Assembly: GCA_964615365.1 (NCBI GenBank)
Contig: CAZTOU010000006.1
Coordinates: 51,587-115,586 of the forward strand
DNA from: an uncultured Spirochaetales bacterium
GTDB lineage: Bacteria; Myxococcota_A; UBA9160; UBA6930
Length of the DNA: 64,000 nucleotides
Reading direction: 5' to 3'
This document shows positions 1-64,000 of the stretch, piece after piece (positions within the stretch are counted from its first letter, which is position 1; the number at the start of each line of letters is the position of its first letter). The translations under genes and the position numbers were made by a program. The notes below the pieces were generated by a model. The model saw only the letters and a program-made list of their open reading frames with translations, had not been told where the DNA came from and did no database searches.

Positions 1-556
1 GGGTCTCGCTGATGTCGAGGATCAGGTTGGGCTCGAGCGTGAAGTAGAGTGCGATCCCCGTGAGTGTATGGTCTCGGTAGCTGCGATCGACCTCCGGATC
101 GGTGGCGAGGCGGGGGAACCCGTACAGCAAGGCGGCCTCGGTGACGGCACGCCCGGTCTTCAAGTGGTCGCCGTGGGATTCGTAGGGGAGCCAGGGATCC
201 ACGCTGAACAGGAAGTCCGGCCGTAGCAGGCGGATGGTTCGGATGATCTCCCGGCGAAGCGCGTAGTAGTCCCAGTCCCCCGCGTCGGCGAGGCCGAGCC
301 AGTGTTGGCTGCCGACCCCGATCTCGGCGCCGGCTCGCTCCTGCTCACCGCGCAGAAGGGCCGTCGCCTCTTCGTCGCTGAGCGTCGCGTCCAGCACCCC
401 GACCAGGTCGTCGGTCACGGTCAGGTAGTCGACCTCGGCGCCGCCCGCCGCCAGCGCTGCGAGGGCTCCCCCGGCCCCGATGTCGTTGTCGTCGTAGTGC
501 GGTTGGATCGCCAGAATCCGCTTCGCCTCCCAGACGTCCGGGATGGGAATCGCCAT
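1..556 (-). CDS. PIG-L/LmbE-family deacetylase; C-terminal end lies beyond the window start
   Basis: Not in the ORF track because it runs off the edge. The minus-strand ATG at 554-556 opens MAIPIPDVWEAKRILAIQPHYDDNDIGAGG...ESHGDHLKTGRAV. The HYDDxD and HGDH metal-site motifs are typical of the LmbE/PIG-L fold. The frame was checked at both motifs. Confidence 0.7.
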   Translation of the reverse strand, partial: MAIPIPDVWEAKRILAIQPHYDDNDIGAGGALAALAAGGAEVDYLTVTDDLVGVLDATLSDEEATALLRGEQERAGAEIGVGSQHWLGLADAGDWDYYALRREIIRTIRLLRPDFLFSVDPWLPYESHGDHLKTGRAVTEAALLYGFPRLATDPEVDRSYRDHTLTGIALYFTLEPNLILDISET

Positions 557-741
557 GTCGCCTCTCTCTCGGGTTCGGGCTGAGCTTACGAGGGGGCAGA
601 TCCGGGAGCAAGCCAGTGCGGAGCCACCGCTTTGCGTCGCCGGAGCTGCCGGGAGCATCCGGTTTTACCTGCCTTTTACGGCAGAGCCGCTGGAACTTCG
701 TACGCTTCTCTCGAACCACGGATCGAGCAGTGAGGCACGAC

Positions 742-1944
742 ATGGACGACATCATCCAGCGCGATCGGTTTCGCAGAATTCATCGGATCGGGATCTTCAC
801 CGCGCTCCTGGCAGCGACGCTGCTGGTGACACAGGCGTGGGCCAAGAGCTCCGAGACCACGACGAAGGCATCGCCTCCGCCGCCGCTCACCCAGGAAGAG
901 CCCGCGCGGATCGAGGTCGCGTTCGCCCTCGACACGACGGGATCCATGTCGGGCCTGATCGAGGGAGCGAAGCAGAAGATCTGGTCCATCGCCAACCAGA
1001 TGGCGGACACCGGCCAGGAGGTCGAGATCCGCATCGGCCTGGTGGGCTACCGCGATCGCGGCGACGAGTACGTCACCAGGATCTACGATCTCACCGACGA
1101 CATCGACTCCATCTACGGACACCTTCGCGGCTTCCGCGCCGATGGCGGCGGCGACACGCCCGAGTCGGTCAACCAGGCCCTCCACACCGCCGTCACCGAG
1201 ATGAGCTGGAGCCAGAGTCCGGAAGTCTACAAGGTCGTCTTCCTGGTCGGTGATGCGCCTCCCCACATGAACTACTCCGACGACGTGAAGTACCCGGAGA
1301 CCGCTCGCCTGGCCGCCGAGCGCGGCATCACCTTGAACACCATTCAGTGTGGAAACCTCCCGGACACCTCGGGGGTGTGGCAGCAGATCGCGAAGCTCGG
1401 AAAGGGCCGGTATGTCGCCATCCAGCAGGACGGCGCGATGGTCGCCCTCGCCACGCCAATGGACGAGGATCTCTCGCGCCTCAACCGGGAGCTCGCAGCG
1501 ACCGCCCTTCCGTACGGGGACGAGGGGCAGCAGGAGGAGATCCGCGAGAAGCTGCGGCGCTCCCTGTCCGCGGCCGCTCCCGCCGCCGCCTCCCGTCTCT
1601 CCTACCTCGCCAAGGCCGGGGGCAAGCTGAACTCCGGGCGCCGCGATCTCGTGGATGCGGTGAAGGACGGACTGGTCGACCTGGATGCACTTCCCGCGGA
1701 CGAGCAGCTCCCCGCGGAGATGAAGGGCATGAGCGACACCAAGCAGCAGTCCTACGTCCAGCAGCGCATTGCCGAGCGCGACAAGATCCAGGAGGAGATC
1801 GCGGCGCTCGGACGCAAGCGGGACGCCTGGGTCCGGACCGAGAGCGAGAGGCTGGCGAGGGAGGGCCGTGGGGACGGCTTCGATCAGGAGGTGCTGGAGG
1901 CGATCCGCAGCCAGGCGGCGGAGAAGGGGATCCTCTACGAGTAG
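742..1944 (+). CDS. secreted von Willebrand factor A (vWA) domain protein with a charged C-terminal tail
   Basis: Track ORF 616..1944. The in-frame ATG at 742 precedes a signal-like segment, IFTALLAATLLVTQAWA. It has a MIDAS-like DTTGSMSG motif, then GLVGYRDRGDEY, GGGDTPES and FLVGDAPPH. The C-terminal third is rich in E/R/K/Q. Confidence 0.85.
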   Translation: MDDIIQRDRFRRIHRIGIFTALLAATLLVTQAWAKSSETTTKASPPPPLTQEEPARIEVAFALDTTGSMSGLIEGAKQKIWSIANQMADTGQEVEIRIGLVGYRDRGDEYVTRIYDLTDDIDSIYGHLRGFRADGGGDTPESVNQALHTAVTEMSWSQSPEVYKVVFLVGDAPPHMNYSDDVKYPETARLAAERGITLNTIQCGNLPDTSGVWQQIAKLGKGRYVAIQQDGAMVALATPMDEDLSRLNRELAATALPYGDEGQQEEIREKLRRSLSAAAPAAASRLSYLAKAGGKLNSGRRDLVDAVKDGLVDLDALPADEQLPAEMKGMSDTKQQSYVQQRIAERDKIQEEIAALGRKRDAWVRTESERLAREGRGDGFDQEVLEAIRSQAAEKGILYE

Positions 1945-1965
1945 TTGGGACCCCGGTCGAGGCGC

Positions 1966-3057
1966 CTACGGGCCCGACGTCGGAGCCACCTCGGCCACGC
2001 TTACCTCTCGCGCCTCGGCGGCGCTCCGCACCGCTGCCAGGGCAAAGGCGAGCGTCCGCCGCGCCTCCGCGATCGTCTGCCGGGGAACCCTTCCCTCGAG
2101 CAGCGCGTCGACGAAGTCGATCCCCCCGAGGCGGAACGACTCCGCCCAGTCGGCCTCGATGTCGTGGAAGGCCCGCGTCTCCCCGTCCCGGTAGAGGACC
2201 AGTGAAGGCTCGTCGAGGAGCTTGCCGGAGCAGCGGTTCACCCAGATCAGCCCCTCGGTTCCGTGGATCTCGGTCCGGTCGTCGCTCGCGTAGTACTTGG
2301 AGCGAACCCGCATGCCCACCGAGGCGATCACCTCCCAGGAGCCGTAGCGGGGCAGCAGGCCCTCGTAGCGCCAGGAGATCAGCGCGGGACCGTCGACCCA
2401 CTGCTTCTCGCCCAGCTTGGTCCAGTTGATGAAGGCGTGGACGCAGTCGATCTCCGCGGGGATGAAGAACTGGCCCATGTGATAGCAGTGGTAGCCGTGG
2501 TCGAAGGTGGTGGGACCGCCGCCGCAGGTCTCGGGGTCCAGGCGCCAGGCCTGGGTCCGGGGTGAGATCTCCCAGCCGTCGCCGAAGCGGCCGGCGGCGG
2601 TCTTGACCCGCACCGAGATCGGGTCGCCGATCGCCCCTTCTTCGATGAGCTCCTTCGCCCGGACGTGAGGCGGGTAGTGCATGAAGTTCTCGAAGATCCG
2701 GAAGACCCGCCCGGACTCTTCCGCCGCGCGAGCGACCCGCTCGAACTCCTCCATCGTTCGCGTCGGCGGCTTCTGCAGGGAGACGTGCTTCCCCGCAGCG
2801 AGGGCCGCCCGGGCGTGGTCCTCGTGGAGGTGGTGCGGCGTCAGGATCTCGACGGCATCCACCTCGGGATCCGCGAGCATCCGATCGAGATCGGTATAGC
2901 TCTTCGGCGCGCCCCATTCCTCGGCGCGCCTTCGCGCCAGCTCCTCGTCCACGTCGCAGACGGCGACGATCTTTGCGCGCGGGTGCTCCAGGTATCCGAG
3001 GCACTGGAGATCCGCGATGCGGCCGCATCCCAGCATCCCGATTCGGACCTCATCCAT
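1966..3057 (-). CDS. Gfo/Idh/MocA-family NAD(P)-dependent oxidoreductase
   Basis: Track ORF 1966..3087. The internal ATG at 3057 gives MDEVRIGMLGCGRIADLQ (a Rossmann start). VEILTPHHLHEDHARAALAAGKHVSLQKP is characteristic of the family. Confidence 0.85.
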   Translation of the reverse strand: MDEVRIGMLGCGRIADLQCLGYLEHPRAKIVAVCDVDEELARRRAEEWGAPKSYTDLDRMLADPEVDAVEILTPHHLHEDHARAALAAGKHVSLQKPPTRTMEEFERVARAAEESGRVFRIFENFMHYPPHVRAKELIEEGAIGDPISVRVKTAAGRFGDGWEISPRTQAWRLDPETCGGGPTTFDHGYHCYHMGQFFIPAEIDCVHAFINWTKLGEKQWVDGPALISWRYEGLLPRYGSWEVIASVGMRVRSKYYASDDRTEIHGTEGLIWVNRCSGKLLDEPSLVLYRDGETRAFHDIEADWAESFRLGGIDFVDALLEGRVPRQTIAEARRTLAFALAAVRSAAEAREVSVAEVAPTSGP

Positions 3058-3126
3058 CCTTGTGAACTCCGTTCGCCTGCGGCTCACTGCGCGCGCGGCT
3101 CGTCTCCGCCTCTCCGCGCTTGCGGG

Positions 3127-5082
<1,956 letters not shown>

Positions 5083-5128
5083 TGCGCTGGGACTCCTCAG
5101 CCCGGGTTTCCGGAAGATCCAGGTCGGT

Positions 5129-6427
5129 TCAACCCTCGTCTCGCATCCACACCTCGAGATCAGCGGGGCTCTTGGGAACGGCAGCCGTCAGGTTCTCGTA
5201 GCCTTCCCGAGTGATCGCGACGTCGTCCTCGATCCGCACGCCGATGCCCCGAAACTCCTCGCTGGCGTTCTCGTCGTCGGCGGCCACGTAGATCCCGGGC
5301 TCGATGGTGAACGCCATCCCCGGCTCGAGCGCCCGGGCCTTTCCGTCGACGGTGTAGGTGCCCACGTCGTGGGCGTCGAGACCGAGCCAGTGACTGGTAC
5401 GGTGCATGTAGTAGGGTTGATGGGCATCCTCGGCGATCAGCGCTTCGACCTCTCCCGAGAGCAGGCCAAGATCGACCATCCCCTCGACCAGGGAGCGCAC
5501 GGCCGCGTCGTGGATCTCGTCGAGGGTCGCCCCGGGGCGGCAGGCGCGGAGAGAAGCCTCCTGGGAGGCGAGGACCACCTCGTAGACGGCCCTCGCCGGA
5601 CCTTCCATCGAACCGCCCACCGGATAGGTACGGGTCACGTCCGTGGCGTATCCGTCCAGCTCGCATGCGGCGTCGATCAGGACCAGCTCTCCTCGCGAGA
5701 GCTCTTTGTCGTTCGTGATGTAGTGGAGCGTCGTCGCGTTGGGCCCGCTTCCCACGATGGTGGGGTAGGCGGGGCCGCTGGCTCCGAGTCGGCGGAAGGA
5801 GTACTCGAGCATCGCTGCGATCTCGTACTCGAAGCGCCCTTCCCGGATCAGCCTCGCGGCCTCCCGGTGGGCCTCGGCCGTGATGGCGGCCGCGCGCCGC
5901 ATGATGTCGAGCTCGGCGGTCTCTTTGCGGAGTCGCATCTCGTGCAGGAGGCTGCGGGGATCGACGATCATCGAGGCCGGCTCCAAGCCCTCCCGTGAGC
6001 GGAGCCGCATGCCGTCCAGGATCTCCGCGAGCTTCGCGTCGAGATCGCGATCCCGGCCGAGGACGTGGTAGATCTGCTTTGCCTTCGAGACGATTCCGGG
6101 GAGCTCCTTCTCGAAGTCGTCGATGGAAAAGGCCTCGTCGGCTCCGTAGTCCCGCTTCGCGCCCTCGGTTCCGGGGCGGTAGCCCGTCCACGTCTCGGCC
6201 TCCCGGTTTCGGGGCTCGACGAAGAGGGTGAAGGGGGGGCCGCCATCGGTGCGCAGGACCGCCGCCGCCCGCGGGTGATCGAAGCCGGTCAGGTACCAGA
6301 AGTCGCTGTCCTGCCGGAAGGGAAACTGGGTGTCGTGCGAGCGGGTGGCGAGCCGAGCGCCGAAGAGCAGCGCTACGGAATCCCGGCCCATCGCTTCCAG
6401 AAGGTGGCTTCGGCGCTCTGCGTGCAC
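5129..6427 (-). CDS. pepP: Xaa-Pro aminopeptidase (M24B)
   Basis: Only the C-terminal 433 codons of track ORF 5129..7585 look real. [13 protein letters not shown] marks the N-domain. M24 metal-ligand blocks are [37 protein letters not shown] and GVRIEDD. I chose the GTG start at 6427 (alternative ATG at 6391) because the upstream gene stops at 6463. Confidence 0.9.
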
Positions 6428-6462
6428 GGCGAAGCAGCATACCGCATGCGCGGGGGTGATCC

Positions 6463-7617
6463 TCAGCGCCGGAGCTCCTGGCACACCACCGTGACCCCCC
6501 CGCAGTAGGTCGCGCAGAGCCGCCCGCCCGCCAGGACGCCGGTGTAGTAGAGACCCTTCCCTCCCGGCCGCGGGAGCAGGATCAGCTCCACATCCCCGTG
6601 CCGGTCCACCAGATGGATCCGACCGCTCCAGCGCGTCACCACCACCCTCCCCTCGCCGTCCACGCGGACGTCCTGGACGAAGTCCCGATCGCCCGGGAAA
6701 GCGTCGTCCAGGGGGACGATCCGCCCGGTGAAGATGGCCGCGCTCGCGCGATCGGGGGGGCGGACTCGAAGGTTCAGAAGCGAACCGTCGCGCTCGGCGA
6801 AGTAGCCGGTTCCGTCGGGGCCGAAGACCATGAACTGGACCTCGGGACGCTCGAAGCGGAGCCGCTCCCGGCCCCCGGGTCCGAGAACCCGGGTGTCGTG
6901 GCGGTATTCGTCTTCTCCACCCACCTTCGGGAGAAGATCCGTATTCACCCAGATCTCCCCTCGCACCGGGTCGAGGGCGAGACTCTTGGGAAGCGCCCGG
7001 TAGCCCTCCGGACCCTCCAGGGGATACTCCGCCAGGATCGCCCCTTCGGTATCGAGGACGACCACGGAGCCCGAGCCTCCCTCGCTCGTCCCGTAGCGGG
7101 TCGCCAGGATCTCGGAGCCGGCGGTCAGGCTGAGCTCGTTCAGGCCGGTCCCGGCGGCCTCGAATCGCTTCACCCGGCCGCTCGCCGGATCCACGTAGCC
7201 CGCCGACTCGAAGTAGGTGGTGAAGTAGACCCGGCCGTTGGGGTGGGCCAGGACGTCCCAGACACCGGCGCGGGCCTCGGGTCCGCCCACCGCCAGCGGC
7301 TCGGCGAAGACCATCCGCTCCAGGTCGAAACGTCCCACGAACTGCGGGCCGGGAGCCCGCAGGTCGCCGCCGGGGTCGCCGCCCGTCTCTCGGTAGGCCG
7401 ACCAGAAGGGGGAGGCGCCGAAATACAGGACCTCGTCGCCGGAATCGGCGTACCAGGCGCAGTAGTCCTCGGAATCGCTGGGGGGGACGGAGGTTCGCAC
7501 CTGGAAGGAGGGAGTGAGACGCTCCGCCGTCGGTGAGATCCCGCAGCCGAGGATCAGGGCGCATCCGACGATTGCACTGCAGCATTGGGATGCACTGTGA
7601 TTCTCGTGTTCAACCAT
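6463..7617 (-). CDS. hypothetical lipoprotein, possibly beta-propeller-like
   Basis: Track ORF 6463..7686. The internal ATG at 7617 gives MVEHENHSASQCCSAIVGCALILGCG with the lipobox LILGC. Third positions are G/C-rich throughout. No family recognised. Confidence 0.6.
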   Translation of the reverse strand: MVEHENHSASQCCSAIVGCALILGCGISPTAERLTPSFQVRTSVPPSDSEDYCAWYADSGDEVLYFGASPFWSAYRETGGDPGGDLRAPGPQFVGRFDLERMVFAEPLAVGGPEARAGVWDVLAHPNGRVYFTTYFESAGYVDPASGRVKRFEAAGTGLNELSLTAGSEILATRYGTSEGGSGSVVVLDTEGAILAEYPLEGPEGYRALPKSLALDPVRGEIWVNTDLLPKVGGEDEYRHDTRVLGPGGRERLRFERPEVQFMVFGPDGTGYFAERDGSLLNLRVRPPDRASAAIFTGRIVPLDDAFPGDRDFVQDVRVDGEGRVVVTRWSGRIHLVDRHGDVELILLPRPGGKGLYYTGVLAGGRLCATYCGGVTVVCQELRR

Positions 7618-7950
7618 CTGAAATATCAGTACTTTCTTGATCAGGCGGGGATTTGACCGCTTCCGAGGTGCATCCTTCGGATGCACTCAGAGCGATCGAC
7701 ACGCATCGGCGTTTCCATGGGAATCCTTTATTTTCAACTACTTGTGGATTTTCTTGCGGTCGGATCTCCAGTTGGCACGGAACATGAAGAAGAGACACAT
7801 CGGAGCCAACCTGGTCAGGACGAAGCCGGTGGCATCGGGCGCGCTCACCAGTTGAGTCCAGAGTCCAGAATCTCACGGGAGCTAGACAAGGCGCTTTCCC
7901 CCAGAACGGCACCCCGCCTTTCTCGCGAGTTCTAGGGCCTCAGGTTGAAC

Positions 7951-7988
7951 GGCCCTCCGGCAAGTCGCCGGAGGGCCGTGATCTTTTT
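7951..7988 (+). terminator. intrinsic terminator-like hairpin oriented for the plus strand
   Basis: Perfect 11-bp stem GGCCCTCCGGC/GCCGGAGGGCC (7951-7961 pairs with 7967-7977) with a 5-nt loop, followed by GTGATCTTTTT. On the minus strand the hairpin has no trailing T-run. Confidence 0.45.
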
Positions 7989-9283
7989 CAGGCCTCTCCG
8001 GAGTCGACGGAGCGCAGCGCCTCGGCCACCTCGTCGCCGAAGCTCTTCGCGAACCACCGCTTCACCTCGGAGAGGCTCGCGAGCTCACTCCCATTCGGTG
8101 GGTTCAGCCAGGCGATCGCCTCCAGGGCCGAATTCGGACACAGCACGCCGGGATCGAGGGCCAGCTCCTTGGCTCGGCGGGTTCGCCACCGCTTCAGCGC
8201 GCCGAGGCGTCTCTCCGCGCTTCCGTCCATGCGCCGGCGCGAGTTCCCGCTGCCGTTCAGCTTGCCCACTCGCTTGGGGATCGGGCCGTGCTTCCGCTTC
8301 ATGCCCCGCGCGACCGCGGCGAGGATCTCGCGGCCGAAGCGGCGGATGATCAGCTCCGTGACCCCCTTGATGGCGCCGAGCTTGCTCTCGGAGTCCGGCC
8401 GCTGCTGGGAGAGCTCGAAGAGGGCCCGATTGCTCAGCACCTTGAAGGGCGGACGGTCGATCTCCTGCGCGCGCTTGTCGCGGACCAGATAGAGCTCGCG
8501 CAGTACCGATAGGCTCTCGGGATCGAGGGCCTTCGCGCCCTTGATGCGCAGATAGCCGAGCTTGTCGAACTCGCGCTCCGGCCATTGCCGATGGACCAGC
8601 GCCTCGAACTCCTCCTCGGCCCAGGAGAGCCGCTTTGCCTTCCTGAGCTCTCGTTCCAGCTTCTCCGCCAGCGGGATCAGGTAGGTGACGTCCGCCGCTG
8701 CGTAGGTGAGCTGGCTGTCGCGCAGGGGTCGGACCGACCAGTCCGAGCGCTGCTCGTCCTTGGGAAGTGACACTCCAAAGTGTCGTTCGGCGAGGGCGGC
8801 AAGGCCGATGGAGGGATACCCGAGCAGCTGGGCGCTCACCATGGTGTCAAAGAGATTGGTGAAGCTGAACCCGCAGTCCCGTTTCAGGACGTAGATGTCG
8901 TACTCGGCTGCGTGGAAGATCTTGCGGACGTCCGGTGACGCCAGGACCGGCCCGAGCGGCGCGAGCTCCGCCGGACCGCCGAGCGTCAGGGGATCGACCA
9001 GATAGGTTCGCTGCCGAGTCGCGATCTGAACGAGACAGGTCTTGTCGAAGTAGTGGTAGAAGCTGTCCGCCTCGGTGTCGATCGCGACGACCTTCTTGGA
9101 GAGCAGCTCCTGAGCAAGCGCTTCGAGTTCCTGTTGGTTCTCGATGCGCCGGAAATCTGCCACGAACGCCTCAGTTTCCGGGGGGCCTTCTTCGATTTTC
9201 GGGTTCAGAGCCGGTGCCCGGGCGCTCCGCCGCAGGGAGGAATCGCGCGCGGCGAGGCGAAAGAAGGCTAGCCCAGGGGGCAC
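7988..9283 (-). CDS. rnd: ribonuclease D (DEDDy 3'-5' exonuclease plus HRDC-like region)
   Basis: Exonuclease motifs VAIDTEADSF, IFHAAEYDIYVLKRD and YAAADVTYLIPL, plus SDWSVRPL. The start at 9283 is a GTG and is uncertain. Confidence 0.85.
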   Translation of the reverse strand: MPPGLAFFRLAARDSSLRRSARAPALNPKIEEGPPETEAFVADFRRIENQQELEALAQELLSKKVVAIDTEADSFYHYFDKTCLVQIATRQRTYLVDPLTLGGPAELAPLGPVLASPDVRKIFHAAEYDIYVLKRDCGFSFTNLFDTMVSAQLLGYPSIGLAALAERHFGVSLPKDEQRSDWSVRPLRDSQLTYAAADVTYLIPLAEKLERELRKAKRLSWAEEEFEALVHRQWPEREFDKLGYLRIKGAKALDPESLSVLRELYLVRDKRAQEIDRPPFKVLSNRALFELSQQRPDSESKLGAIKGVTELIIRRFGREILAAVARGMKRKHGPIPKRVGKLNGSGNSRRRMDGSAERRLGALKRWRTRRAKELALDPGVLCPNSALEAIAWLNPPNGSELASLSEVKRWFAKSFGDEVAEALRSVDSGEA

Positions 9284-9416
9284 GAGGGCGAAAGACGATT
9301 CCCTGGGGGTGGCGTCCCTACCTGGTTGTCTGCTAGGATGTTCCGTAGTACGGGATTCTGTTCTGAATATAGGAACAATCCTAGAACATATCCCGAACAG
9401 GAGCGATCAGAAGCAG

Positions 9417-10163
9417 ATGCAGAGCCTCTCCACGGTCGAGAAGGCGATCGATCTTCTCTTCCACCTTCACCAGGAGGCGGCGCCCCGCGGGGTTACTGCG
9501 GTGGGCAAGGCCCTCGATCTCCCCAAGTCGACCGCCCATCGCCTGCTCACCACGCTGACACGCCGCGGCCTGCTGGAGCGGGACGCGCGCGGGCAGTACG
9601 GCCCGGGCATCGGCCTGGTCGCACTGGGACTCGGGTTCCTGGACCGGGAGCCGGCGGTGGTTGCGGCTCGGCCGGTGCTCGAGTCCGAGGCGGAGCAGCT
9701 CGGCGAGACCGTGTTTCTGACCGCGGCGCGCGCCGGCGCCATCGTCGTGCTGGACAAGGTGGAGGGAAGCGGCTTTCTGCGCGCGGCGCCGCGAATCGGT
9801 TCGACGGTTCCCATTCACGCCACCGCCGTGGGGAAGCTCCATCTGGCGCACGCTCCGGAATCCGTGTCTCTCGGCGACGGGCCGCTGGAGAGCTTCACCC
9901 CCTCGACTCGGACCGACCGGTCTGTGCTCGCAGCCGAGGTCGAGCGGGTTCGGCGCCAGGGCTACGCCGAGAATCGGGACGAGTGGATTTCCGGGCTCAC
10001 GGCGATCGCCGCGCCGGTCTTCGCCGGGGGCCGGATGGTCGCGGCGCTGGCCGCAGCGACTTCCTCGGCGCGCTGGGAGGCACTTCACAGCTTCGAGATC
10101 GCCAGCCGCATGCGGGGCGGGGCGCGGCGCATCGGCGAGCGAATGGCGGGAGGGCAGACATGA
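9417..10163 (+). CDS. IclR-family transcriptional regulator
   Basis: Track ORF 9144..10163. The ATG at 9417 is preceded by AGGAG at about 9399-9403. Winged HTH: VTAVGKALDLPKSTAHRLLTTLTRRGLLERD. The C-terminal effector domain contains GLTAIAAPVF. Confidence 0.85.
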   Translation: MQSLSTVEKAIDLLFHLHQEAAPRGVTAVGKALDLPKSTAHRLLTTLTRRGLLERDARGQYGPGIGLVALGLGFLDREPAVVAARPVLESEAEQLGETVFLTAARAGAIVVLDKVEGSGFLRAAPRIGSTVPIHATAVGKLHLAHAPESVSLGDGPLESFTPSTRTDRSVLAAEVERVRRQGYAENRDEWISGLTAIAAPVFAGGRMVAALAAATSSARWEALHSFEIASRMRGGARRIGERMAGGQT

Positions 10164-11026
10164 AGGTTTGGATCGACGGTGCAGTGGTGGAGGGCGGCGA
10201 AGCGCGGATTCCGGTGACCGACCACGGATTCCTCTACGGGAACGGCGTCTTCGAGGGAATCCGAGTCTACGCGCGGCGGGTCTTTCGCCTGGACGATCAT
10301 CTCTCCCGCCTGGCCACCGGGGCGCGTTGCCTGGACCTGGCGATTCCCGGTGGCCTGGAGGCGGTTCGCCGCATCGTGATCGAGACCGCGCGCGCCCTCG
10401 GAGAGGACGACGCCTACCTGAGGCTCATCGTCACCCGAGGCGAGGGATCCCTTGGCATCGATTCCAGCACCTGCACCAATCCGCGCATCGTCTGCATCGC
10501 GGACCAGGTGCGCCTCTATCCCGAGGAGAAGATTCGAAACGGGATCGACCTGGTGACCTCGAGTCTGCGCAGGCCCCCCGCGGACGTCCTGGATCCGCGC
10601 GTGAAGAGCCTCAACTACCTGAACAGCGCCCTCGCCAAGCAGGAGGCGCGTCGTCAGGGGGCCGACGAGGCTCTGCTCCTGAACGCCGCCGGCCACGTGG
10701 TCGAGGCCAGCGTCGCCAACGTCTTCGCGGTGCGCGCCGGAAGGCTGCTCACTCCACCGGCGAGTGACGGCGCTCTCGAGGGCCTCACCCGGGCCACCGT
10801 TCTCGAGCTCGCCGCAGCGCAGCGGATCCCCGCCGAGGAACGCTCGCTCGGCCGCTTCGATCTGCTGGCCGCGGAAGAGGTCTTCCTCACCGGGAGCGGT
10901 GCTCGCATCATCGCCGTCGGCTCCCTGGACGGGCACGGGATCGGCAAGGGCGGGGCGGGTTCCGTGACGAGGCAGCTCTACCGGGCCTTCGACGACTACA
11001 CGCGCTCGACGGGCACGCCCATCTAG
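10160..11026 (+). CDS. ilvE: fold-type IV PLP aminotransferase (branched-chain or D-amino-acid type)
   Basis: The ATG at 10160 overlaps the IclR stop (ATGA). Motifs: GFLYGNGVFEGIRVY, RVKSLNYLNSALAKQEA, EASVANVF. The symbol is tentative. Confidence 0.8.
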   Translation: MKVWIDGAVVEGGEARIPVTDHGFLYGNGVFEGIRVYARRVFRLDDHLSRLATGARCLDLAIPGGLEAVRRIVIETARALGEDDAYLRLIVTRGEGSLGIDSSTCTNPRIVCIADQVRLYPEEKIRNGIDLVTSSLRRPPADVLDPRVKSLNYLNSALAKQEARRQGADEALLLNAAGHVVEASVANVFAVRAGRLLTPPASDGALEGLTRATVLELAAAQRIPAEERSLGRFDLLAAEEVFLTGSGARIIAVGSLDGHGIGKGGAGSVTRQLYRAFDDYTRSTGTPI

Positions 11027-11063
11027 TAGTAGTGTCTAGCGCTCACCCGGAGGGAGGGCGCCG

Positions 11064-12776
11064 ATGCGCTGGTCGCAAGCATTCATCCCGACGCTGCGCG
11101 AGGACCCGGCCGATGCCGAGGCGCCGAGCCACAAGCTCCTGCTGCGCGCCGGCTTCGTCCGCCAGCTCATGACCGGCGCCTACTCGCTTCTGCCTCTGGG
11201 ACTGCGCGTGGCGTCCAAGATCGAAGGGATCATCCGCGAGGAGATGAATCGAATCGGCGGCCAGGAGTTCAGCCTCCCCGCCCTGCATCCCGCTGAGCTC
11301 TGGCAGAAGTCCGGCCGCTGGGATCTGTTCGGCGAGGAGCTCTTCCGGCTGCGCGACCGCCATGGCGCCGAGTTCTGTCTGGGCATGACCCACGAGGAGG
11401 TCTTCGCCACGATCGCCGCGGAGCTGCGTTCGTACAAGGAGCTGCCCCAGATCTGGTACCAGTTCCAGACCAAGTTCCGCGACGAGGCGCGTCCCAAGTC
11501 CGGTCTGCTGCGGGTGCGCGAGTTCCTGATGAAGGATGCCTACTCCCTCGACTTCACCGAAGAGGGACTGGATCACGCCTTCCAGCTGCACTTCGAAGCC
11601 TACCGACGCATTTTCGAGCGATGCGGTCTCGATACCATCGCGGTCGAGGCTTCCTCCGGTGCCATGGGCGGCAGCGAATCGATCGAGTTCATGATCCCGA
11701 GCGACGCGGGAGAGGACTGGATCGCCTCCTGCGATGGCTGCGGCTATGCCGCCAATACCGAGAAGGCCACCTCGGGCCTGATCCCTGTGGAGGATGCGCC
11801 CGCGCTGGATGTTCCCGAGAAGTTTCCGACCCCGGGCATCCGGACCATCGAGGATCTGGCCCGCTTCGAGGGCGGTGCGGCACCGGAGCGGCAGATCAAG
11901 ACCCTCGTCTACCTGATCGACGGGGAGACCACGCTGGTACTGCTGCGCGGCGACCATGCGCTCGTCGAGCAGAAGCTGCTCGACGGGACGGGGGCCACCG
12001 AACTCCGCCCTGCGGCGCCCGACGAGGTTCGTGCCGCGCTGGGTGCCGGGCCCGGGAGCCTGGGTGCCGTGGGCGTGAAGGACCACCCTGTTCTCGCCGA
12101 CCTGGCGCTTCGCGGCCGCACCGGCATGACCACGGGTGCAAACCAGGACGATTTCCACCTGCGCGGCGTGGACGTGGACCGCGACATTCAGGCGAGCCGG
12201 TGGCTCGATCTTCGGGAGGTCGCCGAGGGCGACCTCTGTCCCGCCTGTGAAGCGCCGCTCAGCGTCCGCAAGACCATCGAGGTGGGCCACGTCTTCAAGC
12301 TGGGAACGAAGTACAGCGAGGCGCTTCGGGCTCTGGTTCAGGATGAAGCGGGCGAGGCTCGCCCCATCATCATGGGCTCCTACGGGATCGGGATCGGTCG
12401 CAGCATGGCTTCGGTGGTGGAGTCTTGCCACGACGAGAACGGAATCATCTGGCCGCTCTCGATCGCGCCTTTCGAGGTCGTGGTGACCGTGGTGAACCCC
12501 AAGGACGTGGAATGCAGCGAGGTGGCGCAGCACATCTACGAGGCGCTGCAGGGCGAGGGGATCGAGGTTCTCATCGACGACCGCGGCGAGCGACCCGGCG
12601 TCAAGTTCAAGGACGCCGAGCTGGTGGGGATTCCCTACCGGATCACCGTCGGGCCGAAGGGCCTGGCGAACGGCAAGGTCGAGGTGTTCCGCCGCCGGGG
12701 CGGCCGCAAGCGCGAAGTGGACGCCCAGAGAGCCGCAGACGCCGTCATCAACAACGTTTTGGAGGAGCGCCGCTAG
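11064..12776 (+). CDS. proS: proline--tRNA ligase
   Basis: 570 aa. N-terminus MRWSQAFIPTLREDPADAEAPSHKLLLRAGFVRQ; class II motifs; an editing-domain-sized insertion; C-terminal anticodon-binding region. GGAGGGAGGG lies upstream. Confidence 0.95.
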   Translation: MRWSQAFIPTLREDPADAEAPSHKLLLRAGFVRQLMTGAYSLLPLGLRVASKIEGIIREEMNRIGGQEFSLPALHPAELWQKSGRWDLFGEELFRLRDRHGAEFCLGMTHEEVFATIAAELRSYKELPQIWYQFQTKFRDEARPKSGLLRVREFLMKDAYSLDFTEEGLDHAFQLHFEAYRRIFERCGLDTIAVEASSGAMGGSESIEFMIPSDAGEDWIASCDGCGYAANTEKATSGLIPVEDAPALDVPEKFPTPGIRTIEDLARFEGGAAPERQIKTLVYLIDGETTLVLLRGDHALVEQKLLDGTGATELRPAAPDEVRAALGAGPGSLGAVGVKDHPVLADLALRGRTGMTTGANQDDFHLRGVDVDRDIQASRWLDLREVAEGDLCPACEAPLSVRKTIEVGHVFKLGTKYSEALRALVQDEAGEARPIIMGSYGIGIGRSMASVVESCHDENGIIWPLSIAPFEVVVTVVNPKDVECSEVAQHIYEALQGEGIEVLIDDRGERPGVKFKDAELVGIPYRITVGPKGLANGKVEVFRRRGGRKREVDAQRAADAVINNVLEERR

Positions 12777-12861
12777 GGCAAGCGCCGAAGGCGCGCGAAG
12801 TTCGGTAAGGCTGGTGTGCGCAGCCTTCTCCCGGCGCGGAGCTGCGGTATTCTGGGCGGCG

Positions 12862-13428
12862 ATGTCGGTATCCGCTTCGTCTCAGCGCCGCGGTCGCTGG
12901 CTCACCTGGGCAAACGGGCTCACGGCCTCGCGCCTGGTGGCGGCGCCGCTCCTCGCCCTGGCGATCCTGCGCGAGGCAGACGGGGTGGCGCTGGTCATCT
13001 TCGTCGCGGCGGTGCTGACGGATTTCCTCGACGGACCGGTGGCGCGCCGCTCCGGGGAAGCCTCCTCCTTGGGAGGTCTTCTCGACCACGCCACCGATGC
13101 GGTCTTCGTCACCGCTGGGACCGGCGCCCTTGGCTACACCGGCCAGGTTCCAGTGCTCCTTCCCTGTCTGATCGCCGCCGCATTCATCCAGTACTCCGTC
13201 GATTCCCGGGTGGCGGGTGGCGGGTCGCTCCGCACCAGCTTCCTCGGGCGCTGGAACGGGGTCGCCTACTACGTGCTGCTCGGGATCCCCGTGGTGCGCG
13301 ACGGCCTGGGCCTGGCCTGGCCCGGCGCTCTGCTGGTGAGCGCGATCGGATGGGCGCTGGTGGCGAGCACGCTGGTCTCGATGGCGGACCGCCTCCGGCC
13401 GGGGTTGCGCCGTGGTGCCGATGCGTAG
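12862..13428 (+). CDS. CDP-alcohol phosphatidyltransferase (PgsA-like)
   Basis: DFLDGPVARRSGEASSLGGLLDHATDAVF matches D(x2)DG(x2)AR(x8)G(x3)D(x3)D exactly. Polytopic and hydrophobic. ATG at 12862 within track ORF 12814..13428. Confidence 0.8.
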   Translation: MSVSASSQRRGRWLTWANGLTASRLVAAPLLALAILREADGVALVIFVAAVLTDFLDGPVARRSGEASSLGGLLDHATDAVFVTAGTGALGYTGQVPVLLPCLIAAAFIQYSVDSRVAGGGSLRTSFLGRWNGVAYYVLLGIPVVRDGLGLAWPGALLVSAIGWALVASTLVSMADRLRPGLRRGADA

Positions 13429-14560
13429 CGCCCTCAAGACGACGGCACTCTTTTGCGTCTCCGCGCTGCTGGCCGTCGCGATCGCCGAGGTAGCGCTGCG
13501 TATCTTCGCGCCGATTCCCTACTCGATGAAGGTCGAGTACCAGACCGATCCATTCCTGAGACTGAAGCTGGAGCCGAAGCGCGTCTACCGCCTCGCCGAC
13601 GGGGGCAGCTGTACGGTGAACTCCGCCGGCTACCGCGGTCCCGAGTTCGAGATCCCAAAACCTCCGAAGCTGTTCAGGATCGTGGCCCTGGGCGGTTCCT
13701 CCACCTTCTCCTACCAGACCGACGACGCGCAGATCTGGACGCGACGGCTGGAGGAGAAGCTCCGCGCCCGCTTCGGCGGCGGGATCGAGGTGGTGAACGC
13801 CGGCGTGCCGGGTTACAGCGTCTTCAACTCGAAGGTCAGCTACCTCTACCGGATCCGCGACCTCGAGCCCGACGCGCTGCTCCTCTATCACACCTGGAAC
13901 GACATGAAGTTCTTCCGCCGCATAGAGAAGGGGCACGCCTTCAGTGCGGCTCCATTTCGCCGACGCCCGCTGCGCGACTTCCTGCGCCGCTTCCAGATCG
14001 TGTGGCGCTCGCGCAGCCTCTTCTACCTCGACGAAGACGGCCTTCCACCCAGAGAGGACGGCTGGCTGGAGGCCGATCCGTCCGAGTCGGTCGTCATCTC
14101 CGAAAGCGGTCGGGCCCACCGCTGGGAACGGGCCCAGTACGAAGATCTGGCCCTGCTGGCCAGCACGGACGGCGTGCTGCCTGTCTTCGTCTCGCAGGCG
14201 GGGCTTCTCGCCGATGAGAACCTCGATGATTCCGTGGTGCGCCGTCGCGTCTACACCGAGTACCAGGGTCTCGACTACCCGGAGGTCCTGCGTCAGTGGA
14301 AGGCGATTGGCGCCATCCAGCGCGGTGCGGCGGAGCGCCACGGCGGGCTCTTCATCGATGCCTACCGAACGGTTCCCCACCGGATCGAGAACTTCCGCGA
14401 TCACGTTCACCTGACGCCGGCCGGGAACGAGGCGGTCGCAGCGGCGATCTTCGCTGGACTCACCGGGAGCCCGGTCTTCACCGAGCGGCTGGCCGCCTCA
14501 GGTGCTCTGCGAGGCGCGCGACCCGAACAGCTCGCGACTGACGCGGCGCAGGAAGACTAG
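13421..14560 (+). CDS. membrane-anchored SGNH/GDSL-family hydrolase
   Basis: The ATG at 13421 overlaps the upstream stop. N-terminal anchor ALFCVSALLAVAIAEVAL. Block I is IVALGGSSTF, block III is VVNAGVPGY, block V is DHVHLTPAGN. Confidence 0.75.
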   Translation: MRSALKTTALFCVSALLAVAIAEVALRIFAPIPYSMKVEYQTDPFLRLKLEPKRVYRLADGGSCTVNSAGYRGPEFEIPKPPKLFRIVALGGSSTFSYQTDDAQIWTRRLEEKLRARFGGGIEVVNAGVPGYSVFNSKVSYLYRIRDLEPDALLLYHTWNDMKFFRRIEKGHAFSAAPFRRRPLRDFLRRFQIVWRSRSLFYLDEDGLPPREDGWLEADPSESVVISESGRAHRWERAQYEDLALLASTDGVLPVFVSQAGLLADENLDDSVVRRRVYTEYQGLDYPEVLRQWKAIGAIQRGAAERHGGLFIDAYRTVPHRIENFRDHVHLTPAGNEAVAAAIFAGLTGSPVFTERLAASGALRGARPEQLATDAAQED

Positions 14561-15493
14561 ACCGATCGCGGCATTGAACAGTATGAAGAAGTTGTGCTGG
14601 ACGATGCCGAACGCCGTCACCCTAGCCGCGTCGTAGTCGGGAAGCAGGAGCGACCACATGGTGATGGCGACGGCGCGGAAGGGGCCCGGGACGAGGGTGC
14701 TGAAGAAGATCACCGGCAGGTAGCCGAGCATGTCGAGAAAGCCGAGGGGGACACCGAATAGCTCCGCTGCCTCCGAGTAGACCCAGGCCGCGGCCACCAG
14801 CGCCGGGGAGCGGATCACGATGATGGTCAGGTAGTACCAGGGGCTGGCGTTGCGAAACGAGAGAAAGACCTGGCGCTCTCGGAGCGTGGAGGAGGCGAAG
14901 CGGGGGCTCCGGAAGTAGTAGACGAACGCCGCGAAGAAGAGCAGGGCGACTGCGGCGATCCAGGGAATCCAGTGAAAGAGTTCGGGAAGCTGGTTCCAGC
15001 GCAGCGTCACGCCCTCCATCGCCCAGAAGAGCAGGTAGTAGAACTCGCAGAACATGATGAAGAGAATGCTCGAGCCGATCTGCCAGCCCGGGACGCCGTC
15101 GCGGCGATTCAGGTAGACGGCGATCGCTCCCTTGCCGACCTGCTCGTTCACGATCGAGATGATGTAGCTGCTGGCGCGCACCGGGAGCAGAGCCAGGTAC
15201 GGAACTCTGGTATTGAACCAGTTCACCACCCGCCAGAGCACGAGCGTGTCGATCAGCAGGTAGAGGAACGAATAGGGAACCATTAGTGCCAGCCAGCGGG
15301 TCCACTTCACACTGGCGAAGATGTCGCCGAGGTACGCCAGCGCCGTCTGTGGTGGCTGCTGGCTCTGCGCGGCCCCCTCGATGCGGAAGTAGAGGAAGCC
15401 GAAGCAGACGATGGTGATCGCCCACGGCAGCAGGCGCTTCCACAGGGCCGGGCGCGGCTTCGAACCACCTTGCGGTTCGGGATTCGCGTTCAC
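14498..15493 (-). CDS. polytopic membrane protein, flippase-like / LPG-synthase-TM (UPF0104)-like
   Basis: Only the last 331 codons of track ORF 14498..15916 are hydrophobic and coding-like. The GTG at 15493 overlaps the upstream stop (GTGA). It has about 8 predicted TM segments. The family call is tentative. Confidence 0.65.
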   Translation of the reverse strand: MNANPEPQGGSKPRPALWKRLLPWAITIVCFGFLYFRIEGAAQSQQPPQTALAYLGDIFASVKWTRWLALMVPYSFLYLLIDTLVLWRVVNWFNTRVPYLALLPVRASSYIISIVNEQVGKGAIAVYLNRRDGVPGWQIGSSILFIMFCEFYYLLFWAMEGVTLRWNQLPELFHWIPWIAAVALLFFAAFVYYFRSPRFASSTLRERQVFLSFRNASPWYYLTIIVIRSPALVAAAWVYSEAAELFGVPLGFLDMLGYLPVIFFSTLVPGPFRAVAITMWSLLLPDYDAARVTAFGIVQHNFFILFNAAIGLVFLRRVSRELFGSRASQST

Positions 15494-16428
15494 CGGATGC
15501 CTCCCTCCTCCCCCAGACAGCGCCGCAGCGTCTCGTCGAGGGGTGTGAGCGTCAACCGGAGCCGCTCGCAGCAGGGACTCGGGTCGATCTGGTCGTCGTG
15601 CTCGAGAACTCCCAGCATCGCGGGGGTGATCGGAGGATTCTCCGAGAAGCGCTCTGCCAGCCGGGCGAAGAGCTTGGCTACGGCCAGGGGGACCGGTAGG
15701 AATCGCGGCTTCTTCGCGGCCAGCCCGGCCGCGCGGAGCACCAGCTCCCGGTGGCTCAAGGACTCGGGACCGGCCAGATCCAGGACCGCGTCGTCGCCTT
15801 CTTCCTCGGAGAGAGCGTTCTCGATCGCAGTCGCCACGTCCTCCGCGTCGATCGGCTGCTCCAGGGAGGTGCCGCCGCGCACCAGCGGGACGAGGGAGGA
15901 CCGGAGCTTGCTGCACAGGGCGAAGGCCGCGATCTCACCCGGGCCGAGCACCATCGGCACCCGGAGCACCGTGACCGGTACGGGGCAGTCGAGCAGGATG
16001 CGCTCCGCTCTTCCCTTCGACGCCAGGCAGGCGTTCTCCGCCTCGGGGTGCGCGCCGAGGATGCTCAGATACACGATTCGGCGAGTGCCCGCGCTCTCGG
16101 CGGCGCGGGCCAGGGCGCTGCAGGAGGCCTCGTGGGCATCGACGTAGCGGGCGCTCGCGGTCTCCTTCAGGATTCCGATCAGGTGGACGATGCGGTCGCA
16201 TCCCCCCGCCGCTGTAGTGACCGAGTCGGCGTCACCGTAGTCGACGATGCGGATCTCCGGACGGCATTCCTCGGGAAGATCGCGAAGGGCGTTCGCGGCC
16301 CGCTCCGAGCGCACCAGGGCGCGCACCTCCGGGGGAGCCGATCCTCGCGAGAGCAGGCTTCGGATCAACCGGACTCCGACGTGACCGTTGGCACCAGTTA
16401 CGAGAATGCGCCGCTGTCGCTCCGTCAC
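15490..16428 (-). CDS. NAD(P)-binding epimerase/dehydratase-like (NmrA/SDR extended) protein
   Basis: ILVTGANGHVGVRLIRSL is a Rossmann motif. The start is either the GTG at 16428 (MTERQRRILVTG) or the GTG at 16494. Confidence 0.8.
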   Translation of the reverse strand: MTERQRRILVTGANGHVGVRLIRSLLSRGSAPPEVRALVRSERAANALRDLPEECRPEIRIVDYGDADSVTTAAGGCDRIVHLIGILKETASARYVDAHEASCSALARAAESAGTRRIVYLSILGAHPEAENACLASKGRAERILLDCPVPVTVLRVPMVLGPGEIAAFALCSKLRSSLVPLVRGGTSLEQPIDAEDVATAIENALSEEEGDDAVLDLAGPESLSHRELVLRAAGLAAKKPRFLPVPLAVAKLFARLAERFSENPPITPAMLGVLEHDDQIDPSPCCERLRLTLTPLDETLRRCLGEEGGIR

Positions 16429-16507
16429 CCGAACTCGACCCCTTGCGGACGCGTCGTTCCAGCCACCCGATCCGTCTCCCACCCCGCTATCCACGGGGTG
16501 ACTCCTC

Positions 16508-18760
16508 TTAGGGTACCACCGCTTCCCCGTCCTCGGGCTGGTGGGATGGAGCCAGGCGGATCGGGAGGAGCTTGTAGGCGGGGGTGCCGCTCCCGGGGGC
16601 GAGGTGGTCGATGGGATAGAGCGGATTGGCTTCCGGGAAGTAGCTGACGGCGCAACCGGCCGGGACGTCGTAGGAGACGGCTGCGAGGCCAGAGACGCTG
16701 CGGCTCCGGCCGCCCAGGCGGCTGGTCAGGTCCAGGCGTTGCCCCTCTGCGATGCCCAGCTCTTCCATGTCCGCGCCGTTCAGCAGAACCACGCGGCGTC
16801 CGCCGCGGATGCCGCGATGGAGGTCATCGCCCCCGTAGACGGTGGTGTTGAACTGATCGTGGCTGCGCACCGTCATCAGGAGCAGCTGTCCGTCGGCCCG
16901 CTCGATCTCGGGAAGCGGCACGATCCGGAAGCTACCGCGACCCGTGGGCGTGGCGAACTCCCGATTCCGTGGCCCGTTCGGAAGCGCGAATCCCCCCGGC
17001 TCGCGAACCCGCTCGCCCATCTGCTCGAAGCCCGGGATGACCCGGGAGATTCGCACCCGGATCTCCTCGTAGTCCCGGATCAGCTCCTCCCACGGTACCC
17101 GGGTGGCGTCGCCGAGTGTCGCGCGGGCCATTCCGGCGATGATCGCGGGCTCGCTGCGAAGGGCCGCCGATGCGGGGGTCTGTCGCCCCTGTGAGCGGTG
17201 CACCACCCCCATCGAGTTCTCGACGGTCGCGAACTGGTCGCCGCTGTCCTCCGGGTCGCGCTCGCTCCTGCACAGGCTGGGGAGAATCAGCGCCTCCTCG
17301 CCCGTGATCAGGTGGCTGCGGTTCAGCCGCGTGGCGACGTGGACGGTGAGACGACAGCGGCGCAGCGCCCTTTCGGTGAACTCGGTGTCCGGAGAGGCGG
17401 CTGCGAAGTTGCCGCCCAGACCGATGAGGGCCCGCACCTTCCCGTCGTGCATGGCGCGGATCGCCTCGACGCAGTCGTAGCCGGCCTCGGTGGGCGCCGT
17501 GAACTCGAACTCACGGTCCAGGCGCTGCAGGAAGGCCCGATCCGGCTTCGAGGTGATGCCCATGCTGCGGATTCCCTCCGCGTTGCTGTGGCCGGGCAGC
17601 GGGCAGAGGCCGGCGCCGGGTCTTCCGAGGTTGCCGCGCAGCATGAGCAGATTGGCGACCTCCTGGACGTTCTCCGCTCCGTGTCGGTGCTGGCAGAGTC
17701 CCGTGGCCCAGCATGCGATCACCCGCTCGGAGGCGGCGTAGATCTCCGCGATCTCGGCCATCTCCTGCTGGGGTACGCCGCTCTGGTCGACCAGCTCCTC
17801 GAAGCTCCACTCGGCGAGGTTCTGGCGTAGCGCTTCGAAGCCCTCGCAGTGCCGGTCGATGAAGTCCCGGTCGAGCACGCTTCCCGGGCGGAGGCTCTCG
17901 AGGGCGAGGACCTCCTTCATGATGCCCTTGAGGAGCGCGATGTCTCCTCCGATCCGGACGCGGACGAAACGCTCTGCCAGAGCGGCGGCACCGGCGAATG
18001 GATTGCCCGGGGGGCAGAAGCGCAGCAGACCCCGCTCGCGGAGGGGGTTGATGCTGAGCACCCTGCACCCCCGCTTCACCGCCTTCGCGAGCGCGCCCAG
18101 CATGCGCGGGTGGGTGGTGCCCGGGTTCTGTCCCAGCACCAGGATCAGGTCGGCCTGCTCGAAGTCGTCCAGGCAGACCGTTCCCTTCCCGCTGCCGATC
18201 ACCAGGGAGAGACCGGCGCGTCCGGACTCGTCACAGAGCTGGGAGGAGCTGGGCAGGCTGTTGGTGCCGAACTGCCGGGCGAAGAGCTGGTAGAGAAAGG
18301 CGGCCTCGTTGCTGGTTCGGCCCGAGCTGTAGAACACGACCTCCCGCGGAGACTCGACGAGCCGCAGGATCTCTCCGATGCGGTGGAAGGCGGCGTTCCA
18401 CGAGATCGGCTCGTATCGAACCGCGCCGGGGCGCAGGACCATCGGTTCCGCGATGCGGCCCTGCTGCTCGAGCCATTGGCCGCTCTGCTTCATGAGGAGC
18501 GGGATCGACTGGTGGGAGAAGAACTCGCGGGAGAGGAGGGGGCCGCCGAGCTCGTGGGCGATGGCCTTGACGCCGTTCTCGCAGCACTCGATCAGCGCCC
18601 GCTTCGATCTCTCCGGCCACGCGCAGCCGGGACAGTCGAAGCCGTTCTTCTGGTTCACCCGGAGCAGCGCGGGAAGGGTCTTCGAAAGACCCGCTCGAGA
18701 AGCGCGCTTGAGGCCGGTCCAGATTGCGCCCGGCCCCCCTGCCGCCTTGCCACCGGCCAT
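16508..18760 (-). CDS. FdhF/YdeP-family molybdopterin oxidoreductase
   Basis: 750 aa. The N-terminal NQKNGFDCPGCAWPE motif, molybdopterin-oxidoreductase-sized core and C-terminal barrel region are typical of YdeP-like proteins. Confidence 0.85.
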   Translation of the reverse strand: MAGGKAAGGPGAIWTGLKRASRAGLSKTLPALLRVNQKNGFDCPGCAWPERSKRALIECCENGVKAIAHELGGPLLSREFFSHQSIPLLMKQSGQWLEQQGRIAEPMVLRPGAVRYEPISWNAAFHRIGEILRLVESPREVVFYSSGRTSNEAAFLYQLFARQFGTNSLPSSSQLCDESGRAGLSLVIGSGKGTVCLDDFEQADLILVLGQNPGTTHPRMLGALAKAVKRGCRVLSINPLRERGLLRFCPPGNPFAGAAALAERFVRVRIGGDIALLKGIMKEVLALESLRPGSVLDRDFIDRHCEGFEALRQNLAEWSFEELVDQSGVPQQEMAEIAEIYAASERVIACWATGLCQHRHGAENVQEVANLLMLRGNLGRPGAGLCPLPGHSNAEGIRSMGITSKPDRAFLQRLDREFEFTAPTEAGYDCVEAIRAMHDGKVRALIGLGGNFAAASPDTEFTERALRRCRLTVHVATRLNRSHLITGEEALILPSLCRSERDPEDSGDQFATVENSMGVVHRSQGRQTPASAALRSEPAIIAGMARATLGDATRVPWEELIRDYEEIRVRISRVIPGFEQMGERVREPGGFALPNGPRNREFATPTGRGSFRIVPLPEIERADGQLLLMTVRSHDQFNTTVYGGDDLHRGIRGGRRVVLLNGADMEELGIAEGQRLDLTSRLGGRSRSVSGLAAVSYDVPAGCAVSYFPEANPLYPIDHLAPGSGTPAYKLLPIRLAPSHQPEDGEAVVP

Positions 18761-18824
18761 TTGCCCTCCGCGGCCGGAGTCTAGCCTGGATTCTTCACGA
18801 TCCCTCGCACCCTGCCCGCAAGAG

Positions 18825-19631
18825 TCATGGGGCGACCTCGCGGAGAAAACGCCCGATCCGCCGGAAGTACTCTGCGCCGCCCACCAGGGTGGTGTCGTTG
18901 TGTCCGGCGCCCGCGATCGTCTCGAAGGTCTTTGGCTCGGGAGCTGCCGCGAACAGGCGCCGCCCTAGCTCGAACGGAATGATCCGATCCCCGTCGCCAT
19001 GGAAGAAGAGGAGCGGACAGCGCGCGCGCCGGATCTTCTCGTCGGAGGGGAAGCGCCGACCGATCAGGGCTCCGAGCGGGATTCCGATCGCCTCCCGAGC
19101 CACGTCGGCAATCGAGGTGAAGGTGCTCTCCAGGATCAGCCCGGCCAGCCGTCGCTCCGCCGCCAGGTCCACGGCCACCGCCCCGCCCAGAGAGCGGCCG
19201 AAGACGATGATCCTCTCGGGCGAATAGCCGCGGCTCTTCTGCAAGTGCTCGAGTCCGGCCCGCGCGTCCGCATACACGCCGTCTTCGTCGGGTCTTCCTT
19301 CGCTGAGTCCATACCCGCGGTAATCCAGCAGGAGGACGTCGACGCCGAGAGACGCCAGATCGGCGGCGTTGGGGAGGCGGTGGGAGGCATTCCCTGCATT
19401 CCCGTGGAGAAACAGAAGAGAGCGCGTGGCGCCGGGCGCGGGCAGGAAGAAGGCGTGGATCCGGACGCCGTCCTCGGTGGTGAGGAAGAGACTCTCGGCC
19501 TCGATGCCGAGGGCCTCGGGCGTCACGTCGACTCCCGGGGACGGTTGGAAGATCAGACGGTCGAACAGAGCGAGCTGCAAGAGGAAGATTCCGACGAGAA
19601 GCGAGATTGCTGCCAGCAGCAGGAGCCGCAT
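18825..19631 (-). CDS. alpha/beta hydrolase with N-terminal membrane anchor
   Basis: MRLLLLAAISLLVGIFLLQLAL anchor; LLFLHGNAGN; nucleophile elbow GRSLGG; C-terminal GAGHND. Confidence 0.8.
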   Translation of the reverse strand: MRLLLLAAISLLVGIFLLQLALFDRLIFQPSPGVDVTPEALGIEAESLFLTTEDGVRIHAFFLPAPGATRSLLFLHGNAGNASHRLPNAADLASLGVDVLLLDYRGYGLSEGRPDEDGVYADARAGLEHLQKSRGYSPERIIVFGRSLGGAVAVDLAAERRLAGLILESTFTSIADVAREAIGIPLGALIGRRFPSDEKIRRARCPLLFFHGDGDRIIPFELGRRLFAAAPEPKTFETIAGAGHNDTTLVGGAEYFRRIGRFLREVAP

Positions 19632-19641
19632 CGGCCCCGAG

Positions 19642-19956
19642 CTACATCCCCAGTTCGAGGCGGGCGGCCTCGGACATCATGCCGGGATCCCAGGGTGGGT
19701 CCCAGATCAGATCGATCTGGACGTCGCGAACCCCCTCGATCTTCCGGGCCCTGGTCTCGATCTCCACCGGCAGGATCTCCGCCACCGGGCACATCGGCGA
19801 GGTGAGGGTCATCTCGATGCGGACGGCCCCGCTCTCTTCCACGTGCACCTCGTACACCAGACCGAGCTCAAAGATGTTCACGGGAATCTCCGGGTCGTAA
19901 ACCTCCCGGAGCATAGCGACCACATCCTGCTTCACTTTCGCACAGCCGGGATCCAT
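19642..19956 (-). CDS. sufT: DUF59/SufT-type Fe-S cluster assembly protein
   Basis: VYDPEIPVNIFELGLVY...MTLTSPMCPVAE...IWDPPWDPGMMSEAARLELGM is the canonical DUF59 signature. It is the last gene of the suf operon. Confidence 0.85.
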   Translation of the reverse strand: MDPGCAKVKQDVVAMLREVYDPEIPVNIFELGLVYEVHVEESGAVRIEMTLTSPMCPVAEILPVEIETRARKIEGVRDVQIDLIWDPPWDPGMMSEAARLELGM

Positions 19957-19995
19957 CTCCCACTCCTCGTCCGAATCATTCGACTCGAGTAGAGA

Positions 19996-20451
19996 TCATT
20001 CAGTCTTGGCCACGTCGCCGTCGCCCCACATCGCGGAGCGAAGCGTGTGCCAGGGCAGGGTCGCGCACTTGACGCGCATCGGGTACTCGCGGACACCGCC
20101 GAAGACGCGGAGCTTGCCGAGCGCCCCCAGGTCGTTCTCCGAGGCGGACGGACCGGCTACCAGCTCGTGAAAACGATCGAAGACCTCGATCACCTCGTTC
20201 AGCGTCTTGCCCTTCACGGCCTGGGTCATCATCGAGGCGGAGGCCGTCGAGATCGCACATCCCGAGCCCTGGAACCCGATCTCCTGGACCACGCCGTCGT
20301 CGTCCAGCGTCACGTAGACGGTCACCTTGTCCCCGCAGAGCGGGTTCGAGCCGTTTGCCTCCCGGTTCGAATCCTCGGGCTTGCAGAAGTTCCTGGGCTT
20401 CTTGTTGTGATCCAGGATGGTGGTCTGGTAGAGCTCGCGAAGATCCGACAT
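19996..20451 (-). CDS. sufU: SUF-type NifU/IscU-like scaffold or sulfur acceptor
   Basis: NPLCGDKVTVYV, GFQGSGCAISTASASMM and a late Cys in VKCATLPWHTL. The start overlaps the sufS stop by 1 nt. Confidence 0.9.
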   Translation of the reverse strand: MSDLRELYQTTILDHNKKPRNFCKPEDSNREANGSNPLCGDKVTVYVTLDDDGVVQEIGFQGSGCAISTASASMMTQAVKGKTLNEVIEVFDRFHELVAGPSASENDLGALGKLRVFGGVREYPMRVKCATLPWHTLRSAMWGDGDVAKTE

Positions 20452-21695
20452 CAGTGGAAGATCTCCGTAACCTTGCGGATCCCTTCGGCGAGTCGAGCCA
20501 GGTCATTCCGGTCATTGTAGAGACCGAGCGAGGCGCGGGCGGTGGCGGGCAGCCCAAGGCGGTCCATGAGCGGCTGCGCGCAGTGATGACCCGCGCGTAT
20601 CGCGATGCCCTCTCCGTCGAGGATCGTACCGATGTCGTGAGGATGGACACCCTCGACGACGAAGGAGAGCACCCCTGTCTTTTCGCGCGCCGTTCCGATC
20701 AGCCGGACGCTCGGGATCCGCGAGAGAAGCTCCGTTCCGTAGGCGAGGAGCGACTCCTCGTGGGCGGCGATCCGATCCAGGCCGATCTCCTTCACGTAGT
20801 CGATGGCCGCAGCGAGGCCGACCGCCCCGGCGATGTCGGGCGTTCCCGCCTCGAACTTGTAGGGGATCTCGTTGTAGGTGGTCTTCTCGAAGCTGACGGA
20901 GGAGATCATCTCGCCCCCTCCCTGGTACGGGGGCATGGCCTCCAGCAGCTCCGCACGGGCGTAGAGGGCGCCGATTCCGGTGGGGCCGTAGAGCTTGTGC
21001 CCCGAGAAGACGTAGAAGTCGCAGTCGAGCTCGCGCACGTCGACGGAGCGGCGCGGAACCGCCTGGGCGCCGTCCACCAGCACCGGAACCCCGCGAGCGT
21101 GCGCGATCTCGACGATCCGGCGCACCGGGTTGACGGTTCCGAGCACGTTCGAGACGTGAGCGACGGCCACGAGTCGTGTCCGCGGCCCGATCGTGGCCTC
21201 GAGCTCATCCATCAACAGCTCCCCGGCGTCGCTGATGGGAGCGACCCGAAGCCGAGCTCCGGTTTCTTCGCAGACGATCTGCCAGGGGACGATGTTCGCG
21301 TGGTGCTCCATGCAGGTGATCAGGATCTCGTCGCCCGCGCGGAGCTGTCGGCGGCCGTAGCTCTGGGCGACCAAGTTGATCGCCTCGGTGGCGTTCCGGG
21401 TGAATACGATCTCGCGGGGCTCCGCCGCGTGGAGCAGCTCCTGGACCTTTCCCCGCGCCTCCTCGTGGAGCCGGGTCGTCGTCTCGGAGAGCTCGTAGAG
21501 CCCTCGGTGGATGTTCGCGTAGTGGTTCGAGTACAGGTCCGCGATCGCGTCCAGCACGGCCTGCGGCTTCTGCGCGCTCGCCGCACTGTCCAGATAGACC
21601 AGGGGTCGGCCGCGCATCGTCCGGCTCAGGATCGGGAAGTCCTTGCGGATCCTCTCCACCTCGAACCCGCCCAGGGTCGCGGTGGCGGCGCTCAC
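20451..21695 (-). CDS. sufS: cysteine desulfurase, SufS type
   Basis: The GTG at 21695 overlaps the sufD stop (GTGA). Motifs: YLDSAASAQKP, HHANIVPW, SGHKLYGPTGIGALY (PLP lysine), RAGHHCAQPL (catalytic Cys). Confidence 0.95.
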   Translation of the reverse strand: MSAATATLGGFEVERIRKDFPILSRTMRGRPLVYLDSAASAQKPQAVLDAIADLYSNHYANIHRGLYELSETTTRLHEEARGKVQELLHAAEPREIVFTRNATEAINLVAQSYGRRQLRAGDEILITCMEHHANIVPWQIVCEETGARLRVAPISDAGELLMDELEATIGPRTRLVAVAHVSNVLGTVNPVRRIVEIAHARGVPVLVDGAQAVPRRSVDVRELDCDFYVFSGHKLYGPTGIGALYARAELLEAMPPYQGGGEMISSVSFEKTTYNEIPYKFEAGTPDIAGAVGLAAAIDYVKEIGLDRIAAHEESLLAYGTELLSRIPSVRLIGTAREKTGVLSFVVEGVHPHDIGTILDGEGIAIRAGHHCAQPLMDRLGLPATARASLGLYNDRNDLARLAEGIRKVTEIFH

Positions 21696-23019
21696 GATCC
21701 GACCCCCGCATCCCGCAGACGCTCCTCGAGCAGATCGAGCGCGACGTCGCGCAGAGCGGGCGCCGGAAGCTGTTCGAGAACCTCGACCGCGAAGCCGCGG
21801 GTGAGCACGAGCCGCGCTCTTTCCTGATCGATGCCGCGGGAGCGCAGGTAGAAGAGCGCATCCGCGTCCAGTCGCCCGATGGCGGAGCCGTGGCTGCACT
21901 TGACGTCGTCGGCGTGGATCTCGAGCTGGGGCTTGCTGTTGACATCGGCGCCGTCCGTCACCAGCAGATTCGGATTCGACTGCACCGCGTCGGTCTTCTG
22001 CGCGTCGGGGCGGACGACGATCCGGCCGCGGAACACGCCCTTGGACTTTCCGCACAGAATCCCCTTGTAGAGCTGACGGCTCGACCCGTGGGGCACGGCG
22101 TGATCGACGACCGTGTGGTTGTCGATCCGCTGGTCCCCCCGCCCCAGGAAGACCCCGTTCACGACGCACTCCGCACCCTCGTCGGCGAGCAGGGCGCGGA
22201 GATCATTCCTCACCAGGGATCCTCCCAGTGTGACCGTATGCGTCTTCAACCGGCTGCTGCGCTCCTGCCGGGAGGTGAGGTTCGAGACGTGGTGGGTGAG
22301 ATCGCTCTCGCGCTGCAGGACCACCAGGTCGAGATCGGAGTTGGCGTGGGTCACGACCTCGCTGACGCTGTTGGTGAAGTGGCATCCCTCGCCCACCGAG
22401 ACGTGGTCCTGGATCACTACCGCGCGGCTGTCCTCCTCGGCGACCACCAACACCCGGGGCTGCGAGAGCGTTACCCCCTCCCCATTCGAGATGAATACCA
22501 GGTGCACCGGGTTCTCGAGCCGTGCGCCTCTGGGGATCGTCACCACCGCGCCGTCGTCGAGGAACGCGGAGTTCAAGGCCGCGAAGGCGTGCTGCTTCGG
22601 GTCGGTGTGGCGGCCCAGATGGCGCTCCAGTACGGCCGGATCCTCGCCGCGGAGCCGGGCGAGACTCTCGACCCGCAGCTCCCCGGAGAGAACCCGCGAC
22701 GCCGAGAGCTCGGGCCGGAGGTACCCGTTCACGAAGACGAAGAGGCTGCAGGCGAAGACCGGAAAGGAGATTGCCTCCACCACCTCCCGGGGGATCGGCG
22801 CGTGCTCCCGTCCGGCGAGCCGGAAATCCGTCGCCGCGATCGGCCCGACGTTGGTGTAGCGCCACTCCTCCAGGCGGGTGCTGGGGAAGCCGAGCGCGGC
22901 GAAGTGGCTGCGCCCCTCCTCGCGGAGCCGCTGCAGGTGCGGGGACCCGGCTTCTCCGACGCTCCGGTCGAATGCGGAGGTCTGGGCCAGGAGGCGGTCG
23001 CGGGCGAGGTCCAGCTCAC

Positions 23020-23023
<4 letters not shown>
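21692..23023 (-). CDS. sufD: Fe-S cluster assembly protein SufD
   Basis: 443 aa. C-terminal SufBD beta-helix region: LLVTDGADVNSKPQLEIHADDVKCSHGSAIGRLD...LFYLRSRGI. Confidence 0.9.
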
Positions 23024-23793
<770 letters not shown>

Positions 23794-23809
23794 GATTCTC
23801 TCCTCGTTC

Positions 23810-25247
<1,438 letters not shown>

Positions 25248-25264
<17 letters not shown>

Positions 25265-25706
25265 GACTCTCTCCGGTGTCCAGGTAGATGAAATCTTCCT
25301 GCGGAGAGCCGACCAGCTCCCGCAGCGTCACGCGCTTCAGCATCTCGAGGATGGACTGGTGGATCCGTTGCCACGGGTCCCGCACCGGGCATGCGGTCTC
25401 CTGGTCGCAGTGACCGGGGCCGGCGCTGCATTCCATGAGCGCGATCGGTCCTTCGAGCGCGACGATGATCTCGGCGACCGTGAGCTCCTCGGGTCGACGC
25501 GCGAGCGTGTAGCCTCCCTTGGCGCCGCGCTGTGAGGTGAGCAGTCCTCCCTGGGCCAGGGACTTCAAGATCTTGCTCACCACCGGGAGCGGCAGGGAGG
25601 TCGCCTCGGCCATGCTCCGGGCATTCCGGCTGCCCGGGTTCTCGCCGTTGGCGAGCTGGACGAGCAGGACGATCCCGTAATCCGTCAGCTTGGTGATGCG
25701 AAGCAT
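25248..25706 (-). CDS. Rrf2-family (IscR-like) transcriptional regulator heading the suf operon
   Basis: [15 protein letters not shown]...[27 protein letters not shown] winged HTH. Cys cluster [14 protein letters not shown] (CX6CX5C). Overlaps the sufB start by 17 nt. Confidence 0.9.
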
Positions 25707-25735
25707 GGGCCCCTCTCGGCGAATCCCGCGCGCGA

Positions 25736-25764
25736 ACCATATCGGACCGATCCGGTACTGTAAA
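25736..25764 (-). promoter_or_regulatory. candidate sigma70-type promoter of the Rrf2-suf operon
   Basis: The minus strand reads TTTACA, then 17 nt, then TATGGT, about 30 nt upstream of the Rrf2 ATG. It sits in an unusually AT-rich patch (ATCCTATATTTACAGTACCGGAT) with inverted ATCC...GGAT ends that could also be the Rrf2 operator. Confidence 0.4.
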
Positions 25765-26041
25765 TATAGGATCGATTCGGTTCTGATTAAAGGGGAAATC
25801 CCCGCGGGGAGGCGGAATCCTCCAGCGGGAACGTTAGGCTCGGACCGCTCGCGCCGACGCCGCCGGGGCGGCGCATCCTGTCATGGTCCCCGGAGATGCT
25901 CAGACAGGACGGGCCATCCGGAAGAGGATCAGGTCGCTCGCGACGCGCTCCCAGCGCCAGAGGTCGAGATCGCCGTGCTGCGCCGCCATCTCGTTTACCA
26001 ACCCGTCGGACCTCCAGCACAGTACCTCTGCAGAAACGAGT

Positions 26042-26155
26042 GCCACCCAAGCGCCAGAAACGAGTGCGAAACGAGTGCCCAGAAACGAGTGCCACCCAAG
26101 CGCGCCCAGAAACGAGTGCCAGAAACGAGTGCCACCCAAGCGCGAAGTTCCTACC
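26042..26155. repeat. tandem array of 6 short direct repeats (core CAGAAACGAGTGC; 3 copies extended by CACCCAAGCGC)
   Basis: Read directly. Units lie at 26042-26065, 26066-26078, 26079-26090, 26091-26116, 26118-26130 and 26131-26155. The reverse complement resembles the array at 27367-27441. Confidence 0.85.
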
Positions 26156-26340
26156 GCGAGAACGAGAGATTCGAACGTGTTGGAGAGCCATCACTTGGGG
26201 GATTTGACCTTCGACGGATCTCGCTGGGCATGCAGGAATGCCGGAGGTGAGCGAAGACCGGCCTGGCAGACGACCAAACGAACCACTGAGAGGTCGCGTG
26301 GCGTAGGCTCCCGCGCGGGGACGCTGGATCTCTGAAGCGG

Positions 26341-27276
26341 CTATGCGCCATCCGCCAGGGCGGGCCGTACCAGTGCCCCTCCCGGTGGGAAGGACCAGTC
26401 TGGGAAGGCGATCGAGACACCCTCCCGGAGGCGCGTGGAGGCCTCCCGGTAGAGATCCGCGAAGGCGCGGAAGGCCTGACGAAAAGCCGCGCGCAAGGCC
26501 GGGGCCGCGGCATGACACAGCGGGCGCGGCCCACGCTTCGGCTGGCGCGGAGCCGCGTGCCAGCTCTGCGACAGAATCCGCGAAGCTCCGAGGGGCCGAA
26601 GGCCTGCCTGGCGCCGCTCGTTAGCCAGCTTCGCCTCCCGAGCCTCGATGCCCACGATCAGCCGTGCGTCCCCAGATCCGCCCCTTTCGGTGAGGAGCGG
26701 ATCGATGACGAGATTCGATTCCACCCGGAAAGCCTCTCTTCCGGGAGGTGCCTCGCCCCGGCATCGAGCCCGTGCCCTCTCTCGCCGCTCCTGGTCCCGG
26801 TCGGTCCACGAGACGGGAATCCCCTCCTGGCGCGAGCCGCGGGCGAAGAGCACGACGCCGGGCCACTGGTCGGTCCGGCTACAGAGCCCCGCCGCGACGG
26901 GGTTGGTGACCGTGTAGACGAGGCGATCGACGAGGGCCTCGTCATCCAGGATGGGCTCCGCCGAGTAGCGTCGCTCGAAGCAGGCTCCGGTGCGTCCTCG
27001 GAGTTGATTGACGGCTCGGGCGAGGTTGCCGAGGAAGTAGCTGGCCCAGGCAGCGAGCTGACCTTTCCGATCGTGCACGACGAGATGGAGGTGATTCGAA
27101 AGGACACAGGCGGCGAGGATGCGGAGTTTGGGGAACTGGTGCTGGGCGCGGGTCAACCACTCGAGGACGGCGAGGTTGAGTTTCGTGTCGGGACGGAGGA
27201 AGAAGCGGGCCTGGTGGCAGCGGGAGGTGATCAGGTAGTACTGGCCGGGGGCTTGTCTTCGGAGGGGTCGTCCCAT
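26341..27276 (-). CDS. IS200/IS605-family Y1 (HUH) transposase, RAYT-like, with about 150-aa C-terminal extension
   Basis: The ATG at 27276 gives MGRPLRRQAPGQYYLITSRCH. HUH motif SNHLHLVV; catalytic-Tyr motif RLVYTVTNPVAAGL (YxxxNPVxAGL). The upstream part of track ORF 26341..27438 is just translated repeat (MGATHPSVH twice). Confidence 0.8.
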   Translation of the reverse strand: MGRPLRRQAPGQYYLITSRCHQARFFLRPDTKLNLAVLEWLTRAQHQFPKLRILAACVLSNHLHLVVHDRKGQLAAWASYFLGNLARAVNQLRGRTGACFERRYSAEPILDDEALVDRLVYTVTNPVAAGLCSRTDQWPGVVLFARGSRQEGIPVSWTDRDQERRERARARCRGEAPPGREAFRVESNLVIDPLLTERGGSGDARLIVGIEAREAKLANERRQAGLRPLGASRILSQSWHAAPRQPKRGPRPLCHAAAPALRAAFRQAFRAFADLYREASTRLREGVSIAFPDWSFPPGGALVRPALADGA

Positions 27277-27366
27277 GGGAGTGGGAGAGAGCAAGACCTG
27301 TGCCGGCTCTTGAGGCACCTCGTTCGTCGAGAGACCCGGTTGTGATCTCCCGTTCACGTCCTTCCT

Positions 27367-27441
27367 GTGAACGGACGGGTGGGTGGCACCCATTCTGGCA
27401 CCCATTCTGCAGTGAACGGACGGGTGGGTGGCACCCATTCT
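27367..27441. repeat. tandem repeat array (core GGCACCCATTCT x3; two copies carry the 5' extension GTGAACGGACGGGTGGGT)
   Basis: Units at 27367-27396, 27397-27408 and 27412-27441. The long units contain the small hairpin GGGTG-GGTGG-CACCC. The array is an inverted, imperfect match to 26042-26155. Confidence 0.85.
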
Positions 27442-27529
27442 CGGCTCGAGCTGCGCGAGCTCCTGGTGTGGGCGGACTTCGTCTTCTCCGGCGTCCTCTA
27501 GGCGATCTGCTCACGCACAGGGGAAGCCC

Positions 27530-28486
27530 TCATCGCCACAAGCGCGGAGGACTGGGCGGCGCCGCACAGTTGTCATCGCCGCAGGGGTCGGGCGGTGAGG
27601 GGCGGCTCGGCGTCCTGGGCTCCGGCCTCGGAGGCTCCGGCTCGTGGAAGGGAGTGCCGTCGATGCAGACGGCACCCAGGCCACAGCCGCCCTCGTGTAG
27701 CGACATGCCCGGTCCTTCCAGCTCGAACGGCGCTTCGGGCGACGCGGCCACCGGCGGCAGGTCCAGATCGGCCATGTCCTTGCCTGCGATCTTCTCGGTC
27801 ACGTCCGGCTCTCGGTCGGCGCGGGCGATCCAGATCGGTATCGCGTGGAGATCGTTCATGCAGTCCGCCCGCCCGGCGACGTCCTGCAGCTCGAGGCGTC
27901 GCGGCTCATCGGCAATCCCATCCTTGTGGACGGTGACCTTCTCGCCAGCGTTGAGCATGATGGAGCGGCTGCGCGTCGGGTCGCTGGTCTGGGTCCGAAT
28001 CTCGACCTTTCCTTTCTCCAACGCGAAGGTGGAGTCACCGGTCACCGGATCCACGTCTACCGAAACGATGGTGCCCAGGATTGCTGCGATCGCCACGGGT
28101 GTGTGGATCTCGAGCGGCTCGCTGGCGACACGGGGCCCCACCAGCGCCCGGGTGGATCCCTCCATGACATCCACGATGGTGGCGCCGCGTGCTTTCTCAT
28201 AGCGCAGACGAACGGCAGCCTCGCCGCAGAACTGCACCAGCGAACGTCTGTCGACGAGCAACGAGCAGGCCGCATCGGGGCCGGTCACGATGCTCTCCCC
28301 TTCGGTTACCGTGCTGGCGATCTCCGCGGGATTCGCACCGACAGAGGTGTCACCCTTCACCGAAGTGACGGTTCCCGAGATTTCGGCCTCGGCCGGGCCG
28401 CTCATGGCGAGAGCGCCTACCGCGATGATTATCGTCATGGCGAGGGAAATCCGGCGTCCCATCTTCCATCGAATTCGCTGCTTCAT
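27530..28486 (-). CDS. secreted FecR-domain protein, with no adjacent ECF sigma factor
   Basis: Signal peptide MGRRISLAMTIIIAVGALAMSGPAEA. FecR-like core: GESIVTGPDAACSLLVDRRSLVQF...EIHTPVAIAAILGTIVSVDVD...LEKGKVEI. C-terminal tail is Pro-rich and contains Cys. Confidence 0.7.
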   Translation of the reverse strand: MKQRIRWKMGRRISLAMTIIIAVGALAMSGPAEAEISGTVTSVKGDTSVGANPAEIASTVTEGESIVTGPDAACSLLVDRRSLVQFCGEAAVRLRYEKARGATIVDVMEGSTRALVGPRVASEPLEIHTPVAIAAILGTIVSVDVDPVTGDSTFALEKGKVEIRTQTSDPTRSRSIMLNAGEKVTVHKDGIADEPRRLELQDVAGRADCMNDLHAIPIWIARADREPDVTEKIAGKDMADLDLPPVAASPEAPFELEGPGMSLHEGGCGLGAVCIDGTPFHEPEPPRPEPRTPSRPSPPDPCGDDNCAAPPSPPRLWR

Positions 28487-28938
28487 TGCTACTCTCCCTC
28501 TCTCATCCCCGGATCAGAACCGGTCGTTGGCGAAGGCCGCGACACCAAGAACGCCGCCGCGGCGGCGAGTAAGCCCGCCCTGTTGCAGACTCCTGTACTC
28601 CTCGTTCCATCGCACGCTTCTCAATCTGGTGGCGATTCTAGGATGCGTAGGGGCGTCTGTGCTGTGAACCAGTTCTCACCCTCGAGCGATTCTTCCAGTT
28701 TCTCCATGTGCTCCCGATCCCCGCGGGTTGCGGTCCAGACCAGAGATCCTCCTCGTCGAAGAAGATCGGCACGACTGCGTCGTTCGCTTTCGCCCGGATC
28801 AGACGAACAACTGAAGATTCAACGACGTCCCTGGCAACTACCGCGAAGGAGCAAAGAACTCAACTGGGCTTCCGTATAGCTCTATCCAGGCGGTGCATTC
28901 GGTCGAGCTCATCGCGTGCGTCGATTGAACTAGGGACG

Positions 28939-29320
28939 ATGATAGACTGGACATCGCCGAGGTCGACACCCAGCACGAGCAGCTCGTGAATCTACTCGAC
29001 AAGCTGCACGAAGCGATGAGTGGTGGGAAGGGAAGAGAAGCTGTTCAGAGCACCTGGAAGGACTGGCAGACTACGCGGTCTACCATTTCGAGACCGAAGA
29101 GAACCTCTTCGACACATACAACTACCCCGCCGGTGCCCTCCACAAGGCACAGCATGCCGAATTCATCCAACGGGTTCGCGAGTTCAAGGAGAAGCTCGCA
29201 CGGGGAGAAGCCACGCTCTCGATCGAGGTGCTCAACTTCCTTTCTGGCTGGCTCACCAAACACGTTCGAGGCAGTGACTTCGAATTCGCACCGTTCTTGA
29301 AGAGCTGCGGCGCGCAGTAG
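28939..29320 (+). pseudogene. hemerythrin-like gene disrupted by frameshifts
   Basis: Three consecutive frames carry the pieces. MIDW begins at 28939. DIAEVDTQHEQLVNLLDKLHEAMSGGKGREAV begins at 28950. SEHLEGLADYAVYHFETEENLFDTYNYPAGALHKAQHAEFIQRVREFKEKLARGEATLSIEVLNFLSGWLTKHVRGSDFEFAPFLKSCGAQ* begins at about 29045 and ends at 29320. The last piece holds most of the His/Glu/Asp iron ligands but has no in-frame start codon. Confidence 0.75.
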
Positions 29321-29341
29321 CCCGCATTTCTCCCTGGTTCG

Positions 29342-30601
29342 TCAGAGATCGGCGTCGCAGAACCGCGCGAGCGGGGTGAGCACTCCGCGGTTGTCGTGGC
29401 ACCAGGAGAGAGGGGGGGCCTGCATGGTGCCGACGGGGCAGATCCGAGAGACGCCGAGCTGGCGAAGGGCGTCGGTCATCTCGCTTCGCTGATTCGCGAA
29501 GCCGCCGACTCCGACGCTGGCCAGGTGGCGCTTCACCGGGGTGAGGGCCTCCACCAGCCCGCCGAGTTCGGCGACCGGGTGGACCCGGACGAAGCGATGC
29601 AGGGGGGACGGCCGGAACCGGGCGTCGCCTTCCACCACCACCGTCCAGCGGGTCCCCGCACTCTGATGGAGGCGAATCGGCGCGCCGCCCGCGGCGCGCA
29701 TCTCCGCCTCCTCGCGTTCCCGCGCAATGTCTGCCGAGACCCCGGGAGGGATCCGGCCTCGCGGCCAGCGTTCCTCGAGATCGGCGAGCGCTTCCGCCAG
29801 CTCTGCGCCGAACCGAGCCGCTTCGTCCGGCTCGTGACCGGCGATGAAGATCGCCACCGGAGACAAACAGCCGAGCTGGTCCCATAGGGCGACGTCCTCG
29901 GCGACGCGCGCGGCGGAGTCGGCGGGCCGGTCCGGGGCGAGAGCTGTCACCGAGAGCCGGTGGCCGTAGCCGACCAGTCTTCGCGGCGGCTCGACCCGAG
30001 ACGCAACACTGGAGAGTGTCTGATCGGAGCCGCTGGCCACCACGCAATCGGCGGCGAGCAGGGAGTCGACGCGCTCGCGGTCGCTGCCGGGGAAGGCGAC
30101 GACCTCGATGCAGGCGCCGAGCTCCGGGTCCGCCGCGGCGACGGATCTCGCCACCAGCCGGGCTGTCACCGGATCGTGTGCGGAGGCCTTGGCGAGCACC
30201 GACGAGCGGAGCACCAGTGGAGCGAGGAGTCCGATCAGCGTCGGCGTGGGCAGCGCGCCCGCCAGCAGCACCGAGGTGACCTCGAATCCGGAGGCGGCCC
30301 TGATGCCGGTGCCCTCCAGGGCCTGGGTCCCTCCGAGCTCTCGGTCGACGAGCGATCGCAGGGCGTCTCCGGTCCAGCCCGCGAGTGCCCGGGCCATGCC
30401 GGCCTCCACCATCGCGGGCGAGAATCCGGTGGCGTCGGCGTACTCGGTGCGCAGAGCGCCTCGAACCTCCGAGTCGGGATCACGCCAGGTCTCGAGCACC
30501 GAGGCGAGGGCGGAGGTGGTCTCCCGCGCGGGGCGCCGGCGCAGTCGCAGGCTCGCACCGCGAAGTCGTTCCAGCGCCGCGCGGATCTCCTGGGCGCTCA
30601 T
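29342..30601 (-). CDS. LuxC-family acyl-CoA/acyl-protein reductase (aldehyde-forming)
   Basis: 419 aa. VLLAGALPTPTLIGLLAPLVLRSSVLAKASAHDP, CVVASGSDQTL, and the catalytic-Cys context VALWDQLGCLSPVAIFI resemble the LuxC family. The start overlaps the upstream stop (ATGA). Confidence 0.75.
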   Translation of the reverse strand: MSAQEIRAALERLRGASLRLRRRPARETTSALASVLETWRDPDSEVRGALRTEYADATGFSPAMVEAGMARALAGWTGDALRSLVDRELGGTQALEGTGIRAASGFEVTSVLLAGALPTPTLIGLLAPLVLRSSVLAKASAHDPVTARLVARSVAAADPELGACIEVVAFPGSDRERVDSLLAADCVVASGSDQTLSSVASRVEPPRRLVGYGHRLSVTALAPDRPADSAARVAEDVALWDQLGCLSPVAIFIAGHEPDEAARFGAELAEALADLEERWPRGRIPPGVSADIAREREEAEMRAAGGAPIRLHQSAGTRWTVVVEGDARFRPSPLHRFVRVHPVAELGGLVEALTPVKRHLASVGVGGFANQRSEMTDALRQLGVSRICPVGTMQAPPLSWCHDNRGVLTPLARFCDADL

Positions 30602-31746
30602 GGCAGGCGACCGTTCCCGCTCTCTCGCGGCTCGCTCGGGGCTCGCTCCCGAAGCATCTCGTCCGCGGCGATGGAGCAGCCGCGGGCCTCGGCGCCGGGC
30701 TCTCGTCCGAGTACCTGGAAGCCGTCTTCCACCGCCCGGCCGAGATCTGCGCTCCGGACCGCGAGAACGCTTCCCGTGTTGGCCAGGTCGAGAATCGTCA
30801 CCACGCCGATCTCGCCGTAGGGCGGCTCCTTCCCGGTCTCCGGGTCGATGATCCGCACCCGGGTCCAGGGCGGTCCCAGCTTGCGCCGCGGCGTCCCCGG
30901 GAAGCGCAGCACCGAGTCGTAGAACTGGCTGCCGAGCTCGGTCATGCCGTACTGATTGACGACGCGGTCGGGGGGCAGACCGAGGGCGGACTCGATGCGC
31001 TGGTAGAGCTCGTCCCGCCGCAGCTCCCGGGAGCGCCCCTTGGACCCTCCCGTCTCCATCGCTCTCGAGCCTTCCGGGAGCGCGATCCGGCGCCCCTCGC
31101 TCTCCATCCCCTCGAGGAGGTGAACCAGGGCAAGGGCCGTCCCGCAGACCAGCACCGCGACCCCGCCTGCCGCTGCCCGCTCGAGACCTTCGAGCAGGCG
31201 CCCGGCCTGGAGCTGGTCTCCACCCACCAGAAAGCCGCTCTCCCGATCACCGCGTCGCTCGAGAACCACACCGAACATGTGGGAGAGCGACGAGTCGGGC
31301 GCCTCCTGTGGCGAAGGGGCGAGGATCGCGATCCGCATGCGCTCCCCTTCCCCGACGTCGGGCAGCAGGTGGCGCTCGAAGCTGGGGAGCAGGGAGGCTT
31401 TGTAGAGCTCCAAGGTGTCGAGGTGGAGTTCTCCCCGCCTTCGCATCGACGTGCCGCTGGTGCGAAACACGTGGCACTCGCGCTCGGCGGGAAAGGAGCG
31501 CAGCGCCATCTCCTTGAAGGCGCCGGTCGGGACCGCCGGGACCTCTCGCCAGGAGGCGACATTAATCGGTGTTGCTCCCCGCGCCCGGCAGAATCGCGCG
31601 AAGGGAGGACAGCGGGCGAACTGGTGGGAGAAGAGCTCGAGAGCGAGCTCCTCGAAACGAGCCTCGTCGTCGCGGGCCTCCGTCTCGCCCATCCAGGCGA
31701 GGATGCGCGCGTCGAGCTCCGCACGCGCCGGGTCCGCACCGCTCAT
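30598..31746 (-). CDS. LuxE-family acyl-protein synthetase (adenylate-forming)
   Basis: The ATG at 31746 overlaps the aminotransferase stop (ATGA). WREVPAVPTGAFKEMALRSF...HVFRTSGTS, then METGGSKGRSRE and NQYGMTELGSQFY, match the ANL/LuxE-like pattern. Confidence 0.75.
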   Translation of the reverse strand: MSGADPARAELDARILAWMGETEARDDEARFEELALELFSHQFARCPPFARFCRARGATPINVASWREVPAVPTGAFKEMALRSFPAERECHVFRTSGTSMRRRGELHLDTLELYKASLLPSFERHLLPDVGEGERMRIAILAPSPQEAPDSSLSHMFGVVLERRGDRESGFLVGGDQLQAGRLLEGLERAAAGGVAVLVCGTALALVHLLEGMESEGRRIALPEGSRAMETGGSKGRSRELRRDELYQRIESALGLPPDRVVNQYGMTELGSQFYDSVLRFPGTPRRKLGPPWTRVRIIDPETGKEPPYGEIGVVTILDLANTGSVLAVRSADLGRAVEDGFQVLGREPGAEARGCSIAADEMLRERAPSEPRESGNGRLP

Positions 31747-33020
31747 CGGATGCACTCCACCAGGGTCGCGAGCGCGGCGAGCAGCGCATCGCTCTCGATG
31801 CAGAGCGGCGGCGTGATGGAGAGGACGCGGGCGTCGTCTCCTGAAGGGAGCAGGATGATTCCGCGCGAGAGCGCCGCCGAGCAGGCGTGAGCGGCCGTCT
31901 CGGGTCGATCGCATTCGATGCCGATCATCAGACCGAGTCCCCGGACGTCCACGACGCGGGCCTCGTCGCAGAGCGCGTCTCGCAGGAATCGGAGCGCGGC
32001 GATCCCGCTCTCCGCGGCGCTCTCCACCAGCTTCTCTTCCTCGAGGACCGCGAGGGAGGCGAGGGCCGCGGCGCAGCCCGGCGGGTGCCCCAGAAAGGTC
32101 TGGGTGTGGATCGCTTCGCCCTCTGAAGCCGGCCAGGCATCCATCACCGCGGCCCGACCCAGGCAGGCGGAGATGGGCATGCCCGAGGCCAGACCCTTCG
32201 CGACACAGAGGAGATCGGGCACCACCTCCTCGTGGTCGCAGGCGAACCAGCGCCCGGTGCGGCCGAAGCCCGTGTAGACCTCGTCGGCGATCAGTAGCCA
32301 GCCCTCCGCGTCGCATCGACGGCGGAGACTCCGGAGGAAGCCGCGGGGTGGGATTCTCTCGCCGCCACGGCCCTGGATCGGCTCCACCAGCACCGCGCCC
32401 ACCGGCTCTCCGAGTTCCGCCGCGGCGCGCACCACGTCGTCCGCGTCGCCGAAGCGCGCGAAGACGGTGCGTCCCGGAAGGCGCTCGTCGAAAGGCTCCC
32501 TGAAGAAGGGGCGCCAGGTGGCGTCGAGAGCGCCGAGGCCGAGCCCGTGATACGCCCCCTCGAAGGCCACCACGCCGGACCGGCCGGTGCAGATCATCGC
32601 CGTCTTGAGGGCGGTCTCCACGGCATCCGCCCCCGAAGAGCCCAGCACCGCGCGGGCGGGCTCGCCGCCTGGGAAGCGCGCGACCAGGGTTTCCAGGAGC
32701 GCCACCTTCACGGAAGGGGGCTGCACGTCACCCATGGCGTGGAGGAGTCGATCGGACTGCCGCGAGAGGGCTTCGATCACTCGGGGGTGCCCGTGGCCCA
32801 CATTGGCGACGCCGAATCCCCCGCCCAGATCGACGAAGCGGTTGCCGTCGATGTCCCAGACGTTCGCTCCGGCGGCGCGCTCCCAGAAGATCGGAGCCGT
32901 CGGAGCGAGGCAGGTTACGTTCCGGCTCTCGACCTTCGCGAGACGCTGCGCGAGCTCCCTCGAGCGGGGCCCGGGGACGGCGGTCAGGAGCTCCGGAGGC
33001 GACGTCTTCCAGTGCGACAC
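31743..33020 (-). CDS. class III PLP-dependent aminotransferase (GabT/ArgD-like omega-aminotransferase)
   Basis: 425 aa. GSSGADAVETALK, AFEGAYHGLG, VEPIQGRGGERIPP, LIADEVYTGFGRTGRWFA, and CVAKGLASGMP (the Schiff-base lysine). Confidence 0.9.
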   Translation of the reverse strand: MSHWKTSPPELLTAVPGPRSRELAQRLAKVESRNVTCLAPTAPIFWERAAGANVWDIDGNRFVDLGGGFGVANVGHGHPRVIEALSRQSDRLLHAMGDVQPPSVKVALLETLVARFPGGEPARAVLGSSGADAVETALKTAMICTGRSGVVAFEGAYHGLGLGALDATWRPFFREPFDERLPGRTVFARFGDADDVVRAAAELGEPVGAVLVEPIQGRGGERIPPRGFLRSLRRRCDAEGWLLIADEVYTGFGRTGRWFACDHEEVVPDLLCVAKGLASGMPISACLGRAAVMDAWPASEGEAIHTQTFLGHPPGCAAALASLAVLEEEKLVESAAESGIAALRFLRDALCDEARVVDVRGLGLMIGIECDRPETAAHACSAALSRGIILLPSGDDARVLSITPPLCIESDALLAALATLVECIR

Positions 33021-33200
33021 GCGGGAAGTCTAGAAGCCCTCCCCGGGATGGGCGAGGAAGGTCCGGCGCCGGAGGACTCGGGACGAGCCGCGGCGCGCCT
33101 CTACGCCGTATGCCAGAATGGCGCGAATGGCCCCGATCGCCCTCGTCGGCTCCCGCTCGCGAGCGGCGTGGCTCTCCGCGCCGGTAGCGGATCCCCGGGG

Positions 33201-33698
33201 ATGAGCCGCGCCTTCGTCTCGCTCGGCTCGAACCTGGGCGACCGGGAGCTCCACCTGCGGCGCGCGCTCGAAGCGCTTCGAGCCACCCGCGGCATTCACG
33301 GGCTCGGTGTCTCGCCGATCTACGAGACCGATCCGGTCGGGCCGCCTCCCCAGGGCCCCTACCTGAACGCGGTCGCCGAGATCGAGACGGAGCTCGAGCC
33401 TCGAGCCCTCCTCCTGCGGATGCTCGAGATCGAGATCGAGGAGGGGCGGATCCGGAGCGGAGCTCGCGGTGAGGCGCGGACCCTGGATCTCGATCTCCTG
33501 CTCTTCGGCGATCGCTGCATCGACGAGGAGGAGCTGGTCGTTCCCCATCCGCGCATGCACGAGCGGTGCTTCGTGCTCGAGCCGCTCTCCGGCCTGGCGC
33601 CGCAGTGGGTTCATCCGCGTCTGGGAATCACGGTCGCGGAGCTCGCCACCCGCGTGCGCGATCCGAGGGCGGTTCGTCCCTGGCGAGAAGGGAGATGA
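33201..33698 (+). CDS. folK: 2-amino-4-hydroxy-6-hydroxymethyldihydropteridine diphosphokinase
   Basis: The ATG at 33201 within track ORF 32547..33698 gives AFVSLGSNLGDR...SPIYETDPVG...RTLDLDLLLFG...LVVPHPRMHERCFVLEPL. Confidence 0.9.
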   Translation: MSRAFVSLGSNLGDRELHLRRALEALRATRGIHGLGVSPIYETDPVGPPPQGPYLNAVAEIETELEPRALLLRMLEIEIEEGRIRSGARGEARTLDLDLLLFGDRCIDEEELVVPHPRMHERCFVLEPLSGLAPQWVHPRLGITVAELATRVRDPRAVRPWREGR

Positions 33699-34439
33699 TC
33701 AGACGGCGCTCTCGTCGTCCAGCAGCGCGGGGAGGTGGATCAGAGCGGCCCAGCTATCCGGCCCCGTGGGGGCCGCGTAGCGGCTTCCTCCGTGGGCGGA
33801 GATGATCCTTGCAGCGCTCTCGAGGCTGACGCATGCGATCGGGTCGGGGGCCCGCGCGGGGTCGAGAACGGCCTCGGCGACCGAGTCCGGAAGATCGCTG
33901 CCCTCGATGGCGATCCCCAGCCGGATCTGCGCTTCCGTCGGCTCCGCTCGGACGGAGAGAGTGAGCCTGGTCGGATTGCCGGCGTGGTCGGCGGCGTAGT
34001 GGGCGAGGGTCAGCACCAGGAGCTCCAGGTCGCCGGCGTCTCCCCGGACCAGCAGGAAGTCATCCGGTGTGTCCACTGACAGCTGGTTCTGACTCCCCAG
34101 GGTCTCGGAGAGGATCGTCCCCAGCTCGCGGACCAGGCGCACCAGGTCCACCTCGTCCGAGCCGGCCTGGCTGGGATGGCGCCGGGCCAGGAGCGCCCGT
34201 GTCAGCCTGGTGCACCGGTCGAGAGCTCCCAGGATCGTCTGACACCCCTCGACCACCAGAGCGTCTCGCTTGCGATCTTCCAGCAGGAAGCTCGCCTCTC
34301 CGACCACGGTGGCGAACACGTTGTTCAGGGTGTGGGTTGCGCCCATGGCCAGCCGGCACATCGCCTCGAGCCGTGCGACCTCCTCCGGCTGCGGAAGCCG
34401 CGATCTGGAATAGACCGGTATCTCTCGCCGTCCCACCAT
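33699..34439 (-). CDS. soluble histidine-kinase-like protein with a degenerate ATP-binding domain
   Basis: ATG at 34439; 246 aa. H-box-like AMGATHTLNNVFATVVGEASFL. The C-terminal domain is HATPase-sized but I see no clear DxGxG or GxGxG boxes. Confidence 0.6.
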   Translation of the reverse strand: MVGRREIPVYSRSRLPQPEEVARLEAMCRLAMGATHTLNNVFATVVGEASFLLEDRKRDALVVEGCQTILGALDRCTRLTRALLARRHPSQAGSDEVDLVRLVRELGTILSETLGSQNQLSVDTPDDFLLVRGDAGDLELLVLTLAHYAADHAGNPTRLTLSVRAEPTEAQIRLGIAIEGSDLPDSVAEAVLDPARAPDPIACVSLESAARIISAHGGSRYAAPTGPDSWAALIHLPALLDDESAV

Positions 34440-34691
34440 CGAGCTATCGGCGATCCGCGCCGGAAGGTGAACACACGGTCCCCTGTCGCTCGCCCGGTGC
34501 TTCGACGGAGCGATCCCGGGAGGCGGCAGACCGGGGCGCGCGACGGGCCACAAGCGACCCGCAACTCGGCGGCGACGAAACGGCAAGCCCCCGGCAATCC
34601 AAGGGATTCTCGCCCCCCGTTGGGTTTTTGCATCAAGGGGGCCACGCGGACGGCCGATGCGAGGAGGGGACGGTGTGGCACGGAGGTCCGA

Positions 34692-35081
34692 ATGCGATCC
34701 GCGACCGGAGCAGCGAAGACCATCGCCGGACTGCTGGCGGTGACGGGGATGCTGGCTCTCTCTTCCCCCGGTGTCCGCGTGGCACGGGCCGGGGACGGCG
34801 ATACGGCTGCTCCCGAGGTCTCCTCGGAGGCCGTCCCGGCCGGTGAGGGGACCGGAGTCTGCAAGGTCGGCGAAGAGCCCAGGCCCCGCACCAGCCCCGG
34901 CCTCGATCGCGCCCAGATCGCCGAGCGGATCCGATTGGAGATGCAGAGCAGCGGCGAGAAGCCCATCGTGCTGAACGGCCGCGGCTACAACTACCGGGCC
35001 GTGCAGGACCCGCTTCGCGAGCTCCAGGTGGTCGAAGCCGAGGCCACTCGGCAGCAGGAGGCGGCTCCGGCGGGACGCTGA
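34692..35081 (+). CDS. small secreted hypothetical protein
   Basis: The ATG at 34692 is preceded by GGAGG (34683-34687). Signal peptide MRSATGAAKTIAGLLAVTGMLALSSPGVRVARA. 129 aa, G/C-rich third positions, lies directly upstream of the kinase pair. Confidence 0.55.
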   Translation: MRSATGAAKTIAGLLAVTGMLALSSPGVRVARAGDGDTAAPEVSSEAVPAGEGTGVCKVGEEPRPRTSPGLDRAQIAERIRLEMQSSGEKPIVLNGRGYNYRAVQDPLRELQVVEAEATRQQEAAPAGR

Positions 35082-35143
35082 CACCGTTTCTTTGACACTC
35101 CGGCCACCCCCAGACTAAGATTCCCGCGGGTGCCTGGAGTGCG

Positions 35144-37678
35144 ATGAACCCGAGAGCGACGCTTCGCTTTCAACGGGCGACGGCTGCTCTGGCCATCGCG
35201 TGGGCGCTGCTTGCCCTGGGGGTGGCAATCCACGGCCAGGTCCTTGCCTCGCGCTCCCCCTCCACGCCCTTCACCTCGTCTGGCGCCATCGGACGGGTGG
35301 TGGTCCACGCGCTCACGCCCGCCGCCCGGGCGGCGGGATTCGAGGCCGGGGATCGCCTCGTCGAGGTCGACGGCCAGCCGATCGGCTGGTGGCTCCGCAG
35401 CGCGCAGCGTCTCGTCTACGGGGCGGCGAACACCTACACGGTGCAGAAGCGCGACGGCCGCCGGATCAGCGCGGCCCTGGAGCCCGTCCCCCCGAACCTC
35501 CAGATGTTCCTTCCGCAGCGGGTCCTGGATCTCGCCGTCTCCCTGGTGGCGGTGATCTACCTGGCGATCGGTGTGGGCGTGTGGCGCCTCAAACGAGATC
35601 GACCCGAGTCCTGGGCCCTGCTGCTCTTCTGCGGCGTCGTCGCCGCGCAGCTCTTCCTGGCGGGTCCGAACACGGCGGCTGCATACACCCTGAACCTGAT
35701 CACGGTTCCCTTCATCGGTTCGACGACCTTCCACCTCTTCACCAGCTACCCCAACGAGCCCCGGTGGATCGTGCGGCATCCCCAGATCCGGTTGGTCCCC
35801 CACGGGCTCGCCATCCTGGTGGCCGGCTTCGGTAGCCTCGAGCCCTACCTCGACCTTCCCGCCGGGATCTGGGGGCAGATCGGGGTCTTCTTCGCGATCG
35901 CGGTCTCGCTGCTCTGCATCGGAATCCTCCTCTACGAGCGATGGAATCGTCGCCTCGATGGCGCGGTGGATCGCTCGGACGTGTTGGTGCTCGGCGGCGC
36001 GCTCAGCTTCCTCCCCGTCATCGCCGTGCTGATGGTGCACTACTTCTTCGGCACACCCTTTCCCTGGCACGCGGCGCTTCTCGGCTTCTTCATGTTCCCG
36101 GCCGCGGTCGGGTACGGGATCGTCCGCCAACAGCTCTTCGAGATCCGGATGGTCGCCAAGAGCTCGGCTGCCTACGGCGCAGCGACGCTCGCCATCACCG
36201 GCCTCTTCGCCTTCCTCATCACCTTCACCGATGCGCTGGTGGGGCGCTTCAACGTCGATGCTCGTTCGCCGATCGTCTCGGTGGGATTCCTCTTCTTCGC
36301 GATCCTCCTCTTCAACCCGCTCCGCGTCAGGATGCAGCGCCTGGTCGACGGCTTCTTCGATCGCGATCGCGTGGCCCACAGCGTGGCGATTCGCGAGATC
36401 TCCGAGGCGATGGTTTCCATGCTTTCGGTGAAGGAGATCGTCGATCGCATTCTCGTGGCCGTGACCGACACCATGGGAGTCGAGGGTGCGATGGTCCTGC
36501 TCATGGACGACAAGGACGAGGTCCTGCGGCTGGAAGCGTCTCGCGGCGTCTGGGACGAGGAGGCCACCGGCGCGACCTTCCGCTCCGACCATCCACTGTG
36601 TCGACAGCTCTGGATGCGGCGCACCTCGCTCTCCCGCCGCGATTTCGACGAGGAAGGGGATCCCGAGATCCGCGAGACCTGCCGCGACGTCTACGACACT
36701 CTCGACGCGGAGGTGCTGGTTCCGATTCTCTTCGGCGTCGATCTGCTCGGTGTGATCGCGGTGGGGCGGAAGCTCTCCGGGGAGCGCCTCGGTGTCGATG
36801 AGCGCGAGCTGCTGCGCACCCTCGCGAACGGGTGTTCCATCGCGATCGAGAACGCGAGGGCATTCGACGAGATCGCCAAGCTCAATGAGACCCTCGAAGG
36901 CCGGGTCGAGAATCGCACCCGCGAGCTCCGCGACACCCAGGCCCAGCTCGTCCAGAGCGAGAAGATGCGCTCGCTCGGTCAGCTCGTCGCCGGCGTGGCC
37001 CACGAGCTCAACAACCCGATCGGATTCGTCCACGCCAATCTCCAGCTCCTGGACGAGTACGTGGGGAAGCTGATACGGCGCGAGATGGATCCCGAGGAGC
37101 GGGCGCGGATCCGCGAGGCGATCCGGAAGCTCCTCAGCAGAAGCCGGGAGGGGACGGAGCGGGTCAAGCAGATCGTCGAGGATCTGCGGACCTTCTCCCG
37201 CGCCGATCAGGCCGAGCTCCAGGAGGTCTGCATCAACGACGAGCTCGAGCGAACCCTGACGCTGATCGAGCCGAGGCTCCGGGACGGAATCCGGGTGGTG
37301 CGAGAGTACGGCCAGGTGCCCCTGATCCGCTGCATGGCGGGACAGATGAATCAGGTCTTCATGAATGTGCTGATGAATGCCTGCGATGCCCTGGAGGAGA
37401 AGGGCCGGGTCGTGATCCGGACGCACCCCATCGAGGATGGCGTGCGGGTCGAGATCGAGGACGATGGCCCCGGAATGTCGCCTGAGGTGAAGAGCCGCAT
37501 TTTCGACCCCTTCTTCACCACGAAGGACGTCGGCAAGGGCACGGGGCTCGGCCTCTCCATCTCCCACGGCATCGTCGACCGTCACGGCGGCAGCATGTGG
37601 GCGAGGTCCGAGCCGGAACGGGGGACGACCTTCGTGATCGACCTTCCGCTGGAGGCCCGGGTGGAGGAGACACCGTGA
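35144..37678 (+). CDS. sensor histidine kinase: TM - PDZ-like - polytopic membrane region - GAF - HisKA - HATPase
   Basis: 844 aa. PDZ-like GFEAGDRLVEVDGQPIG; about 8 TM helices; GAF-like LVAVTDTMGVEGAMVLLMD; H-box GQLVAGVAHELNNPIGF; N box NVLMNACDA; G boxes EDDGPGM and GKGTGLGLSISHGIV. Confidence 0.9.
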   Translation: MNPRATLRFQRATAALAIAWALLALGVAIHGQVLASRSPSTPFTSSGAIGRVVVHALTPAARAAGFEAGDRLVEVDGQPIGWWLRSAQRLVYGAANTYTVQKRDGRRISAALEPVPPNLQMFLPQRVLDLAVSLVAVIYLAIGVGVWRLKRDRPESWALLLFCGVVAAQLFLAGPNTAAAYTLNLITVPFIGSTTFHLFTSYPNEPRWIVRHPQIRLVPHGLAILVAGFGSLEPYLDLPAGIWGQIGVFFAIAVSLLCIGILLYERWNRRLDGAVDRSDVLVLGGALSFLPVIAVLMVHYFFGTPFPWHAALLGFFMFPAAVGYGIVRQQLFEIRMVAKSSAAYGAATLAITGLFAFLITFTDALVGRFNVDARSPIVSVGFLFFAILLFNPLRVRMQRLVDGFFDRDRVAHSVAIREISEAMVSMLSVKEIVDRILVAVTDTMGVEGAMVLLMDDKDEVLRLEASRGVWDEEATGATFRSDHPLCRQLWMRRTSLSRRDFDEEGDPEIRETCRDVYDTLDAEVLVPILFGVDLLGVIAVGRKLSGERLGVDERELLRTLANGCSIAIENARAFDEIAKLNETLEGRVENRTRELRDTQAQLVQSEKMRSLGQLVAGVAHELNNPIGFVHANLQLLDEYVGKLIRREMDPEERARIREAIRKLLSRSREGTERVKQIVEDLRTFSRADQAELQEVCINDELERTLTLIEPRLRDGIRVVREYGQVPLIRCMAGQMNQVFMNVLMNACDALEEKGRVVIRTHPIEDGVRVEIEDDGPGMSPEVKSRIFDPFFTTKDVGKGTGLGLSISHGIVDRHGGSMWARSEPERGTTFVIDLPLEARVEETP

Positions 37679-40227
37679 GCCCGGAAGCCACGCTGCGGAT
37701 CCGGCGGGCCACCGCGCTGCTGGTGGTGCTCTGGGCCGTGTCGGCTCTGGTGCTCGCGATCCACGGGCAGCTCTCCTCGCGCCGGATCGTCGCCGCGCCC
37801 CTACAGACCTCGGCAATCAGCGGTGTCGCGCTGGTCAGCTGGTGCAGCGACGCGGCGGCACAGGCGGGCGTGAAGCTCGGCGATCGGGTCATCGAGGTGG
37901 AGGGGATCCCGGTCCGCCAGTGGTACCGCGATCAGGGCTGGGACGAGCTGCGGGCCGGGGTCCCGATCCGTTATCTGATCGAGACCAGAGAGGGCGAGCG
38001 CTTCGAGGTCGAGCTCGTCGCCGTGGTCCTGGCCGTTTCGTACGAACGGATCCTGCTGCCCATCATCCTCGCCTTGATCGCGGTAGGCAGCGCCTACCTG
38101 GCGCTGGGACTCTTCGTCTGGAAGCTCAAGCCGGATCGGGCGGAGTCGTGGGCCTTTCTGCTCTTCAGCGCCCTCATCGCCACCCAGCTCTACGGATCCT
38201 TTCACACCTACGACGCGATCTGGGGCTACGAGCGGATTCTGATCAACCTGCCCTTCGTCGGCGCGGCGGCCTTCCACCTGTTCACGACCTTTCCCTTCGA
38301 ACCCCCCTGGGTGCTTCGCCATCCCGGGATTCGCTTCGTGGGCTACCCGATCGCCGGCGCGATCGCCCTGCTGGCGGTGGCGGATCGGATCGTGGGGATC
38401 TCGGACACCGTGCTCCCCGCGGTCGGCTACGCGGTCGCCCTGGTGGGTGCGCTGGCTTCGGTGTCGATCCTGGTGAGGGAACGGATCCGACTGCGGGGAT
38501 CCGACGTGGCCGGGAGCGCCACGATCGTGCTGTTGGGCGCCCTGGTGAGCTTCCTGCCGGTGCTCCTGCTGCTGGCGACGCAGGTCTTCTTTCTCCGCGT
38601 CACCTTCCCGCTCTGGCTGGCCCTCTTGTGGTTCGCCGTCTTCCCGATCGCGGTGGCCTACGGCATCGTGCGAGGCCAGTTCTTCGACATCCGGGGTCTG
38701 GCGCGCTCCTCGGCCGCCTACGGCATGGCGACGCTCGCGATCACGGGGCTGTTCGCTTCGCTCATCAGCTTCGCCGACGCGGCCTTCGCGCGCTTCAACG
38801 TGAACGCCAGCTCTCCGTACTTCTCGGTCACGTTTCTCTTCTTCGCGATACTCGCCTTCAATCCCCTGCGAAACCGCCTCCAGGCGCTGGTCGACCGGCT
38901 CTTCGATCGCGATCACGCTGGATACCGCACCGCCGTTCGTGAGATCTCGGAGGCCATGGTCGCGATGCTCTCCCTCCGCGAGATCAGCGACCGTCTGCTC
39001 GTCGCGGTGACCGACACCATGGGCGTGGAACGGGCCATGGTCCTCTTGCTGGACGAGGACGAGCGCGCGCTGCGGCCCGTCGCCTGGCGCGGCGACTGGG
39101 ACGAAGAGGATCTCGACGTCCGGCTCTCGGTGGACAGTCCGGTGGGAAAACATCTGTGGATGCGACGCCAGGAGCTCGCTCGCAGCGACTTCGACGACGC
39201 CACCGACGCGGAGACGCGGGACGCGAGCCGGGACTTCTTCGACAGTCTCGACGTGAAGCACCTGGTGCCGATTCTCTTCGGCGTGGATCTGCTGGGGCTG
39301 ATCGCCGTGGGAGGAAAGCTCTCCGGCGAGCTCCTCGGCGCCGATGACCGACAGCTGCTCCGCACCCTGGCCAACCAGAGCGCGATCGCCATCGAGAACG
39401 CCCAGGCTTTCGACGAGATCGCGCAGCTGAACGAGACGCTGGAGGCGCGGGTCGAAGAGCGTACCTCCGAGCTCAAGAGCGCCCAGACGCAGCTGATGCA
39501 GAGCGAGAAGATGCGTTCGCTGGGTCAGCTGGTCGCCGGCGTAGCCCACGAGCTCAACAATCCGATCGGATTCGTCCACGCCAATCTGCAGCTTCTCGGC
39601 GGCTACATCGACCGACTGATTCAGGCCCAGGAAGCCGGAGAGGATCCCCAGAAGGAGCGGGAGGCGATCACCAAGCTGCTCTCGCGGAGCCGCGAAGGAA
39701 CCGAGCGGGTGAAGAAGATCGTTCTGGATCTGCGCACCTTCTCCCGGAAGGGCCAGGCGGAGCTCACCGAGGCGGATCTGAACGAAGAGATCGATCGCAC
39801 CCTCGCCCTGATGGAGCCGCGTTTCAAGGGCGGCATCACCATCGAGCGCGATTGGCAGGAGCTGCCACCGGTAAGGTGTCTTCCGGCGCAGTTGAATCAG
39901 GTGTTCATGAATCTGGTCATGAACTCCTGCGACGCCATGAAGGGGAAGGGGCTCATTCGCATCCGCTCGCGGCCGGCGCCGGAGGGAGTCCTGCTCGAGT
40001 TCGAGGACGACGGTCCCGGGATTCCCGAGGAGATGCGAAGCCGGATCTTCGATCCCTTCTTCACCACCAAGCCCGTGGGCCAGGGGACCGGCCTGGGTCT
40101 CTCGATCTCCCACGGAATCGTGGAGCGCCACGGGGGAAAGATGACCGTGGAGTGTCCTCCCCGGGGCGGAACGATCTTCCGCATCACCCTGCCGCTGGTG
40201 GCGCTCACTCAGGAAGACGCGGCCTGA
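37675..40227 (+). CDS. paralogous sensor histidine kinase with the same architecture as the preceding gene
   Basis: The GTG at 37675 overlaps the upstream stop (GTGA). The order of PDZ-like (GVKLGDRVIEVEGIPV), polytopic, GAF, HisKA (GVAHELNNPIGFVHANLQ) and HATPase (GQGTGLGLSISHGIV) regions is the same as in the preceding gene. Confidence 0.9.
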   Translation: MSPEATLRIRRATALLVVLWAVSALVLAIHGQLSSRRIVAAPLQTSAISGVALVSWCSDAAAQAGVKLGDRVIEVEGIPVRQWYRDQGWDELRAGVPIRYLIETREGERFEVELVAVVLAVSYERILLPIILALIAVGSAYLALGLFVWKLKPDRAESWAFLLFSALIATQLYGSFHTYDAIWGYERILINLPFVGAAAFHLFTTFPFEPPWVLRHPGIRFVGYPIAGAIALLAVADRIVGISDTVLPAVGYAVALVGALASVSILVRERIRLRGSDVAGSATIVLLGALVSFLPVLLLLATQVFFLRVTFPLWLALLWFAVFPIAVAYGIVRGQFFDIRGLARSSAAYGMATLAITGLFASLISFADAAFARFNVNASSPYFSVTFLFFAILAFNPLRNRLQALVDRLFDRDHAGYRTAVREISEAMVAMLSLREISDRLLVAVTDTMGVERAMVLLLDEDERALRPVAWRGDWDEEDLDVRLSVDSPVGKHLWMRRQELARSDFDDATDAETRDASRDFFDSLDVKHLVPILFGVDLLGLIAVGGKLSGELLGADDRQLLRTLANQSAIAIENAQAFDEIAQLNETLEARVEERTSELKSAQTQLMQSEKMRSLGQLVAGVAHELNNPIGFVHANLQLLGGYIDRLIQAQEAGEDPQKEREAITKLLSRSREGTERVKKIVLDLRTFSRKGQAELTEADLNEEIDRTLALMEPRFKGGITIERDWQELPPVRCLPAQLNQVFMNLVMNSCDAMKGKGLIRIRSRPAPEGVLLEFEDDGPGIPEEMRSRIFDPFFTTKPVGQGTGLGLSISHGIVERHGGKMTVECPPRGGTIFRITLPLVALTQEDAA

Positions 40228-40267
40228 CTGGCGGGTCAACCGCCGGCAAAGCTACCGTCCGTCGCCT

Positions 40268-41560
40268 ATGAGTCGCGAGCACATCGTCACCCTCGACAAG
40301 AAGCGAATCTGGCATCCCTACACGGCGATGGATGATTACCGGGCGCGGATCGACCCGATCGTGGTCGACCGGGCGTCCGGACCCTATCTCTACGATCTGA
40401 ACGGCCGCAGCTACATCGACGCGAACTCGTCCTGGTGGGTCGCCTCTCTCGGTCACAATCATCCGCGCCTGCTCGAGGTCCTGACGCGGCAGGCGGAGAG
40501 GAACTGCCACAGCGCCCTCGCCGGAATGACACACGAAGTCGCCGCACTGCTCGGGGAGTCCGTTTGCGAAGCGGCACCTGCGGGCCTCGACCACGTCTTC
40601 TACAGCGACAACGGGTCGACCGCCGTCGAGGTCGCCCTCAAGGCGTCCCTTCAGTACTGGGCTCAGAACGGACGCGCTTCGCGGAAGCGTTTCGTCTCCC
40701 TGGAGGACGCGTTCCACGGAGAGACCCTCGGGGTAACGGCGATCGGTGGCGTGGATCTCTTCCGGCGTCCCTTCGAGGGGGCGATTCCCGATCATCTCCG
40801 GGTTCCCTCTCCCACCAAGGCCGGCAGCGTCGAACGCGCGACCGAGATCGTCTCCGACGTGTTCGATCGGCATGCGGAGACACTCGCCGCGGTGGTGGTC
40901 GAACCGGTGGTTCAGGGCGCAGCCGGGATGCAGATCTACGATCCCGCCTACCTGCGGGTGGTCCGGGAGCTCTGCGACCGACACGACGTCCTGCTGATCG
41001 CCGACGAGGTCTTCACCGGATATGGACGCACCGGGCCGATGTGGGCCTGTGAGCACGCCGGCGTGGTTCCCGATCTCCTCTGTACCGCGAAGGGATTCTG
41101 CGGCGGGATGCTCCCCATGGCGGCCACCCTGTTCACCGGTCGCCTCTTCGAGGGCTTCCTGGGCAGTGCCGAACGCGCCTTCTACTACGGGCACTCCTTC
41201 TGCGGCAATCCGCTCGGCGCCGCGGTGGCGCTCGAGGTCCTGCAGATCTACCGGGAGGAGCAGATCCTCGAGCGCGCCCGGCCGAAGGCGGAACGAATCG
41301 CCGCGGCCTTTCAGGCGCTGGCGGAGCTGCCATCGGTCGCTCGTTCCCGATCTCTGGGAATGATCGGGGCAGTGGATCTCACCGAGGGTGAGGGCTATCT
41401 GGCCAGGGCCGGCTGGCGCGTCTACGACGAGGCCCGCGCCAGGGGCGCCTACCTGCGACCGATGGGAAACGTCGTCTACGTCACGCCGCCCCTCAACATC
41501 GAAGACGAAGTCCTCGATCGCCTGCTGGCGATCGTCCGCGAGTCGATCGAGAGCCTCTAG
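40268..41560 (+). CDS. bioA: adenosylmethionine-8-amino-7-oxononanoate aminotransferase
   Basis: IWHPYTAM...SSWWVASLGHNHP...YSDNGSTAVEVALK...LIADEVFTGYGRTGPMWA...TAKGFCGG. Confidence 0.9.
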   Translation: MSREHIVTLDKKRIWHPYTAMDDYRARIDPIVVDRASGPYLYDLNGRSYIDANSSWWVASLGHNHPRLLEVLTRQAERNCHSALAGMTHEVAALLGESVCEAAPAGLDHVFYSDNGSTAVEVALKASLQYWAQNGRASRKRFVSLEDAFHGETLGVTAIGGVDLFRRPFEGAIPDHLRVPSPTKAGSVERATEIVSDVFDRHAETLAAVVVEPVVQGAAGMQIYDPAYLRVVRELCDRHDVLLIADEVFTGYGRTGPMWACEHAGVVPDLLCTAKGFCGGMLPMAATLFTGRLFEGFLGSAERAFYYGHSFCGNPLGAAVALEVLQIYREEQILERARPKAERIAAAFQALAELPSVARSRSLGMIGAVDLTEGEGYLARAGWRVYDEARARGAYLRPMGNVVYVTPPLNIEDEVLDRLLAIVRESIESL

Positions 41561-41561
41561 G

Positions 41562-42113
41562 TCAGAACTCCGTCTCCGACATCGTCTCGGGGTCGTACTC
41601 GTCCAGCGGCGCGATCGGCATGCCGTCGGGGCCGTACACGATCTGGCAGGGGGTCTCCGACGAGAACTGGAAGGTGACCTGGACCAGGAAGCGCTCCGGT
41701 GGCTCCGGAACCGCGGCGCTGTAGATGCCCGCCACCTCGTCGCAGCCGAGCTCGTTTGTGCCCGGCTTGGAGACCACACACTGAACGAGGGTCATGTCCA
41801 GCACCTCGGGGGCCTCGGCGAGCTCCTCATCGAACTCGGAGAGCAGCGCCATGGCGCTCCCGAGATCGAACACCTGTGCCACGCTGCAACCGGCATCGCG
41901 CAGCTGCTGGGTTCCCGGTGCAGACTGGGCGCCCGCCATCGTCTCGACGAACTCTCGAACCGCGGGATTCCGCGCGGCGAAGAAGATCAGGCTGCCGCAG
42001 GTGATCGCGCCCAGGGCCCCCAGCGCGAGAAGAATGTAGAGGAAGACCCTGAGGCCGCTCCGTTCCGGTTCGATCCGTCCCGGGATCTCGGGGCTTCCCG
42101 TCGTCATCGCCAT
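41562..42113 (-). CDS. hypothetical membrane-anchored protein
   Basis: 183 aa. Single TM segment VFLYILLALGALGAITCGSLIFFAA, followed by an acidic, Cys-containing domain. G/C-rich third positions. No family recognised. Confidence 0.55.
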   Translation of the reverse strand: MAMTTGSPEIPGRIEPERSGLRVFLYILLALGALGAITCGSLIFFAARNPAVREFVETMAGAQSAPGTQQLRDAGCSVAQVFDLGSAMALLSEFDEELAEAPEVLDMTLVQCVVSKPGTNELGCDEVAGIYSAAVPEPPERFLVQVTFQFSSETPCQIVYGPDGMPIAPLDEYDPETMSETEF

Positions 42114-42190
42114 CCCTCCTTCCGCCGTACTCCCGGCGTTCTCGTTTCGAGCGTCATGGATCGTCCGGATTCGCCCGGATCATTCGTGAC

Positions 42191-43189
42191 TCAGGGATCC
42201 AGCAGCTCCGCGGCGCTCATGCACTCGGGCCCGCGCCCGCCCGTCTTCGCCTCGATCAGCTTCGAGAGCACCCGCGCGTTGGTCGGCGCCCGGATTCCGC
42301 GCGCCTCCGCGAGCTCGAGAATCCGCCGGTGGTATCCGTCCGCCTCCAGGGGGGCACTGCTTCGCAGGCTGCTCCACACCTGATTGTATAGGGGAATCCG
42401 CCGGGCGCTGGTCCCGCGCTCCAGCGATTCGCGCTGGTGGCGGATCTCCTCATCGAGGGATCGGTCTCGCCCATCGCAGGAGCGCGCCGCGATGCCGCTG
42501 GTCGCCAGCACCTCGCGCGCCTCCTCCAGGAGCCGGACCTTGACCTCGACGAAGGGATGCGATTCGTGATCCTCCCTCCGGATCAGGGCGTTGGGGGCGC
42601 TCATCAGGTTCACGCAGAGCTTGAGCCAGCGATCCTCCGCGATTCGCGACGAGATCCCCACGTCGAAGCCCGCGCCACGGAGGTCCTGGGCGAAGGCTTC
42701 GGTCTCGGGGTCCGAGCCCTCTGGATGCAGCCCCACGACCACCCGCCCCGCTCCCGTGAAGCGGACCTGATCCGGCTCGACCCGGGTGCAGGTCTGCCGC
42801 CACACCGCGCCGATCACCCGGGTAAAGTGCTGCGCCAGCAGCACGTCGTTGTCCACGCCGTTCTGCAGGTTCACAACCGTGGCGCCGGGAGCGAGCTTGG
42901 CCAGGGGGGGTGCCAGTCCTTCCGTGTCGTTGGCGCGGACGCAGAGCAGCAGGGGTCGCTCGGTTCCGCGGAGGTCGGCGTTCTCGATTCCCGCGACCGC
43001 GTTGACCGGTGCACGCCAGCGCTCGCCGCTCTGCGGATCCTCGACCCGGATACCGCCCGATGCGAGCTGTCGCACAGTGCGGGCGTTTCGAGTCACCAGG
43101 CGCACCGGAAGCCCGGCCCGCGACAGCCGTGCGGCCAGGGCGAGGCCCACCGAGCCGGCCCCGATCACGGTGCGCATCAACGGTGCCAT
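42191..43189 (-). CDS. panE: 2-dehydropantoate 2-reductase (ApbA/PanE family)
   Basis: Real part of track ORF 42191..43927. ATG at 43189 (alternative 43177). VIGAGSVGLALAARL Rossmann motif; VVNLQNGV; KLCVNLMSAPNAL. Confidence 0.8.
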   Translation of the reverse strand: MAPLMRTVIGAGSVGLALAARLSRAGLPVRLVTRNARTVRQLASGGIRVEDPQSGERWRAPVNAVAGIENADLRGTERPLLLCVRANDTEGLAPPLAKLAPGATVVNLQNGVDNDVLLAQHFTRVIGAVWRQTCTRVEPDQVRFTGAGRVVVGLHPEGSDPETEAFAQDLRGAGFDVGISSRIAEDRWLKLCVNLMSAPNALIRREDHESHPFVEVKVRLLEEAREVLATSGIAARSCDGRDRSLDEEIRHQRESLERGTSARRIPLYNQVWSSLRSSAPLEADGYHRRILELAEARGIRAPTNARVLSKLIEAKTGGRGPECMSAAELLDP

Positions 43190-43217
43190 CCCCGCATCGC
43201 CGGCGACGCCCGCCGCG

Positions 43218-44240
43218 TCAGCAAGGGATCTCCTCGAGCACGGCGCGCAGCCGCTCCAGGGTCTCCTCCACGTCGGAGGCGGAGACGTCGAGATGGGTGA
43301 CTGCGCGAAAACGCCCCGGGCCGATCGGATTGACCAGGAGGTGGCGCGCCCGGGTCGCGCGCACGAAAGCCAGGGTGTCCTGGAACTCGAACACCACCAT
43401 GTTGGTCTCCGGCTTGCCCACGACCGCGAGCCCGATGCGTTCCATTCCCTCGGCGAGGAGCCTGGCATTTTCGTGATCCTCGGCCAGGCGTTCCACGTGG
43501 TGTTCCAGGGCGTGGAGTCCCGCAGCGGCCAGGAAGCCAGCCTGGCGCATGCCGCCCCCGAACCGCTTCCGGATTCGGCGAAGCTCGTGGGCTCGCTCGA
43601 GCGAGGTGCCGACCAGCGATCCCACCGGGGCCCCCAGTCCCTTGGAGAGGCAGACGGAGACGGTGTCGAAGGGCTCCGCGATGCGGGCGGGGTCGGTCTC
43701 GGTGGCGACCGCCGCATTGAAGAGACGGGCCCCGTCGAGATGCAGCCGCAGTCCCGCGGTGCGGGCCGTCTCCACCACCCCTTCGAGCAGATCCGCGGGA
43801 AAAACCCTCCCTCCCGCCATGTTGTGGGTATTCTCGACGGCCACGACCGTCGTCGGAGCGAAGTGCTGCTCGTCCGGATGGAGGTTCTCGCGGACGTCGT
43901 CGGCGTCGAAGATCCCCTCCGCGCCAATCGTCTTGATCTGGACGCCAGAGAGCGCCGAGGCCGCGCCGGACTCGTACTTCAGGATGTGGCAGTCCCGAGA
44001 GGCGAGCACCACGTCGCCCGGGCGAGTGAGCGTATGCAGGGCGGCCTGGTTGGCCATCGTGCCCGAGGGGAAGAAGAGGGTCGCCTCTTTGCCGAGCAGC
44101 GCCGCCGCACGCTCTTGGAGCCGGTTCAACGTCGGGTCCTCGCCGTACACGTCATCTCCCACCTCGGCCGCCATGATCGCCTCTCGCATGGCTGCCGTGG
44201 GCTGGGTGACGGTGTCGCTCCGGAGATCGATGACCTTCAT
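43218..44240 (-). CDS. ltaE: low-specificity threonine aldolase
   Basis: [12 protein letters not shown]...DDVYGEDPT...[10 protein letters not shown]...VENTHN...[12 protein letters not shown] (PLP lysine). Confidence 0.9.
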
Positions 44241-44338
44241 GGCAGCCAGGATAGCGTCGGGAACCTGAAGCCGGCGATCGGCAGTGCCCGGGCCGCTCGC
44301 AGCGCGCCGCGGTGAGAAATGCAGGCTAGACTGGCCCC

Positions 44339-45091
44339 GTGGATGCCGTGACCCAGGTCGCCGAATGCTGGCGGGAGGCGGGGCGCGTGGTCGTGCTCAC
44401 CGGCGCGGGAATCTCGACGGCATCCGGGATCCCGGACTTCCGCTCGCCGGGCGGACGCTGGGAGCGCTATCAGCCCGTCACGATCCAGGACTTCCTCGCC
44501 CACGAGGAGTCGCGGCGCGAGTACTGGCGCTACAAGAGCGAGACCTGGGAGTTGATCTCCTCGGCGGAGCCCAACCCCGCCCACCGCGCCCTGGCGGAGC
44601 TGGGGCGCGCGAACCGAATCCGTCTGCTGGTGACGCAGAACGTGGACGGTCTCCACGAGCGGAGCGAATTCCCCACCGATCGTCTGATCAACATCCACGG
44701 AACCGATTCCCGGGTCCAGTGCATGGGCTGCGGAAGGGAGGAGCCGCGCCAGGTCGGTCAGGAGCTCTTCGAGGCCGGCCAGCTGGTTCCCCGCTGTGAA
44801 TGCGGCGGACCCTTCAAGCCGGCCACGATCTCCTTCGGACAGAGTCTGGTCGCGGAGGATCTCCAGCGCTGCTTTGGCGAAGCGGCGCGCTGCGATTTCT
44901 TCGTCGCCGTCGGCAGCTCGTTGGTGGTGAGCCCGGTCAATCAGATGTTCGGCGAGGCAAAGGCGGCGGGTGCTCGCGCTGCGATCCTCACCTCTTCCGA
45001 GACGCCTTTCGACGACGCGGCGGACTGGAAGCTTTCGGATCCCGTCGAGGTCATCCTTCCCCTCCTACGCGACGGGGTCATAGCAAAGTGA
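44339..45091 (+). CDS. cobB: NAD-dependent protein deacylase (sirtuin)
   Basis: GTG start at 44339. [24 protein letters not shown], and the zinc ribbon CMGCG...CECGG. Confidence 0.9.
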
Positions 45092-45465
45092 CGCACCACC
45101 GCGGCGGCTGTCATTGCGGTCGGATCGCCTTCCGGTTCACCGGCGAGATCGAGGCGGCGGAGGTCTGCAACTGCTCGATTTGCCACATGAAGGCGTACGT
45201 GCACTACTACGTCCCGCGCGACCGTTTCGAGCTGCAGACGCCGGAAGCGGACTACTCGATCTACCAGTTCAACACCCGCGTTGCCCGTCACCACTTCTGC
45301 CCGGTCTGCGGAGTCGCGCCCTTCTACGTCCCGCGTTCGGACCCGGATGAGATCGACGTGAACCTCCGTTGTGTCGAGGGGATCGACCTGGATGCGATCA
45401 CCATCACGACGTTCGACGGGCGTCACTGGGAGGAGGCCCACCGCCGCAACCGCGGCGGCTCGTGA
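45088..45465 (+). CDS. GFA/CENP-V-family zinc-binding protein
   Basis: The GTG at 45088 overlaps the cobB stop (GTGA). Cys pattern GGCHCG...CNCSIC...HHFCPVCG is typical of the glutathione-dependent formaldehyde-activating-enzyme fold. Confidence 0.8.
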   Translation: MTHHRGGCHCGRIAFRFTGEIEAAEVCNCSICHMKAYVHYYVPRDRFELQTPEADYSIYQFNTRVARHHFCPVCGVAPFYVPRSDPDEIDVNLRCVEGIDLDAITITTFDGRHWEEAHRRNRGGS

Positions 45466-46261
45466 ACTCCAGCATCGTGCGCAGCACCGGAGCGGGTCGG
45501 TCGATGTGGACGTGATGGCCGGCGTCGGGGATCTCCACCAGCTGCGCGTCGGGAATCGCCGAGACGATCTCGAGGGCGCCCTCGCGGGTGAGCAGCGCGC
45601 TCTCTTCTCCTCGCAGCAGCAGCGTCGGGCAGCGGACGTTCTCGAGGACCGGCCGGCCCAGCGGCGGCACCCCGAGCCAGCGCGGGTCGAACTTGAAGCC
45701 GAAACGCCCGTCCGGCTCCTGGCGCACCGATTGCGCCGCGATCCGCCGCCTCATCTCGCCGTCGGCATGGGCGGCGCGCGGAAGGAATCGGAACCGCCGG
45801 ATCGCCTCCTCGCGGGACGGGTAGCTCTGGCCGAGGGTGAGAGCGAGCCTCGTGGCTCGCTCACGGGATCGGGATGCTCCCCGGGTCAGCTCGAGAAGAA
45901 TCAGGGCTGGCGTGTGCGCGCTCCGGGCCGCGTGCTCCAGGGCGACATGGGCGCCCAGGGAGTGGCCGACCAGGATCGCGTCGGGTGCCGAGAGATGCTC
46001 GAGCGTGGCATCGAGGTCGTCGGAGAACGCACCGGCCCGGAGTTGCTCGGGAAAATCCGAGTCCCCGTGGCCTCGAAAGTCGAGTGCGATCACGTCGAAG
46101 CGTTCGGCGAGCTGGGGGGCCAGGTGGTCCCACCAGTGTGCGTTCGCCCCGGCGCCGTGCAGCAGGACCAGCTTGGCTCGTCCAGCCAGGCCGTGGTGAA
46201 TGCCGTGGAGATGAACTCCATGCAGCCTTCGCCCGGTGAATCGTTCCGCGCTTCCCTGCAT
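45404..46261 (-). CDS. alpha/beta hydrolase
   Basis: LVLLHGAGANAHWW, ALDFRGHGDS, nucleophile elbow GHSLGA, C-terminal DAGHHVH. ATG at 46261 (alternative start at 46294). Confidence 0.8.
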   Translation of the reverse strand: MQGSAERFTGRRLHGVHLHGIHHGLAGRAKLVLLHGAGANAHWWDHLAPQLAERFDVIALDFRGHGDSDFPEQLRAGAFSDDLDATLEHLSAPDAILVGHSLGAHVALEHAARSAHTPALILLELTRGASRSRERATRLALTLGQSYPSREEAIRRFRFLPRAAHADGEMRRRIAAQSVRQEPDGRFGFKFDPRWLGVPPLGRPVLENVRCPTLLLRGEESALLTREGALEIVSAIPDAQLVEIPDAGHHVHIDRPAPVLRTMLEFTSRRGCGGGPPPSDARRTS

Positions 46262-46481
46262 CGGTCGCGCAGCGTACCACTGGATTCCCCGCACTTCCCC
46301 CGATCGCGAAATCGCGTTTCACGGCTCCGGCGAAGCGGCCGAATTCGCCACTTCCAGCCCTTCTGGGCGCGTTTTTCGTTTGACTCCCCGCTTGGAAGGC
46401 TTAACATGCGACGCTGCTGACCACGGCGTACCAAGCGCCGGGGGGATTGACGCCGAAGGATCGGCGTGTTGGAGAGGTTAA

Positions 46482-46694
46482 ATGGCAGCAAGAAGAAAGA
46501 AGGCAGCCCGGCGCTCGTCGAAGCCCGCCGAGCTCATCATCTCGAAGGCTCGAACCAAGGCGGCGGTCAAGAAGTGCAACGTAGGTCAGGAGTTCTACGG
46601 TGCCCTCGACGGTGCGGTTCGGGATATGATCAAGAGTGCTGAGGCTCGGGCGCTCGGGAACAAACGCAAGACGCTGAAGGCCGTCGATCTCTAG
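46482..46694 (+). CDS. histone-fold DNA-binding protein (alpha3-truncated bacterial type) with a basic N-terminal tail
   Basis: 70 aa. GGAGAGG Shine-Dalgarno 5 nt upstream. Tail MAARRKKAARRSSKP. ISKARTKAAVKK (alpha1) - NVGQ (L1) - EFYGALDGAVRDMIKSAEARALGN (alpha2) - KRKTLKAVDL* aligns with archaeal HMfB ...HAGRKTIKAEDI. A hairpin terminator follows. Confidence 0.7.
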   Translation: MAARRKKAARRSSKPAELIISKARTKAAVKKCNVGQEFYGALDGAVRDMIKSAEARALGNKRKTLKAVDL

Positions 46695-46719
46695 ACCGGA
46701 TCGCCGATCGAAGTGAAAG

Positions 46720-46748
46720 GGGCCCGCGGGAGGTCATCCCGCGGGCCC
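46720..46748. terminator. bidirectional hairpin terminator between convergent genes
   Basis: 12-bp stem GGGCCCGCGGGA/TCCCGCGGGCCC with a 5-nt loop. TCTTGCCT follows on the plus strand and TTTCACTT on the minus strand. Confidence 0.5.
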
Positions 46749-46777
46749 TCTTGCCTGCTCCTGCCCGATTCTCCGGC

Positions 46778-47923
46778 CTAGGCCGTGTGGTCGCGCGATC
46801 CGCCCTCGGTCAGGTTGTACCCGACCCGGAACAGGTGCTCGAAGGTCACCCGGCGCAGCACCTCGAGCGGATCGACTGCGTTCTCCCGAGAGAGGGTGTC
46901 CAGGCCGCGGCTCGTCAGCTCAGCGGCTCTCTCGATGGCCAGAGGCAGGGTCTCCGCATCACCCAGGGGCATGCGTTCCGCCACCGCGATCCGGTTGGCC
47001 AACGCCAGGAACGCGTAGAGAAGGGGGCGCTGCTCCTGCTCGGGAAGCTCCGCCAGCGCCCGGAAGATCGATCGCTCCGAGTGCGCCGTGACCGGAAGGT
47101 CCGGCATCCAGACCGGGAGGGGCCATTCCCCCACTTCCAGGAACTGGTCACCCTCGGGAAGCTTCGTCAGCGACTCCGGGCGAATGAAGCCGTAGATCCG
47201 CATGGACTCCTCCCAGGTGGGGAACCCCAGATCCTGCAGGCGGCCGGTGCGCCAGCGCATCGCCCATTCCTCGGCCTCCGACGGCAGCTCCCAGATCACG
47301 CCCTGGAGCAGGCGAAAGTAGACCCAGTAGTCGTTCTGGAAGAGGGTGCGAAGCAGGGATTCGACCTCCGCGAGGTCGTCCTTCTCGCGGAGTGCGAAGA
47401 AATGGAACTGGCCATCGATGGTGCGCGCGTGCGGCGGCGGCGTCCATCCATCCTCGCTGGAATGGAGCACCACGCCGATCCGCGACTGCAGGTGCAGCAC
47501 CAAGAGCTCCAGGTCCATGGCCCGGGCGGAGCGCAGCAGGGTCTCGTCGCCGGAATCGGCGCAGGCCTTGAGCCACTCGTCGAGCTTGGAGCGGTCGGGC
47601 GCGAAGTCCTGCCAGACGTCGAGATCCAGACAGACCGCGATCTGCTCCGTGGTGGCGTGAGCCATCAAGCTGCCGGCATCGTGCAGGCCCACAGCCTTCG
47701 CGGTGAAGCAGAACTCGGCTGGCGGCAGCGCCGGGATCAAGCGCTCCGGCTCCGGTGCCAGATCGATCAGCTCACTCCGCCGCGAGACCGGGGTCTGGCA
47801 GACCAGGGCCGTCTGGGCGTCGATGCTGAGCATCGCCATGGCGTCGCGAGCGGCCTCGCGGTCCTGGCGAGCGAGCTGGAGGATTCGGCGCACCTCGGGG
47901 GGGAGACTGGGGAGAGCCGCCAT
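46778..47923 (-). CDS. conserved-looking hypothetical protein, no domain recognised
   Basis: Only the last 381 codons of track ORF 46778..48817 are coding-like, from the ATG at 47923 (MAALPSLPPEVRRILQLARQ). Soluble, Trp-rich, acidic. Confidence 0.65.
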   Translation of the reverse strand: MAALPSLPPEVRRILQLARQDREAARDAMAMLSIDAQTALVCQTPVSRRSELIDLAPEPERLIPALPPAEFCFTAKAVGLHDAGSLMAHATTEQIAVCLDLDVWQDFAPDRSKLDEWLKACADSGDETLLRSARAMDLELLVLHLQSRIGVVLHSSEDGWTPPPHARTIDGQFHFFALREKDDLAEVESLLRTLFQNDYWVYFRLLQGVIWELPSEAEEWAMRWRTGRLQDLGFPTWEESMRIYGFIRPESLTKLPEGDQFLEVGEWPLPVWMPDLPVTAHSERSIFRALAELPEQEQRPLLYAFLALANRIAVAERMPLGDAETLPLAIERAAELTSRGLDTLSRENAVDPLEVLRRVTFEHLFRVGYNLTEGGSRDHTA

Positions 47924-48009
47924 GCCGCAGGATCCTAGCCCGCGTGGTCCAAGTGTCGACGTGGTATCTTCGCGGTTTTTCGCCGTGCGAGGGCAACGGG
48001 GATGACGGA

Positions 48010-49218
48010 TTGAACCGACAGATCTGGAGTCGGCTCGCGACGCCGCTTCTCTCTCGGCTCGCGATTCTCTCTGCCGCCCGCGTCGGGGTGCTCCTTCCGG
48101 TCGTCCTCTGCTCGGTCTCGGTGGCGCAGGCCCAGGATCCCCCGCCCGACGCGGTGGTCGCGGATCTTCCGTTCCTCGACTCGCCTCTTCCGAGCAGCGT
48201 CGTCGTCGATCTCGCCAGGGAGGCCGCAGCTCGTCCTTTTCCGCTGGTTCTCGACACCGGTGCCAGCTACAGCACGGTGACCGCGGGTCTCGCTCGTGAG
48301 CTCGGCGTGCCGGTCCGCTCGGCGAAGAGCTCCCCCTACCGGCGCGCCACCTGTCTGGGGCGCGACCTGCAGTTCCGGGTGGACGCGCGCCGTGGAGACA
48401 TGGTCTCGCCGACCGGCAGGGAGTTCGGGCTGCTGGGTGGGAACTTCCTCGTCGAATACGTCGTGGAGATCGATTTTCCGGACCGGCGGGTGCGCTTCCT
48501 GGATCCGGACCGCTACCGGGTTCCCGAGGAGGCAGCGTCTCCCGACGAGACCGTGATGCGGATGCAGCTGGTCTCGAACCGCCCCATCGTCGAGGTCGAG
48601 ATCGAAGGACATCCGGTGAGTCTGCTCCTCGACACCGGCGCCGCCTACGGCGTCCTGATCGGGGGGCGCGTCGCCCGCGCCGCGGGCCTCGAGTCCCTCC
48701 CCGCCGCAGGGCTTTCGGCCGCGGGGGTGCTGGGAGAGATCGGCGTGGAGTTCTCGGAGGCCAAGAGCGTCCGGGTGGGGTCCCTGGAGTTCCAGAACCT
48801 GCCGGTGATCGTCGCACCCCGCGGCCTCTACCAACAAGGCACCGCCAACGATTCGCTGATCGGATACGACCTGTTCTCGCAGCTCACCCTGCGGATCGAC
48901 TATCCCAGGAAGCGGGTGTGGCTGCGCCGCGATCCCGGGGTGCCTCCGATCTTTCTCGGCGCCGACTACACACTGGTGCGTTCGAGCGGAGCCCTGCTCT
49001 TCCGCGACGGGAGCAGCATCTTCGCCGCGGCAATCCTCCCGGGAGGCGCGGCGGATCGGATTGGTCTGCAGCCACAGGACGTGCTCGAGGGTTTCGATGC
49101 CAGCGACGAGGAATTCGATCCGGCGAGTCCTCACCATGCGATCGCGGGAGAAGGCCCGGTGCAGATCCGACGACGCGGAGAGGGCGGACGCTGGCGCCTG
49201 CTCCGCCTCCCACGCTAG
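48010..49218 (+). CDS. secreted tandem retropepsin-like aspartyl protease with C-terminal PDZ domain
   Basis: Two DTG active-site motifs (LVLDTGASYS, LLLDTGAAYG), each followed by a GLLGGNFL / SLIGYDLF flap-like motif. C-terminal PDZ-like ILPGGAADRIGLQPQDVL. The TTG at 48010 gives a good signal peptide (ILSAARVGVLLPVVLCSVSVAQA). The alternative GTG at 47944 would leave only 20 nt to the divergent gene. Confidence 0.75.
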   Translation: MNRQIWSRLATPLLSRLAILSAARVGVLLPVVLCSVSVAQAQDPPPDAVVADLPFLDSPLPSSVVVDLAREAAARPFPLVLDTGASYSTVTAGLARELGVPVRSAKSSPYRRATCLGRDLQFRVDARRGDMVSPTGREFGLLGGNFLVEYVVEIDFPDRRVRFLDPDRYRVPEEAASPDETVMRMQLVSNRPIVEVEIEGHPVSLLLDTGAAYGVLIGGRVARAAGLESLPAAGLSAAGVLGEIGVEFSEAKSVRVGSLEFQNLPVIVAPRGLYQQGTANDSLIGYDLFSQLTLRIDYPRKRVWLRRDPGVPPIFLGADYTLVRSSGALLFRDGSSIFAAAILPGGAADRIGLQPQDVLEGFDASDEEFDPASPHHAIAGEGPVQIRRRGEGGRWRLLRLPR

Positions 49219-49331
49219 CCCGAATCATTCATGAGCGCTCTACTGTGCTCTTGGCGTCCTCGCGACGAGCTTCATGAATGATCCGGGCTGGAACCGGACT
49301 CCCGCTCCGCGGTGTCCGCTATCCTGCTCGG

Positions 49332-49946
49332 GTGCCGACGATCGACGACGTTCGAAAGGGTCTTGGGGAGTACACTCCCCGGATCCTCTCCGCCGGGGAA
49401 TTTCAGCAGGCCGCCGTGGCCGTGGTCCTGCGCGAGGTCGAGGATCACCGGGCGGAGGTGCTCTTCATCAAGCGCGCCGACCGTCTCGGGGATCCCTGGT
49501 CCGGTCACATGGCCTTTCCCGGTGGCCGCCTGGCCCTGGACGACGCGACGATCCAATCCGCAGCCGAACGCGAGACCCTGGAGGAGGTCGGTCTCTCCTT
49601 GCAGGAGGCGGAGAGGCTCGGTCGACTCGACGACCTTGAAGGTCTCCAAGGCGCCGGCCGTTCCGCGGGAATCGTGATCTCCGCGTTCGTCTATCACCAC
49701 GAATCGCCAGGCCGTCTGCGCGTCAGCGACGAGGCGGAGGAAGCCTTCTGGGTCTCCCTCTCCGACCTATCGGATCCCGCGCGGCAGGTCGACTACAACC
49801 ATCCCCTGCTGCCCTCGGAGACCTATCCCGGCATCCTGGTGGGAGACCCGGACCGGCACGTGGTTTGGGGGCTCACCTACCGCTTCGTGGAGGGGTTCCT
49901 GGCCGTCGCGGGCACGTCTCTGCCGCCTCGCGACGCGACCCGGTGA
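49332..49946 (+). CDS. NUDIX hydrolase (CoA pyrophosphatase-like)
   Basis: FPGGRLALDDATIQSAAERETLEEVGL Nudix box. I prefer the GTG at 49332 because TATCCT lies 6 nt upstream; the alternative is the ATG at 49278. Confidence 0.8.
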   Translation: MPTIDDVRKGLGEYTPRILSAGEFQQAAVAVVLREVEDHRAEVLFIKRADRLGDPWSGHMAFPGGRLALDDATIQSAAERETLEEVGLSLQEAERLGRLDDLEGLQGAGRSAGIVISAFVYHHESPGRLRVSDEAEEAFWVSLSDLSDPARQVDYNHPLLPSETYPGILVGDPDRHVVWGLTYRFVEGFLAVAGTSLPPRDATR

Positions 49947-49956
49947 GAAAAGCGGG

Positions 49957-50493
49957 CTAGATCGCCGTCAGGGCGACGTCGATCACCAGGCGGTCGGCCT
50001 CGATCTCGAGGGCCTGGCGCAGATCGGCGCTCTCCACGTCGTCGGGAACCTCGGCGGAGATCACCATCTCGTAGTGCGGCGAGCCCCCTGGACCCGGTCG
50101 GCTCCGCGTCGAGAGATCGACGATGTTGACGCGGCGATCGGCGAGGATGCCGCAGATCGCGGCGACGATGCCCGCGCGATCCTCCCCCGACGCTTCCACC
50201 CGGTACAGCTTGGTTCCGGGCGCGGGGATGGAGGATCGCGGTCCTTCCTCCATGTGCCGCAGCAGGATGGTGAGTCCGTGGTCTCGCTCCAGTCGCTTCA
50301 CGCCGACGGCCAGGCGATCGCCCGCGCCATCGGAGATGGAGGAGCAGAGGAGAATGACGGCGAAGTCGGTGCCCAGGATCGTCATCCGCGAATCTTCCAG
50401 GTTCGCATCCGCTTCGAGCACGAGTCGGGCGAGGTCTGCGACCAGACCGGGCCGGTCCTTGCCGATCGCGGAGAGAATGAACCAGCGCTTCAT
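49957..50493 (-). CDS. tandem ACT-domain protein (GcvR-like)
   Basis: ATG at 50493. Two repeats of the ACT pattern: ILSAIGKDRPGLVADLARLV, then VEASGEDRAGIVAAICGILA. Confidence 0.7.
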   Translation of the reverse strand: MKRWFILSAIGKDRPGLVADLARLVLEADANLEDSRMTILGTDFAVILLCSSISDGAGDRLAVGVKRLERDHGLTILLRHMEEGPRSSIPAPGTKLYRVEASGEDRAGIVAAICGILADRRVNIVDLSTRSRPGPGGSPHYEMVISAEVPDDVESADLRQALEIEADRLVIDVALTAI

Positions 50494-50739
50494 GTGCACT
50501 CCTTCCCCTTCGGGTGTCGGAGCCCCGATCTGCCCCCGGCGGCGCTGGATGGACCTGGATTCCGCTGCCGCGCCGCGCAGGTCCGAGGCTGGACCCACCT
50601 TCCCAGGGTAGCATCTCGCGCTCTTGGCTCATCACCGCGGGAGCCTACAATCCGCAACGATGCTTCTCGTCGGGCGCATTCCTCTTCGCTTCGATCGAAT
50701 CCTCGATCGGGCCAGGCGCGGGGTGCACGGATCGGACGG

Positions 50740-52164
50740 ATGAGCGAGGTGCAACCCGATGGCGGCAACGCCGTGGATGCCGCGATTGCGGCCGGCTTCG
50801 CCTCCGCAATGGCCGAGCCGGCGCTCACGAGTCTCGGTGGCGGCGGATTCCTGCTCGCGAGGGGCGTGGAGGGCAACGCGATCCTCTTCGACTTCTTCGT
50901 CGATACCCCGGGCAGGGGTCTCCCGCCCGGCGATCTGGAGCCGCACTTCCTGCCGGTCACCGTGCGCTTCCCCGGCTCGGATCAGGTCTTCAATACCGGG
51001 CTCGGCTCCGCCGCGGTCCCGGGTAACCTCCGGGGCTACCTCCACGCCCACCAGCGGCTCGGCCGGCTGCCGCTCCGAGAGGTGCTGGCGCCTGCGATCG
51101 AGCTGGCCCGAGAGGGCGTTCGGCTCAATCGGCACCAGGCCTATTTTCTCGAGCTGCTGCGGCCGATCCTGACACTCACTCCGGCGGGCCGATCCCTCTT
51201 CGAGCCGGACGGGCGCTACCTCGGCGTGGGGGACTCTCTGGTGAACCCGGACCTCGCCTCCTTCCTCGAGGAGCTTCCCGCCGACCGGGGCCGCGACTTC
51301 TACAGCGGCGCCGTTGCGGAGCGGATCGGCAGGGACATGAGCGCCGGGGGTGGAACGCTCACCCGAGAGGATCTGGCCTCCTACAGGGTCGTCGAGCACG
51401 CACCCCTGGAGGTGCGGTATCGGGGCCATCGGCTGCTCACGAATCCCCCGCCCAGTGTCGGTGGCTCCTTGATCGCGCTCTCTCTCGGGCTGCTCGAGCG
51501 CAGCCCACCCGCCAGCTTCGGTGTGGACTCCGCGGATCATGCCGTGCGCATGGTCGAGGTCATGGAAGAGGTCGCGCGGCGCCGCGTCGGAGGAGAGGCT
51601 CCGCAGTTCGATCGCGGAACCACCCACGTGAGCGTCAGCGACGGACGGGGGAACGTGGCGAGCCTCACCACGTCCAACGGGGAAGGATCGGGGTACCTGG
51701 CCCCAGGCACGGGGATCATGCTCAACAACATGATGGGTGAGGACGATCTCCATCCGGAAGGGTTCTTCGCCTCCCCCCCAGCGGAGCGGGTGGCCTCGAT
51801 GATGTCTCCCTCGGTGCTTCTGTCCGGAGACCGGGTGCGACTGGTGCTCGGAAGCGGAGGGAGCAAGCGGATCCGGACCGCCCTACTCCAAGTGATCAGC
51901 AACACCGTCGATTTCGATCTCGGTGTCCGCGCGGCGGTCGAGCGGCCGCGCCTGCACTGGGACGAGTCCCAGGTCCAGGCGGAGCCCGGATTCCCACCCG
52001 CGGTGATCGAAGCGCTCGAGGGTCGGTGGCCCGTCAACGAGTGGACCGAGCGCAACGTCTACTTTGGCGGCGTGCACGCCGTCGCTCCCCAGGGGGCAGG
52101 CGCCGGTGATCCGCGCCGGGGCGGCGATGCCGGGGTGGTGGAAGCGCGACACGAGCGAGATTAG
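50740..52164 (+). CDS. ggt: gamma-glutamyltransferase-family protein
   Basis: GGNAVDAAIAAGF...; autoprocessing site region GTTHVSVSDGRGNVASLTTSNG; GIMLNNMMGEDD. No signal peptide at the ATG at 50740. Confidence 0.85.
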   Translation: MSEVQPDGGNAVDAAIAAGFASAMAEPALTSLGGGGFLLARGVEGNAILFDFFVDTPGRGLPPGDLEPHFLPVTVRFPGSDQVFNTGLGSAAVPGNLRGYLHAHQRLGRLPLREVLAPAIELAREGVRLNRHQAYFLELLRPILTLTPAGRSLFEPDGRYLGVGDSLVNPDLASFLEELPADRGRDFYSGAVAERIGRDMSAGGGTLTREDLASYRVVEHAPLEVRYRGHRLLTNPPPSVGGSLIALSLGLLERSPPASFGVDSADHAVRMVEVMEEVARRRVGGEAPQFDRGTTHVSVSDGRGNVASLTTSNGEGSGYLAPGTGIMLNNMMGEDDLHPEGFFASPPAERVASMMSPSVLLSGDRVRLVLGSGGSKRIRTALLQVISNTVDFDLGVRAAVERPRLHWDESQVQAEPGFPPAVIEALEGRWPVNEWTERNVYFGGVHAVAPQGAGAGDPRRGGDAGVVEARHERD

Positions 52165-52165
52165 A

Positions 52166-52966
52166 ATGTCGACGCCCGGGTTCCCCGCCCGGGGGGGGGA
52201 TTGGTTGGCGCGCCGAACCTGGATCCTGCGTGCGTCGATCCTGGCGGTGAGCATCGCGGTCCTGTCTGCCGGTTGTGCCACGGCCAGGGCGGAGCTGGGT
52301 GCGGATTCCGCGGACGTGGACTGGCTGTTCGACGACGACGCGCCGGATCCGGCGGATCGGGATCCCTTCGAGCCGCTCAACCGGGGGGTCTTCGGATGCA
52401 ACGAGGTGGTCTACACCTGGCTCATCGATCCCTTCGCCACCGCCTACGAGTGGGTGGTGCCGGCCACGGGTCGTAGGGCGGTGCGTCGGTTCTTCTCGAA
52501 TCTGAGTGAGCCGGTCACCTTCGCGAACGATCTGCTTCAGTTCGAGCCGCAGCGGGCGGGCTCGAGCGGGGCCCGCTTCCTGATCAACTCCACGGTCGGC
52601 CTGGCCGGGCTCTTCGATCCGGCCTCGGCCTGGGGGATCGAGCGACACGCCAGCGACTTCGGCGGGACCCTCGCGGTCTATCGGATCGGCAGCGGTCCCT
52701 ACGTCGTCATCCCGCTCATGGGCCCCTCGAACGTTCGCGACACCGTCGGGGGGGTTATCGACGGGCTGATTCGCCCCGACACCTGGCTCCTCACCCCCGG
52801 CACGCGGCTCGTCATCTCGGCCAGCGACGGATTCACGCACTACGGGATCGAGCGCGAGCGGATGGATGCGCTCCGCGATACCTCCGTCGACTTCTACGCC
52901 GCCCTGCGGAGTGCCTACCTGATGGATCGCGACGCGCGGATCGAGGCGCTGATCGCCTCCGACTGA
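52166..52966 (+). CDS. mlaA: MlaA/VacJ-family outer-membrane lipoprotein
   Basis: ATG at 52166. Lipobox VLSAGC. DPFEPLNRGVF...FFSNLSEPVTFANDLLQ...INSTVGLAGLFDPA...GPYVVIPLMGPSNVRD. Confidence 0.85.
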   Translation: MSTPGFPARGGDWLARRTWILRASILAVSIAVLSAGCATARAELGADSADVDWLFDDDAPDPADRDPFEPLNRGVFGCNEVVYTWLIDPFATAYEWVVPATGRRAVRRFFSNLSEPVTFANDLLQFEPQRAGSSGARFLINSTVGLAGLFDPASAWGIERHASDFGGTLAVYRIGSGPYVVIPLMGPSNVRDTVGGVIDGLIRPDTWLLTPGTRLVISASDGFTHYGIERERMDALRDTSVDFYAALRSAYLMDRDARIEALIASD

Positions 52967-52972
52967 AGCGCA

Positions 52973-53587
52973 TCAGGGGGAGGCGCTCTTCTCTTCCAGC
53001 GAGGCGAGAAGGTGCTCGAAGCCATCGCGCTTGAACACCGACGAGTACTCGGACCGCCGCAGGTTCAGCTCGCTCACCGTGCCATTCAGGAAGACATCGA
53101 TGATTCGCCAGCGGCCCTCCGCGTTGCGGAGCCGGTAGTCGAGCTCGATCGGGTCCTCGTCCACGAGGATGATCTGCGTCCGTACCATGAGGGTCTCGTG
53201 GCTGGCGGGCTCGACGCCCGTCACCTCGAACTGCTGGCCGGAGTACTCGTCGAAGCGGTCGGCGTAGGTGTAGACGGTGAGGCGGGTGAAGCTCGAGAGC
53301 CAGCGCTCGCGGTCCGTCTCCGAGAGCGTCCTCCAGTGTCTCCCGAGCGTCTTCGCCGACATGAAGGGAAGGTCGTAGACCTGCTGGATCACCGGATCGA
53401 GCCGGGCGTAGCGCTGCGGGTGGTCCAGTCGGTCGCCGAGCTTCATCACCTCGAGAAGCGCGGCGTGGAGCCGCTCCACCGCGGCGCGGGCGGCGGCGCT
53501 GCCGTCTCCCGTGTCGTCGGCGCGGCCGCGGGTGGCCTGTAGGGGAGGCAGAACGACGAGGGCCAGGACGAGCAGGAGGCGGATCAC
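52973..53587 (-). CDS. mlaC: MlaC/Ttg2D-family periplasmic lipid-binding protein
   Basis: Signal peptide MIRLLLVLALVVLPPLQA. DLPFMSAKTLGRHW...FTRLTVYTYADRF...WRIIDVFLNGTVSELNLRRSEY. Confidence 0.8.
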   Translation of the reverse strand: MIRLLLVLALVVLPPLQATRGRADDTGDGSAAARAAVERLHAALLEVMKLGDRLDHPQRYARLDPVIQQVYDLPFMSAKTLGRHWRTLSETDRERWLSSFTRLTVYTYADRFDEYSGQQFEVTGVEPASHETLMVRTQIILVDEDPIELDYRLRNAEGRWRIIDVFLNGTVSELNLRRSEYSSVFKRDGFEHLLASLEEKSASP

Positions 53588-53622
53588 GGACGAATTCTAG
53601 CCCCTTCCCCGGCCGAGACGAA

Positions 53623-54534
53623 CTACCCTTCGCCGAGAGCAAAGCTCGCGACGGCCTCGGAGAAGCCCTCCGGATTGTCAGTCATCACCGAGTGGCCGGC
53701 GCGCGCAACGACGGCGAGCTGCGCGTCGGGCAGTACCTCCTCGACCATCCGCTCCGCGGTGTCGGGGTCGAGGACATCGGAGGCGGCCCCGCGGACGACC
53801 AAGGTGGGACAGGAGATCCCAGCCAGGGCCTCCCATAGCTCCTTCGTCGTTGTCTTCTCCAGCGCCTCGGCTGCCGCAGCCGTCTGCTCGCTCCGGAATG
53901 CGTGAAAGGCGGGATCGGTCTTGCGCTCGTAACGGCCGTCCTCCCGCTCGCGCATTCCGTAGCGAGCCATTCGCGCCAGTGCCGCGGATCCCGCCGCCGG
54001 GTAGGCACGGGCCAGGGCGCTCTCGCAGTCGGCCAGGGACGCGAAGGTGAGAGCGATGCCCCTCTCCACGTCGGTGCTGATGCGGCTCGTGCCTCGGGGA
54101 TCGAGCTCGGGGCCCGAGTCGACGAGAACCAGGCCCGCGAGTCGCTCGGGGTGCTGCGCTGCGAAGAGGGTCGAGATCCGGCCTCCAAGGGAGTGGCCGA
54201 CCAGCACCAGCCGATCGATTCCCAGCGCTGTGGTGACGTTCTCCAGGTCGCGCACATGGCTCTGGTAGTCGTAACGCCGCTCCGGGTCGTGGGCGGAATC
54301 GCCGTGACCGCGCAGGTCCATCGCGATGGTCCGGTAGTGGCGAGCCACCACCGGTGCAAAGTCGTCCCAGATGTGAGCCTCGTTGCCGAAGCCGTGAAGC
54401 AGCAGCATCGCGACGCCCTCCTGGCTCCACTCGAGCAGGTGGATCGAGAGGCCATCTGCGACGGTGATGCTCCGGGACCACGGCTCCACGTGAAGCATCC
54501 TAACAGGCTCCGTCGACTTCTGGACTTCGCCCAC
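53623..54534 (-). CDS. alpha/beta hydrolase
   Basis: MLLLHGFGNEAHIW, MDLRGHGDS, GHSLGG, C-terminal AGHSVM. Confidence 0.85.
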   Translation of the reverse strand: MGEVQKSTEPVRMLHVEPWSRSITVADGLSIHLLEWSQEGVAMLLLHGFGNEAHIWDDFAPVVARHYRTIAMDLRGHGDSAHDPERRYDYQSHVRDLENVTTALGIDRLVLVGHSLGGRISTLFAAQHPERLAGLVLVDSGPELDPRGTSRISTDVERGIALTFASLADCESALARAYPAAGSAALARMARYGMREREDGRYERKTDPAFHAFRSEQTAAAAEALEKTTTKELWEALAGISCPTLVVRGAASDVLDPDTAERMVEEVLPDAQLAVVARAGHSVMTDNPEGFSEAVASFALGEG

Positions 54535-54623
54535 CGCGACGCGCCGCCAACCGGCGATGATCTTGGGCTAGACTCGCGGCCGGCGGAACCTGCCAACCCC
54601 CTCCTCTTCTCCACGAGGGATCC

Positions 54624-56894
54624 ATGTCCGAAATCGAGACCACTCCCCAGTTCGTCCAGAGCGTCTACGAGAATCTGGAGCGCAGCCTCGAAGTGATTCG
54701 AGGGCGCCTCGATCGCTCCCTCACCTACGCGGAGAAGGTGTTGCTGGGCCACCTCGCCAACCCGGCGACCCAGGAGCTCGACGCGGGTACGAGCTACCTG
54801 GAGCTGCGGCCGGACCGCGTCGCCATGCAGGACGCCACCGCGCAGATGGCACTCCTCCAGTTCATCACCTCGGGGCGGTCCGAATCCGCCGTACCCACCA
54901 CGGTTCACTGCGACCACCTGATCCAGGCCTACCGCGGCGCCAACCGCGACATGGAGGACGCACGGGTCACCAACCGGGAGGTCTACGACTTCCTGCGGTC
55001 GGCCTCGGCGCGTTACGGTCTCGGTTTCTGGGGTCCGGGCGCCGGCATCATCCACCAAGTGATCCTCGAGCAGTACGCCTTCCCCGGCGGGATGATGATC
55101 GGCACCGACTCCCATACGCCCAACGCCGGCGGGCTGGGGATGTTCGCCTGCGGCGTCGGGGGGGCCGATGCGGTCGACGTGATGGCAGATTTCCCCTGGG
55201 AGGTCTTGTATCCCAGGCTGGTCGGCGTCCACCTGACCGGTGAGCTCGAAGGATGGGCCTCGCCGAAGGACGTCATCCTCCGCGTCTGCTCGGTGCTGAC
55301 GGTGAAGGGCGGCACCAATCGGGTGGTCGAGTACTACGGCCCGGGGACGCGCTCCCTGAGCTGTACCGGCAAGGCCACAATTACCAACATGGGGGCCGAG
55401 CTCGGCGCCACCACCTCCATCTTTCCCTACGACGAGCGCATGGCCCTGTACCTGAGATCGACCGGCCGCGATGCACTCGCCGCCCTCGCCGATGAGCATC
55501 GGGCCCTTCTCCAGGCGGATCCGGAGGTCGAGGGGGATCCCGGCAGGTACTTCGACGAGATCGTCGAGATCGATCTCTCGAAGCTCGAGCCGCACATCGT
55601 GGGTCCCCACACCCCGGACCTGGCCCGGCCCGTCTCCCGGATGGCAGCAGACGTGAGGGAGAACGGCTACGCGCCGAATCTCTCCTGGGTGCTGATCGGA
55701 AGCTGCACCAACTCCTCGTACGAGGACTTCTCGCGGGCGGCCGACGTAGCTCGTCAGGCCGCGAAGCACGGAGCGAAGGTCAAGACCAAGCTCCTGTGCA
55801 CGCCCGGCTCGGAGCAGGTCCACCAGACCGTCCGGCGCGACGGACAGCTGGAGGCCCTCCAGGCCATCGGAGCCGTGGTGCTGGCCAACGCTTGCGGACC
55901 CTGCATCGGCCAGTGGAGGCGGGACGATCTGCGGAAGGGAGAGCCGAACTCGATTCTCACCTCGTTCAACCGGAACTTCCCCAAGCGAAACGACGGAAAC
56001 CCGGACACGCTCGCCTTCATCGGGAGCCCCGAGGTGGTGGTGGCCTACGGCCTGGCGGGAACCCTCGTGTTCGACCCGACCAGCGACCCGCTCGAGAACG
56101 AGCAGGGCGAGGCCTTCGAGCTGGTGCCTCCCGCAGCGGCTCCGGACGTCCCCGAGCGCGGCTTCGTGGCCACCCGCGAGGGCTACGTCGCCCCGCCGGC
56201 CGATCGCGAGAAGGTCCGCGTCGAGATCGATCCGGAGAGCGAACGACTCGCCTTTCTCGCGCCCTTCGCACCGTGGGACGGGAACGACTTCGAAGAGATC
56301 CCTCTGCTGCTCAAGGCGGAGGGAAAGTGCACCACCGATCACATCTCCATGGCCGGTCCGTGGCTGCGCTTTCGCGGCCACCTGGACAGGATCAGCGACA
56401 ACATGTTCATCGGTGCCGTGAACGCCTTCACCGGACGGGCGGGTGAGGGATTGAACCAGTCGACCGGCGACGGCGGAGTCTCCTTCCCCAAGATCGCACG
56501 GCACTACAAGGCCGCTGGGCTTCGCTGGGTGGTGGTCGGCGACGAGAACTACGGCGAGGGCTCCAGCCGGGAGCACGCGGCCATGGAGCCGCGCTGGCTC
56601 GGTGCGGCGGCCGTGATCGCGAGGAGCTTCGCCCGCATCCACGAGACGAATCTCAAGAAGCAAGGGGTCTTGCCCCTCGTCTTCCAGGAGCCGGCCGACT
56701 ACGACAAGGTCGGCGAGACCGATCGCGTGAGCATCCACGGCCTTCGGGATCTCGCGCCCGGCGAGCCTCTCGAGGTGACCTTCCTCCACCAGGACGGGTC
56801 GTCGGATACCGTCCGGGTCAGCCATACCCTGAACGACGTCCAGGTCGAGTGGTTCAAGGCCGGGTCCGCCCTCAACATCCTCAAGTCCAGCTAG
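54624..56894 (+). CDS. acnA: aconitate hydratase, mitochondrial-type (about 750 aa)
   Basis: LRPDRVAMQDATAQMALLQF, IGTDSHTPNAGGLG, GSCTNSSYED, NACGPCIGQW, GDENYGEGSSREHAA. Length and motif spacing match the short mitochondrial-like class. The symbol is used loosely. Confidence 0.9.
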   Translation: MSEIETTPQFVQSVYENLERSLEVIRGRLDRSLTYAEKVLLGHLANPATQELDAGTSYLELRPDRVAMQDATAQMALLQFITSGRSESAVPTTVHCDHLIQAYRGANRDMEDARVTNREVYDFLRSASARYGLGFWGPGAGIIHQVILEQYAFPGGMMIGTDSHTPNAGGLGMFACGVGGADAVDVMADFPWEVLYPRLVGVHLTGELEGWASPKDVILRVCSVLTVKGGTNRVVEYYGPGTRSLSCTGKATITNMGAELGATTSIFPYDERMALYLRSTGRDALAALADEHRALLQADPEVEGDPGRYFDEIVEIDLSKLEPHIVGPHTPDLARPVSRMAADVRENGYAPNLSWVLIGSCTNSSYEDFSRAADVARQAAKHGAKVKTKLLCTPGSEQVHQTVRRDGQLEALQAIGAVVLANACGPCIGQWRRDDLRKGEPNSILTSFNRNFPKRNDGNPDTLAFIGSPEVVVAYGLAGTLVFDPTSDPLENEQGEAFELVPPAAAPDVPERGFVATREGYVAPPADREKVRVEIDPESERLAFLAPFAPWDGNDFEEIPLLLKAEGKCTTDHISMAGPWLRFRGHLDRISDNMFIGAVNAFTGRAGEGLNQSTGDGGVSFPKIARHYKAAGLRWVVVGDENYGEGSSREHAAMEPRWLGAAAVIARSFARIHETNLKKQGVLPLVFQEPADYDKVGETDRVSIHGLRDLAPGEPLEVTFLHQDGSSDTVRVSHTLNDVQVEWFKAGSALNILKSS

Positions 56895-56961
56895 CGAAAA
56901 TTACGCGAACAGGGTCTCATTTCGCAATATTGTTGAGATTTCCCGGCAAGTTTGCTAAAGG

Positions 56962-56987
56962 TTGGACCTCTAACGTCCGATGTCCAA
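56962..56987. promoter_or_regulatory. inverted repeat TTGGAC-N14-GTCCAA upstream of the GntR-glpD operon (candidate operator)
   Basis: Arms at 56962-56967 and 56982-56987, inside the 166-nt GC-poor intergenic region about 75 nt upstream of the GntR start. Confidence 0.3.
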
Positions 56988-57060
56988 CGGTGATTGACCG
57001 GGCCCGGCCAGGAGCGCCGGGAGACGCCTGTCGGGCATCGGGCCAGCCGAGGAGTGCAGC

Positions 57061-57921
57061 ATGCCGGCCGACCTGGAGTCTTTGGGACCCCGCCTCCGTC
57101 GCGCGGACGGCGTCTTCAAGCAGCTGCGCTCGCGCATCCTGGGCGGAGCTCTGTCTCGCGGCGATCGGCTTCCCAACGAGCGGGACCTCGCGGACACCTT
57201 CGAGGTCAACCGGACCTCGGTCCGGGAGGCGGTCCAGCGGCTCGAATTCCTCGGGCTGGTGGAGGTCCGCCACGGTCACGGCACCTTCGTCAAGGGGGTC
57301 TCGGAGTCCTCTTCGCTCGAGGTGATCGAGGCCCTGCTGCGCGACCCCCGCACCGTGACTCTGGATCTCCTCCACCAGATCCTGGAGTTCCGCCGTCACA
57401 TCACCATCCAGGTGGTGGATCTGGCGGCTCGCAACGGCACCCGGGAGCAGCTGAAGCGGGCCCGAGAGCTCCTGGAGCGGGAGCGGGAGGAGGGGATGGA
57501 CCCCGCCCGTGCCCTGAACCTGGACGTGGAGTTCAACCGCCTGCTCGGAGAGGCCACCGGCAATCTGATGTATCAGCTGGTGAGCAATCTCTTCGCCAGG
57601 CTCCTGCACCGGCTCGGTCCCTTCTACTACAACGAGGGACGCGACTTCAGCCGCTCGCTGGAGACCCATCGCCAGCTGCTCGACGCCCTGGAGGCCCGCG
57701 ACCCGCTCCGGGCTCGCCAGGTCCTGGAAGGGATGCTCAGCTACAGCGAGTCGGCCATCGTCGCCGAGATCGAGCGCCTCGACGCGGAGGGCATCATCGG
57801 ACCACAGATCCCTGCGGTACCGGGGCGGCTCGGTGCGGCGGGGAGCAGCACCGCCGAGCGTCAGCGCAGCGCCGCGGCATTGCGTTCGTCCCCTCCGGCG
57901 GGCTCGGAGATGCAGCGATGA
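57061..57921 (+). CDS. GntR-family regulator, FadR/FCD subtype
   Basis: LPNERDLADTFEVNRTSVREAVQRLEFLGLVEVRHGHGTFV winged HTH, followed by an all-helical FCD-like domain. Confidence 0.85.
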   Translation: MPADLESLGPRLRRADGVFKQLRSRILGGALSRGDRLPNERDLADTFEVNRTSVREAVQRLEFLGLVEVRHGHGTFVKGVSESSSLEVIEALLRDPRTVTLDLLHQILEFRRHITIQVVDLAARNGTREQLKRARELLEREREEGMDPARALNLDVEFNRLLGEATGNLMYQLVSNLFARLLHRLGPFYYNEGRDFSRSLETHRQLLDALEARDPLRARQVLEGMLSYSESAIVAEIERLDAEGIIGPQIPAVPGRLGAAGSSTAERQRSAAALRSSPPAGSEMQR

Positions 57922-59585
57922 CGGCGTCCAGCTGGTCGATTCGCGAGCGCGCCGAGGCTCTCGAGAGAGCCGAGCAAGACGGCGTCGACATGCTGATCAT
58001 CGGCGGCGGCATCACCGGTGCCGGAATCCTCCGGGACGCGGCCTCCCGAGGGCTTCGCGCCCTGATCGTCGAGCGCGGTGATTTCGCCTCGGGGACGTCG
58101 GGCCGCTCCACCAAGCTGATCCACGGCGGTCTTCGCTACATCGCCCAGGGCCAGCTCTCCATGACCCGGGAATCATGCCGGGAGCGGGATCTCCTGCTCC
58201 GTCTGAATCCGCACCTGGTGCGCCCGATTCCCTTCCTGTGGCCCGTCTTCGATGACGGTCGGACGCCCCTCTGGCAGGTTCGCGCCGCTCTCTCCCTCTA
58301 TTGGGGCCTCGCCAACTTCCGCTCCTCGGCGCGTTTCCGCACCTTGCGTCCGGAGCGGGTGGCCGAATTCTCGCAGGACCTCCGTCGCGAGGGCCTTCGC
58401 GGGGCTGGATTCTTCCACGATGGCCAGGTCGACGACGCGCGCCTGGTTCTGGAGACGCTGGTCAGCGCCCGCCGCCTCGGGGGCGAAGCGGTCAACCACG
58501 CCGAGGTCTACGAATTCTTGCGCGGCGACGAGAACAAGGTCGTCGGTGCACGGGTGCGCGACAAGGAGAGCGGCGAGAGTCGCGAGATCCGGGCCGACGT
58601 GGTCGTGAACGCCGCCGGCCCCGCCGTCGAGCGGGTGAGGGGGCTGGATCGGCCGATCAGCACCCCGGAGATTCGCCCCGCCAAGGGCGTGCACCTGGTC
58701 ATCCCGCGCGACCGGATCCATTGCGAGTGCGCGATCGTCTTCGACGCCCGCGACGGCCGCCACCTCTGTCTGATTCCCTGGGACGAAGTGGCGCTGATCG
58801 GGACCACCGACACCTTCACCGACCAGATCGACGAGCCGGTGGTGACCATCGAAGAGGTCCACTACATGCTCTCGGCGGCCAACGACGCCTTCCCGCGCCT
58901 GGCGCTGACCACCAACGACATCCGCTGCGCCTTCGCCGGCGTTCGGCCCCTGGTGGCCGACGGTGACGAAGAATCCCCCTCGGGCTCGGTTTCCAGGGAG
59001 CACAAGATCTACGACGATCCGTCCGGATTGATCTCCGTCACCGGGGGCAAGCTCACCACCTATCGGACCATGGCCGAGGCGGTGGTGAAGCGGGCTCTCC
59101 GCCGGCTTCCGCAGGAGCGGCAGGCCGCACTGGGTCCCAGCCTCACGGCGACTCTTCCCCTTCGCGAGGACGAGTTCGACGTCGCGGAGCTGGAGGCCGC
59201 CCTGGAGTCACGCTACGGGCTCGCGCCCCACCGGATCGCCCACCTGGTGCGCACTCACGGGCTCGACGCCGAGGAGCTTCTACGCGTCGCCGAGCCGGAG
59301 CTGCGCCGCCCGATCGGAAGCAGCCGCTACACCTACGCCGAGATCCCCTGGTGTTTTGGCACCGAGTGCGCCGTGACCCTCTGCGATCTCCTCGAGCACC
59401 GCATGCGCCTGGCCCTCTTCGCCATCGGCCAGGGGCTGCCGGATCTGGAGGAGATCAGCCAGGTCGCCGCCGCGGCCGCCGGTTGGGACGCCGAGCGCGC
59501 CCGCGAGGAAGCGGCGAACTACGTCTCGGCGGTTCGCACCCGCTACCAGATCGCACCTCCACCCGAGATCCAGTACGCCGCCTGA
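57918..59585 (+). CDS. glpD: FAD-dependent glycerol-3-phosphate dehydrogenase
   Basis: The ATG at 57918 overlaps the GntR stop (ATGA). DMLIIGGGITGAGILRDAASRGL...GTSGRSTKLIHGGLRY. Confidence 0.9.
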   Translation: MTASSWSIRERAEALERAEQDGVDMLIIGGGITGAGILRDAASRGLRALIVERGDFASGTSGRSTKLIHGGLRYIAQGQLSMTRESCRERDLLLRLNPHLVRPIPFLWPVFDDGRTPLWQVRAALSLYWGLANFRSSARFRTLRPERVAEFSQDLRREGLRGAGFFHDGQVDDARLVLETLVSARRLGGEAVNHAEVYEFLRGDENKVVGARVRDKESGESREIRADVVVNAAGPAVERVRGLDRPISTPEIRPAKGVHLVIPRDRIHCECAIVFDARDGRHLCLIPWDEVALIGTTDTFTDQIDEPVVTIEEVHYMLSAANDAFPRLALTTNDIRCAFAGVRPLVADGDEESPSGSVSREHKIYDDPSGLISVTGGKLTTYRTMAEAVVKRALRRLPQERQAALGPSLTATLPLREDEFDVAELEAALESRYGLAPHRIAHLVRTHGLDAEELLRVAEPELRRPIGSSRYTYAEIPWCFGTECAVTLCDLLEHRMRLALFAIGQGLPDLEEISQVAAAAAGWDAERAREEAANYVSAVRTRYQIAPPPEIQYAA

Positions 59586-59619
59586 TCGCCCGCGCTCCCT
59601 CCGTTAAGATGGGTTCGCG

Positions 59620-60549
59620 ATGTCCGTGCGCACCCTCGTCGTCGTGAACCCACGCAGCCGGAGCGGTGCCACCCGGCGCCAGTTCGCCTCCCTGGAGCCG
59701 CGGCTCCGCGATTCCCTGGGAGCCTTCGAGATGGAGTGGACCCGGTCCCCCCGAGACGCTGAGCGCATCGCCCGCGAGGGAGTTCGCGCCGGATTCGAGC
59801 GCATCGTGGTGGCGGGTGGTGACGGAACCACCAGCGAGGTGGTCAGCGGACTCCTGGGCGCGAAGCTCGGAGACTACGCCGAGGTGGCGCCGCTGCCTCT
59901 GGGGACCGGCGGAGACCTGATGCGGACGCTCGGCATTCCCCGAAAGCTGGACCGCGCCCTCGAGGGAATCGCGGCCGGGCACAGCCAGAAGATCGACGCC
60001 GGTCGGGTGCGCTACACCGACCGCAGCGGCCGGGAGCGCACTACCCACTTTCTGAACGTGACGAGCTTCGGTGTGAGCGGCCTGATCACCGAGCTGGTGA
60101 ATCGCGCCACCAAGGCCTTCGGAGGGCGCGTCTCCTTTCTGCTCGGAACGCTTCGGGGGATCACCCGCTACCGTCCCGAGGAGGTCCGCATACGGGTGCA
60201 GGGAGAGCTGGTCTACGAGGGCCCGCTGGTTCTCGGGACCGCGGCGAATGGCCGCTTCTTCGGGGGCGGCATGCAGGTGGCGCCCCGCGCCGAGCCGGCG
60301 GATGGGCTCTTCGACGTGGTGGTGATTCCGGGCTTCTCCAAGCCTCGGCTGCTCCGAGAGCTGCCGCGCATCTACGCCGGCACCCACCTCGAGGTTCCCG
60401 AGGTCTCCTTGCACCGCGGCCAGCGCATCGAGGCCGAGGCGGCGCCGGGTCGGGTGTGGGTCGAGATCGACGGCGAGCCCCTGGGCACCCTGCCCGCGAG
60501 TATCGAGGTGCTCCCCTCCGCGGTTTCCGTGCTGGGCTCTCCCGGGTGA
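59620..60549 (+). CDS. diacylglycerol-kinase-family lipid kinase (YegS/BmrU-like)
   Basis: LVVVNPRSRSG...IVVAGGDGTTSEVVSGL...PLGTGGDLMRTLG. Confidence 0.85.
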   Translation: MSVRTLVVVNPRSRSGATRRQFASLEPRLRDSLGAFEMEWTRSPRDAERIAREGVRAGFERIVVAGGDGTTSEVVSGLLGAKLGDYAEVAPLPLGTGGDLMRTLGIPRKLDRALEGIAAGHSQKIDAGRVRYTDRSGRERTTHFLNVTSFGVSGLITELVNRATKAFGGRVSFLLGTLRGITRYRPEEVRIRVQGELVYEGPLVLGTAANGRFFGGGMQVAPRAEPADGLFDVVVIPGFSKPRLLRELPRIYAGTHLEVPEVSLHRGQRIEAEAAPGRVWVEIDGEPLGTLPASIEVLPSAVSVLGSPG

Positions 60550-60552
60550 GGG

Positions 60553-61527
60553 ATGCGACCTTCTCGCGGGCGCAGCCTCTTCGACCGGATTCGCGCTGCC
60601 TGCGCAGAAGTGGCGCGGCGCTCAGCGTCGGTTCATATCGACGACCGCGGTCTCGAGCGCCTCTCTCTAAGCCTGGTGCAAGGGCGCGCTTCGGCGCCGG
60701 CGATCGATCCCGCGCATCAGCCCTTTGCAGGGACCGCCACCACCGTCGCCTTCGTCATCACCATGAACGCGGTCAACTTCGGCTCGGGGTACTTCCCCCA
60801 CCTGCGAAAGCGGCCCGGTCTCTCCGGCTATCTCACCCTCTCCTCCCGACTCCGCGAGCGGTTCGCGAGCGAGGGCCCTTGGAGCGCCGAGGACCTGCTG
60901 CGGCTCACCGCCGCCGACTGCGCCCGAGTCTTTGGCCAGAAGCCCGAGCCCGCTGCCGATGAGCTGATGGGGCTCTTCGCGAGAGCGCTTCGCGATCTCG
61001 GGCGCCTTCTTCTCGAACACCACGGCGGGCGTTTCGAGGCTCTGGTCGAGACGGCTGGGGGCTCTGCGGAGCGGCTGGTCCAGCAGCTCGCCGAGATGGA
61101 GTTCTACCGAGACGTTGCCCGCTATCACGACCTCGAAGTGCCGCTCTACAAGCGCGCCCAGATCACCTGTTTGGATCTGGCCACTGCCCTCGAAGGGAAG
61201 GGGCTCGGTCACTTCGGAGATCTCGATCAGCTCACCCTCTTCGCCGACAACCTGGTCCCCCACGTGCTCCGGATGCGCGACGTGCTGGTCTACGATCGCG
61301 AGCTCGTCCGGCGTATCGAGAAGGGGGAGCTCATCGCGTCCCAGAGCCTCGAGGAGGTGGAGATTCGCGCCGTGGCTCTTCACGCCGTGGAGCGGCTCAG
61401 CGAATCCTGCGCGCGGCGTGGCTTCGAGGTGCCCCCTCACCAGATCGACGGGATCCTCTGGACCTTTGGACAACGTCCCGAGATCAAGGCTCGTCCCCGC
61501 CACCGCACGCGGTGCACCTTCTACTGA
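60553..61527 (+). CDS. queuosine-salvage family protein (DUF2419/Qng1-like)
   Basis: MNAVNFGSGYF, LTLFADNLVPHVLR, LEEVEIRAVALHAVE and the C-terminal HRTRCTFY* resemble the DUF2419 signature as I remember it. Not searched. Confidence 0.7.
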   Translation: MRPSRGRSLFDRIRAACAEVARRSASVHIDDRGLERLSLSLVQGRASAPAIDPAHQPFAGTATTVAFVITMNAVNFGSGYFPHLRKRPGLSGYLTLSSRLRERFASEGPWSAEDLLRLTAADCARVFGQKPEPAADELMGLFARALRDLGRLLLEHHGGRFEALVETAGGSAERLVQQLAEMEFYRDVARYHDLEVPLYKRAQITCLDLATALEGKGLGHFGDLDQLTLFADNLVPHVLRMRDVLVYDRELVRRIEKGELIASQSLEEVEIRAVALHAVERLSESCARRGFEVPPHQIDGILWTFGQRPEIKARPRHRTRCTFY

Positions 61528-61626
61528 AGACAGCGATTTCCGGGCCGGATCGTCACGCGCTGCCCGAGGCGATCGGCTAAGCTGCTCTCTCCACCGGTCA
61601 CAGCGTCGAAGAGGGAGTGAACACCG

Positions 61627-61836
61627 ATGGCCGCCAGAAAGAAGACTCGCCCGAGGAGCGCCAAGAAGGCCACTCGGAAGACCAGGACGGGAAAGACGAC
61701 CCGGCGGAAGGTCGCCGGGAGCAAGACGGCCAAGGCCAGGAAGCGCACGGCGGGAAAGAGCTCGGCATCGGCGGGGGACGTCGTCTACTCGGATCTTCGC
61801 AAGATCGCCCTCGCGCGCGCACTCGGCCGACGCTGA
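61627..61836 (+). CDS. small lysine/arginine-rich protein (H1-like low complexity)
   Basis: 69 aa. ATG with AGGGAG 8 nt upstream. Same orientation as its neighbours. MAARKKTRPRSAKKATRKTRTGKTTRRKVAGSKTAKARKRTAGK...VVYSDLRKIALARALGRR. An antisense hydrophobic ORF shares third positions, so composition cannot settle the strand. Confidence 0.5.
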   Translation: MAARKKTRPRSAKKATRKTRTGKTTRRKVAGSKTAKARKRTAGKSSASAGDVVYSDLRKIALARALGRR

Positions 61837-61945
61837 GCGATCGGCGTCCGCAGTAGCGTGCTCATGAATCACTCGGGCTAGGGAGAGACTGCGGAAGAGC
61901 TTGCGGAGCGGCGGCGGGAGAGCCACGCTCCGCGGTCGGGAACCC

Positions 61946-63100
61946 ATGGACCGCTCTGGCCCGCTCTCCGATGTCACCATCCTGGATCTGACCCGCGTGC
62001 TCGCGGGTCCGTATTGCACCATGGTGCTGGCGGACCTGGGCGCTCGTGTGATCAAGATCGAACGCCCCGTGGAAGGAGACGACGCACGGGCCATCGGTCC
62101 CTTCGTGAAGGAGAAGTCGGCCTACTTCATGTCGCTGAACCGCGGCAAGGAGAGCATTGCCCTCGACCTCCGGGATCCTGCCGATCGCGAGATCTTCGAG
62201 AAGCTGCTCCCCCGAGCCGATGTCCTGGTCGAGAACTTCCGGGCGGGCGTCATGGAGAAGCTGGGCTACGACTGGGAGTCGCTGCACGCGCGGCATCCCC
62301 GTCTGATCTACGCCGCTGCCTCGGGCTTCGGCCACACCGGACCCTACAGAGAGCGCCCCGCCTACGATCTGGTGGTGCAGGGCATGGGTGGGCTGATGAG
62401 CCTGACCGGTCAGCCCGGATCGCCGCCGACGCGGGTGGGCACCTCCATCGGCGACATCGCCGCCGGTCTCTTCACCGCCGTCGGGGTCAACGCGGCGCTC
62501 TACCACCGGGAGATGACCGGTGAGGGCACCAAGATCGACGTGGCGATGCTCGACTGCCAGGTGGCACTCCTCGAGAACGCCGTCGCGCGCTACGCTGCGA
62601 CCGGCCGGGTGCCCGGCCCGTTGGGCTCGCGCCATCCCTCCATCACTCCCTTCGAGGCCTTCGCCGCCGCCGACGGACATCTGATCATCGCCGCGGGCAA
62701 CGACGGCTTGTTTCGAAAGCTCTGCGATGCCCTCGGACGCCCCGAGCTGGCGGACGACGTTCGCTTCTGCAGCAACGAGGCGCGAAGCGCCCACGCCGAT
62801 GCGCTCAAGACCGCGATCGAGGGAGCCCTCCGCGGGCGTACCTGCACAGACTGGCTCGCCGCCCTCGAGAGCGCCGGCGTCCCCTGCGGCCCCATTCACG
62901 ACGTGGCGGAGGTGATGGCGGACCCGCAGATTGCTGCACGCAACATGGTGATCCGCGTACTCGATGAGACGGCCGGTGAGATCTCGATGCCGGGCAATCC
63001 GATCAAGCTCTCCGCATTCGACGATCCCACCACTCGGAAGCCGGCGCCCGATCTCGACAGCGATCGCCGACGTCTGCTCGATCAGCTGGGGAAGGGCTGA
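61946..63100 (+). CDS. family III CoA-transferase (CaiB/BaiF)
   Basis: ATG at 61946. ILDLTRVLAGPYCTMVLADLGARVIKIE...VENFRAGVMEKLG...AYDLVVQGMGGLMSLTG. Confidence 0.9.
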   Translation: MDRSGPLSDVTILDLTRVLAGPYCTMVLADLGARVIKIERPVEGDDARAIGPFVKEKSAYFMSLNRGKESIALDLRDPADREIFEKLLPRADVLVENFRAGVMEKLGYDWESLHARHPRLIYAAASGFGHTGPYRERPAYDLVVQGMGGLMSLTGQPGSPPTRVGTSIGDIAAGLFTAVGVNAALYHREMTGEGTKIDVAMLDCQVALLENAVARYAATGRVPGPLGSRHPSITPFEAFAAADGHLIIAAGNDGLFRKLCDALGRPELADDVRFCSNEARSAHADALKTAIEGALRGRTCTDWLAALESAGVPCGPIHDVAEVMADPQIAARNMVIRVLDETAGEISMPGNPIKLSAFDDPTTRKPAPDLDSDRRRLLDQLGKG

Positions 63101-63103
63101 CCA

Positions 63104-64000
63104 TCACGGCTCTTCGCGCCGCGCCTCGGAGAGCGCCAGAATCGCCTCGACCAGTGCGTCTCGCGCGCCTTCCGAGAGGCCGGGTGTGCGCAGCCGCTGG
63201 CGGGCGCGGCCCTGGAGATCGGCGCGCTCGACCCGCGCGGGAAGCTTCTGCAGCAGATAGGCGATGCGGTTGCCGATCCGCAAGAGGGCAGGCCGCAGGC
63301 TGGTGTCGAGATCCGCGGGCGGAGATTCTCCCACCGGACCCGCCGCCAGGGTCCTTCGCTGGATCTCCTTTGCGGCGGCGATCTGCGCCTCGAAGAAGCT
63401 GCGGACCGCTCGGTCGGAAGCCGGTCTCTGGTGCGCGTCGCGGGCGGCCTCGCGGGTGGCCGCGAGTGCCGCGTCGATCACGCGGCGCTCGCGCTCCGGC
63501 ACGGTCACCGGTGCGCCGGTCGCGCGTTTCGCCTCGGCGACGAGGGGCATGAGATCGAGTCGTTCACCCACCGCGGCCAGCAGGGCGCACACCGGTTCGG
63601 CCGTGTGTAGGGAATCGCCGTGCCCCAGGTAGCGTCGCCGCAACGCCGCCAGGGTGCCGTCGCTCTCACGATCCAGGAGCCAGGCGTCCAGGCTCGCCGC
63701 AAGCTCCTTGCGCTCGGGATGCACCAGGTAGGCCTTGAGGTCACTCGTGAAGGGGCCGAGCTGCCGCAGGCCCACGGATCCCTCCAGCCAGATCGGCGCT
63801 TCCAGCGTATCGGTGACCACCGCGTCGACCTTCCCGTCCCTCAATGCCCCGCGCACCGCCGCGTTCTCCGGGATCGCAGTGATGGCGGCCCCGGGGAAGT
63901 GGGCCCGGGTGACGCGCTCCAGGTGCCCGCCCTGGTTCACGCCGATCTTTGCTTCGGGATGGTCGAGAGACGCGAGGTCGGCGAAGCCCCCGTCCTCGCG
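63104..64000 (-). CDS. fusion protein: family-3 solute-binding-protein fold (possibly cyclohexadienyl-dehydratase-like) plus C-terminal AroQ chorismate mutase; N-terminus beyond window end
   Basis: The frame stays open to position 64000 (REDGGFADLASLDHPEAKIGVNQGG...). The SBP_bac_3-like part contains GKVDAVVTDTLEAPIWL...DGTLAALRRRYLG. The C-terminal part, LDLMPLVAEAKRATGAPVTVPERERRVIDAA...FFEAQIAAAKEIQ, is AroQ-like. Confidence 0.7.
   Translation of the reverse strand, partial: REDGGFADLASLDHPEAKIGVNQGGHLERVTRAHFPGAAITAIPENAAVRGALRDGKVDAVVTDTLEAPIWLEGSVGLRQLGPFTSDLKAYLVHPERKELAASLDAWLLDRESDGTLAALRRRYLGHGDSLHTAEPVCALLAAVGERLDLMPLVAEAKRATGAPVTVPERERRVIDAALAATREAARDAHQRPASDRAVRSFFEAQIAAAKEIQRRTLAAGPVGESPPADLDTSLRPALLRIGNRIAYLLQKLPARVERADLQGRARQRLRTPGLSEGARDALVEAILALSEARREEP

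Follow-up and report, generated by a model that had tools for sequence, protein, structure and literature searches.

Described systems closest to the locus

The reduction of a free carboxylic acid to an aldehyde by a LuxE-LuxC pair is best known from luminous bacteria, in which both proteins act on myristate. In the pair of Photobacterium phosphoreum (structure 7XC6), the acid is adenylated with ATP, LuxE takes the acyl group as a thioester on a C-terminal cysteine of its own, the group is passed to the cysteine of the ALDH-fold LuxC, and the aldehyde is released with NADPH. LuxE relies on Lys238, Arg355 and Cys364 and carries a C-terminal KGCxLS motif, and LuxC holds a long hydrophobic cleft whose far end is built by a C-terminal element (PMC9157457). 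Conversion of an acyl group via an aldehyde to a primary amine, with an omega-type class III aminotransferase at the last step, is seen in TabE/TabA of the tambjamine BE-18591 pathway, in PigE and TamH, and in engineered cascades of CAR with omega-transaminases; these draw on ACP or CoA thioesters or on the multidomain CAR, have fatty or polyketide chains as substrates and are part of secondary metabolism.

An acid-to-amine conversion of another kind lies on the way to queuosine. The base preQ1 (7-aminomethyl-7-deazaguanine) is inserted into tRNA by Tgt as a step toward that nucleoside. In the canonical route, QueC converts the acid to an amide and then to the nitrile preQ0, spending two ATP and ammonia, and QueF reduces the nitrile to the amine with two NADPH. 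The genes queC and queF sit beside queD and queE in, e.g., the queCDEF operon of Bacillus subtilis.

Organization of the operon

The window, i.e., the whole 64,000-nucleotide stretch analysed, holds three minus-strand genes coding for a class III aminotransferase, a LuxE-like acyl-protein synthetase and a LuxC-like reductase (Table 1). At both junctions, the start codon shares four bases with the preceding stop codon as ATGA; the open reading frames and junctions thus read as the earlier note had claimed, and the overlaps uphold the translational coupling that it proposed. Its family assignments are borne out by Pfam matches above threshold for all three proteins: PF00202 (Aminotran_3, E=9.5e-94), PF04443 (E=3.6e-10, 39.7 bits with a threshold of 24.9) and PF05893 (E=2.2e-52). 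It had also reported luxA, luxB and luxD to be missing from the window, in agreement with which neither Pfam scans of the likely genes nor an HMM derived from luciferase-like proteins of the lineage recovered a luciferase-like monooxygenase or LuxD-type family. The intergenic stretch shared with the divergent folK, presumed to hold the operon's promoter, has no Rfam riboswitch match and no consensus promoter. The identity of folK is backed by its orthologue at locus L003, which scores 138.8 bits on TIGR01498 (folK) with a cutoff of 54.1.

Table 1. Features of the operon and its surroundings (positions in the window)
Feature	Position	Strand	Remark
LuxC-like reductase	29342-30601	-	419 aa; putative NADPH-dependent thioester reductase
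LuxC-like Cys245 codon	29867-29869	-	
Overlap, LuxE-like stop / LuxC-like start	30598-30601	-	ATGA, read directly on the minus strand
LuxE-like acyl-protein synthetase	30598-31746	-	382 aa, counted from the ATG at 31746
LuxE-like C357 codon	30676-30678	-	
LuxE-like K236 codon	31039-31041	-	
Overlap, aminotransferase stop / LuxE-like start	31743-31746	-	ATGA, read directly on the minus strand
Aminotransferase	31743-33020	-	425 aa, GTG start; class III, GabT-like fold, PLP
Aminotransferase K275 codon	32196-32198	-	
Aminotransferase R218 codon	32367-32369	-	
Aminotransferase L160 codon	32541-32543	-	
Intergenic stretch	33021-33200	.	180 bases; shared with folK
folK (HPPK)	33201-33698	+	divergent neighbour; tblastn 77% identity to the HPPK of locus L001

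Catalytic residues and the predicted chemistry

The best solved-structure match of the LuxE-like protein is the LuxE of 7XC6, and although similarity to the luminous pair is marginal at the sequence level (E ~1e-8 to 1e-9), the catalytic residues of both partners are retained. In the LuxE-like protein, K236 (in GGSK), R348 and C357 (in RGC357S) are invariant in 70 sequences and correspond to Lys238, Arg355 and Cys364 of LuxE and its motif TRxxKGCxLS. The LuxC-like protein aligns to chain residues 63-442 of the 7XC6 LuxC with Cys245 in register with the catalytic cysteine, and the surrounding WDQLGCLSP, to which the earlier note had drawn attention as the catalytic context, is invariant in the lineage. 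It is, however, truncated at both ends relative to LuxC, being shorter by about 60 residues, and is devoid of the C-terminal oligomerisation element, which also builds the far end or exit of the 40 Angstrom hydrophobic cleft.

The aminotransferase resembles the GabT/ArgD/PatA group in fold and sequence, its best solved matches being GabT (E ~1e-68; ~35% identity to the E. coli enzyme), and PigE is also among its NCBIfam and PDB matches; yet none of the NCBIfam equivalog cutoffs is reached (best 298 bits vs 552). The residues concerned with the substrate in GabT and ArgD are Arg141 (substrate-binding), Glu211 (gating) and Arg398 in the E. coli GabT numbering. Alignment to mycobacterial GabT structures reveals that all three are replaced, by Leu, by Arg and by a residue other than Arg (S401 in the window), respectively, and these substitutions are kept across 68 lineage sequences. 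The enzyme keeps the PLP lysine (K275) and the ADEV-motif Asp. It belongs to a distinct subfamily of class III, marked by YHG-L160, QG-R218-GG and the absence of Arg at the position of Arg398, and does not carry the canonical substrate residues of GabT and ArgD; the loss of these residues fits an amine product without a carboxylate.

As all three proteins keep their catalytic residues, the core proposal of the earlier note, i.e., that the trio converts a carboxylate via an aldehyde to a primary amine, is very probably correct. The LuxE-like protein would adenylate the acid with ATP and take up the acyl group at the C-terminal cysteine of its own chain, Cys357; from there the group would be transferred to Cys245 of the LuxC-like protein and released as an aldehyde using NADPH, which the aminotransferase would turn into the primary amine with an amino acid as the amino donor. 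Since the first two steps consume ATP and NADPH, the reverse direction, from amine to acid, which the earlier note had also allowed, is unlikely. The predicted operon thus shares its two-protein logic with LuxC-LuxE but is coupled to an aminotransferase in place of luxA, luxB and luxD, and differs from the tambjamine-type systems and CAR cascades in its housekeeping character and its self-acylating synthetase of the LuxE type.

Conservation of the trio

The lineage was sampled as uncultured Myxococcota with 294 species-level genomes. The linkage of the aminotransferase to the luxCE genes is conserved across these relatives: the trio is found with unchanged order and strand in 68 of the 69 loci with enough upstream DNA, the single exception having a run of N where the aminotransferase is expected, and it recurs in the cultured Sandaracinus amylolyticus. 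Among 73 related loci, a four-base overlap is possible at the aminotransferase/LuxE junction in 66 and at the LuxE/LuxC junction in 50, while some relatives (L048, L070 and L124) have LuxE::LuxC as one open reading frame. The pairing of a class III aminotransferase with LuxE/LuxC arose independently on at least two occasions and in two gene orders, with an unrelated second enzyme of this class placed after LuxE-LuxC at locus L094. The arrangement is far beyond a chance neighbourhood.

In 51 of 54 lineage loci, a divergent HPPK gene lies beside the trio, and some loci have HPPK as a fusion with an MFS transporter or with an alpha/beta hydrolase; the gene is absent from this position outside the lineage (L091, L093, L094 and L095). 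This is a lineage-limited conserved synteny, and membership of folK in the system is not shown. The other neighbours in the lineage, namely cysH, an MTH1187-family protein, a CDF transporter and the suf operon, are all housekeeping genes. Vertical inheritance of the operon in such surroundings fits a universally needed product such as queuosine.

Relatives within queuosine operons

At 14 loci from other lineages, relatives of these proteins are lodged inside queuosine operons. L094 has the order queD-queE-luxE-luxC-aminotransferase, in which the genes lie 2-6 bases apart or, at one junction, overlap, and its LuxE is the closest outside the lineage (51-53% identity). At L118, queE is followed by an aminotransferase of the window's type (56% identity) with LuxE-LuxC further along, and at L124 by an aminotransferase (49% identity) and the fused LuxE::LuxC; both of these enzymes directly beside queE carry the window signature YHGL and QGRGG. 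Two further loci (L113 and L114) read queG-aminotransferase-luxE-luxC, whereas nine pair luxE-luxC with a queD whose product is ~60% identical to E. coli QueD and have no aminotransferase within the flanks examined. Across metagenomic loci with adequate flanks, a que gene adjoins LuxE/LuxC in 10 of 26. In a crude neighbour-joining tree of LuxE, with long and star-like branches, the que-linked sequences occupy several branches around the window's clade. A search of the 173 kb surrounding the 14 que-linked loci, and of all 2.17 Mb of locus DNA examined, detected no queC, queF, tgt or queA. None of the loci searched yielded a preQ1 riboswitch, and no que gene sits beside the trio at any of 80 loci from the lineage of the window or in Sandaracinus. 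The queuosine link of the window is taken from relatives that are 40-56% identical. In the queD-linked clade, the acid could also be the product of QueD itself, 6-carboxytetrahydropterin.

The presence of relatives in queuosine operons points to 7-carboxy-7-deazaguanine (CDG), the product of QueE, as the substrate and to preQ1 as the product. We favor, with moderate confidence, a reading in which the trio would convert CDG via 7-formyl-7-deazaguanine to preQ1, standing in for QueC and QueF without a preQ0 intermediate; substrate, product, amino donor and displacement are what we infer from gene context and residues. The proposed net conversion, from the carboxylate of CDG to the aminomethyl group of preQ1, is that of QueC and QueF, whose place beside queD, queE or queG is occupied by the relatives of the trio. 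In contrast, the two routes share neither protein families nor chemistry: the proposed one would run through a thioester and an aldehyde, and would need one ATP, one NADPH and the amino group of an amino acid as opposed to two ATP, ammonia and two NADPH. If correct, this would be an undescribed route to a tRNA-modification precursor that bypasses QueC and QueF; a literature search of incomplete coverage found no paper on one.

Alternative substrates

The same chemistry might instead act on another small polar or heteroaromatic acid, with the que context of the distant relatives not being transferable to the window. The family is indeed found in at least two settings (que genes and TPP riboswitches), so that its substrate does change; in the lineage of the window, all neighbours are of the housekeeping kind, and nine of 26 well-flanked metagenomic loci are without que gene, aminotransferase and TPP riboswitch. 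Given the enzymes of the window signature directly beside queE, and the que-linked LuxE around the window's clade, we regard this as unlikely though by no means negligible. Reduction of 6-carboxytetrahydropterin or pterin-6-carboxylate to a 6-formyl pterin feeding the pterin/folate branch would account for the folK neighbour, and the HPPK fusions and the nine queD-linked pairs would agree with it. However, transamination would yield 6-aminomethyl pterin, which to our knowledge is no HPPK substrate and has no known role. The queuosine-specific queE and queG accompany the aminotransferase-bearing versions, and the folK adjacency is confined to the lineage, in a block that also has the unrelated cysH and suf operon, making a pterin route improbable.

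A fatty acid as the substrate, giving the long-chain alkylamine or amino-lipid precursor that the earlier note had offered as its example, has in its favor the action of the luminous enzymes on myristate, the missing Arg141 equivalent, which is compatible with a hydrophobic amine, and the stand-alone reductase and transaminase pairs that yield dodecylamine in tambjamine synthesis. The example nevertheless fares poorly: in no lineage does the trio have a linked lipid, ACP, thioesterase or acyltransferase gene, the cleft-exit element has no counterpart, the equivalog scores are marginal (40.5 against 550 for LuxE and 60.7 against 750 for LuxC), and the recurrent neighbours are queuosine genes, all of which renders it highly improbable. 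Still more doubtful is an origin in ordinary amino-acid or polyamine metabolism, in which a GabT, ArgD or PatA would use a semialdehyde or amino-aldehyde supplied by LuxE/LuxC (e.g., GABA to 4-aminobutanal to putrescine). Among solved structures and NCBIfam models, the best matches are GabT, putrescine aminotransferase and acetylornithine aminotransferase, but all scores are far under the family cutoffs, the residues binding the substrate carboxylate have conserved replacements, and the trio has no linked arg, lys or polyamine gene. A thiamin-derived acid would accord with the riboswitch-linked relatives described below, with the gene for an MTH1187-family thiamine-binding protein that 23 of 54 lineage loci have close by, and with the carboxyl reduction proposed for thiamin salvage in the OarX literature (PMC11223231; Oliveira-Filho, Rodionov and Hanson 2024). 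For the window's trio, it is very unlikely: a TPP riboswitch is present neither in the window, nor in seven lineage loci searched with Rfam, nor in any lineage locus by pattern search, and the aminotransferase is absent from all TPP-linked loci, whose LuxE falls in a separate clade.

A sister branch behind TPP riboswitches

The TPP-linked operons belong to the same subfamily, with LuxE ~40% and LuxC ~30% identical to those of the window and a common C-terminal motif GR..GA.A[KR]GCS, and their first two steps follow the same logic. Eight such relatives lie directly behind TPP riboswitches together with uptake transporters, and in the crude neighbour-joining tree all eight LuxE sequences form one clade. 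At the third step, they have an alcohol-forming SDR or a Zn-ADH, as against the aminotransferase of the window. The LuxE/LuxC family does switch substrate, this sister clade being tied to thiamin by its riboswitches. The LuxE-LuxC and SDR/ADH branch probably serves thiamin salvage, and its SDR resembles, as a likeness only, the thiamin-salvage candidate OarX.

Architecture and conservation of the operon

The earlier note had described the three minus-strand genes, hereafter the trio, as an aminotransferase-LuxE-LuxC operon joined by ATGA overlaps in a window devoid of luciferase and luxD, and this description stands throughout. Both the ORF list and the minus-strand sequence place ATGA at 31746..31743 and 30601..30598, such that each start codon overlaps the stop of the gene before it; Pfam matches all three products to their expected families; and there is no luciferase-like or LuxD-type gene among the likely genes of the window. 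None of the three proteins attains an NCBIfam equivalog cutoff; hence, they are members of their families with a function undefined by any curated model. A promoter and terminator scan of the operon gave nothing informative.

The trio also co-occurs across genomes. The LuxC-like query matched only unnamed metagenomic and Myxococcota proteins in the protein collection, and a subfamily scan with one genome per species recovered 294 genomes, all of them uncultured Myxococcota-type MAGs (hereafter the lineage), from which 80 loci were kept for analysis. The order aminotransferase-LuxE-LuxC is retained on a single strand in 68 of the 69 lineage loci having enough upstream DNA, and a start codon allowing the 4-base overlap is available at most junctions (66/73 for aminotransferase/LuxE and 50/73 for LuxE/LuxC). 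One lineage locus (L027, CP070734.1), apparently the sole one with LuxC but without LuxE and the aminotransferase, was discounted because one of its N runs, which total 300 in the locus, lies directly upstream of the LuxC-like gene. A search with the aminotransferase of the relatives' locus L091 also found the trio, with 4-base overlaps, in a cultured myxobacterium, Sandaracinus amylolyticus (CP011125.1), where an SseB-like gene precedes it and a conserved 141-aa ORF of unknown function follows.

With the LuxE-like protein as query, exhaustive phmmer searching recovered 3192 representative clusters at E<=1e-3, of which 840 remained at E<=1e-30; the family includes LuxE::LuxC as well as Zn-ADH::LuxE fusions. 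The LuxE-like and LuxC-like genes, which adjoin with a 4-base overlap in the window, form one ORF in two lineage loci. These fusions support a physical coupling of what would be successive reaction steps. Single-ORF fusions of the two kinds were noted in L048, L070 and L124, and among relatives' proteins in P0148, P0155, P0163, P0202, P0147, P0182 and P0129.

Coordinates of features in the window and in the loci of its relatives
Sequence	Feature	Position	Strand	Remark
Window	Stretch between LuxC and Rrf2-suf operon	25707-29341
Window	ORF without family match	26341-27438		in 25707-29341
Window	FecR-domain gene	27530-28486		in 25707-29341
Window	LuxC-like gene	29342-30601	-	419 aa
Window	LuxE-like gene	30598-31746	-	382 aa from ATG at 31746
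Window	Aminotransferase gene	31743-33020	-	425 aa, GTG start
Window	folK (HPPK)	about 33201-33698	+	divergent; 180-base spacer upstream of trio
Window	Candidate gene	33699-35084	-	461-aa ORF
Window	First histidine kinase	35144-37678	+	GAF-HisKA-HATPase
Window	Second histidine kinase	37597-40227	+	GAF-HisKA-HATPase
Window	BioA	40268-41560	+	TIGR00508 484.6 bits, cutoff 405
L002	folK fusion	2708-4420
L002	B12-binding radical SAM gene	9418-10962
L027	N run	around 9900-10000
L038	FAA-hydrolase gene	3773-4873
L072	folK fusion	646-2058
L084	Luciferase-like monooxygenase gene	4055-5095
L085	TPP riboswitch	7415-7544		directly upstream of LuxE-LuxC
L086	TPP riboswitch	7352-7484		directly upstream of LuxE-LuxC
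L087	TPP riboswitch	1390-1497		directly upstream of LuxE-LuxC
L088	TPP riboswitch	7469-7577		directly upstream of LuxE-LuxC; 49.0 bits
L092	TPP riboswitch	4475-4588		directly upstream of LuxE-LuxC; 49.7 bits
L097	TPP riboswitch	97-210		directly upstream of LuxE-LuxC
L139	TPP riboswitch	1365-1467		directly upstream of LuxE-LuxC
L146	TPP riboswitch	1289-1391		directly upstream of LuxE-LuxC
L089	Streptomyces plasmid gene set	3629-11262
L090	Streptomyces plasmid gene set	3995-11412
L095	Sandaracinus trio	10001-13673
L124	LuxE::LuxC fusion	7911-10457
L147	Acido-Lenti-1 motifs	5773-5818, 5916-5961, 11470-11515, 11614-11659		inverted pairs

Active-site features of the three proteins

The LuxE-like protein matches PF04443 with 39.7 bits (threshold 24.9) over profile positions 23-388 of 391, and its best PDB match is the LuxE of the Photobacterium LuxC-LuxE structure 7XC6 (E=3.2e-9). 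In Photobacterium LuxE, Lys238 and Arg355 serve adenylation, and Cys364, in the flexible C-terminal motif TRxxKGCxLS, transfers the acyl moiety to the catalytic cysteine in LuxC (PMC9157457). Across 70 aligned LuxE-like sequences K236 (GGSK), R348 and C357 (RGCSIA) are invariant, with R348 and C357 spaced by the same +9 as R355 and C364 of LuxE; the chain ends 25 residues past Cys357 and has no ANL C-terminal subdomain. Against NF052244, the LuxE long-chain-fatty-acid--protein ligase equivalog (myristate activation), it scores 40.5 bits for a cutoff of 550.

The LuxC-like protein matches PF05893 with 178.8 bits (threshold 21; E=2.2e-52), and the catalytic cysteine proposed for it withstands alignment: C245 is in register with the catalytic Cys of 7XC6 chain A and is invariant in the lineage. 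Its score of 60.7 bits lies below the cutoff of 750 for NF052251, the LuxC long-chain fatty acyl reductase equivalog. The window protein is shorter than LuxC: its alignment to 7XC6 reaches chain residue 442 of 477, and 6 more residues bring it to its end; nothing in this alignment corresponds to P460-P488, the C-terminal oligomerisation element that in LuxC completes the exit of the 40 Angstrom hydrophobic cleft (PMC9157457).

The aminotransferase matches Aminotran_3 (PF00202; E=9.5e-94, 314.8 bits) and finds its closest solved structures in GabT (E about 1e-68), with whose PLP lysine K275 in CVAKGL aligns. Where the mycobacterial GabT has AYHG-R, QG-E-GG and V-I-R-L-L-P-P-L, the window protein has AYHG-L160, QG-R218-GG and V-L-S401-I-T-P-P-L, and we take the positions of Leu160, Arg218 and Ser401 to be those of Arg141 (distal carboxylate), Glu211 (gate) and Arg398 (alpha-carboxylate) of E. 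coli GabT. Within the lineage R218 does not vary, and conservation of L160 is at least 90%. Because these positions are replaced, the substrate is most likely an amine or aldehyde devoid of a carboxylate, which would in turn speak against a role as GabT, ArgD, OAT or LysJ; the best scores against the GabT, ArgD and OAT equivalogs are 298 versus a cutoff of 552 and 298 versus 639. The possibility raised by the earlier note, of a canonical ArgD/GabT enzyme with no conserved linkage to luxCE, thus fails both on its residues and on its gene order.

Neighbouring genes within the lineage

The trio of the lineage lies close to folK (51/54 loci), cysH (41/54), genes for an MTH1187-family thiamine-binding protein (23/54) and a CDF transporter (16/54) and, downstream, a Rrf2-suf operon (38/53). 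We read this set as a lineage-wide syntenic block rather than a functional cluster. Together with a B12 radical SAM gene, these neighbours were rejected as clues to function because their own functions are unrelated and the adjacency is lost in other lineages; folK alone is kept, as a weak hint. A luciferase-like monooxygenase gene, found 2-9 kb upstream of the trio in 9 lineage loci, was similarly set aside as unlinked because it is nowhere adjacent and is missing from the window.

Several peculiarities of these neighbours may be recorded. In one locus folK is fused to an MFS transporter and in about nine to an alpha/beta hydrolase (L002, L072 and eight others), which is unusual for HPPK. The window lacks the B12-binding radical SAM gene, with DUF4070, that directly follows LuxC in 12 of 53 lineage loci; its product gives only weak matches, to many B12-radical SAM families. 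In 20 lineage loci an FAA-hydrolase gene is found upstream of the trio, at a distance of a few kb. A 2026 preprint lists both PF00202 and PF01557 for 7-deazapurine clusters of Streptomyces.

Relatives under TPP riboswitches

Beyond the lineage, tblastn recovered relatives in cultured bacteria on plasmids of Pantoea, Azospirillum, Priestia, Niallia and Lactobacillaceae (LuxE about 40% and LuxC about 30% identical), in operons where an SDR gene comes after LuxE-LuxC and an uptake transporter of the ABC or NCS2 type is also encoded. Public records label such non-luminous pairs "acyl-CoA reductase", with a bioluminescence GO term, and "long-chain fatty acid--CoA ligase". A TPP riboswitch precedes all four operons examined, as well as those of Modestobacter and three metagenomic loci, with two of the eight (L088 and L092) scoring under the Rfam gathering score of 54.3. 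The TPP-linked operons, hosted by Pantoea, Azospirillum, Lactiplantibacillus plantarum (plasmid), Priestia, Modestobacter and the three metagenomic contigs, encode either an SDR or a Zn-ADH along with a transporter for uptake (ABC, NCS2 or SSF), and in the neighbour-joining tree their eight LuxE sequences group as a clade of their own.

The composition of these operons suggests that an SDR of the type of OarX, a thiamin-salvage candidate, may reduce an aldehyde made by LuxE/LuxC from a thiamin-derived acid, which ties the unsolved OarX problem to this branch (PMC11223231). A similar thiamin role for the window trio, to which the TPP-controlled LuxE-LuxC-SDR operons are a sister by sequence, was demoted to a rival because the TPP group is a separate clade and neither window nor lineage has the riboswitch: Rfam finds no RF00059 in the window or in 7 lineage loci, and a pattern search finds no match in any lineage locus. 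The trio falls outside the TPP type in its partner too, which is an aminotransferase and not an SDR.

Two further arrangements were seen among the relatives. At the locus of P0125, LuxE-LuxC is divergent from genes for ThiF-family, PALP (cysteine-synthase-like) and SDR proteins. Two Streptomyces plasmids (L089 and L090) carry a PaaK-like ligase, MFS, GNAT, LuxE and an 845-aa LuxC whose C-terminus bears a long extension.

Association with queuosine genes

The closest LuxE outside the lineage (P0124, 51-53% identity) is encoded at the locus L094 in a compact operon of truncated QueD (TIGR03367), QueE (TIGR04349, 254 bits), LuxE, LuxC and a class III aminotransferase, the last of another type and 34% identical to that of the window. 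L091 and L093 have the order aminotransferase-LuxE-LuxC with an aminotransferase of the window type (45-49% identity, same residue signature). A metagenome scan with a LuxE alignment added 80 further loci, in which que genes were sought by tblastn with E. coli and L094 queries, ORF maps and family scans. Thus, queE is followed by a window-type aminotransferase, with LuxE-LuxC further along, in L118, and by an aminotransferase and then a LuxE::LuxC fusion in L124; L113 and L114 read queG-aminotransferase-LuxE-LuxC; and nine loci read LuxE-LuxC-queD, with QueD about 60% identical to that of E. coli. The queE-adjacent aminotransferases are 49-56% identical to that of the window and share YHGL and QGRGG with it. 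The queD-linked clade has no aminotransferase nearby.

Altogether, queD, queE or queG stands beside LuxE/LuxC, with or without the aminotransferase, in 14 loci, all of them from relatives; within 10 kb of the trio in the window's own lineage there is no que gene. Among the 26 well-flanked metagenomic loci, a que gene is present in 10, an aminotransferase in 8 and a TPP riboswitch in 2. Neither queC nor queF, tgt or queA was detected across the 2.17 Mb of collected loci, including 173 kb around the 14 que-linked ones, and riboswitch searches found none for preQ1 or other ligands at the aminotransferase-type and que-linked loci. One LuxE-LuxC-queD locus (L147) is flanked by four Acido-Lenti-1 motifs.

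A candidate route to preQ1 and its implications

The product of QueE is 7-carboxy-7-deazaguanine (CDG), which in the canonical route is converted by QueC from acid to nitrile (preQ0) and by QueF from nitrile to the aminomethyl compound preQ1. As an alternative, a LuxE/LuxC-type carboxylate reductase would convert CDG to 7-formyl-7-deazaguanine, from which a dedicated class III aminotransferase would form preQ1, such that preQ0 never arises. Mechanistically, the trio resembles LuxC-LuxE plus an omega-transaminase; in its proposed role, it parallels QueC plus QueF. We infer these steps from comparative evidence, and for the window's own clade by orthology at 40-56% identity, and consider it an evenly balanced question whether a widespread preQ1 route of this kind, without QueC or QueF, exists. 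Such a route would account for the recurrent place of these genes beside queD, queE and queG without queC or queF, for the independent recruitment of two aminotransferase types, for the carboxylate-binding residues lost in the aminotransferase, and for a housekeeping, vertically inherited operon in Myxococcota.

In the queuosine papers searched, GTP is converted to preQ1 by a single route, which passes through QueC and QueF, and a literature search, not exhaustive, found no account of LuxC/LuxE with an aminotransferase, of 7-formyl-7-deazaguanine or of an alternative preQ1 route. The placement of a LuxCE-type reductase in the queuosine pathway would appear to be new, and the avoidance of preQ0 would surprise the queuosine specialist. 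If the proposed route is real, it would be the first physiological role for non-luminous LuxC/LuxE pairs, and the non-luminous family (840 clusters at the stricter threshold) would largely consist of heteroaromatic-acid reductases for cofactor and tRNA-base metabolism, with a queuosine and a thiamin branch. The long-standing puzzle of OarX gains a concrete hypothesis from the sister branch under TPP riboswitches.

Genomes without queC and queF are usually read as salvaging the queuosine base rather than making it. A non-orthologous replacement of QueC/QueF would alter such inference of queuosine capacity from genomes and metagenomes, in hundreds of species of Myxococcota as well as in other phyla. 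Moreover, preQ0 is the branch point also for archaeosine, 7-deazaguanine DNA modifications and deazapurine antibiotics; therefore, carriers of a route that avoids it would be without that branch point unless they make preQ0 in another way. The compact set using ATP, NADPH and an amino donor could interest biocatalysis as a means of turning heteroaromatic acids into aminomethyl compounds, and the cultured carrier S. amylolyticus makes the preQ1 idea directly testable.

Other features of the window

The other likely genes of the window are housekeeping ones: a Rrf2-sufBCD operon, two GAF histidine kinases, BioA, acetyl-CoA synthetase, ProRS, aconitase and Mla proteins. BioA is a second class III aminotransferase, unrelated to the trio. 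An Rfam scan of the window gave no match. The stretch separating LuxC from the Rrf2-suf operon is missing in a close relative (L001) and includes about 850 bases of only small ORFs. The two histidine kinases are tandem paralogues, with an overlap of about 80 bases between their longest ORFs and an additional PDZ domain in the first; the pair is kept in L001. The ORF at 33699-35084 has coding-like GC3 and no Pfam match and is a candidate gene only, its structure being uncertain because gene calling in L001 splits the syntenic region into two short genes, one on each strand.

Follow-up and report, generated by a model that had tools for sequence, protein, structure and literature searches.

Organisation of the locus

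Within the 64-kb stretch of DNA analysed here (hereafter the window), positions 46482-46694 of the + strand encode a protein of 70 amino acids (7.6 kDa, pI 10.8), with a TAG stop codon at 46692-46694. The protein, MAARRKKAARRSSKPAELIISKARTKAAVKKCNVGQEFYGALDGAVRDMIKSAEARALGNKRKTLKAVDL, contains 19 Lys and Arg residues against 6 Asp and Glu. An in-frame TAA codon (46479-46481) lies immediately 5′ of the ATG, and no other in-frame start codon occurs before M49. This fixes the start, and the basic N-terminal tail described below is therefore part of any product. The Shine-Dalgarno sequence GGAGAGG, read from the sequence at 46471-46477 (+ strand), sits 4 nt 5′ of the ATG, and 79 of 81 orthologous histone loci (the best-scoring loci of 392 relatives) have an SD-like site. 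GC content at codon positions 1, 2 and 3 is 0.58, 0.48 and 0.75, respectively, in a window with an overall GC content of 67.6%. The original prediction for this DNA, a 70-residue ORF with an ATG, an SD sequence and G/C-rich third positions, is accurate in each of these respects, including the exact translation.

Upstream of the histone gene lie, in order, genes for a beta-eliminating lyase (−), a SIR2-family protein (+, 44339-45091), a GFA protein (+) and an alpha/beta hydrolase (−), the last of these divergent from the histone gene (+). Downstream, a convergent DUF6178 gene (−) is followed by genes for an aspartyl protease (+) and a NUDIX protein (+). Among the best 80 of 392 loci, the alpha/beta hydrolase is linked to the histone gene in 67, DUF6178 in 72 and NUDIX in 66. 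The hydrolase, DUF6178, NUDIX and SIR2 neighbours are all absent from the four loci (4/4) of other phyla, and for this reason we interpret the neighbourhood as inherited, vertical synteny and not as functional coupling. Functional linkage to DUF6178, the hydrolase or NUDIX was considered on the strength of their presence at 66–72 of these 80 loci and set aside on that reading. The SIR2-family gene lies 1.4 kb 5′ of the histone gene in the window, and in four related genomes it directly adjoins the histone gene in the same orientation. Of the best 80 of 392 loci, 13 have it linked, and at 11 of those 13 it belongs to one inherited block with the beta-eliminating lyase gene; a functional linkage was rejected as unsupported.

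A tblastn search of the 64-kb window with E. coli HupA and IhfA (approximate query sequences) found no HU/IHF gene, and the family HMM run against the six-frame translation of the window found no second histone-fold ORF. Scanning the 64-kb window for tRNAs likewise found none, and Rfam scans of the histone gene UTRs and of the whole window found no family.

Conservation of the gene and its family

The identical protein recurs, flanked by the same genes, on 13 metagenome contigs. A word-indexed search identified 1,586 homologous protein clusters, the best 120 of which all comprise proteins of 68–110 amino acids with at least 80% identity, while an exhaustive search of 50%-identity representatives gave 104 clusters. 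Searching GTDB species genomes with a closer alignment of histone homologues (A2), we located relatives at 392 loci in as many species-level genomes, nearly all of uncultured Myxococcota. Of the best 80 of these 392, nearly all belong to MAGs of uncultured Myxococcota or ‘Deltaproteobacteria’; a few are from Planctomycetota and one is from Eiseniibacteriota. Some distant relatives, of around 120 amino acids, are doublets, and the more distant relatives include tailed and tailless forms (for example, MADMIISK...).

Comparison of the core (residues 17–70) with the best 80 of 392 orthologues gave a median pS of 0.53, a median pN of 0.11 and a median dN/dS of 0.137, and the core is 70–90% identical where the neighbouring proteins are 45–60% identical. 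The ORF is a genuine gene under purifying selection: with more than 1,500 homologous clusters and a median dN/dS at this level, it lies far beyond chance.

Promoter, leader and downstream hairpin

A consensus scan identified a sigma-70-like promoter at 46380-46407 (+ strand), comprising a TTGACT −35 hexamer, a 16-nt spacer and a TAACAT −10 hexamer, where 0.0 such matches were expected in shuffled sequences. Directly 5′ of the −35 hexamer is a T-rich tract, CGTTTTTCGT (46370-46379, + strand), which is possibly an UP-like element. When seven loci whose flanking proteins share 50–85% identity are aligned, TTGACT, the adjoining upstream T-run and the CAT of the −10 hexamer are all invariant. More widely, 51 of 81 loci carry a TTGAC[TA]-N16-TAnnAT-like pattern within 200 nt 5′ of the start codon, where the background rate is 0.0086 per 200 nt. 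The spacer is 16 nt in 50 of these 51 loci, and a run of at least four T residues lies within 14 nt 5′ of the −35 hexamer in 41 of them. With a conserved near-consensus promoter of its own, and SD-like sites at 79 of the 81 loci, the histone gene looks monocistronic. Conservation of such a promoter suggests high expression of the histone and a nucleoid-associated role in chromatin.

The transcript predicted from this promoter would carry a 5′-UTR hairpin, GACGCCGA-AGGA-TCGGCGT, a perfect 7-bp inverted repeat at 46449-46467 (+ strand) just 5′ of the SD sequence. In the seven-locus alignment the hairpin is kept in the closest loci and duplicated in one (L015). On the other side of the gene, 26 nt after the histone stop codon and between the convergent histone and DUF6178 genes, is a G+C-rich hairpin (46720-46748) with a 12-bp stem containing 11 G-C pairs, a folding energy of −36.4 kcal/mol and a z-score of −2.16. 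This stem had been proposed as the gene's own terminator, and a probable terminator is what the structure resembles. Its terminator-like score falls on the − strand, the T/U-tract on the + strand is weak, and it possibly acts bidirectionally, serving both convergent genes.

Fold of the encoded protein

A Pfam-A scan of the single window sequence returned no matches, even at E ≤ 10, and a single-sequence search of the PDB gave a marginal match to HTkC (9F2C, E = 0.0046). As this was the only PDB match from the single sequence, a family profile was needed, and we built one from 29 diverse members of the histone family (A1). Searched against the PDB, the profile matched HTkC (9F2C; E = 8.3e-15, 58 bits), HLp (9QT0; E = 1.3e-11, 48 bits) and HBb/Bd0055 (8CMP, E = 7.6e-9; 8FVX, E = 2.5e-8; 39 bits). 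Weaker matches were to HmvA (E = 3e-4), NF-YB (E of about 0.03) and HMfA/B (E = 0.17–0.29, across alpha2-L2 only). When the 29 members were scanned individually with Pfam, 13 matched DUF1931, 6 CBFD_NFYB_HMF and 3 Histone, all below the gathering level.

An AlphaFold2 (AF2) model of the monomer has a mean pLDDT of 83.9, with values of 90–95 over residues 21–70 and of 59–66 over the tail. DSSP assigns to this model a helix alpha1 at residues 22–28 (46545-46565, + strand), which contains K22, R24 and K26, DNA-contact positions by alignment with HLp; a 24-residue alpha2 at residues 36–59 (46587-46658, + strand), which includes R56, the predicted tetramerisation arginine; and a single-turn alpha3 at residues 67–69. 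Loop L2 and this last turn together span residues 60–70 (46659-46691, + strand) and contain N60, R62-K63-T64, the clamp residue D69 and the C-terminal L70. The top eight matches in a Foldseek search of the PDB with the model are all chains of HTkC, HLp and HBb, with RMSDs of 0.9–2.0 Å, a probability of 1.00 and target-normalised TM scores of 0.78–0.88. The next matches are the histone folds of NF-Y, H4, CENP-A and TAF proteins, with TM scores of 0.3–0.5. The best Foldseek E-value, 5e-3, is weak because the protein is so short (a domain of around 55 residues).

Profile searches and model agree in recovering histones, the outcome on which the predicted histone fold had been staked in advance, and on this basis the window protein is confirmed as a histone-fold protein with a truncated alpha3. 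The loop-2 motif KRKTLKAVDL that had been singled out is present at residues 61–70, and with it the RD clamp/L2 motif R-x-T-x(4)-D (R62, T64 and D69). The expectation that alpha3 would be absent or minimal agrees with the one predicted turn and with a chain that ends one residue after D69. A by-eye alignment with the archaeal histone HMfB from alpha1 to L2 had also been put forward. Of this, a match across alpha2-L2 stands, but it is weak, and the convincing matches are to alpha3-truncated histones. The histone fold, the RD clamp and the RKT L2 motif are common to the window protein, HMfA/HMfB and eukaryotic H3/H4; the window protein differs in its weak profile match to HMfA/HMfB and in TM scores of 0.3–0.45 to H4 and NF-Y. 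Since alpha2 is shorter and alpha3 is cut to one turn, the stacking of (hyper)nucleosomes through a four-helix bundle would be unavailable to it.

Close homologues are named ‘DUF1931 domain-containing’ by NCBI, a label that reflects domain similarity only. A pseudodimeric DUF1931 histone of the Aq_328 type was ruled out, as the 70 residues hold a single fold and not two.

Relationship to face-to-face and dimeric histones

Schwab et al. 2024 (PMC11390915) describe alpha3-truncated histones as having an alpha3 of 3–4 residues and an alpha2 that is 4–5 residues shorter than that of nucleosomal histones. In the window protein, alpha3 is predicted at residues 67–69/70, alpha2 comprises 24 residues and the chain ends at L70, one residue past D69. 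The same study distinguishes face-to-face (FtF) histones, which form toroidal tetramers and conserve R48, N52 and R54-x-T56-x4-D61 (HMM numbering), from bacterial dimer histones of the HBb/Bd0055 type, which lack R48 and N52. Two FtF tetramers illustrate the role of these residues. In HLp, residues R49, S52 and N53 touch F63, T61 and R55 of the opposing dimer (Hu et al. 2025, PMC12701072), and in HTkC, R45 forms a salt bridge with the opposing C-terminal carboxylate, the R45A variant being a dimer (Schwab et al. 2025, bioRxiv 10.64898/2025.12.06.692711).

In the profile alignment, R56 of the window protein aligns with HTkC R45 and HLp R49, and R56, N60, R62, T64, D69 and L70 are spaced identically to HLp R49, N53, R55, T57, D62 and F63. 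T64 and D69 are invariant in the 29-member alignment, and R56, N60, R62 and L70 are at least 90% conserved. Among close homologues (the best 120 of 1,586 clusters), the chain ends one residue past the clamp Asp in 120 of 120, and the C-terminal pattern R-x3-N-x-R-x-T-x4-D-(hydrophobic) is present in 119 of 120. R56 and N60 are thus present and conserved in the window family at the two positions that bacterial dimer histones lack. This R56/N60 signature and the position of the chain end, at each of which HBb differs, led us to class the protein with the bacterial FtF histones and not with the Bd0055-type dimers.

The closest bacterial comparison is with HLp, the FtF histone of Leptospira perolatii (PDB 9QT0/9QT1/9QT2; Hu et al. 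2025, PMC12701072), whose orthologue in L. interrogans is LA_2458. Both are bacterial singlets with a shortened alpha2, a one-turn alpha3, a short disordered N-terminal segment and a lysine-rich alpha1, and the model superposes on HLp at 0.9–1.1 Å (TM 0.87–0.88). They differ in sequence (around 24% identity), in the L2 motif (RKT in the window protein, RTT in HLp) and in the tail, which is longer and far more basic in the window protein (16 residues, 7 Lys/Arg). The genomic setting differs as well, the gene in the window having no SMC or MAP neighbours but an alpha/beta hydrolase and DUF6178 on its flanks, and so does the host, here an uncultured Myxococcota bacterium. HTkC, an archaeal FtF histone from Thermococcus kodakarensis (PDB 9F2C; PMC11390915; bioRxiv 10.64898/2025.12.06.692711), is the best PDB match by single sequence, profile and Foldseek alike. 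It shares with the window protein the RKT motif, a chain end one residue past the clamp Asp and the arginine required for its tetramer (R45, aligned with R56). Unlike the window protein, HTkC is archaeal, thermostable and lacks an N-terminal tail, has Glu where the window family has N60, and coexists with nucleosomal histones.

The third comparison is with HBb/Bd0055, the ‘bacterial dimer’ alpha3 histone of Bdellovibrio bacteriovorus (PDB 8CMP, 8FVX and 9EZZ), to which the protein had originally been likened. The likeness holds at the level of the alpha3-truncated superfamily: HBb is bacterial, of similar size and carries the RKT...D clamp. In contrast to the window protein, it is strictly dimeric, bends DNA, lacks a basic tail and extends beyond the clamp Asp, and the nearest relatives of the window protein are FtF histones, by profile score and by R56 and N60.

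A protein of the HBb/Bd0055 type would stay dimeric and would bend or coat DNA rather than wrap it. Several observations agree with this, among them the alpha3-truncated superfamily common to both proteins, the profile match to HBb at 7.6e-9, the superposition of the model on HBb at 1.2 Å (TM ~0.79) and the occurrence of dimer-type histones in Myxococcota_A (Schwab et al. 2024, PMC11390915). According to the same study, the RKT lysine is characteristic of bacterial dimer and nucleosomal histones, and FtF histones do not conserve it strongly; the window family keeps this lysine (K63), which counts against the FtF assignment and for a dimer. Identity to HLp and to HBb is only ~23–24%, and the monomer fold fits both equally well. 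Against a dimer, HBb has Ser and Asp in the columns of R56 and N60, both at least 90% conserved here, the profile scores 58 bits (HTkC) and 48 bits (HLp) against 39 bits for HBb, and the HBb chains run five residues past the aligned DI (61 of 66 in 8CMP, 59 of 64 in 8FVX). We consider a Bd0055-type dimer improbable. The name citrate lyase gamma subunit (acyl carrier protein CitD), which some JGI records apply to close homologues, is almost certainly wrong. It has a counterpart in a weak match to the NCBIfam model PRK13253 (E = 0.12), which scores 12.6 bits against a curated cut-off of 65 and extends over no more than the C-terminal half of the model. Citrate lyase alpha/beta genes are absent nearby, and the strong profile and fold matches are all to histones. 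The CitD identity was rejected on the sub-threshold match and the absence of cit genes in the neighbourhood.

A further alternative accepts the histone fold but casts the protein as a low-abundance or condition-specific DNA-binding factor, active in stress, sporulation or development, or as a partner of DUF6178. Several prokaryotic histone classes, such as the ZZ and RdgC histones, are indeed poorly expressed, HTkC itself coexists with dominant nucleosomal histones, and DUF6178 is the convergent neighbour at 72 of the best 80 of 392 loci. Yet a near-consensus −35 hexamer, a 16-nt spacer and a T-tract are maintained in a genome of 67% GC, the core has diverged less than the neighbouring proteins (70–90% against 45–60% identity), the characterised FtF homologues of Leptospira and Thermococcus are highly expressed, and the neighbourhood, DUF6178 included, does not persist at the loci of Planctomycetota and Eiseniibacteriota. 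This makes a specialised factor rather doubtful. Our preferred reading is that the gene product is probably a singlet alpha3-truncated histone of the bacterial FtF subgroup from an uncultured member of the Myxococcota.

The basic N-terminal tail

Residues 1–16 (MAARRKKAARRSSKPA; 46482-46529, + strand) form a predicted disordered basic tail with 7 Lys/Arg and no acidic residues; the AF2 model, at low pLDDT here, contains no secondary structure in this segment. The first 15 residues had been credited with 8 Lys/Arg, a count that we correct to 7. The tail is a constant feature of the clade. All 81 orthologues examined, including those from Planctomycetota and Eiseniibacteriota, start with M-A-A-(R/K)-(R/K), and MAA(R/K)(R/K)K begins each of the 80 orthologues examined at the best 80 of 392 loci. 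Across the 81 orthologues the tails are 10–19 residues long with a median of 7 Lys/Arg (47%), never contain Asp or Glu, and are composed of K (36%), A (31%) and R (14%), followed by G, P and S. The first 5–7 residues of the tail are conserved within the clade of the window protein. Any resemblance to the tails of eukaryotic core histones is superficial. The segment is short, at 16 residues, and lacks sequence homology to the H3/H4 tails.

The original prediction held that such a tail is rare in prokaryotic histones. That does not hold for the FtF group, where charged tails are already published: most bacterial FtF histones have positively charged tails, and Myxococcota is among the host phyla (Schwab et al. 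2024, PMC11390915). All 80 orthologues at the best 80 of 392 loci are tailed as well. In the accessible part of the supplement text of that study, neither sequences of this clade nor the term ‘Myxococcota’ were found. Long tails are stated to be absent from most bacterial singlet histones (Hocher et al. 2023, PMC10627809), an older, general statement with which the view of the tail as a rarity agrees. In crystals of HLp, the first 6–7 residues are disordered (PMC12701072).

Published work describes bacterial histone tails as lacking conserved sequence, while the motif here is kept in 81 orthologues. The MAA(R/K)(R/K)K motif could for this reason be a recognised target of reversible modification at lysine, such as deacetylation by the SIR2-family enzyme encoded 1.4 kb 5′ of the histone gene, although we judge this very unlikely. 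Were it true, it would imply eukaryote-like, tail-based regulation of chromatin in these bacteria.

A proposed model for DNA binding

By analogy with HLp and HTkC, two monomers would associate into a handshake dimer, and two such dimers would close into a torus in which R56, N60 and R62 contact L2/alpha3 of the opposing dimer and R56 forms a salt bridge with the C-terminal carboxylate of L70 of the opposing dimer. The positively charged rim of this torus would wrap around 60 bp of DNA non-specifically. HLp forms a stable tetramer that wraps ~60 bp of DNA (PMC12701072), DNA wraps around the HTkC toroid (bioRxiv 10.64898/2025.12.06.692711), and a toroidal homotetramer wrapping ~60 bp is likewise the likely form of the window protein. 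DNA contacts are predicted at the start of alpha1 (K22, R24 and K26), at K30/K31 and at the L1-L2 bridge (K63 and T64). The residues of HLp that contact DNA, A13, S14, K15, K17, K21, T27, G29, T56 and T57 (PMC12701072), map to K22, A23, R24, K26, K30/K31, V34, Q36, K63 and T64, positions that in the window protein are unchanged or more basic.

The disordered tail would project from the end of alpha1 near the DNA, where it most likely contributes non-specific electrostatic affinity or charge neutralisation. Because the tail emerges beside the alpha1 ‘paired ends of helices’ DNA site, additional electrostatic binding is the simplest role for it. A role as a major nucleoid protein, as originally suggested, may be proposed from analogy with these histones and from the conserved near-consensus promoter.

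Implications

Bacterial histones have been recognised only in 2023–2025, and the two that have been characterised, HBb and HLp, come from outside Myxococcota. The tails, phylum distribution, tetramer structure and DNA wrapping of the FtF group were already published in 2024–2025; what is added here is the conservation of the first residues of the tail in this clade. The current picture is unchanged, and our observations fit those of Schwab et al. 2024 and Hu et al. 2025. In practical terms, the protein escapes Pfam-A, and its homologues are annotated by some pipelines as a citrate lyase subunit. The clade is very large and tightly conserved. Should the window protein prove abundant, chromatin built on histones would be the rule in a major environmental lineage of bacteria, and the clade would offer a natural setting in which to study the function of a bacterial histone tail.

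Genomic neighbourhood of the histone gene

We compared the surroundings of the histone gene (46482-46694, plus strand) with the best 80 of 392 loci that carry a histone relative in GTDB species genomes. A convergent downstream gene encodes a DUF6178 protein (46778-47839, minus strand; Pfam E = 5.6e-71); it has this position in 72 of these 80 loci and lies within 600 nt of the histone gene in 47. It was not found at the Planctomycetota or Eiseniibacteriota histone loci among the 80. The DUF6178 reading frame in the window is open far upstream, to 48817, but gene calls on identical contigs give proteins of 353-381 amino acids. A gene for a retropepsin-like aspartyl protease (Asp_protease_2 / gag-asp_proteas; 47944-49218, plus strand) is situated between the DUF6178 and NUDIX genes. 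Only 6 of the best 80 loci share it, and it is therefore a lineage-specific insertion in otherwise conserved synteny.

The tailed histone gene is preceded, at a distance of 1.4 kb, by a SIR2-family (NAD-dependent deacylase) gene (44339-45091, plus strand). This proximity is suggestive, and at four related loci (L019, L031, L056 and L057) SIR2 is directly adjacent to the histone gene and co-directional, but the arrangement is explained by synteny. SIR2 is linked to the histone gene in 13 of the best 80 orthologous loci, and in 11 of those 13 a beta-eliminating lyase gene belongs to the same inherited block.

Four related loci (L010, L012, L025 and L032) come from MAG records titled "uncultured Spirochaetaceae/Spirochaetales". 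Their hydrolase-histone-DUF6178-NUDIX synteny is the same as that of Myxococcota MAGs, which suggests that these labels are wrong.

Annotation and distant relatives

There is an annotation gap for the histone-gene protein: a Pfam-A scan returned zero matches even at E <= 10, and public pipelines name near-identical homologues inconsistently, as "histone H3/H4", "DUF1931 domain-containing", "citrate lyase gamma subunit" or "hypothetical". Other architectures were seen among distant relatives retrieved from 50%-identity cluster representatives (P0185, P0194, P0199, P0205, P0177 and P0153). These include natural doublets of ~120 amino acids with two face-to-face-like folds per chain, a 260-amino acid protein with two copies, both C-terminal, and a 160-amino acid form whose C-terminal extension is acidic or coiled.

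Elements upstream of the histone gene

An invariant palindrome, CGAATTCG (46340-46347, plus strand), is located upstream of the invariant −35 hexamer, and a weak stem with a T-run (46353-46376, plus strand) immediately precedes that hexamer. The region spanning both (46340-46379) is conserved among loci whose flanking proteins are 50-85% identical and could be a terminator of upstream transcription, a UP element or an operator. Just before the Shine-Dalgarno sequence, the 5′ UTR contains a hairpin with a perfect 7-bp stem, GACGCCGA-AGGA-TCGGCGT (46449-46467, plus strand). This hairpin is kept in the closest loci, with a tandem duplicate in one (L015), and could affect mRNA stability or translation.
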